From Hydrolagus colliei (taxonomy: Eukaryota), in assembly GCA_035084275.1 (NCBI GenBank), contig CM068771.1, positions 5,332,644 through 5,396,000 of the forward strand: 63,357 bases of DNA, in the 5' to 3' direction. Shown in pieces: positions 1 through 63,357 of the stretch. The notes under the pieces are model-generated. The model did no database searches, had not been told where the DNA came from, and saw nothing but the letters and a program-made list of their open reading frames with translations. How positions within the stretch are numbered: the stretch's first letter is position 1; the number at the start of each line of letters is the position of its first letter. A program made the translations under genes and the position numbers.

Positions 1-11880: not shown

Positions 11881-12776
11881 CACTCCTGATAGTCACAGTG
11901 ACATCTCTAACACAGTCTGATGGTAACTCCTCTGTATGTGGAGCTCCTGTGGCTCGGTGGTGAGAGCCGCTCACTCTCCTTACAAGTGTCAGACAGACCC
12001 GGGTTCGAATCCAGGCAGGTCCGGTCAGGGGCGAAANNNNNNNNNNNNNNNNNNNNNNNNNNNNNNNNNNNNNNNNNNNNNNNNNNNNNNNNNNNNNNNN
12101 NNNNNNNNNNNNNNNNNNNNNNNNNNNNNNNNNNNNNNNNNNNNNNNNNNNNNNNNNNNNNNNNNNNNNNNNNNNNNNNNNNNNNNNNNNNNNNNNNNNN
12201 NNNNNNNNNNNNNNNNNNNNNNNNNNNNNNNNNNNNNNNNNNNNNNNNNNNNNNNNNNNNNNNNNNNNNNNNNNNNNNNNNNNNNNNNNNNNNNNNNNNN
12301 NNNNNNNNNNNNNNNNNNNNNNNNNNNNNNNNNNNNNNNNNNNNNNNNNNNNNNNNNNNNNNNNNNNNNNNNNNNNNNNNNNNNNNNNNNNNNNNNNNNN
12401 NNNNNNNNNNNNNNNNNNNNNNNNNNNNNNTCCCTCCCAAAAAAAGCCACAATAATAAAAATTGGTCATTTTCAACCCACGGCTGTTTGTAGGTGGGGGG
12501 GGGGACGGGGACGACGACGACGGACGCTGCTGTGCGCAAATGTCTGCCGCGTTTCGCCCACAAATATACGTACATACAGTCACTACACTTACAGTGCATT
12601 CTGCGAAGCGCTTTGAGACGTCGCTATGATGTGACAAAAAAAAGCGGTATCAAATGCCAGGACTATTATCGTGATATTATTTACGTGTCTCCGTCCGTCT
12701 TTCCCTCTATCGCTCTGTCTCCCCCTCTCCCCCCCCCCTCTCTCTCCCCCTCCCCCCCCCCCCTCTCTCTCTCTCT

Positions 12777-12813
<37 letters not shown>

Positions 12814-12832
12814 TGTCTCTCTCTGTCCATAC

Positions 12833-13021
12833 CTGGAGGCTTTTCTCCTTGTGTGTGATGATGTTGAGTAGTCCGTCCAGCCGAGTTTGCTGCTGGCAGC
12901 TCGTCTGTCTCCGCTCTTCTAGACACCGACTCAACAAACTCTCCTTGTCCTTCAGACTCGCGCGCAGACTGGCCGAGACATCAGGGCCCCCTCTCAGTCC
13001 CCGGCCCGGGACAGTCAACGC
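12833..13021 (-). CDS. Coiled-coil exon (ALTVPGRG...LKDKESLLSRCLEERRQTSCQQQTRLDGLLNIITHKEKSLQ)
   Basis: ctctctcag| and |gtatgg, 189 bp, phase 0-0. It joins in frame to the 11060-11251 exon. Confidence 0.65.
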
Positions 13022-14351
13022 CTGAGAGAGAGAGAGAGGGGAGAGAGAGAGAGAGAGAGAGAGAGTCAGAGAGAATAATATTCATAATAATAATAATAAT
13101 CCTTGCATTTGATGTGAGAGAGAGAGAGTCAGAGAGAATAATATCCATAATAATAATAATAATCCTTGCGTTTGATGTGGCGCTTTTCACATCTTATCGA
13201 CGTCTCAAAGCGCTTCACAGACTAGACTGTCAAGTGAAGTGACTGTATGTTTTGTGGGCGAAACGCGGCAGCCGATTGCGCACAGCGGCGTGTGTGTGTG
13301 TGTGTGTGTGTGTGTCCCCCCCCCCCCANNNNNNNNNNNNNNNNNNNNNNNNNNNNNNNNNNNNNNNNNNNNNNNNNNNNNNNNNNNNNNNNNNNNNNNN
13401 NNNNNNNNNNNNNNNNNNNNNNNNNNNNNNNNNNNNNNNNNNNNNNNNNNNNNNNNNNNNNNNNNNNNNNNNNNNNNNNNNNNNNNNNNNNNNNNNNNNN
13501 NNNNNNNNNNNNNNNNNNNNNNNNNNNNTGTGTTTTACATGAATAACCTGATCTCTTTGTGAGTTATTCCACGACACCTCCGCCCGCCCCACTCAGTGGT
13601 TAGAGCCACTTACGTAAGATCTGTGTTCGAATCCAGGCAGGTCAGGGGGACGTCTCTCCGATGTGGACAGTCACTGCTTCAGACCCGAGCTGGGGACGGA
13701 GGTGGGGAGGGAGGGAAGGTGGGGGGGGAGGGATTAGGAGTTGCCGATGGGACCATCGAAGAGGAGAGTCTTGAGGTGGAACATGAAGGAGGCCTAGGGA
13801 GGGGGGGGGAGTGGGGGGGGGGGTGGGGGGCGAAGGCAGCTGTAGTCCTGGAGTCGAGGGTAGAGGGCAGAGAGAGAGAGTTGGGTGTCATCCGCATACA
13901 CACCGAATAATAAAATAATAATTCCCTCCAAAAAAACACAATCATAAAAATTGGTCATTTTCAACCCATGGCTGTGCGTATGGGGGAGACGCTGCTGTGC
14001 GCAATCGGCTGCCGCGTTTCGCCCACAAATATATACAGTCACTTCACTTTACAGTGTATTCCGTGAAGCGCTTTGAGACGTCGATCAGATGTGAAAAACG
14101 CTGTATCAAATGCAAGGATTATTATTATTCTTTGTGGTAGTTAACCCCACGTCTGCCAAGTGGGAGCACTGTGAACGTCGAAAAGTAAGGGGGGCTCGAG
14201 GATAGAGCCCTGGGGGGGGGGGGGGGGGGAAGCCACAGGTGAGGTGAGGGTGCGGGGGCCTGAAGACAGAAGTGTAGACGATGTGCTCAGGCTCTGTGTT
14301 ATTGTAAAGCTGTTTCGTTGAGTAACCCCCCTCTCTGTTTACTCCGCGCAG

Positions 14352-14508
14352 GTGACTCTGGTTGACGCCCCGAATCCTCACCTGTTTGTCAGGCGGTTCA
14401 GGGGAAGTCCAGGACATCCCTGCGGGAGGCCGAGGCCCTGATCACCAGCCTGACACGAGACAACCAGAGTTTCAACCCCAACCAGTACTACATCATTTCC
14501 TATCCAAG
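14352..14508 (+). CDS. Exon of unrecognised gene, SOUL/HEBP2-like C-terminal segment, with one frameshift
   Basis: ctccgcgcag| and |gtgacg. VTLVDAPNPHLFVRRFRG switches, at a GGGG run one base short, to KSRTSLREAEALITSLTRDNQSFNPNQYYIISYP. By eye this resembles the SOUL pattern VFVRSFDG...L..L...L..D...F....YY...Y.S. Confidence 0.45.
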
Positions 14509-15899
14509 GTGACGAACGAAACCTGTCCGTCCGCGTCCACTTCAGCGAACCGGAGTCCTGTGGTTAGAGCGCTGGCCTCGCAAAGCCAGAGGACGCGGGT
14601 TCGATTCCCGGGGGGCTTGGGCAAGATCTGAATCTAGGAAGAGAGAGGTGGGTGTGGGGGGGGGGGGGGGGGAGGGGAGGCGAGGAGAAGGGAGTGAGGA
14701 AGGGAGTTCCAGAGATTGGGGGGGGGGGGGGGCGTAGCGGCTGAAGGCAAGGCCGACGATGGTGGAATGGAGGATTCGGGGGGCGGGGGGGGCGGGGGGC
14801 AAGGAGGAGACAAGATGGATTTTATGGATTGTGGTGGAGGGGAGAACCAGCGAGGAGGGCGTGTGCGCAGTCCAGCCGAGAGGTGACAGAGGCCTGATAG
14901 TGTCGGAGTCTGAGCTGGGGGAGAGGGGAGGGGAGGGGAGGGGAGGGGAGGGGAGGGGAGGGGAGGGGAGGGGAGGGAGATTCAGTCGAAGAGGAAGGTC
15001 TCTGGTCACGGTCCAAAAGAGGGGGGGGGAGGAGGGGACGAGGCAGAGGGATTGAGGGAGAGAGTTCCACAGTTTCTGAGGGCGGGGTAGCGGCTGAAAC
15101 CACGACAAGAACAAACATCAAATTTGCATTTGTAGACAGCCTTTCACGCCCGGAGGATGTCCCAGGGCGGAGGGGAGGGGACGAGGGCCGCACGGGAGGC
15201 CAGGGTGGAGGCCGTGGACAGCGGGCTGGGGGAGTGAGGAGTAAGTAATAATAATAACAATCCTCTCGTTTGATAAAGAGCGCGTTTCACATCTCATCGA
15301 CGTCTCAAAGCGCTTCACTGAATAAAGGCTGTAAAGTGAAGTGACTGCATATGTGTTGGGCGAAACGCGGCGGCCAGTTGCGCACGGCAGCGTCCCTCCC
15401 CCCCCCCCCCCCACACACACACACACACACACGGTCGTGGGTTGAAACCACCGATTTTTAATTACATTGTGGTTTTTTGGGGGGACGGAATATTATACTG
15501 AGAATATAATAATAATAATAATAATAAAAGAAAGAGAGACTAAGAGAGAGACTGAGAGACTTAGAGACAGAGAGACTGAGATTTAGAGAGAGTGTGTGTG
15601 TGTGTGTCTGAGAAACTGAGACAGAGACAGTGTGTGTGTTTGTGAGCGTGTGTGTGAGAGACTGTGAGAGATAGACACTGAATGTGTGTGTGTGTGTGTG
15701 TCTGTGAGAGAGAGACACTGTGTGTGTGTGTGTGTGTGTGTGTGGAGTAAGGAAACTTGCCCAAGGTTTTGCCCTGACCTGCCAGGATTCGAACACAGGC
15801 CTCACCTGGCTTGGTAAGGCGAGTGAGTGGCTCTAACCACTGAGCTACAGGCGCTGTATCAAATGCGAGGATTAATCCCTGTTGTTGTGTTACGCTCAG

Positions 15900-16436
15900 C
15901 GTGGCTGGGATCCCCGAGTCCTGGCGCAGACCTGCCCTCGGCCTCCCCCATGTGGATCCCCTGGAGGAACTCTTCAGCACTGACCCTCTGGCCGAACGCG
16001 GACGCTTCGGGGACGAGGAGGAGGAGGAGCGAGGCCCCTGGAGTGGGAGGAGAGACGGAGGGAGGCTGAGGGACGGGCGGGAGGCGGGAGGGAGAGGCCA
16101 GAGAGAGCACGGCCAGAGATGGGGGGGCCACCAAGATGACCACCAGGATAGCCGCCGCGGCCACCAAGATGGCCGCCAGGGCCACCAAGATGGCCGCCAG
16201 GGCCACCAAGATGACCGCCAGGGCCACCAAGATGGCCGCCAGGGCCACCAAGATGGCCGCCAGGGCCACCAAGATGGCCACCAGGGCCACCGAGGCCGCG
16301 GGCATCATGGCGACCGAGGCCTTGGGGGCGGCCGAGGCCACGGGTATCACGGCAACCAAGGCCGAAGGCCCGGGGGCCGTTGGGGAGACGAGGAGGAGAG
16401 GAGGAGGGACCATGCCCCCCACAGGCCCGGACCCCG
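15900..16436 (+). CDS. Low-complexity exon: acidic run plus 21-bp tandem repeats (GHQDGRQ)n
   Basis: ttacgctcag| and |gtgagt, 537 bp. The phase 2-2 frame is open end to end and matches the phase-2 donor at 14508. Confidence 0.6.
16126..16292. repeat. 21-bp coding minisatellite GGCCACCAAGATGGCCGCCAG, about 8 copies
   Basis: Directly visible. Confidence 0.9.
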
Positions 16437-16956
16437 GTGAGTCGAGAGAAGAATAATCATTGTTAATAATAATAATAATAATCATAATAATACTGAGCGT
16501 CTGCGTTGACCTCGGCTCCTCCTCACAACCTCGAGACGGGTCAGAGTCAGAGCGCGTCACACGACTGTCAAAGCCGGTTGTCTGTGAAGCGCTTTGAGAC
16601 GTACATAAGGTGTGAAAAGTGCTGCGTCAAACACCAGGACTAGTATTATTATTATTATTATAGACACAGAGACAGACACAGAGACAGAGACTGAGACAGA
16701 CGGACATAGGGCCNNNNNNNNNNNNNNNNNNNNNNNNNNNNNNNNNNNNNNNNNNNNNNNNNNNNNNNNNNNNNNNNNNNNNNNNNNNNNNNNNNNNNNN
16801 NNNNNNNNNNNNNNNNNNNNNNNNNNNNNNNNNNNNNNNNNNNNNNNNNNNNNNNNNNNNNNNNNNNNNNNNNNNNNNNNNNNNNNNNNNNNNNNNNNNN
16901 NNNNNNNNACAGACAGAGAGAGAGAGTTGGGGGTGGTGGTGAGGCAGGAGGTTGAC

Positions 16957-17312
16957 CCGGACCCTCCGTCCAACAGGACTTGTCCTGCTCCAAGCCCCCC
17001 GCCCGAACCGCCCCCCCACGATCGGAGGCCGGGCCTTCAGTTTCTCCGCTCCCACCCTATGGAATGCCATCCCTCAATCCCTCCGTTTCGTCTCTTCCCT
17101 TTCCTCTTTCAAGGCCGGTTTGAAGACTTTCCTCTTCGATCGTGCCTTTTGTTCCCCACCCCCCGAACTCTTTTACCTCCCCTTCGTGTCTCACCCCTTC
17201 CCAAACACTCCCCTCCCAGCTCGGGTCACACGCCTCCTGTGCAGCGCCTTGGGACGTCCTCCCGAGGTGAAAGGCGCTCTATAAATGTAAATTGTTGTTG
17301 TTGTTGTTGTTG
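16957..17312 (+). mobile_element. L2 LINE 3' fragment
   Basis: Translates to [31 protein letters not shown]. It has the tail GCGCCTTGGGACGTCCTCCCGAGGTGAAAGGCGCTCTATAAATGTAA(TTG)n. Confidence 0.8.
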
Positions 17313-17354
17313 AGGATGGATGGCTTGTGTGATGTGTGCCTTGTTGTATCCCAG

Positions 17355-17430
17355 CTCTGCTCAGTGCCAGCGGAATGAGGTGTGTTTCAGTGCGAGTGGA
17401 AATCCTGTCTGTCCTGAGCAGCCCGAGTGA
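17355..17430 (+). CDS. Candidate last exon (SAQCQRNEVCFSASGNPVCPEQPE*), follistatin-N/EGF-like Cys spacing
   Basis: gttgtatcccag| acceptor in phase 2, TGA at 17428-17430, and AATAAA at 17510-17515. Confidence 0.5.
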
Positions 17431-17878
17431 GCGGATCCCTGTCAGTGACTCTGGGACTCGCTCCCACATCAACAACAACAACATACACTGAGCGGCCTGG
17501 AGCGTTGGGAATAAAGTACCAACTCTAACAATGTAAACTCTTAACAATCTCTCGCTCTCTCTCTTTCGTTCCCTCCCTCCTTCCTATTCCCCACCATCCT
17601 CCACCTTCTCTCATTCTGTCTCCCTCTCCCCTCCATCTCCTCCCTCCCTCCCTCCCCTTCTCTCTCCCCCGGTTTTCTCTCTCATTTCCTCTTCTCTTTC
17701 CCTCCCTACCTCTCCCCTTCTCTCTCTTCCCCCCTCTCTCTCTCTCTCTGCCCACCTCTCCGTTCTTTGTTGATTCACTGACTTTTCGCAATGAAAATTT
17801 ATTAGTTCATCAACTTCTTGCGTCTTTCAAACATCTCACAGCATTTCGCACCATTAACAATACAACAGCAATACTTGT

Positions 17879-17983
17879 GGAAGCTCCTGTGGCTCGGTGG
17901 TTAGAGCCACTCGCCTTCCAAGCGTGAGACCTGGGTTCGAATCCAGGCAGGTCAGGGCAAAACCTTGGGCAAGTTTCCTTACT

Positions 17984-18018
<35 letters not shown>

Positions 18019-18495
18019 CCTAATAATAAAAGAGAGAGTGACAGAGACAGACAGAGAGAGAAAGAGAGGGAGGGAGTTAGAGAGAGGAGGGAGTGAGTTA
18101 GAGAGGGAGGGAGTGAGTTAGAGATGGAGGGAGTGAGTTAGAGATGGAGGGAGTGGGTTAGAGAGGGAGGGAGTGAGTTAGAGATGGAGGGAGTGGGTTA
18201 GAGAGAGGAGGGAGTGAGTTAGAGAGAGGGAGTGAGTTAGAGATGGAGCGAGTGAGTTAGACAGGGAGGGAGTGAGTTAGACAGGGAGGGAGTGAGTTAG
18301 AGAGGGAGGGGAGGGTTTGAGAGAATAAAACCACAATAATAAAATCAGGTCATTTTCAACCCACGACTGTGTGTGTGTGTGTTTGTGTGGGGGGAACGCC
18401 GCTGTGCGCGATCGGCTGCCGCGTTTCGCCCACAAATATATAAACAGTCACTACACTTTACAGTACATTCTGTGAAGCGCTTTGAGACGTCGATG
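17879..18495 (+). mobile_element. tRNA-derived SINE expanded by internal (CA)n and a 20-bp GA-rich array
   Basis: Head with A/B boxes at 17884-17945, repeats at 17986-18320, then the body and the GTGAAGCGCTTTGAGACGTC tail. Confidence 0.8.
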
Positions 18496-19380
18496 GTAAG
18501 AAGACGCTTTGAAGGTGAGGACGAGGATCTTGAATTGGATCCTCTGGGGGACGGGGAGCCAATGGAACCGGGTGAGGGTGGGGGGCGATTGAAGCGCTCT
18601 GAGACGCCGCCCGGTGTGGAGGGCGCTGTGTAAAGTTGTTGTTGTTGTTGATGTGGTCGCGGAGCCTGGTGGGGACACGAGCTGCGGAGTTCTGGATGAT
18701 CTGCAGCTTGCGAAGGAAAGAACCAGGAAGACCGATGAGGAGGGAGCTTCAACAAATGAACAGGGGCAGAATTCTGACCCTCTGAAGACACGCCGGGCTA
18801 AAGAGAACGAAAGCCAGTCGATGGTGTAGAGTTTCTGACCCTTTCAACTGCCTTTGAGCAGTTATAGGATCGATGTATGACACAAGCGTAAGAACCTACA
18901 GAACCCAAAGTTTTAACCTGCTGGTATTACATGAACTGCTCTTACATTTGGGTCATTGAAATTCACAACTCTGCCGTCCGCACTGAACTCCATCACACCA
19001 GCCCTCGCCAGGCTCCACTGGGTCCCGATTGCCAAACAGATCGATTTCAAGATCCTCTCACTCGTCTTCAAACCCACCTCTCCGACTTGCTTACCCCCCC
19101 CACAATCCAAGTACCCTCTGGAGCAGTCTCCCTCTGTGACTCTACCTTCCCACATCCTTCCCCATCTTCAGATCACGCCCGAAGACCTTGTTTCACCCAC
19201 CTACCCCATCACACGACATTGTGTTTCCGCCAATATCAATCGCTCCAGGGGCACGTCCCTGCCTGGGGACGCTGTGTAAATTGCCGTATTGAATCTTACT
19301 AATCGCACTAATAATAATTCTTCTTTTTGATATAGCATGTCAACGAATATGGGTCCGTTCTTATAACCCTAACCCTGATA

Positions 19381-19591
19381 CAGTAAAAGCCCGTTTATCC
19401 GTGACCCGATCAACCGTAACTTCCGTATCACCGGCATCTCGAAACGAAGGTCCGCATTCGATTGACCGGACTTTATCCGGAAAAATGCTTTTTTTTTTTG
19501 TGTGTGTGTGTGTTTTCGGCCAAATATCCGGTAGGCTCTTTAACCGGCACTGGCCAGGCCCCGAGGACGCCGGATAAACAGGCTTTTACTG
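19381..19591. mobile_element. Tc1/mariner (Tigger/pogo-type) MITE
   Basis: 21-bp TIR CAGTAAAAGCC(C/T)GTTTATCCG with one mismatch, and TA on both flanks. Confidence 0.85.
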
Positions 19592-21539
19592 TATTACAAA
19601 TGAACTACAGTCAACGTTCACAGTGATATTCACAAGACGTTCCTCCTGATGTGAAAGGCGCTCTATCAACGGAGTTTTGTTGCTTTGGAAAATAAGCCTG
19701 AAAATCACTTTTACAAACTTTTCTACAACCACCGCGCGTATTTTTTCTTTCTCTTTGTGCTTTGATAAGCCTTCAACTCGTCGTTTCACTCCCGCGGCAA
19801 TGCTCAGAACGAGAAGGCAGAGGACAGAGTGTGCCGCCGAAGAGTTAGGGCTCGAAAGACGGGAGGGAGCGAGCTGGAGGGAGTCTGGGGATGGAATTCC
19901 AGAGAGCAGGGGGCAAAATAGCGATGGTGGGGGCAGATGGGGTGTGGGGGACATGAAGCAAGTCGATGTTTGCTGGGCAAAACACCAGCTTTTGGACTTG
20001 CTGTGGAGTCCTGTAGCTCAGTGGTTATAGCGCTCGCCTTGGGTTCAAGTTCAGTCAGGGCAAAATCTTGCAAGTTTCCTTACTCTATACGCCTGATAAT
20101 AATCCCTCAAGAAAAATAAATAATAATAAACGTTTCAATCCACGACTGTTTGAGGGACACTGGGTGGGGGGGGAGGGGGGCTAACGGATTGGCGAAGTGT
20201 CCATCGAAGAGGACAGTCTTGAGGCCAGACTTGAAGGAGGCCAGGGAGGGAGGGGAGGCGAGCGATGCGGAGGGACTGCGGGATGGAGTTCCAGAGTGAA
20301 TGAAAGGCTCGCCCGCCAATGGTTGGGTCGGGCGGACATGGAGGAGGCCAGAGCCTGCTGAGCGGAGGGAGGGGGCAGGCAGGTCGGTAAGGGGGATAGG
20401 AGGTCACGGATGTAGGGTGGGGTGAGGTTGTGGAGGGCTTTAAACAACACCATCATCCAGCACACAGCACTGTACCACAGGTGAATTCATTTGATTCTCG
20501 GGTGATTTTTTGAGGGTCAGCCAGTGATGTATTTAATTATTCCTTAAACATCAATGATATTCTTGATTTATATCAAATTGATTAATTTTATTGGAAGTCT
20601 GTATGTGACACATAGTTTAGCTGTTTCTATCTTTACTATAATCTCAAATCCAATCTCCCACTTTCTCCCCGTATCAACAACAACAAAATTACACGTGTAT
20701 AGCGCCCTTCATTAGCGCCTTGGGACGTCCTCCCGATGTGAAAGGCGCTATATAAATGTAAATTGTTGTTGTTGTTGTTCATGTCAGGAGGACATCACAA
20801 GTCACACTATAAAATTACACACTATAAAAGATTACACTAAAAACACCCATCGCTTATAGTGTAACTATAGACAGTGAGACAAGCTTACACACTGGACTGC
20901 GACAGGCCATCTTGTTTACAGATATCAAAGTGACTTTGGAGATTCCAGTGGGATTCTGACCAGAGCCCCCAACTGGGACACTGGGCATGGCCGTAGAGAA
21001 GAATGTCAGCCAATATCCCGTCTTGAATGTATGAGCTCACACACTGGATGGCAAGTCAGATTCTCTCAGCACAAGGTCAGGGACAAGTTGCTGATGAGGA
21101 CTAGTTGCAGATAAAAAAAGGTCTGTCACATTTTGCTCCCACTCACTTGGCATTGGGTTCCTCTGATGCTCTGAATGTTCTGTGAAGGCCTCCATGGTTT
21201 TGCTCCACCCTACCTGTGCAACCACCCAACCTGCCCACTCCCTCCATTCGGTGGTGTCCGGCTAGCTCCACCCAACCACCCACCCCATCATCAGGCACTT
21301 TGCCCTCCCAGACTTTGGAATTCCACCCCCAAACCCTCTGCCTCTTCCACTTCCTAGGCTCCTTCAAGTCCCGTCTCAAGATCCTCCTCTTCGATGGTCC
21401 CATTAGACCCCGCTCAGGCCCTCCCTTCACTTCCCGTCACAAACTCAGCTCAAAACTGGGTCAAAAAGCACAGAATCAAACCTTCGGCTCCATCCAAACC
21501 TCCTGGTTATAACAGTCGTACAGACGCAACCCTTCCTCA

Positions 21540-22081
21540 CTAAAACTTCACTGGGCAGAGTGTCAGAGGCCCAGAGTTTTTCACGTCAAAATTATCCCAG
21601 GGATTGAAGAGAGGATAGAGTTTCCCAGTGAAAGTGTCGGGGAAAGTGTGGAGATGAGACATGTGATCAGCGTCGTAAAATGACACCTGTCCCCCCTCAT
21701 AGTCCAGGTAAACTCCGACCTTCCCGGGTCTCGCTGTCAGGGGCAGGGGGGTGAGAGGTGACGTCACAGCCCAATAGACCCCGTCCACCTGCCTCACTGC
21801 CCAGAGCCCACCCTCTGGTGACAATGTGATTTGTTGATTCCTGTTGACAGACTCGCTGATGAGTCCCACAGTCCACCTTGTCTTGTTCCCCACCTGCACC
21901 TCCCAGTAATGTCTCCCTGATGTGAAGCCCTCAGATGCCAGGACCACAAAATATTCGCTAAACCTCTTTGGGTTGTCAGGGAGATGCTGCTGTTTGTATT
22001 TGTATCTCACGCTGGTCAGGTCTTTGGATAGGATGAGCCAGGCATTGGCTGTGTCAGGATCCAGAGTCAGAGAGGCTGGAG
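21540..22081 (-). CDS. BTN-A exon 7: B30.2 (PRY-SPRY) domain
   Basis: ctctctcag| acceptor in phase 1. Reads [13 protein letters not shown]...[12 protein letters not shown]...[17 protein letters not shown]...LYPLFNP...CPVKF*. Confidence 0.92.
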
Positions 22082-22174
22082 CTGAGAGAGAGAGAGAGAG
22101 AGAGAGAAATAACACTATGTGGGAGTGAGTAGGGGGCATGTGAGGGTATTGTGAGGTCTGGCCCGTCTCCACTG

Positions 22175-22633
22175 GCTCCCCATCCTCCAGAGGATCGAGT
22201 TTAAGATCCTCGTCCTCACCTACAAAGCCTTACACGGCCTTGCCCCATCCGACCTAACCGATCTACTCTCCCCCCACAAGCCCACCCGGACCCTCCGTTC
22301 AACAGGACTTGTCCTGCTCCAAGCCCCCGCCCGAACCGCCCCACCATCGGAGGCCGGGCCTTCAGTTTCTCCGCTCCCACCCTATGGAATGCCATCCCTC
22401 AATCCCTCCGTTTCGTCTCTTCCCTTTCCTCTTTCAAGGCCGATTTGAAGACTTTCCTCTTCGATCGTGCCTTTTGTTCCACCCCGAACTCTTTTACCTC
22501 CCCTTCGTGTTTCACCCCTTCCCAAACACTCCCCTCCCAGCTCGGGTCACACGCCTCCTGTGCAGCGCCTTGGGACGTCCTCCCGACGTGAAAGGCGCTT
22601 TATAAATGTAATTTGTTGTTGTTGTTGTTGTTG
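22175..22633 (+). mobile_element. L2 LINE 3' fragment
   Basis: [27 protein letters not shown] motif and an L2 tail. Nearly identical to 16957-17312 over about 350 bp. Confidence 0.85.
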
Positions 22634-22836
22634 ATTGTGAGGATGTATGTAGGGTGGGAGTATGTAGGGGTGTGTATGGATCGATGCATGTGGGGGGGGG
22701 GGGGGGGGGGGGAGCGATGCACGTGTGTGGGGGTAGGGCTGTGTGTGGGGGTGCACTGTGTGCGGTGGGGGGGTGCTGTGTAGGTGGGGGAGGCTGTGTG
22801 TGGGGCAGCTGTGTGTGTTGAGGGGGCTATGTGTGT

Positions 22837-22867
<31 letters not shown>

Positions 22868-23560
22868 GAGCTGTAGGTGTGGGGTTGCTGTGTGAGTAGG
22901 GGCGCTGTGTATGATTCTGTGAGGGTGTGGGGGAGGTGTTGAGGGTGCTGTGAGGGTGTGTGGGGCGGAACGTGACGATGTGCGTTTGCGGGCGGAGGGA
23001 AGGGAGTATGACGCAGGTGAGGTGATATAGTTGGAAACTTCAATATTTTTCCTGTGTTGTAGTATAATACTGTTGTTGTCGTCACATTGTACATAAACAG
23101 GGACGTGTGAATTGTCAGACAATCGGTGACTGAAATTCAACAGCAAATGACTCAAAAAACTGAAACCGAGAATCTTAAAAGCCAATCTGTTTTGCTGGCT
23201 GTTTTCCTCTCACCTTTTAATGAACTTTTCTGATATTTTCACAGTGACACTTCTACCTCATTGTCTCGTTTGGTCCCCAAAATATAGTCAATTCACTCTA
23301 CAGTATATTCTGTGAAGCGCTTTGAGACGTCGATAACACGTGAATAGAGCTGTGTCGCTGTATATAGCGATAATAATAGGATTATTATTTGGATTATTAT
23401 TTTACTGCGCCTTCCACAATTGCCGTGTCCACTCTACACATCACTGACCAATCTGTCACCGATCGCTGGAGTTCCGTTCACGGTGATCAGTCCCAGAGTT
23501 TAGCAACGAATGGGGCAGGTTTATGTGACTATTGCGTTCTCTGGTGACCGAGACTCTTAC

Positions 23561-23587
23561 CTGCACAGTTGGTAAGCTTTCTCCTGT
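23561..23587 (-). CDS. BTN-A exon 6: 27-bp exon
   Basis: ttcttgtttccag|ACAGGAGAAAGCTTACCAACTGTGCAG|gtaaga, phase 1-1. Confidence 0.85.
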
Positions 23588-35888: not shown

Positions 35889-36530
35889 GTGCGTACTGAG
35901 GCGGGCTACGCTGGCCCGCTCTCCCCGCTCGTCACTCTCACTGACTCACTGCAGACAATAAAACAGCAGCTCACACTACCACAGCTTGGCGACATTATTT
36001 TACCTTTGGTCCTGGAAGTGTTGGGGGGCAGCCAAATTTTACTCGCATTCCGCAAAAAAGTGCCACATTTATTTCTTCGCGTTTAGTCAAACTCGCACTC
36101 GAGAAAGTCGCGTTCGGCAAGGGGTGACCGTATTGGGTTATTTGAGGGATTATTATCAGGCCTATAGAGTCACGAAATTTGCCCAAGGTTTCACCCTGCC
36201 TGGAATCGAACCCAGGTCTCCCACCTGTAAGGCGAGTGCTCTAACCACTGAGCTACAGGACTCCACAATAAATACACAGATACAATTTATTGTTGCAGTT
36301 TATGAAATATTAAGCGAGTGATGGGATTCCAGAACCCGTCAAACCCCCAAGATATACGGTGACCCCCAATCTTGCATTTCTGCTGATTTTTAAAAAATTC
36401 TCAATGAAAGTGAAACTAATCTTCTTCCTTGTTTCACCCACTCCACTTTAGGCAGTACTTTGAAACCACTTGTTCCTGACTGCAGAGAAAGGTAAGAGAG
36501 ATAGACTTTCCAGTCATTTTGTACAGTTGA
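35889..36530 (+). repeat. Source copy of the duplicated cassette; probable BTN-B promoter and first non-coding exon (donor at 36492)
   Basis: Matches 33014-33668. It contains an ISRE and the strong donor AAG|GTAAGAG upstream of the BTN-B leader exon acceptor at 38122. Confidence 0.7.
36406..36417 (+). promoter_or_regulatory. ISRE/IRF-binding motif GAAAGTGAAACT
   Basis: Canonical IRF consensus, about 75 bp upstream of the candidate exon-1 donor. Confidence 0.55.
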
Positions 36531-38132
36531 CCAGAGGAAAATTGAGGCTGGTTTACATTATAGCCTGAGTGTTTTAATGTTTTACTAACAGATCCTCTCT
36601 GTGTGTCAAGTTAATGCGTCCACAAGGTCAGATCTCTGTGTGTCTCTCTCTGTGGGAAATTCCCTGTTATATTTCTGCTTCTAAGTTTAAGAAAACTGTA
36701 AGGATTATTGTGAAGTTGCTTGTGATGTAGACTGTCAGCCTGGCTGCCCTGGAGAGTCACAGATCAACTGTGGCTCCCTCTGCTCTACACTCACTTTCCA
36801 ATAGCTCTGCCCTGAGCTGTAGGAAGGGAGGGGGAGAGAGAGGCAGAGGAGCAGAGAGAGGGAGTGAGAGGGAAAGAGGGGCTGACAGGGGGGGGAGGCA
36901 GAGAGGGGAGCTGAGAGAGGGAGATGAGCTGAGAGAGAGGGAAATATGGTCTGAGGCTGAGGGCTGAGGGAGGGAGATGGATGCTGCCTGACCTGCTGAG
37001 TTTTCCCAGCAACTTCTGTCTGTATAGTTGGTCTTTTCCTCCACAAAACACCTTTTTTGCTTCAACCAGCCGCTGATGTTGTGTTTCTCAGCCTCTGTGG
37101 GAAGAGATTCCTTTAGAACTGCCTTGAGGATCTGCTGTTGGCTATTCGCTGACTTACAATAATCCTTACATTTGACCCACAAGCCATCCCGCCCCAACCG
37201 CCGTCTCGGCCACCACGGACTTCAAGTAAACGCGGTTTCCTCTCTGCGACAACTTTGCCAACCGCGGCCGTGAATTTTGCGAATCCACGGGTTTTACCAC
37301 CAACACTAGTGTTTGGCGCTAGGACCCAATTGCATCAACCAACCACGCTGTCGCTTCTCTCTTAGGAATAAGGCAAATAACATGAATTTATTGTTTTTTT
37401 AATATTCTTTTTCATTGTGTTACTTGAACATTCGTTGTTTTTGTTGTTGAATCGTTAGAAATTTCGTCTTAACCTGTCACCACATGTGCGTTTGCCGGCT
37501 GCAGTGAATGACACAAGCGCAGTGTGGATTATTGGTTAAATCAGATTTGATACGAATGACACAGTTTATCTACGACTCAGACTTCACATAAGTCATTATC
37601 AAAGTCCTGTAGTAGTGGTTAGACAACCACAGGTTGGATTCCTGGGTGGGGAGAAACATTAGGTAAGTTTCTTTACTCCACACACCCCTGTTTACCAGCA
37701 GTTAGGAGCCCGGTTATTGGCCGATTGGCGGATTGCTTTTCTGCGGATCCTAATTCCTTCAAAAATAAAGAAATAATAAGAATGATTGTCACTCAATCTA
37801 CGACTGATTGTGGGACACTGCTGCGTGCAATTAGCTGCGGCGTTTCGCCCCCCAAAACACGCAGTCAATTTATATTACACAGAATAAAGCTTTGTGAAGC
37901 TCTGTCAGACATCTCAAAGAAATGATAATCCACCATATCAAATAATAATAAGCATTATTATTATTATTATGAATGTTATGGTCCTGATGGATATAACTGA
38001 TGTGAATTTTACTGTATGATTATAAATGTCACTGAAAGATGTTTAAATGTACTCAATATCACTCATATCTGCCTCTAATCACCTTTGCTGTGTTCTAACC
38101 AGTTCTAATTTACTTTATGAAGGTCTGGTGGA

Positions 38133-38190
38133 ATGGTCTGGAAATATCTTATTCGTATACTTTGCTTTGCACTTTGCCTCTCACAATCTG
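38133..38190 (+). CDS. BTN-B exon 1 (coding): signal peptide MVWKYLIRILCFALCLSQS
   Basis: 58 coding bp, |gtaaga phase-1 donor, acceptor 10 nt upstream of the ATG. The spliced CDS is 1401 bp (466 aa). Confidence 0.87.
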
Positions 38191-39525
38191 GTAAGAGAAA
38201 ATATTTTATCACGTAGATTTTCGTTTAAAAAACACAAGTTAAAAACACAAATTCCTTTCTGATTTTCTCCCTGTCTGGCGTCCTCTCATGGGGTATGTTT
38301 TCCCTTTATATCATTGTGAAGTCCTTAGCAATTCCTCCACCTCGCCCCCTCCCTAGCCTCCTTCAAGACCCTCCTCTTCGACCTTGCCATCAATCAGCCC
38401 TCTTCCTTCCACCCTCCCCGATCCTAACACCAGCTCGGGTCCAAAACACTGTCTATCCGGCACCTTGGGGCGTCCTCCCGACATGAAATACAAAATACAA
38501 CGAGCTATACAAATGTAATTTAGTTGTGGTTGTTTTTAGCCTCTCAAGTGAGAGGACCCAGGTTTGATTCCTGGGTTCGATTCCCAGATGGGGCAATCCA
38601 CACGCCTCTGTTTACCTTCTGCACGCAGTAAATAGTAACCCAGTTGTTAGTCGATTGGCGGGTAATAATCCCTTTTTAAAAAATCCCCCCCAAATAATAA
38701 TGACTCAATCCACGCCAGTTTGTGGAATTGGCTGCCACATTTCTCCTTCAAAACTTTACAGTACATACTGTACATCCTTTGAAGATCTTTGCGATGTATC
38801 CAGCCCGTGAAAAGCGCTATAACAAATGCAAATGACTTATCATGTGGTTAAGACTCAGAGTTTCACATAATACACTGTAAAGTGAAGCGACTGTATATTT
38901 ATTGAGCAATTCCAACGCTTGAGGTGCTAAGAGCGTTTGTGTCGATGGATCAAGGGCTTATCATGTCTTCTGGACGTCCCAAAGCGCTTCACAGAAGTGA
39001 ACTGACTGTATATTTTGCGGCAGCCAATTGCGCACAGCAGTTGCCCACAAACGGCGTGGATTGAAATAAGCAATTTATTGTTGTTTCATTTCTTGAGTGA
39101 TTATTATGACTCACGCAATGTCATTAGTCGCACTCTCACCTCCAAGTCAGAAGTTTGTGAACTGAACCCACAACCTTCATTCGATACACCGCCGTATCAC
39201 ATCAATGAGGTATCTCAAAACACTTTGCAGAATATTATTGTAAAATGAATTGACTGTATATTTAGTGGGAGAAACATGGCAGCCAATTGCGCACAGCTGT
39301 GTCCTACAGTCGTGGATTGAGTGACCAAATTATCAGTATTTATTTGTGAGGGAAAAGTGCCAATCGACTAACAACCGGGTTTGTACTCACTGCCAAGCAA
39401 ACAGAGGTGTATGGGGTAAGGAAAGTTGCCTAAAGTTTTGCCCTCTCGGTTATTATTATTATTGTTGGATGAGACAGTGTGTGATTCAGAAAATCCTGAC
39501 TATTTCCGTTGTTTAATCCATTTAG

Positions 39526-39876
39526 ATGAGAAATTCACAGTCACAGGCCCCGCTCAGCCTGTCCAAGGCTTTGTTGGCTCGGACGTTGTCATGGACTGTA
39601 AGTGTTCCGTGGGGTTACCACTGCAGAGAGTGGAGGTGAGATGGTTCAGAACAAACTTTGCCAGCCCTGTGCACCTCTTCCAAGACGGACACACTAATAC
39701 AATCAAACAAGATATAACCTACACGGGCAGAACACAACTGTTTACAGAGGAGTTTATCAACGGCAATATGTCTCTCAAACTCAAAGACTTGAGGCGGTCA
39801 GATACAGGAGAGTACACCTGTTTCATCGAGGACCAGCCATCGCATGAAGAGACAAAAGTAGAATTACAAGTCCAGG
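39526..39876 (+). CDS. BTN-B exon 2: IgV domain
   Basis: ccatttag| and |gtaggt, 351 bp. Reads DEKFTVTGPAQPV...DCKC...EVRWFR...PVHLF...GNMSLKL...DTGEYTCF. Confidence 0.93.
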
Positions 39877-40636
39877 GTAGGTAACATTATGGAGTCCCGT
39901 AGCTCAGTGGTTAGAGCTCCCGTCTCACAAGTGGGAGGACCTGGGTTTCGATTCTTGGGAAGCACAAAATGTTCGGTATGTTTCCTTACTCCTTATTCGA
40001 TTGGCAGATCACTTTCCAGGCGGTAAAGTGTGCACTTGGCTGCTGCATGTTGCCCCGAAAATGTACAGTGAATTCAGTATATTTACTGTATATTCTTTGA
40101 AGCGCTTTGAGACGTCTCGAGACACAGAAGACATAACAAAGCGCTATCTCAAATGCAAGGATTATTATTAATGTAATTGAAAGGGTTGAATTCCATCTTC
40201 AGACTGTATAAGAAACATGTTAGGTTACATACCCTGGACTTGAAACGCACATGTTAAGTGGGATTTTGATAAGAGTACATAACTGTTTCCTTTGATGGGT
40301 CGGTCAGTATCTAGAGGACACAGATTGAAGATAATTTGTAAGGGAACCAGTAATTCTTTCAAGAACAAGTTAGATAGATTTCTGTTAGCAAACAATATCT
40401 CGGAATACCACATATCAAGCGAGTGCCAGGATGGTGGAAGGTGAACCGGACAGACCTTGGTCTTCTTACGTCAGCAAGTTCTTAGTTCAAAAGTTGCTGT
40501 TGTTGTTTTTCGCTGCTGTTTACAAATGTACACACGCCTCCTGTGCAGCGCCTTGGGACGTCCTCCCGACGTGAAAGGCACTCTATAAATGTAATTTGTT
40601 GTTGTTGTTCACGTGGTGTTCCCTCTGTGCACCCAG

Positions 40637-40915
40637 TTTTTGGCAGTCAGCCTTGGATTCGCATGGAAGGATATGAAGGGAATGGGCTTAAACTGGTGTG
40701 CGAGTCTGAGGGATGGATTCCTGAGCCCGAGGTCTTGTGGGTGGATGGGAACGAGCGAAAACTGACAGCACAAACCAAATCAGAAACGTCTCCCGAAGGT
40801 TTCATCAAGGTCCAAACCTCCCTGATTGTCACAAAAGATTCCAGCAACAAGTTCAAGTGTCTGTTCATCAATAGTTTAACCAAGAAACAAACGGAAGGAA
40901 AAATCCAGATCGCAG
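40637..40915 (+). CDS. BTN-B exon 3: IgC domain
   Basis: gcacccag| and |gtcagt, 279 bp. Reads FGSQPWIRMEG...LVCESEGWIPEPEVLW...FKCLFINSL. Confidence 0.92.
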
Positions 40916-41415
40916 GTCAGTCCACATGTGATACTGGACCAGTTCAAGATCCTCATCCTCATCTTTAAAGCCCTCCACAGCCTCGCTCCTCCCTACCTCT
41001 GTAACCTGCAAAATGTCTGCTCCCTCAAGCCTGCTCGTGCCTGTTCCACGTCCCCCACCCTCCCTGCCTCACCAGCAGCAGTCACGCCTTCAGCCACTCT
41101 GTCTCCATCCTCTGGAAATCTAACCCAGAGCCTCTCGTTCCCTCCCTCGCCTCCTTCCAAGCACATGTCAAGCTCCTCCTCTTTGTTTTATTTTCATAAT
41201 CCCCTCAGAAATAAATGATAATTTGGTCACGACTGTTTGTGGGACCCTACTGGTCATAATTAGCTGCTGCGTTTTGCCTACAAAATACTTTATTGTCTAC
41301 TCTGTGCTGGTCTTCTACTCTGTGCAGCATCTTGAGACGTCTCGAAGACCTGATGAAACGCAATATCAAATGCAAGGATTCCAAAACTAATCCAGATTAT
41401 TATTTTTGCTTCCAG

Positions 41416-41532
41416 ATGATCTTTGCCCCAGTGTGTCTCTGCTGCTGGTCCTTAGTTTGTTATTCTTCATTTTCCTGGCCGCAATGGGTGCAATCTTGTT
41501 CTTCTTTTGGAAGAAATACAAGCAAACCGAAG
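41416..41532 (+). CDS. BTN-B exon 4: transmembrane exon
   Basis: ttgcttccag| and |gtacgt, 117 bp. Reads DDLCPSVSLLLVLSLLFFIFLAAMGAILFFFWKKYKQTE. Confidence 0.9.
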
Positions 41533-41636
41533 GTACGTTCCAATCCGAATCCTGGAATCCCAACCATTCCGGGCAGATCCCTACCTCTGTGTTATTCCGG
41601 AAGCCCATTTTGGGATTCACACCTGCCTACAATTAC

Positions 41637-41975
41637 GAAGTCCCATAGTGCAGTGGTTAGAGTACTCGCCTCGCAAGCGGGAGGACCTGGGTTCGATTCC
41701 CAGGAAGGGCAACACCTTTAAGGGCAAGTTTCCTTACACCACACGCCTCCGTTTGCCTAATAGTAAGCAGAAACCCAATTATAAGTCAATTGGCGGATCA
41801 CTTTTCCCGAGGTAATAATCCCTTTACTAAATAAAATAATTAATTGGGACAATTGGCTGCCACTTTTCCTCCACAAAATGCAGTCAATTCATTTGGAAGA
41901 ATATCCTATGAAGCGTTTTGAGATGTCTCAATGATGTGATAAGGTGATGTTTCAAATGCAAGGATTATTATTGTT
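41637..41975 (+). mobile_element. tRNA-derived SINE (older, near full length)
   Basis: tRNA-like head with A/B boxes, a central conserved block and a GCAAGGATTATTATT tail. Confidence 0.75.
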
Positions 41976-42115
41976 CTATTAATGTGCCCATAATTATATT
42001 GTGGTTCTGTGTACAGTAGCTGGCTCCCAATTTACCAGCAGAGGATTTCACACATTGTAGTTGGAAATGGAAGCCATGTGATTAATACACATTTTACTTT
42101 CTTTTTACCCAACAG

Positions 42116-42133
42116 ATCTTAAAAAAGAACTCG
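42116..42133 (+). CDS. BTN-B exon 5: 18-bp heptad micro-exon
   Basis: ttttacccaacag|ATCTTAAAAAAGAACTCG|gtaagt, phase 1-1 (DLKKEL). Confidence 0.85.
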
Positions 42134-42932
42134 GTAAGTTACAATAACAAAATTACATTTGGATGGCGCCTTTCACATCAGTTGGACGTACCAAGGCGCT
42201 GGAGGGTCAATGTTTCAGACCTGAGCTGGGGTCAGGATCGGGGAGGGGTGGAGGGAAAGGAGGGCCCGATGGGACCATTGGGGGCTGCAAGCTCCTGTCA
42301 CACATACAATGTCGCCTGATTTACCAGCATGTCTGTATCAGTCTCTACCTCTGAGGCTCTGATCAGTCTCTGCCTCTCAATCTCTACTCTCATGGTATAG
42401 TTTAGTGGTTAGATCACTGATCTCGCAAGCTAGATTCCTGGGCAGGGCACAACATCAGGCAGATTTCCTTATTCCGCATGACTCTGTTTACCAACAGTAA
42501 GTAGGAACCCGTTTGTTAGTCAGTTGGCAAGGATAATTATCCCTTAAAAAAACCAATAATAATAATTTTGGTCACTCAATTTATGACTGTTTGTGGGACA
42601 CAGCTGTGCGCAATTTGCAGTCACATTTTGCATAAAATATATGGTCAATTCACTTGTAAATACATTCTATGAACCGCTTTGAAGTCTTTGGAAGACATGT
42701 TAAGGCGCCATATCATAAGAGCATAAGAAGTAGGAGCAGATTCAGCCCATCGAGCCTGTCCCGCCATTCAATCATGGCTTCCTGCATAATCCCCATATCC
42801 CTTAAAACACTTAATAAATGAGAAATCTATCAGTCGCTACAATTCGGGAATATTACTATAATTATTATTATCTGCCTTCTTATTAGTCACCACCAAAGCC
42901 CTTATTGGCTGTTTGTTTGACTTTTGTTACAG

Positions 42933-42959
42933 AGTCGGAAAGGATGTTTGTCTATGCAG
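42933..42959 (+). CDS. BTN-B exon 6: 27-bp exon
   Basis: ttttgttacag|AGTCGGAAAGGATGTTTGTCTATGCAG|gtaaga, phase 1-1 (ESERMFVYA). Confidence 0.87.
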
Positions 42960-43564
42960 GTAAGAGACCTTTTACCTCAAACAAAATCACTGCAGCCTAA
43001 TTACAGTAATACCTCTCCTTCCGTTAAACTCCATTTGCTACAGCTCAGCCCATGTGCTTGAATCCGTCCTTGTCTTGTTTGCTGTCTTGTGCGCCGTTTG
43101 CAAACAACACCCCCCTCCCCATCTTAGCGTGTGAGCCTGGCTCAGTGTCGGCCTCTTGAATCAGACGGTTATGAGGTCAAGGCTCCACGACGGGACTTGG
43201 GATCACAGTCTAAACTGCTCCAGTGCAGCACTGGGTGGGGGGTGATGGATTGTCGGAGACACCGTCCTTTGGATGAAACATTAAACCGAGATCCCGTCTG
43301 CCTGTCCAGGTAGATGTTAAAGATCTCCCGCGGCGCTATTCAAAAAGAGAAGGGAGTTTCTCTCTCTCCTGGTGTCCTGGCAGACCATCCAGTCGCCTTG
43401 AGATAAAGGACGCCTTTTGATCACCTTTTGTCCTGTGAGATTGGATTCAGAATGAATGAAGGAAAGAAAAAATAAATGGGTCACTCAACTCAATCCACCA
43501 GTGTTTGAGGAGGGTCTTCTGTGAATCCATTTGAGGCGTCTCGAAGACATGGAGATATTATTGT

Positions 43565-43905
43565 GGAGCTCCTGTGGCTCAGTGGTTAGAGCACTTGTCT
43601 TGCAAGCTGGGGAGACCAAGCTGGGGAGACCTGTGTTCGAATCCAGGCAGGTCAGGACGAAACCTTGGGCAAGTTTCCTTACTCCACACGCCTAATAATA
43701 ATCCGTCAAACAAAAACCACAATAATAAAATTGGTCATTTCAATCCACGGCTGTTTGTGGGGGACGCTGCTGTGCGCAATTGGCTGCCGCGAATCGCCCA
43801 CAAACATATACAGTCACTTCACTTTACAGTATATTCTGTGAAGCGCTTTGGGACGTTGATAAGATGTGAAAAGCACAATATCAAATGCAAGGATTATTAT
43901 TTATT
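43565..43905 (+). mobile_element. Full-length tRNA-derived SINE (best-preserved copy, about 340 bp)
   Basis: A box TGGCTCAGTGG, B box GTTCGAATCC, the body, the tail GTGAAGCGCTTTG..GATGTGAAAAGC..AAATGCAAG and an (ATT)n end. Confidence 0.88.
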
Positions 43906-44121
43906 ATATAATTTTGATTATTCAAAGCGCTTCACAGAATACACTGTAAAGTGTAGTGACTGTATATTTTGTAGACGAAACGCAGCAGTCAACCCAGCAG
44001 TGCCCCACAAACAGTTGTGCATTTAGTGACCAATTTCTTGTGTATAATGGATTATGCATTAGGTATTTTTTTAAATTTAATAATAATTATTGTCAAATTA
44101 ATGATGTGATTTTGGCTCTAG

Positions 44122-44672
44122 TTAAAGTCAGACTGGATCCTGACACGGCCCATAACAAGCTTGTGGTGTCTGAGGACCTGACCAGCGTTTCAGCCGGAGA
44201 GAAAGATCAGCTGCTCCCTTACTCCCCGAAGAGGTTTAGTTACTGGGCCAGTGTCGTGGGATCTGAGAGCTTCACATCAGGGAAGCGTTACTGGGAGGTG
44301 CAGGTGGGCAGCAAGATTGAGTGGAGCTTGGGGGTGGTCAGAGGGTCCATGGAGAGGACAGCGGAGGTCACACTATCACCAGGGAACGGAATCTGGACTG
44401 TGATCCTCAGAAACGGGAACAATTATTGGGCCCGTGACAACCCCTGGATCCGCCTGACCGTGGAGGTGAAGCCCAGGAAGGTGGGAGTGCTCCTGGACTA
44501 CGAGGGAGGGAAGGTGTCGTTCTACAACGCTGACAACATGTCTCATCTCCACACTTTCACTGATTCCTTCACAGAGGCAATCTACCCTTATTTCTGCCCC
44601 TGGTTTCTTGACGGTGGGAGAAACTCCGAACCGCTGGTAATCTGTCCGGTTGAGAGTAAACTGAGAGCTTAA
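44122..44672 (+). CDS. BTN-B exon 7: B30.2 (PRY-SPRY) domain
   Basis: tttggctctag| acceptor in phase 1. Reads VKVRLDPDTAH...FTSGKRYWEVQV...VGVLLDYEGGKVSFYNA...IYPYFCP...KLRA*. Confidence 0.93.
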
Positions 44673-47584
44673 CGGGACCCTCTTGAAATCACTGAATTTT
44701 GGTTCCTGTTCTGACTGAGCCGAAGGGATTATTGTCTTCAAATCCCTTCACTCCCTGGCATCTCCCCAAGCTTCTCAGTCAACCTGGTCCACTACCTGCT
44801 GCCTCCGCTCGACTGGTTCCAGCTTGTCCCACCTACTCTCTGCTGTACCATCGGAGGCCGCAATTTCAGCCGCCACACCCCGAAACTCTGGGACTCTCTA
44901 CCTGAATCCCTCCCCCTTGGCCCTCCCTCCCTCGCTGATCTAATACAGTGGTTCCCCAACTTTTTTTTCCCAAATTAACCACCAACAGGTCCTCCCACCC
45001 CAGGGAGGAATATCGGGACTGGAGCAAAGCTCAGCCAAAACGTCTCTTTTGTGGACTCACCGCAACTCATAACCAGTCCCACTCCCCCGCCTCCAACCCC
45101 ACACCCTGTAAATTATTCCTTTTTAAGGATCTATCCTTACCGTTCTGAAAGTTCCTATTGAATCTGCTCCACCGTTCTTTCAGGCCGTGCATTCCAGACC
45201 ACAACAACTATCCGGTTAAAAAAGATTTTTCCTCGTCTCCCCTCTGGTTCTTTTGTCAATTTTTAAAATCGGTTTAAAATCAGTATCCTCTGGTTACTGA
45301 CCCACCCACCAGAGTAAATTGTTTCTCCTTATTTATTCCATCAAAAACCTTAATAATATTGAACACCTGTATTAAGTCTCCCTTCAACCTTCTCCGCTAC
45401 AATTGAAGTCCCTGGTGTCGCAAGGTCCTGACATCCTTCCTAACTAAAGCAAAAGCATAAAGCGTAATAACACTAACGTATCTAAAGGAGCTTCCCAGAG
45501 TCTGGGCATAATCCCCCCCCAAATTAATCATTCATGTGATAGTTCCACTGTGCAAATTGGCTGCTCCCTTTGCCTACAAAATATGCATTTGTCAGACAAT
45601 ACATTGTATGTTACAGTAACTCCCGTCAACAGCATTTTGAGATATTTTGACAATGTGATAAGATTACAAGATCGGTGTAAAAAGAAATTCCTGGTGTCTG
45701 TCCTGAAATCGGCCTTTGTAACTTGTTCTCTCGTCCTGGTGGTTCCCAAAGTATTGTTCTGGGTTTACTCGTTGAATCGCATTTAAAATGTTTATCCACT
45801 CTTATAAGGTTTCTCTGAGAGAGACAGACGCCTCCTCCTCAAGACTGAAGATCCCCAGCTTGTCTAATCATTGCTCACTCCTCGAACGCTGGAGATGTGG
45901 AGGCCTGTAGTGTATTGGTCAGCGCAATCACCTCTCAAGCCAGGTTTGATTATTGAGCAGGGAAACATCATAGGCAGATTTCCTTACTCCCCATGCCTGT
46001 TTACCCAGCAGTAAGTAGGAACCCATTTCACCGACACTATACACCCAGTCCACTTTACAATATATTCTGTGAAGCACACTGAGCTGTTTCAACGACATGA
46101 TAAGGTGCGATAGCAAACGCAAGGATTATTATTATTTCGCTGAGGCTCATTCACAGCGTCTGAATTTTAAGCAGTTTATCACAAAATCACTGTAAACATC
46201 ACAAAATGAGCTGTTGTGACCAGAGGAGTATTATGTTGTATATGTTGGGGGGTTTTGGTAAGAAGTTGTGATATTATATATTTTTGTATCAGTGATATTC
46301 CTTTTCCATGCTCATTACTAAATAATGTGACAAGTTCCAACAAACTTTGTTTCTTTTGCCCACAAAATACTTGACAGTACAGGTATATTGACAGCATGTT
46401 CTGCGAAACGCTTTGAGATGTCTTGAAGACATGATAAGGGGCTGTATAGGCCCACACCATGCACATATTTTGCCCCCATATGTCCCACCTCCCTTTCCCC
46501 ACCATAACCCAGATGAAGCCCACCACCTACGGCCTCGATGATGGGGGTGATGGGGTCATGGAGCCTGGTGCAGGAGAGGGCACGATCTGCCCAGTTCTGG
46601 ATGATCTGCAGACTGTGGACGAAGGAATTGGGGAGACTGGCCGCAACAGGACATTGCCACCATCCTTTAACTCTTTGTAAATTAGTAGTTTGGGCTTCCC
46701 ATATTGCATATGTCTTGTACACCAGATAAGTGTTATAATTCCCTCATTCATTCATTCCCTCATCCATTCATTCCCTCATCCATTCATTGCCTCATCCATT
46801 CATTCCCTGATCCATCCATCCGTCCGTCCATCCATCCATCAACCAGCCCATTCCATTTAACAAGCCTATGACACATTCACACAAATACAGGGATTTCTGT
46901 ACAGCCACAGAGTGAGACAATGTGTACAAGAGAGACCTACAATCTGAGATACACTCGGAGAGAGAGACACACCAGTCTACAGCCTGTGGTACTCTCACAG
47001 AGAGAGACAGCTGTCCACAGCCTGTGATATTCTCACAGAGAGAGAGACACTCACAGGCCTCACACACACAGAGAGAGAGATGGGGCGGGGAGACACATAC
47101 ATATGCAGAGCGAGAAGTAAGGAGGCACATATATATACACTCACGGGCCTCAAATAAAAAGCCACATACACAGGCCGTGCATACAGAGAGGGACAGATTC
47201 CCTCACTCCCTTTCCCCACTTTCTCTCTCACTCCCCCCCTTTCTCCCCGATCTGCCCCACCCCACCCACCTTTCCCTCCCTTTCTCCCCCCTCTGCCTCC
47301 CTGAGTGTACCCCACCCCACCTTTCCCCCCTTATCCTCTTTTCCCCTTTTCTCCCCTGGTCCCGTTTCCGCGACTGTTTGTGGGGCGCCGCTGTGTGTGA
47401 TGTGCCTACCGCGTTTCGCCCACAAATATAGTCAATTCTCTTTCATCCTGCTCCCATCCCTCCCCCACATCATAGTGTCGTCTCCACAAACTCGGTGGAA
47501 GGTTTTTTTTGCAGGGTGTGGTGATTGGTTTTTTTTGCAGGGTGTGGTGATTGGTTTTTTTTGCGTGGGTACTGGGGAAGGTTT

Positions 47585-47752
47585 AAGAATCATAGAATCA
47601 TAGAATTTTACGGCACAAAAGGAGGCCATTCGGCCCATCTAGTCTGTGCCGGCTCTTTGAAAAGAGCGATTCAATCCCACTGCCCTGCCCGCTCCCCATA
47701 GCCTAATAGACCCGTTCTCCCTAAATAAAGATCTAATTCCCTTTTAAAAGAA
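47585..47752 (-). mobile_element. CR1 LINE 3' end (young)
   Basis: Near-identical reverse complement of about 11713-11870, with a (GAATCATA)n tail. Confidence 0.85.
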
Positions 47753-47974
47753 ACAAATCTATATGATTTAAAAAAGGACATACTTGCCTTAGAAGGAGTG
47801 GGGTGATTAAGTGGGGGAGCAGGAAGTGGCTATATCCTGTGTAGGATGGGAAGGGCTAGAGGGACCACAACCAATGAGATTCAAGTTAGTCGGTAGTCGC
47901 CGCTCTTAAAAGCTCAGAATGTGGTTGACTTGTCAGACACGGCCGATTGCAGTCTCTGTGCTGGGTCTTGAGGT

Positions 47975-50035
47975 GTGTGTCTCTTGTGTGCTCGTGTGTC
48001 GGTGTGTGCTCGTGTGTCGGTGTGTGCTCGTGTGTCGGTGTGTGCTCGTGTGTCGGTGTGTGCTCGTGTGTCGGTGTGTGCTCGTGTGTCGGTGTGTGCT
48101 CGTGTGTCGGTGTGTGCTCGTGTGTCGGTGTGTGCTCGTGTGTCGGTGTGTGCTCGTGTGTCGGTGTGTGCTCGTGTGTCGGTGTGTGCTTGTGTGTCGG
48201 TGTGTGTTCGTCTGTCGGTGTGTGTGCTGGTGTCGGTGTGTGTTCGTGTGTCGGTGTGTGTTGGTGTCGGTGTGTGTGCTGGTGTCGGTGTGTGCTGGTG
48301 TCGGTGTGTGTTCGTGTGTCGGTGTGTGTCGGTGTGTGCTGGTGTCGGTGTGTGCTGGTGTGTCGGTGTGTGCTGGTGTGTCGGTGTGTGCTCGTGTGTC
48401 GGTGTGTGCTGGTGTCGGTGTGTCGGTGTGTGCTCGTGTGTCGGTGTGTGCTTGTGTGTCGGTGTGTGTTCGTCTGTCGGTGTGTGTGCTGGTGTCGGTG
48501 TGTGTTCGTGTGTCGGTGTGTGTTGGTGTCGGTGTGTGTGCTGGTGTCGGTGTGTGTTCGTGTGTCGGTGTGTGCTGGTGTCGGTGTGTGCTGGTGTGTC
48601 GGTGTGTGCTGGTGTGTCGGTGTGTGCTCGTGTGTCGGTGTGTGCTGGTGTCGGTGTGTGCTCGTGTGTCGGTGTGTGCTGGTGTCGGTGTGTGCTGGTG
48701 TCGGTGTGTCGGTGTGTGCTCGTGTGTCGGTGTGTGTTGGTGTCGGTGTGTGTTCGTGTGTCGGTGTGTGTTCGTGTCGGTGTCGGTGTGTTGGTGTCGG
48801 TGTGTGTTGGTGTCGGTGTGTGTTCGTGTGTCGGTGTGTGTTCGTGTGTCGGTGTGTGTTGGTGTCGGTGTGTGTTGGTGTCGGTGTGTGTTCGTGTGTG
48901 TCCGTGTGTCGGTGTGTGTCGGTGTGTGTTCGTGTGTCGGTGTGTGTTCGTGTGTCAGTGTGTGTTGGTGTGTGTTCGTGTGTCGGTGTGTGTTCGTGTG
49001 TCGGTGTGTGTTCGTGTGTCGGTGTGTGTTGGTGTGTGTTCGTGTGTCGGTGTGTGTTCGTGTGTCGGTGTGTGTTGGTGTCGGTGTGTGTTGGTGTGTC
49101 GGTGTGTGTTGGTGTGTGTCGGTGTGTGTTCGTGTGTCGGTGTGTGCTGGTGTCGGTGTGTGCTGGTGTGTCGGTGTGTGCTGGTGTGTGTTGGTGTCGG
49201 TGTGTGTTGGTGTCGGTGTGTCCTCGTGTGTCGGTGTGTGCTGGTGTCGGTGTGTGCTGGTGTCGGTGTGTGCTGGTGTCGGTGTGTGTTCGTGTGTCGG
49301 TGTGTGCTGGTGTCGGTGTGTGTTCGTGTGTCGGTGTGTGTTGGTGTCGGTGTGTGTTCGTGTGTCGGTGTGTGTTGGTGTCGGTGTGTGTTCGTGTGTC
49401 GGTGTGTGTTCGTGTCGGTGTGTGTTCGTGTGTCGGTGTGTGTTCGTGTGTCGGTGTGTGTTGGTGTCGGTGTGTGTTGGTGTGTCGGTGTGTGTTGGTG
49501 TGTCGGTGTGTGTTGGTGTTGGTGTGTGTTCGTGTGTCGGTGTGTGTTGGTGTCGGTGTGTGTTGGTGTCGGTGTGTGTTCGTGTCGGTGTGTGTTGGTG
49601 TGTGTTCGTGTGTTGGTGTCGGTGTGTGTTCGTGTGTCGGTGTGTGTTCGTGTGTCGGTGTCAGTGTGTGTTTGTGTGTCGGTGTGTGTTGGTGTCGGTG
49701 TGTGTTCGTGTGTCAGTGTGTGTTGGTGTGTCGGTGTGTGTTCGTGTCGGTGTGTGTTCGTGTGTCGGTGTGTGTTCGTGTGTCGGTGTCGGTGTGTGTT
49801 GGTGTCAGTGTGTGTTTGTGTGTCGGTGTGTGTTGGTGTCGGTGTGTGTTCGTGTGTCAGTGTGTGTTGGTGTGTCGGTGTGTGTTCGTGTGTCGGTGTC
49901 GGTGTGTGTTGGTGTCAGTGTGTGTTTGTGTGTCGGTGTGTGTTGGTGTCGGTGTGTGTTCGTGTGTCAGTGTGTGTTGGTGTGTCGGTGTGTGTTGGTG
50001 TCGGTGTGTGTTCGTGTGTCGGTGTGTGTTGGTAT
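47975..50035. repeat. About 2-kb GT-rich minisatellite, 18-bp unit GTGTGTGCTCGTGTGTCG and variants
   Basis: Directly visible. It accounts for the three 700-aa C/V ORFs. Confidence 0.95.
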
Positions 50036-50998
50036 GTGTGTTGATGTCTGTGTGTGTGTAACTGAAAGCGCCGCCGCCCAGTTTTGGTGCCTGACTGACT
50101 TTCTGTCTGTTCTTCTCTCTCTCTCCCCTTTACTCTCTCTGTTCCTGACGCTGACCTCCAGTTAAGATCATTGTTTTTCAAGTTGAAGTCTCGCTTCAAT
50201 GTAACCTGACCTCCCCAGCTGCCTGGCCATTGCTGTAGGGCTGTGAGGCTGGCTTTAAACAGAGGATCAGCCACAAGTTACTCTGATAGACAGGGTTTGT
50301 ACCGTGTTATACCGTCCAGTTATAGCTTTATAATAAAGCTAGATCTGCACACTGGGCTTTGATTTAACACAACGTAAAACAGGGTATGCGGGAGTCTGAA
50401 GGGTATGATCCTGTGTGTGTGTGCCTGGCTGTGTGTTGGTATGTGTGTGTGTGGCTGGGCTGTGTGTGTGTGTGTGTGTTTGTTGGTGTGTGAGTGTTTG
50501 TTGGTGTGTGTATGTGTGGCTGTGCTGTGTTTGTTGGTGTGTGTGTGTGTGGCTGGGCTGTGTGTGTGTGTGTTGATGTGTGTAATTCTCACATGGTAGA
50601 GAGGAGAGAGTTTAATCTGTTTAGTTTGTGAGAGCCACGCCGCTCAGCCTTGTTTCCCTATGGTGCCTGATTCACTGATCTGTGATTTGTATTATGTTTC
50701 TTTCTGTCTGTCCTTCTCTTCCCTCCCCTTTACTCTCCCTGTTCTTCACACCAATTTCCTGCTCCATCTAACCTCCAGTTAAGAAAAGAAAGTTTTGTGA
50801 AAAAAGAAATTAATTTTTCAAGTTGAAGAAGTCTCGATTCAATGTAACCTGACCTCCCTCGCTGCCTGGCCAGCAATGTAGGGCTGTGAGGCTGGCTTTA
50901 AACAGAGGATCAGCCACAAGTTACTCTAACACGTTTCTCAACAGTCTGCAGCGTCTTCACTGGTCTGTGTGAGATTAGAGAAAAAATACTGTATACTG

Positions 50999-51197
50999 TA
51001 GGGTCCGTCGATATGGAAATTTTCCGATTTAGATATATCGATGGGCTCAAAATATCGATATTTTCAGGTTTTTCGTACTGCGCATGTGTGCGCATTCGAT
51101 TTTGTGATATATTGATATTTCTTAAATGCCTATATCGGCGTATCGATATGAAAATTATATCGGTTTTAGCGATATATCGATATATCGCCGGACCCTA
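50999..51197. mobile_element. hAT MITE
   Basis: TIR TAGGGTCCG...CGGACCCTA and a perfect 8-bp TSD GTATACTG. Confidence 0.88.
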
Positions 51198-51499
51198 GTA
51201 TACTGTACTGTATATGATTTGGGAAAAAAAGAACACGACACGGATTTATTTCTTAGATTTCTGAGCGGATTTTCACAAAACCCGAAACAGTTCATAGTAA
51301 ATTTACATTCCATTCTATTCCACGCCGCTCCACTTCAGGTCTTCTATTTAATGTTAGGTTTCCAGTGACATGCGGTGGGTGCAATGACAGGGTAAATGAC
51401 CTGTGGTCACTTCATGTCAAAGGTTTCTTCTCAAATGTAAAATTACAGCAGCGAAATATACATTTTTTATTGTTATCTGAACTAAATAGGGTGAGATGG

Positions 51500-51707
51500 A
51501 GAGAGTGAGTGTGAGAGACACAGAGAGAGATATTTACCTCCTGAAGAGATAGGCCCCGAATGCGCGCGCACCGACGAATGCGCGCGCACCACGCGACATG
51601 CGCGCATGCCCAGTGCAAAAAACCCGTAAATATCGATATTTCGGTATATCTCGATATGAGCCCATCAATATATCTAAATTGGAAAATTTCCATATTGATA
51701 GACCCTA
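51500..51707. mobile_element. One end of a related hAT element (inverted, partial)
   Basis: Ends CCATATTGATAGACCCTA, the reverse complement of the 50999 element's start. No second end was found. Confidence 0.65.
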
Positions 51708-51715
51708 CAATACAC

Positions 51716-53095
51716 TAGGGAACGGCGATATATCGGTATATTGCTAAAACCCGATATGATTTTCATATCGATATGCCGATATAGACATTTTAATAATACC
51801 GATATATCGAAAAACGATATATCGAGGTAAAAAATCGGGATGTGAGCACAATCAACTACAAGACCCAGAATGCTCATCCCTATACACAATGCACAGACCG
51901 AGGTGCAAAGCCGCCATCTTGTATTCATAGTCCTCGAATACAATATACAGGTATGCAAGGGGTGGGGGGAGAGAGACGGCTGTGGGTTGGGGGGGTGAGG
52001 GGGAGAGAGACAGCTGGGGGGGGGGGGGGGGTGAGGGGGAGAGAGACGGCTGGGGGGGGGGAGAGGGGGAGAGAGACGGCTGGGGGGGGGAGAGGGGGAG
52101 AGAGACGGCTGGGGGGGGGGGGGGGGAGGAGAGGGGGAGAGACGGCTGGGGGGGGAGGAGAGGGGGAGAGAGACGGCTGGGGGGAGGAGGAGAGGGGGAG
52201 AGAGACGGCTGGGGGGAGGGGAAGATAGACGGCTGGGGGGGGGGGGGGAGATAGACGGCTGGTGGGGGGGAGAGGGGGAGAGAGACGGCTGGGGGGGGGG
52301 AGGAGAGGGGGAGAGAGACGGCTGGGGGGAGGTGGGGAGAGACGGCTGGGGGGGGAGGGGGAGAGAGATGGCTGGGGGGGAGAGGGGGAGAGAGATGGCT
52401 GGGGGGGAGAGGGGGAGAGAGACGGCTGGTGGGGGGGAGAGGGGGAGAGAGACGGCTGGGGGGGGGGAGGAGAGGGGGAGAGAGACGGCTGGGGGGAGGT
52501 GGGGAGAGACGGCTGGGGGGGGAGGGGGAGAGAGATGGCTGGGGGGGAGAGGGGGAGAGAGACAGCTGGGTGGGGGGGAGAGGGCGAGAGAGACGGCTGG
52601 GGGGGGGGAGGAGAGGGGGAGAGAGATGGCTGGGGGGAGGGATAGAGAGACGGCTGGGGGGAGAGAGACGGCCGGGGGGGAGAGAGACGGCCGGGGGGGG
52701 GGGGGGAGGGAGAAAGAGACGGCTGGGGGGGTGGTGGGGGAGAGACGACGGGGGGGGGGGGGGGGGGTGCGAGAGAGGGACGGAGGGGGGGAGGGGAGAG
52801 ACGGGGTGGATGTGATAATATACAGATAGATAGAGATGGGGGGGATGTGAGAGAGGAGAGAGGGAGAGAGACATAGAGAGACTCAGACAGAAAAACACAG
52901 AGATGGAGAGAGTGAGAGACACAGAGAGAGAAAGATATTTACCTCCTGAAAAGATAGGCCCCGAATGCACGCGCGCTCCGATGCACGCGCGCATGCGCAG
53001 TACAAAAAAACAGAAAATATCGGTATATCGGTATACCTCGATATGAGCCAACCGATATATCCATATCCGGAAAATTCCCATATCGCCGTTCCCTA
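51716..53095. mobile_element. Non-autonomous hAT element with internal G-rich minisatellite
   Basis: Perfect 16-bp TIR TAGGGAACGGCGATAT. Flanks are CAATACAC and CATTACAC (7/8 TSD match). Confidence 0.82.
51960..52805. repeat. G-rich minisatellite (GGGGAGAGAGACGGCTGGGG...)n
   Basis: Directly visible. Confidence 0.9.
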
Positions 53096-53806
53096 CATTA
53101 CACTATAGGATATTATCATGTTTGTTCACTTGTAAACAAACAAAGACCTTGCCTTCCTCCAGTGGGGATCACTGGAGCTCCTGTAGGTTAGAGCACTCAG
53201 CTTCCAAGCATGAGACCTGTGTTCGAATCCAGGCAGATCAGGGTGAAACCTTGAGCAAGTTTCCTTACTCTGCGCACACACACACACACACGCCTTCTAA
53301 TAATCCCTCCCAAAAAAACACAAAATCAATCCAAGTTGAAATCACTGCTCTGCAAAACGGTGTGTTCTTTTTCCGCTCCCTCCATCTTTTTGCCCCCATT
53401 TGGGTTCAACATGTAAGAGTTAGGTATACCAAGGTTATGTGATAACATGCATTTTGAGCCACAGAGCTACAGTGGAATGTGGGATAAGATGCACCTCAGG
53501 TTGAGAAATGACCAAGAAATCTAGGGTGATAAAATACCAATGCTATCCATAAAAACCTGGTTTTAGTAATTTAAAAAAACTTCCTGTTTGTTGCGGACGC
53601 TGCTGTGCACAATTGGCTGCTGCATTTCACAAACTTTACAGTATATTCTGTGAAGCGCTTTGAGACATCAATAAGATGTGAAAAGCGCTATATCAAATGC
53701 AACGATTATTATTATTATAAAAATGACCTTGTTCTTTCCTGTGAGGAATAATAACTGTCTTATTTCTCTCCTGTCACTGACCAGAATCCTGAGACATAAA
53801 GACTCC

Positions 53807-53855
53807 ATGGAGGGAGGAGGACAGTCTATGAGGGAGATGTTGCTCACAACTTCAG
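53807..53855 (+). CDS. CD2/SLAM-family gene exon 1: leader start (MEGGGQSMREMLLTTS)
   Basis: CCATGG start and a phase-1 donor CAG|gtaatg that joins in frame to 55655. Confidence 0.65.
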
Positions 53856-53910
53856 GTAATGGATACAGTAGTGAGATTGTGTCTCTGTTATCACCAATTT
53901 GTGTGGTGTG

Positions 53911-54784
53911 CAGGGCCGTACGCAGGATTTTTAATGGGGGGGTGCGAATTGCTAGTGATGGGACCAACAATGGCTCGAGGCTCCGACGTTTTACACAGTT
54001 TGAGGTCTTATTTAATCGGTTCAGAAGATCCAATATGAACGGTAAATGTTTCATGTCCTTGGTGTCTAAGAGCATCATTATTTATTCAGTGTTTTTATTT
54101 TCCCCGGTAGTCCGTGTCTAAATATTTTGGGAAGGTCGAATGTGTTCGCCGATAAAAGCAAACACGATTGTTGACTCGATGATGTACGGAATGTGAACGA
54201 TAAAGTAAATTACAATCCAATTAAAACAGTACAATGACGAATGCTTGATAAATGTGTATAAGAGAAAATGATCATAAACTACAGATTGACGGTAATTAAT
54301 AAGTTGTTCTGCATTGTTATCCTAAGACTCAATTTCTTTCGGACTGTAATGAACAATAATGTAAGAGTAAAGTATGAATTATGTGCTCAGATATTCCAGC
54401 AAAGCAAATTTTATAAAAGACAAGAAAATATACAGAAACTGAAAATCAGTGTAAAATAGCTAATTCACACGTGTTACAAGCCTGTTATCAGCATTATCCT
54501 GATATTGACTCGTCTATCGACGCGGTATGTTTTGGGTAGACGCCGATTCTGGTGTGCGACTCGATAATTTTATATTAATACTAAAACATTCAAAGATGTG
54601 TGTTTATAATTTATACATAGTTTTGAAGAACCGATTGTTACACAATTGCGCAATAAATTTACTTTACTTGGTATTTAAATTTGATAAAAAATACAATTCT
54701 CTAACCCGGAAAATGTGGACCTTTTATAATTTGGGGGGGTGCGTACACACCCGTCGCACCCCCCCCCCCCTGCGTATGGGCCTG
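53911..54784. mobile_element. Non-autonomous DNA transposon, PIF/Harbinger-like
   Basis: TIR CAGG(G/C)CC(G/A)TACGCAGG (14/16 match), 3-bp flanking GTG on both sides, AT-rich interior. Confidence 0.65.
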
Positions 54785-55654
54785 GTGTGGTCGGCGCCTT
54801 GGGATGTCCTCCCGATATGAAAGGCGCTATAGAAATGTAATTTTGTAGTTGTTGTTGCGTTCAGCCAGTCAGTCAATCTCATAATGAACACCATTTGACC
54901 TAGTCTGGTTCCTGAGCCAGGTGGGTCTGCAGCATTCCAGGGCATTCACTGCTGATGACAGCACAGCCCGGTCTGGCTCAATGGCACGACTTAATTAAGC
55001 AATTAAGGATTTTGTTGGCAATAGAAGAACAAGGTCCACACAGTTCGTCTTCCACCATCCAGGCAGTCACTGGGCAGGTCGTGTTCCAAACTATACACTG
55101 TATCCCAGATATTCAAGACTGTTTGTGGGTACACTGCTGTGCAGAATTGGTTGCCTCGTTTCGGTCACAAATATACAGTCAATTCACTTTACAGTACATT
55201 CTGTGAAGTGCTTTGAGACATCGATAAGATGGGAAAAACACTATTTCAAAGGCAAGCATTATTATTATTATTTCCTACCAGAAATGTATCTAATTTGTCC
55301 TTGAAATAAGTGACAATTTCTGCCTCCACCATCTCCCTATGGAGCCTGATCCATACATTTACTATTTGCTCACTGAAATAGTGTTTCCACAGATTTGTTT
55401 GGAATTTACCCCTTTCAATCGCAGGCCCTACCCTCTGCTTCTACTCTTCAGTACAAGATAAAACAGCTTGTTTTGTCAGTCACTGAAAGCAGAGAATCCT
55501 CCCATCAGCTCCTCTTACAAGCTAAAGGTCAAGTGACAGTGCAGTGACAGTGCTTAGTGAGCCCAGCCAGGGTTTGGCTTGTGTTTAAGCTATTGGCTCT
55601 GATTTGTTTTGCTGCTTGGATTCTCACTGTCTTCTATTCCTGTTTCACTTCCAG

Positions 55655-56008
55655 TTCTTCAACTCCTCCAACTATGCGTAATATTACCTCTGGCCTCTCC
55701 CAACACTATCATCAATGTCTCCATCAAGGCTGATGCCTCTTTCCGTGTCCTACGTCCCGTCAATCAAGACCATGAGGTTCACCTGGAAATGAAGTCTCCC
55801 TTTAACCTCAAAATAATGATATGGGGATCAGAGCAGTCAGATAGACTGTACTTTATTCACTCCAGCTACAGGGACAGAGTTCACTATCTTGGGGGTGATT
55901 TTATACAGTTGAGGAATGTAACTCTCAATGACAATGGGAGATATAAGATCATCATTAGAGATGTTCTAGGAAACACAGAGAGCCACTGGTTTGATCTGCA
56001 TGTATTTG
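55655..56008 (+). CDS. CD2/SLAM-family gene exon 2: rest of leader plus Cys-less IgV domain
   Basis: tcacttccag| and |gtgagt, 354 bp. Reads YRDRVHY...IQLRNVTLNDNGRYKI...FDLHVF. Absence of the V-domain disulfide is typical of the CD2/SLAM family. Confidence 0.85.
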
Positions 56009-57210
56009 GTGAGTACATTTTGACTGGATTATTATTATTGTCCATAGGAACAGGAGGAGACCATTCAGTCCCTCAAGCCTGTTCTGTCATTCAATATAAT
56101 GATGGCCAAGCTGTACTTGCTCCATATCCCTTGATAACCTGACGTGATGTAACAAAAACCTACAGACTCATTCTTGAAAATGTGAATGATCCCACCATAA
56201 TCCACAGCCTTTTTGTGGGGAGAGAGAGTTCCAGATTCCACGACTTGTGTGAAAAGTGTTCCTTGATTTCACTCCTAAATGGCCTCGCTCTAATTTGAAG
56301 ATGACTGACTCCCCTTGTCCTGGGGCATCAGAAGAAACAGAGGAAATAGGGAGATACAGAGAAACCATCTGGAAAAGTGTCCCTCTTGTTATTCACACTC
56401 TCTATCCCCACACTCGTACTCCATCCCGCAATCCCTTTGCCTCTCTTCCTCCCTTTCCTCCTTCAAGGCCGGTCTCAAGACTTTCCTTTTCAACCGTGCC
56501 TTCTGCTCCCCTCCAAACTCTCCCCCCTTTCCTATTCTCCTTCAGGACCCTGCCCCTACCCCGACCCTTCCCCCACTGCTTGAGTCTTGACCTAAATGTT
56601 CAGTGCCTTGGAACGTCCTCCCGACGTGAAAGGCGCCCTATAAATTAAATTTTGTTGTTGTTGTTGTTGTTGTAGTTCAGGGCCAGCTTAACCTGTAAAC
56701 CAGGTAATGCATGGGTTAGGGTCCAGAGGGTCTGAGGGATCCGGGTTTGATTGACATCTTCACTTCCGGGCTGTGCCTCTCTTCCTGTTGCTCTCCATAA
56801 TGAAACTGGCCTTGAGTGGCAGCAAATGTGTTCCTCTAGCTGTCACTCACGGTATTGCCCTTCACCGGGTGCAGGTGACAGGGCTGGAGGGGCAGGTCTG
56901 GGGGCTGGAGGGGCAGAGCTGGAGGCTGGAGGGGTGGGGCTGGAGGTGTCAGTCAGTCCTCCCGCAGGTCAGGTTTGGGGACAATGATAATAAGTGACAT
57001 TTACACACAGCCTTTCATGTGGGTAGGACATCACAAGGCGCAGGACAGTCAGTGAATTGGAACTGAATTGGTGGTTGGGATCAGTGTGTGGTAAGTGGGG
57101 TGGGGGTAGAAAGATGGTTCAAGGCTTAGTCGAAGAGGAGTTTGAAGGAGGAGCGAGATGGAGGGACTTCGAGAGGCTGAAGGCCTGACTTTATAACCTT
57201 TGTGTTTCAG

Positions 57211-57471
57211 ACCCCGTCTCCCAGCCGATGGTGGAGATGGCCAGTGATTGCTCAGCCAATGTCAGTCTGAGCTGCTCTGTCTCCAAAGGAACAAATGCCA
57301 CCATTTATTGGAGGAAGAGATTGGAGCCTAATGTGACGTTTGATGGGTATGTGCTGCTGCTGAATCCTGACAGTGTGGAGCAGGCAGCCGAGTATGAGTG
57401 TGTAGCAGAGAACCCGATCAGTCAGGAGATCAGTCGCCCACAACAGCCGTGTCACGAGAATCCAGGCCAAG
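57211..57471 (+). CDS. CD2/SLAM-family gene exon 3: IgC2 domain with four Cys
   Basis: tgtgtttcag| and |gtgaga, 261 bp. Reads DPVSQP...DC.ANVSLSCSV...IYW...YECVAENPISQE...PC. Confidence 0.9.
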
Positions 57472-58229
57472 GTGAGAGAGCCGTCAACATTACACACTGA
57501 ATTAGAGCAGCTCTGTCAGAATGGGCCTCACTATAGCATGGATTTGTTTCCCGTGATTCCATGCTTGTGCAACTGCTCACTTCCAGTTTGCCGGCCACCT
57601 TTCAGAAATGGCCAATGTTTAGTGATCAGGTCACCATCAACATTACTTCCTGCTCAGTCCATAAAATAGTCAAGTCCTGTTTTATGCGCAGGCTCCATGA
57701 ATTGACCACCGCCATCCTCGCTCGGCCCCACTGGCTCCCCATCTCCCCAGAGGATAGAGTTCCAAATCCTCATTCTTCCCTTCAAAGCCCTCCACAGCCT
57801 TGTACCTCATACCTTTATGACCTGCTGACCCCATATCAACCTGCCCACTCTATCCGGACCTCAGGAGGCTCTGGGTTGCTCTGCAGCCTGACCCACCATC
57901 AGCTGTCTGGCCATCAGCCTCTCTGCCTTCATACCCATTGGAACTCCATCCCACAGTTCCTTCACCCCGCTCCCTCCCTTGCCTCCTCCAGGGGCCATGT
58001 TGGGTCCCTTATCTTCGACCACATCATCAGACACCCTCCTGATCACAAACCCCAACTCAGGTCCAAATCCATGGAAACTTGCCTAAGGTTTCAATCCATC
58101 CGGGAGTTGAACCCAGGTCCTCCGACTTGCGCTCTAACCACGACACCACAGGATTCCCACCTCTGACAAACCGTTTCCGGTTACAAATCCTGGTTTACAA
58201 TAATAATCACTTTTTTTCCTTCCCCTCAG

Positions 58230-58305
58230 ATCATATTTGGTTGATTCCTTCTGTCATTCTACCGCTGGTGCTGCTCGCTATCTTGTTCTGTTTGTGGAAA
58301 CAGAG
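58230..58305 (+). CDS. CD2/SLAM-family gene exon 4: transmembrane exon
   Basis: ttcccctcag| and |gtaagt. Reads DHIWLIPSVILPLVLLAILFCLWKQ, phase 1 to 2. Confidence 0.85.
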
Positions 58306-58842
58306 GTAAGTGTCATGATCTAGGAGTGGACGGGGGGACTCGGGGAGAGTGTTCTAAAGCTTCAGGGCGCAGCGTCTGAAAGTACAGCTGCCAATTGTGT
58401 TGTGGAGGGTGTAACTGACAGCAATAACTTGCATATCATATAAAACGCCCTCCAATCCGGGGAGCATTTCAGACGCTGAATTGTGGTGGAGTCTGACTCC
58501 GAACCATAGTGAGGTGAGGTGGCCATTAACATGGTCGATGAGGAAGAGGTGGCGGGTATTGAGAGGGAGTGTTCCGAGATTTTGAGGCATAGTGGCTGAA
58601 AATGTGACTTCTGATGGTGGGGCAGAGGGTACGTGTGACAAGCGGGAGGCTGGAGCCAGGTGAATGGAGGCAATGGAGTGGGGAGAACGGAAGCTGGAGA
58701 GATCGGGGCCAGGACGTGAAGGGAACTGTAAACGAGCGAGTTAAACTGGGCACAAGAATTTATTCTGCTATGTTAGTCTCGCCGGTTAGGAGACCTAATT
58801 ACGTAGGAGATTTTTTAACTTAGATACTTTTTTATACACTAG

Positions 58843-58879
58843 GAAAAGGACAACACAAGACGAGCTTGCAGTCATATAG
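58843..58879 (+). CDS. CD2/SLAM-family gene candidate last exon (RKRTTQDELAVI*)
   Basis: ttttatacactag| acceptor in phase 2, ending at TAG. Alternative tail exons are not excluded. Confidence 0.45.
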
Positions 58880-60953
58880 TGGCCTTCATACAGGGTAGCG
58901 TCCTTGAGAGCTTGGAGAAAGATGGAATCCCCTCCTCTGATGTGCAGCCGTCATTGATTGGACACACAGGCACTTTATTGATCTCAATGCTCATGACGTC
59001 AGAGAAATGATCAGACCCAGAGAGCCCTTCACACAATGCTGGAGCCACTCTGCCAATGATATAAGCCATTTTGATGCCTTGTTTTTTTTTTTTTTTACAC
59101 ACACTCCTGGTTCAGATACAGCCCATCCATTCTCCTTACAGATTCCCCAACCCTCTCACACAGCATCAACTATCATTTAAAATTGACTTCAGTTCAGTTT
59201 CAGTCATTATGTCCTAATAATAATAATGTTTACATTTAGTTGGATAAACTATAATCAGAAGTCAGCTCTTTCATAAAGAGTTGAGAAAAAACTTCTTCAT
59301 TCAGAAGGTAGTGAATTTATGCAACTTTCTACCTCCAAAGGGCTGTAGATGCTCAGTCCTTGAACATATTGATAGATTTCTTGTGGATTAAGGGATATGG
59401 GGATAAGCCCTTAAACAAACCATAGACAAATTTCCTTACGCCACAGACATGCTTACCTAACATTAATGTTTACCTAACATTAAATAGGGACCTGATGTTA
59501 GTCGATTGGCAAATCACTTTCTGGGGGTTACAAGTCCCTTTTGAAAAAAAAGGTCTCTCAATCCTTGACTTTTGTGCACTGATGTGCGCAATTGGTGGCT
59601 GTGTTTCTCCCACAAAATACATAGTCACTGCACTTTTCCTTTTAGCTCATCTGATCTAACTGTTCCAGAACAACACTCTGTTCCACTCATTAATTTATTA
59701 TACATTGACGACAAACCTTCCTGGTGTCCTGAAATCGTCCCTTTGCAATTCTAAATGCCTGTCTTCTTTTATTTTACATACACTAAATAATTTATTTTAA
59801 ATAAAAACTATTTTTACCGTTGATTTTTCTGCCTGTTATTTTGGGGGACGGTTCAGAGATTAAAGACAATATAGTGAATACAATCCTTTTTTTTTAAGTC
59901 AGCCGGGAGTCTGACAAGGGAAACCCATCATCTTAAGACAGTAGTTCCCAACGTTTTTTTGCTGCGACCCAAATTAACCACCAGCAGGTCCTCCCGACCC
60001 AAACTTTTTTTTGCTGGGATCCAAATTAGCCTCCCACCCATAGGGGGGCGATATCACGACTGAAGTTCAGCTCAGCCAAAACGTCTCTTTTGTGGACTCA
60101 GCGTGACTGGTAAGTACATTCTTTACACAAATTGTTTGGCAGTGTCGCCTTGGGCGCCTTTTTTTTTCACAGCTAAAAAAGCATTTTCAATGTTAAAATG
60201 TGAATCCTTTGGGAGACAACAACAACAACAACAATTTACATTTATAGAGCGCCTTTCATGTCGGGAGGACGTCCCAAGGCGCTGAGACATCTTGACTTGA
60301 GTTATAATGCTCTGTAATCAACCGCGAGGATTGCAACAACAACAACATTACCTCACCATCAGTTCTGAGTTCCCAACACGGATGGGATCTTGAACCCTCA
60401 ACCTTGTGGCTCAGGGTTTCGGATTGCGTCAGGCCGACACAATATCCCTGTCTCTTTGGAGAAAGCCGATGAGAAATTCCATCCAAGTGACAGGGACAGG
60501 TCACCCCTAGGCTGGAGAACCATAAATAATTAAGAATAACCCTTGGCATTTGGGCGCCGTGAAAAACCTAACTTCGTTTGCGTCGACGCAACGACCACGA
60601 GAAAACAAATTCTCTTTGTCCCGTTAACCGAGCGGTTTAAATGCCCGAATGAAAGTTAAAACTGTATTATGTTTTAATCCAATCCCAACTCTGCCCTCGT
60701 CCCATGCCCTGTAGGTCAAAATGATTCCAGGCGCTGTTTAGTTCACCGTGAGGCTGAACACCTGGCGACTGATCTGGGTGTTTTTACAGGTTAAAATGGA
60801 ATTCACTTGTTCCTCCCAATGTCGGGTGGAATTAACAGGTTTCTCCCTCTGACCTGCTGCTGTCTTCAGGCTTCATCCCTCGTCGCCCTTCACAGGGGGG
60901 TCGTCGTTGCTGCCGCCACCAACAAAAGTCTCCTGAGGCAGCGAGAGCCGCGA

Positions 60954-61623
60954 GTGATAACGATGGCGGGGAAAACTCTTGAGCCGCTGAGAATCTGCCG
61001 GTTATAACACATTAACAGTGACGTGGATTCACCTCATTTTCCGTGTGATTCCGTGTGTCTGTTGTTCACGGAAACACAGTGTTGGGGGGGAGTCGGGGAT
61101 CACAGGCAGAAAAGCCAGAGCTCTGCGGGTCCATGGTGTTGGTGTCTGGACTGTACCCAATGTGTAAACTTTGCCCACAATAAAGCGTCTGATCCCAGGT
61201 CAGCCCAGGACGTTGTGGTTTAGACTGTGATTCAGTGGGAAAGGCTTCTGTTTGTTCACTAACCTGAGGGTTGACGATCTCGGGGAATAAAATGGTTGTT
61301 TGATCATCAGATTGAATGTTGTTGATCAATTCCTGAAACACTCTGGGCCCCTCTCCCTCAATCCCCCGCCTGCCCCCCCCCCCCCACCCCACCTTCCCTC
61401 CCCCCCACCCCACCTTCCCTCCCCTGTTTCAGGTCCCGCCTCAAGACCTAACTCTTCCAAAGAGTAGCCGGACCTCGGACACCATTGCTCAGCCTCCGCT
61501 CCCGCCCTCGAGTCGGGGCTCCGGGCGCCTCACAGTCTGAGCCGCCTAACGGTCGGCGCTCCCTCGCGCCTCTCGCTCTCCCCCCCCCCCCCCCCCCGCT
61601 CATCACGTGGGGCTCCTGCCGCG
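60954..61623. repeat. Palindrome left arm (pairs with 61895-62529)
   Basis: About 650 bp near-identical reverse complement, with a 271-bp spacer. Confidence 0.93.
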
Positions 61624-62050
61624 AGCGCCGACCGTTGGGAGCCGAGGAGCACGTGGGGGAGGGAAGGAGCGGCGCCGATACCCTTATAGGGTCAGACCAC
61701 GTGCTGATGATCATCGCGGGCGGCCAATGGGCGTCTGTCTTTCAAATCGGGTGGGAGGGGGCGCGGGAGAAGAGAGAGCCTCGAGCGAGCGACGACCGTT
61801 AGGCGGCTCAGACCTAGAGGCGCCGAGGAGCGCGCGTAGCCCCGGCTCGGGTCAGACCACGTGCTGAGATGACTGGCGGGCAGCCAATGGGGGACGCGGC
61901 AGGAGCCCCACGTGATGAGCGGGGGGGGGGGGAGAGCGAGAGGCGCGAGGGAGCGGCGACCGTTAGGCGGCTCAGACTGTGAGGCGCCCGGAGCCCCGAC
62001 TCGAGGGCGGGAGCGGAGGCTGAGCAATGGTGTCCGAGGTCCGGCTACTC
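61440..62050. promoter_or_regulatory. CpG-island-like core with E-boxes, CCAAT boxes and a GC box
   Basis: High CpG density. CACGTG at 61604, 61650, 61698, 61858 and 61909. CCAAT at 61724 and 61884. Confidence 0.55.
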
Positions 62051-62529
62051 TTTGGAAGAGTTAGGTCTTGAGGCGGGACCTGAAACAGGGGAGGGAAGGT
62101 GGGGGGGGGGGGGCAGGCGGGGGATTGAGGGAGAGGGGCCCAGAGCGTTTCAGGAATTGATCAACAACATTCAATCTGATGATCAAACAACCATTTTATT
62201 CCCCGAGATCGTCAACCCTCAGGTTAGTGAACAAACAGAAGCCTTTCCCACTGAATCACAGTCTAAACCACAACGTCCTGGGCTGACCTGGGATCAGACG
62301 CTGTATTGTGGGCAAAGTTTACACATTGGGTACAGTCCAGACACCAACCCCATGGACCCGCAGAGCTCTGGCTTTTCTGCCTGTGATCCCCGACTCCCCC
62401 CAACACTGTGTTTCCGTGAACAACAGACAGTGAATCACACGGAAACTGAGGTGAATCCACGTCTCTGTTAATGTGTTAAAAACTGCAGATTCTCAGCGGC
62501 TCAAGAGTTTTCCCCGCCATCGTTATCAC
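61895..62529. repeat. Palindrome right arm
   Basis: Reverse complement of 60954-61623. Confidence 0.93.
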
Positions 62530-62725
62530 CGGGATTGAAGAGCGGATAGAGTTTCCCAGTGAAAGTTTGGGTGAAGGTGTGGAGATGAGACATGTGATCA
62601 GCGTCGTAAACTGACACCTGTCCCCCCTCATAGTCCAGGTGAACTCCGACCTTCCCGGGTCTCACTGTCAGGGGCAGGGGGGTGGGGGGTGATGTCAGAG
62701 CCTCATAGGCCCCGGCCACCAGCCA
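62486..62725 (-). pseudogene. 5'-truncated B30.2 exon fragment
   Basis: Reads [56 protein letters not shown]. An extra T (AACTCTTGAGCCG) breaks the NSEPLRIC ending, and the 5' part is replaced by an L2 fragment. Confidence 0.82.
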
Positions 62726-62729
62726 CACC

Positions 62730-63035
62730 CCCCACCATTCACGGCCTTGCCCCCGCCTATCTCTCTGACCTACTGTCTCCCCAGCAGCCTGCCCGTCCCC
62801 TCCGTTCAGCAGACTCAGGCCTGCTCGGCCCCTCCGCCCTCGCTTCCTCCCTTTCCTCCTTCAAGGCCGGTCTAAAGACCTTCCTCTTCGACCGTGCCTT
62901 CGGCTCCCCTGCTAACTCTTCCCCCTACCCCGACCCTCCCCCCCCCCCCCCCGGCTCGGGTCCCGACCTGACTGTTCAGCACTTTGGGATGTCCTCCCAA
63001 CGTGAAAGGCACTAACTATATAAGTGCAATTTTGT
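62730..63035 (+). mobile_element. L2 LINE 3' fragment
   Basis: [13 protein letters not shown]...LRSAD...[10 protein letters not shown] and an L2 tail. Confidence 0.8.
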
Positions 63036-63109
63036 TGTAAATATATATATATATATTTTCCAAATTATAATTGCCTGCAGTAGCTTATTCTACCATCAGG
63101 AAACAGTGC

Positions 63110-63357
63110 TGCACTGTGAATCAGAGAATCTTATGGCACAAAGGAGACCATTGGGCCCCTCTTTAAAAAGAGCAATTGAATTCCACTCCCCAGCTCTCTC
63201 CCCATAACTCACAAACCCATCCTCCCCAAATAAATGTCTACCTCTCTTTTTAAAAGTTGTTATCGAATTGACCTCCACCACCTTTTCTGGCAATGCATTC
63301 CAGATTCCAACTGAGTGAAAAAGTTTCTCCTCACCTCCCCTCTGCTTCTTTTGGAAA
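63110..63357 (-). mobile_element. CR1 LINE 3' fragment
   Basis: Reverse complement translates to FFTQ..GIWNALPEKVVEVNSITTFK, followed by a CR1 3'UTR. Confidence 0.8.

What the first reader, a model, noticed from the sequence alone, without database searches (positions are those of the whole stretch)
14352..17530. Unrecognised gene: SOUL/heme-binding-like segment, His/Gly/Gln repeat exon and Cys-motif terminus
Three plus-strand exons link in consistent phase (0-2, 2-2, 2-stop, then AATAAA) if one base is restored in a GGGG run. The product is a SOUL/HEBP2-like segment, an acidic DEEEEE run, about 8 GHQDGRQ repeats with a His-rich flank, and C-x4-C-x8-C. I know no protein with this architecture. 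A putative heme-binding fold joined to a His-rich repeat, inside an immune cluster, suggests heme or metal scavenging (nutritional immunity). That function is speculation, and the SOUL match is by eye only.
Basis: partly seen in the sequence, partly recalled or inferred. Interest (0 to 1): 0.7.

Follow-up and report, generated by a model that had tools for sequence, protein, structure and literature searches.

The report
Broken HEBP2/SOUL gene fragment, not a gene
The stretch holds a real but partial and frameshifted remnant of a heme-binding-protein-2 (SOUL) gene, cut by about 2.8 kb of mobile-element DNA, and the His/Gly/Gln "exon" is most likely just a GC-rich tandem repeat in that DNA, so this is an ordinary pseudogene fragment and not a new immune gene.

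Summary
The SOUL resemblance is real.

Only the last ~75 residues of the ~190-residue protein are present. No N-terminal SOUL sequence occurs in any frame of the readable 63 kb. The reading frame breaks in a GGGG run.

The sequence runs straight across the site where bowfin, bichir and lizard HEBP2 carry intron 3 (TGTTTGTCAG|G). That is the mark of an intronless, retrocopy-like, 5'-truncated copy.

The "Cys-motif terminus" is probably the last SOUL strand (QRNEV). It is separated from the rest by 2.85 kb made largely of SINE copies and low-complexity sequence, bracketed by an 8-bp direct repeat (TATCCAAG/TATCCCAG).

The His/Gly/Gln "exon" lies inside that interval:
- It is 71% GC, against 42-53% in the Ig and B30.2 exons nearby.
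- It contains a 21-bp minisatellite.
- It has no homolog beyond heptad-repeat matches among 1.84 billion proteins.

The assembly gap is intronic in every model and sits in a simple repeat.

The three-part architecture and the heme/metal-scavenging idea are not supported. Transcript data could still overturn this.

The parts
14352..14404 (+). SOUL/HEBP2-like segment A, frame 0 (VTLVDAPNPHLFVRRFRG). It corresponds to HEBP2 residues ~118-135 and runs uninterrupted across the canonical exon 3|4 junction (14392|14393).
   Evidence: Pfam alignment starts here at profile position 103. These residues add 7.5 bits to a local HEBP2 HMM; p=0.0015 against random peptides and 0.019 against peptides from pyrimidine tracts. 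TGTTTGTCAGG occurs once in the window and equals the spliced junction of bowfin HEBP2. Pogona has TTTGTCAG|gt and bichir TTTGTGAG|gt at the same site.
14401..14404 (+). GGGG run where the SOUL reading frame shifts from frame 0 to frame 2. In HEBP2 this site encodes the conserved Gly-Gly (GGG GGG in bowfin).
   Evidence: Three-frame translation. Comparison with the bowfin coding sequence.
14405..14508 (+). SOUL/HEBP2-like segment B, frame 2 (KSRTSLREAEALITSLTRDNQSFNPNQYYIISYP). It corresponds to helix alpha-2, the BH3-like region and the next strand of HEBP2. An in-frame TGA follows immediately if the sequence is read on.
   Evidence: It is the only piece of 2727 six-frame pieces to hit a local HEBP2 HMM (E 0.013). 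TSLTRDNQSF aligns to TSLTRDGQQF of bichir HEBP2. GC at codon positions 1, 2 and 3 is 0.41, 0.44 and 0.79, a coding-type asymmetry.
14501..14508 (+). Left copy of the 8-bp direct repeat, TATCCAAG.
   Evidence: It matches TATCCCAG at 17347-17354 at 7 of 8 positions. Resampled chance is 0.005-0.008.
14509..17346 (.). It contains: a tRNA-like SINE head (~14554-14612); a degenerate reversed SINE (~14724-15169); a reversed SINE (~15240-15855); the unique GC-rich stretch; a SINE tail plus simple repeat (~16500-16713); the gap; and a SINE at 16955-17314.
   Evidence: Self-similarity depth and copy coordinates. 16955-17314 is a 95.5% copy of 22284-22634. No terminal inverted repeats were found.
15900..16436 (+). 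It has good splice-like sites (…gttacgctcag| and |gtgagt).
   Evidence: No Pfam family. The only hit in 5.8 billion proteins is a heptad-repeat match. All 32 hits among 1.84 billion representatives cover only query residues ~60-146, mostly 80-135, which is the repeat; none reaches residues 1-59 or 147-178. Each of the six frames has an open stretch of 83-255 codons here. Minus-strand ORFs have no Pfam hit.
16140..16291 (+).
   Evidence: Tandem Repeats Finder: 94% matches, score 262. Repeat family D5.
16714..16908 (.). Assembly gap, non-coding in every model, flanked on both sides by an (AGAC/AGAG)n simple repeat.
   Evidence: Sequence. Repeat family D3 links 16644-16714 to the same tail structure at 15519-15581 and 18021-18083.
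17347..17354 (+). Right copy of the 8-bp direct repeat, TATCCCAG. In the genomic frame it reads ..YPS.. directly ahead of SAQCQRNEV.
17355..17430 (+). Probable displaced C-terminal end of the SOUL reading frame (SAQCQRNEVCFSASGNPVCPEQPE, stop at 17428-17430). QRNEV aligns to the family's terminal RxNEVW strand.
   Evidence: It adds 5 bits to the Pfam SOUL score and extends the match to profile position 172 of 173. It aligns to HEBP2 NRNNEVWL in the PDB. The motif [RKHNQ]NE[VIL][WFYC] occurs once in all six frames of the window, here. Weak point: it adds only 2.9 bits with the HEBP2-specific HMM and ranks 39 of 513 AG-preceded candidates.
17510..17515 (+). AATAAA, 80 nt after the stop, followed by an A-rich but not poly(A) stretch.
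   Evidence: Sequence.

Best explanation
This is a non-functional remnant of a HEBP2/SOUL-family gene. It is an intronless (cDNA-like, so most likely retrotransposed), 5'-truncated copy that keeps only the last ~75 codons.

It has one frameshift, in the G-run that encodes the conserved Gly-Gly.

Its reading frame was later split after ..YYIISYPS by about 2.85 kb of foreign sequence bracketed by an 8-bp direct repeat. That interval is now a mosaic of SINE copies, simple repeats and one GC-rich minisatellite-bearing stretch.

The His/Gly/Gln 'exon' is that GC-rich stretch. It is open because of its composition and its 21-bp period, not because it codes.

The 'Cys-motif terminus' is the displaced final strand of the SOUL domain plus its stop and polyadenylation signal.

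Shown: the SOUL homology, its partial extent, the frameshift, the missing canonical intron, the repeat content, and the lack of homologs for the repeat segment.

Inferred: a retrocopy origin, an insertion event rather than an intron, and lack of expression.
For: SOUL homology:
- Pfam SOUL is the only family hit, covering profile 103-172 only.
- The PDB hits are HEBP2 only.
- Identity is 38% to bichir HEBP2 and 18% to HEBP1.

Missing N-terminal part:
- None of 87 plus-strand pieces upstream hits SOUL.
- A HEBP2 HMM run without filters on 2727 six-frame pieces hits only 14366-14509.

Broken frame:
- The frame is broken as assembled.

Missing canonical intron:
- In bowfin, bichir and Pogona, intron 3 is phase 2 at TTTGT(C/G)AG|G, and the last exon runs uninterrupted to the stop.
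- The window reads CTGTTTGTCAGGCGGTTCAGGGG straight through that site.
- The 11-mer TGTTTGTCAGG is unique in the window.

The split:
- Joining the two flanks restores one continuous frame, KSRTSL..YYIISYPSSAQCQRNEVCF..*.
- The 8-bp direct repeat has p~0.005-0.008.
- The interval is largely SINE copies, simple repeats and G-rich low-complexity sequence.

Segment 2:
- It has no family and no homolog outside the heptad repeat.
- It is 71% GC against 42-53% in the Ig and B30.2 exons nearby. The weak RING piece is 64%. Each of the six frames has an open stretch of 83-255 codons.

Database check:
- No protein of 103-450 aa in 5.8 billion matches the SOUL part or the three-exon model. Bony-vertebrate HEBP2 proteins from NCBI are in that collection. 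I do not know whether the source genome's annotation is included.
Against: - Segment 1 has a good acceptor in front. All three segments have usable AG/GT sites in consistent phase. Segment 2's sites are strong (|gtgagt; pyrimidine tract plus cag|) and the best of their kind in the interval.
- The interposed sequence begins with GT, as an intron would.
- The frameshift sits in a homopolymer and could be an assembly error.
- About 2.9 kb of the 14.3 kb upstream is unread, so a short N-terminal exon could hide in a gap.
- The link between segment 3 and SOUL is modest with the HEBP2-specific HMM (+2.9 bits, rank 39 of 513).
- DNA-level similarity to bowfin HEBP2 is only borderline overall (p~0.05).
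- There is no clean poly(A) tail and no flanking duplication of a retrocopy.
- No cartilaginous-fish SOUL paralog was available to check whether some paralogs natively have this exon structure.
Confidence: 0.62

Rival explanations
1. These are the terminal two exons of a real, lineage-specific SOUL paralog. Segment 1 is spliced directly to segment 3 and the repeat segment stays intronic. The 5' exons lie in assembly gaps or beyond the window, and the frameshift is an assembly error.
For: The segment 1 + segment 3 join passes the Pfam SOUL gathering score (28.2 against 27) and reaches the end of the profile. The splice sites and phase are consistent. Segment 1B keeps a coding-type GC3 bias. A stop and AATAAA follow.
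Against: No N-terminal SOUL sequence is found in 14 kb upstream or anywhere else in the window. A RING-like open frame on the minus strand lies upstream at 3.7-4.5 kb (weak Pfam hit, E 0.0037). The exon structure differs from HEBP2 at both boundaries, and the canonical intron 3 is missing. The frame is broken as assembled. No matching protein exists in 5.8 billion.
Confidence: 0.12
2. A three-exon 3' part of an unrecognised gene encodes a SOUL segment, a His/Gly/Gln heptad repeat inserted before the last strand, and a Cys-containing tail.
For: All three segments link in phase 0-2, 2-2, 2-stop. Segment 2 has the best acceptor/donor pair among 172 phase-compatible candidates. Heptad repeats of similar composition exist in real proteins elsewhere.
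Against: It needs a corrected frameshift. Segment 2 interrupts the SOUL fold between its last two strands. Its open frame is explained by 71% GC and a 21-bp period, and two antisense frames are longer. Its non-repeat flanks (query residues 1-59 and 147-178) have no homolog among 1.84 billion representatives. No annotated protein of 141-450 aa has this architecture. Most of the SOUL domain is absent.
Confidence: 0.06
3. This is a genomic (unprocessed) partial duplicate of only the last HEBP2-like exon. cctcacctgtttgtcag| would be the canonical intron 3 acceptor, and the upstream VTLVD..LFV resemblance would be chance from translating a pyrimidine tract.
For: An acceptor-like sequence sits exactly at the canonical intron position. 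Most of the upstream score comes from LFVR alone. Pyrimidine-tract peptides reach the observed score in 2 of 108 cases.
Against: The 8 nt before the junction are identical to the exon 3 end of bowfin and Pogona (TTTGTCAG), and the preceding CTCAC also matches bowfin. I estimate roughly 0.003 for a random acceptor to do this. This is my own rough figure from typical acceptor base frequencies, not a computed result. The Pfam alignment extends through all 18 residues. The frameshift remains in this model too.
Confidence: 0.08

Closest known systems
HEBP2 / SOUL (heme-binding protein 2; Pfam PF04832; PDB 3R8J, 4AYZ)
   Same: There is collinear similarity to HEBP2 residues ~118-183: the FVRxFxG strand, helix alpha-2 with the BH3-like stretch (TSLTRDNQSF against TSLTRDGQQF in bichir), YYxxxY, and the terminal RNEV. 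The fragment is closer to HEBP2 than to HEBP1.
   Different: Only the last ~40% of the domain is present. There is no MTAPV-containing N-terminal part, a frameshift, no intron 3, and an interruption before the last strand. Identity to any HEBP2 is only ~38%, whereas true orthologs are 45-60% identical from fish to human.
Processed (retrotransposed) pseudogenes of vertebrate genomes
   Same: The sequence is continuous across a conserved parental intron site. It is 5'-truncated, carries a disabling frameshift, was later invaded by SINEs, and lies in an unrelated gene neighbourhood.
   Different: No clear poly(A) tract or flanking target-site duplication survives. The parent gene was not available for comparison. 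The upstream boundary coincides with an acceptor-like AG.
Transposon-generated introns ('introners'; PMC9860276, PMC12130899)
   Same: The geometry matches. An inserted block is bracketed by a short direct repeat. Removing the block plus one repeat copy, from |GT to AG|, restores the original frame exactly.
   Different: Introners are multi-copy families that insert into many genes. Here the block is a unique mosaic of several SINEs with no terminal inverted repeats. The host frame is already broken, and no splicing evidence exists.
His/Gly/Gln-type heptad-repeat low-complexity proteins (the heterogeneous hits P0001 and P0122-P0126)
   Same: They share 7-residue repeats of the type xHxDxxx or GxQDSxQ.
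   Different: The matches are confined to the repeat. The proteins are unrelated to each other and to SOUL. This is shared composition, not shared descent.

Membership tests
SOUL/HEBP family (PF04832), as a functional member | Profile match over the whole ~170-residue domain at or above the gathering score | tested here: not met
   Only profile 103-172 is matched. The contiguous reader peptide scores 23.2 bits, below 27. A score of 28.2 is reached only after bridging the frameshift with X and joining segments 2.85 kb apart.
SOUL/HEBP family (PF04832), as a functional member | N-terminal part of the beta-barrel (YE.R.Y, F..L..YI.G.N, MTAPV) | tested here: not met
   No hit in 87 upstream plus-strand pieces, nor in 2727 six-frame pieces of the readable window with an unfiltered HEBP2 HMM. 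About 2.9 kb upstream is unread (N).
SOUL/HEBP family (PF04832), as a functional member | Intact open reading frame | tested here: not met
   No frame is open from the start to the end of 14352-14508. Whether this is an assembly error cannot be tested here.
SOUL/HEBP family (PF04832), by descent (homology) | Significant, collinear sequence similarity to family members | tested here: met
   Pfam E 7.6e-5 and 2.3e-6. All five PDB hits are HEBP2, though each is individually weak (E~0.5). Identity to bichir HEBP2 is 25/66.
HEBP2 orthologue (canonical four-exon gene) | Phase-2 intron 3 at ..TVFVR|, and a last exon uninterrupted to the stop | tested here: not met
   Bowfin, bichir and Pogona all have it. 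The window is continuous across that site and is interrupted at a non-canonical site.
Heme-binding function | Heme or tetrapyrrole binding by the folded domain | not testable with these tools
   The fragment lacks most of the fold. Human SOUL showed no haemin binding by crystallography, UV-visible spectra or NMR in PMC3174058.
Processed pseudogene | Absence of a parental intron | tested here: met
   Intron 3 is absent. The other introns lie outside the retained part.
Processed pseudogene | 3' poly(A) tract and flanking target-site duplications | tested here: inconclusive
   AATAAA at 17510 is followed by an A-rich but not homopolymeric stretch. The CT-rich flanks on both sides are too low in complexity to call a duplication.
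Processed pseudogene | An intron-containing parent gene elsewhere in the same genome | not testable with these tools
   No access to the rest of the source genome.
Transposon-generated intron (introner-like) | Direct repeat at both ends, such that splicing restores the frame | tested here: met
   TATCCAAG|gt ... TATCCCAG|. The joined flanks give one continuous frame.
Transposon-generated intron (introner-like) | Membership of a multi-copy element family, and evidence of splicing | tested here: not met
   The ends and the GC-rich core are single-copy in the window. No terminal inverted repeats. Splicing was not testable.

The most novel reading that the evidence does not exclude
The frameshift is an assembly error and the locus is transcribed. 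A retrocopied C-terminal piece of HEBP2 (the BH3-like helix and last strands) has been captured as exons of a lineage-specific gene in a butyrophilin cluster. An insertion bracketed by its own 8-bp duplication serves as a newly gained intron. A GC-rich minisatellite inside it is exonised as a His/Gly/Gln heptad-repeat cassette. That would be a vertebrate example of intron gain by insertion plus de novo exon birth.
Probability: 0.05. Interest if true: 0.55.

Novelty: new member of a known kind. Interest (0 to 1): 0.15.

Why it matters
It matters mainly for annotation. The locus should be labelled a HEBP2/SOUL-like pseudogene fragment, not a new immune or heme-scavenging gene, and the His-rich repeat should not be entered as a protein.

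One small point of wider interest is the 8-bp direct repeat around the 2.85-kb interval. If an orthologous empty site or spliced reads were found, it would document either a dated insertion into a retrocopy or a rare insertion-made intron in a vertebrate.

Tried and rejected
I searched stop-free pieces apart instead and ran a local HMM on pieces.
- A word-indexed search with the SOUL part, padded with X to allow full-length candidates, found nothing.
The HEBP2 sequence was later confirmed 100% identical to P0002. The hits include two just upstream of the fragment (14147-14224 and 14220-14291, E 17-22). They overlap a poly-G run, are not collinear and have no Pfam support, so I rejected them.
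- A contiguous read-on after YYIISYP in a shifted frame (KVTNETC against KLTNRRNEVW) is an alternative C-terminus. It adds only 1.1 bits and is weaker than segment 3, so it is not adopted and not excluded.
- The peptide similarity between that read-on and segment 3 (NETCPSAS against NEVCFSAS) uses different Ser codon families, so I treat it as chance.
- I considered that the whole 2.85 kb was one SINE with nested inserts. I rejected this because the 3' SINE copy has its own ends at 16955-17314.
- hAT-type terminal inverted repeats at the ends of the interval were not found.
- A stricter DNA alignment to Pogona HEBP2 was not significant, and my helper failed to rebuild the bowfin and bichir partial coding sequences.
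- Paralogs of any of the three segments elsewhere in the window: none.
- Minus-strand ORFs across the repeat have no Pfam family.
Full report
**1. What is in the sequence**

- Segment 1 (14352-14508) follows ...ccgcgcag| and precedes |gtgacg. It reads VTLVDAPNPHLFVRRFRG in one frame and KSRTSLREAEALITSLTRDNQSFNPNQYYIISYP in another. The switch falls in GGGG at 14401-14404. As assembled, no frame is open through the whole segment.
- Segment 2 (15900-16436) follows ...gttacgctcag| and precedes |gtgagt. It holds GDEEEEER and a 21-bp tandem array (16140-16291, 7.2 copies, 94% matches) that reads GHQDGRQ.
- Segment 3 (17355-17430) reads SAQCQRNEVCFSASGNPVCPEQPE then a stop. AATAAA is at 17510-17515. 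The Cys spacing is C-x5-C-x8-C, not C-x4-C.

**2. The assembly gap**

The gap at 16714-16908 lies between the donor of segment 2 and the acceptor of segment 3. No proposed codon crosses it, so its length cannot affect any frame. Both flanks are the same (AGAC/AGAG)n simple repeat, which follows (ATT)n SINE tails at 15519-15581 and 18021-18083 as well. That is the usual place for a scaffolding gap.

**3. The SOUL call is right, but only part of the domain is there**

This is below the gathering score of 27. It covers profile 103-157 of 173.
- Joining segment 1 directly to segment 3 raises this to 28.2 bits, E 2.3e-6, covering profile 103-172. Segment 2 hits nothing.
- Against PDB sequences the only matches are five HEBP2 (human SOUL) chains. 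Query residues 5-66 align to HEBP2 134-198, with QRNEVCF opposite NRNNEVWL. Each hit is weak on its own (E~0.5), but no other protein appears.
- Pairwise, the fragment is 25/66 identical to bichir HEBP2 (TSLTRDNQSF against TSLTRDGQQF) and 10/55 identical to HEBP1.

The first ~100 profile positions are absent. None of 87 stop-free plus-strand pieces from 1-14438 matches SOUL at E up to 1. A local HMM built from 17 HEBP2 proteins, run without filters on all 2727 six-frame pieces of 12 residues or more, finds only 14366-14509 (E 0.013). About 2.9 kb of the upstream 14.3 kb is unread, so a short exon in a gap cannot be excluded.

**4. The gene structure is not that of HEBP2**

I fetched the HEBP2 loci of bowfin, bichir and the lizard Pogona. 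All three have four coding exons. Intron 3 is phase 2 and sits at ...TVFVR, with DNA ...TTTGT(C/G)AG|gt...ag|G. The last exon runs uninterrupted from there to the stop.

The window reads CAC CTG TTT GTC AGG CGG TTC AGG GG.. straight through that site. The 11-mer TGTTTGTCAGG, which equals the spliced junction of bowfin, occurs once on either strand of the window, at exactly the aligned position.

The 14 residues before the junction raise the HEBP2-HMM score from 13.7 to 20.6 bits. The chance is p=0.0015 against random window peptides and 0.019 against peptides translated from pyrimidine tracts ending in YAGG.

So the copy is intronless where the family has a conserved intron. It begins inside what is exon 3 of the family. 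The simplest reading is a 5'-truncated retrocopy. The frameshift falls in the G-run that encodes the family's Gly-Gly (GGG GGG in bowfin).

**5. The 'intron' between segment 1 and segment 3**

The canonical last exon has no intron between GYDSP and NEVW, so this interruption is not ancestral.

- The last 8 nt of segment 1 (TATCCAAG) recur just before segment 3 (TATCCCAG). In the genomic frame the letters before segment 3 read LYPSSAQCQRNEV.
- A 7-of-8 repeat at such a pair of sites has a resampled chance of 0.005-0.008.
- Joining the flanks gives one frame...YYIISYPSSAQCQRNEVCFSASGNPVCPEQPE*.
- The motif [RKHNQ]NE[VIL][WFYC] occurs once in all 126,710 translated positions of the window, here.

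Against this, segment 3 adds only 2.9 bits with the HEBP2-specific HMM. It ranks 39th of 513 AG-preceded candidates in the next 9.5 kb. I therefore rate the link as probable, not certain.

The interval itself (14509-17346) contains the following:

- a tRNA-like SINE head;
- a degenerate reversed SINE;
- a second reversed SINE;
- the GC-rich unique stretch;
- a SINE tail with simple repeat and the gap;
- a SINE at 16955-17314 that is a 95.5% copy of 22284-22634.

No terminal inverted repeats were found. The block also starts with GT and ends with a good acceptor. The data cannot separate 'insertion with a target-site duplication' from 'intron made by such an insertion'. The latter geometry is the one known from introners (PMC9860276, PMC12130899).

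**6. The His/Gly/Gln segment**

I found no positive evidence that it codes.

- It is 71% GC. The V-set, Ig-C and PRY/SPRY exons in the window are 42-53% GC.
- The interval offers 172 phase-compatible, stop-free AG...GT cassettes, 28 of them 300 nt or longer.
- Pfam finds nothing on either strand.
- The word-indexed search of 5.8 billion proteins with the full three-exon model returned one hit, a match of heptad repeats in an unrelated protein.
- The exhaustive search of 1.84 billion representatives returned 32 hits. All are confined to query residues ~60-146, mostly 80-135, which is the repeat. They are unrelated proteins with GTQDSVQ, GHYDVKT or KHPDGRS repeats. None reaches residues 1-59 or 147-178.

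**7. Function**

The fragment corresponds to one strand, helix alpha-2 with the BH3-like stretch, and the last strand or two. The full fold is an eight-stranded barrel with two helices (PMC3174058). It cannot form the fold alone. Human SOUL showed no haemin binding in that study. The heme/metal-scavenging idea therefore has no support. The neighbourhood is indeed immune: butyrophilin-like V-set, BTN3A2-like Ig-C and PRY/SPRY exons on both strands.

**8. Verdict**

This is a broken, partial, intronless HEBP2/SOUL-like copy split by mobile-element-rich DNA. It is an ordinary pseudogene fragment. The three-part protein is most likely an artefact of linking open frames.

Three things keep this from certainty. 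The frameshift could be an assembly error. Parts of the upstream region are unread. There are no transcript or orthologue data.

Noticed in passing
21543-28652 (-) and 39420-44669 (+): There are two butyrophilin-like genes in opposite orientation. Minus strand: V-set 28158-28652, BTN3A2-like Ig-C 26692-27003 and PRY/SPRY 21543-22229, all by Pfam. Plus strand: PRY/SPRY 43950-44669 by Pfam; IgV 39420-39881, IgC 40486-40965 and a transmembrane exon ~41391-41645 by eye.
   Followed up: partly
3688-4488 (-): An open frame with a RING-like Cys/His pattern gives a weak Pfam zf-RING_UBOX hit (E 0.0037, below cut-off). It may be the first exon of a TRIM-type gene running out of the window.
   Followed up: partly
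55603-56139 (+), 57189-57497 (+), 62504-62860 (-): Further Ig-like exons are present. The second hits Ig_3/ig in Pfam and the first has no Pfam hit. A SPRY-like open frame near the window end was seen by eye only.
   Followed up: partly
17884-17954 (+): ARAGORN calls a tRNA-Gly(TCC). It is the head of a tRNA-derived SINE. Copies of this SINE, with an (ATT)n tail followed by (AGAC/AGAG)n, are scattered through the window in both orientations.
   Followed up: partly
16955-17314 and 22284-22634: Two copies of a second SINE type with a (TTG)n tail are 95.5% identical, which suggests fairly recent activity. More diverged copies occur at 56421-56672, 62830-63038 and elsewhere.
   Followed up: partly
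3117-16908: All 13 assembly gaps of the window fall in its first 17 kb. At least some, including 6253-6411, 6508-6703 and 16714-16908, sit in simple-repeat sequence. This part of the scaffold is much less reliable than the rest.
   Followed up: no
14147-14291 (+): Two chance-level tblastn similarities to HEBP1 (E 17-22) lie just upstream of the SOUL fragment. They overlap a 20-G run at 14214-14233, are not collinear and have no Pfam support.
   Followed up: yes
18066-18310: There is a 20-bp minisatellite (GAGGGAGTGAGTTAGAGAGG, about 12 copies) just downstream of the finding.
   Followed up: no
11305-11724 (+), 31258-31557 (-), 63099-63356 (-): There are open frames with the ...FTQRVV..WNALPEKVVEA... 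pattern. By eye this looks like the C-terminal end of a retrotransposon (LINE-type) ORF. The one tested had no Pfam hit.
   Followed up: partly
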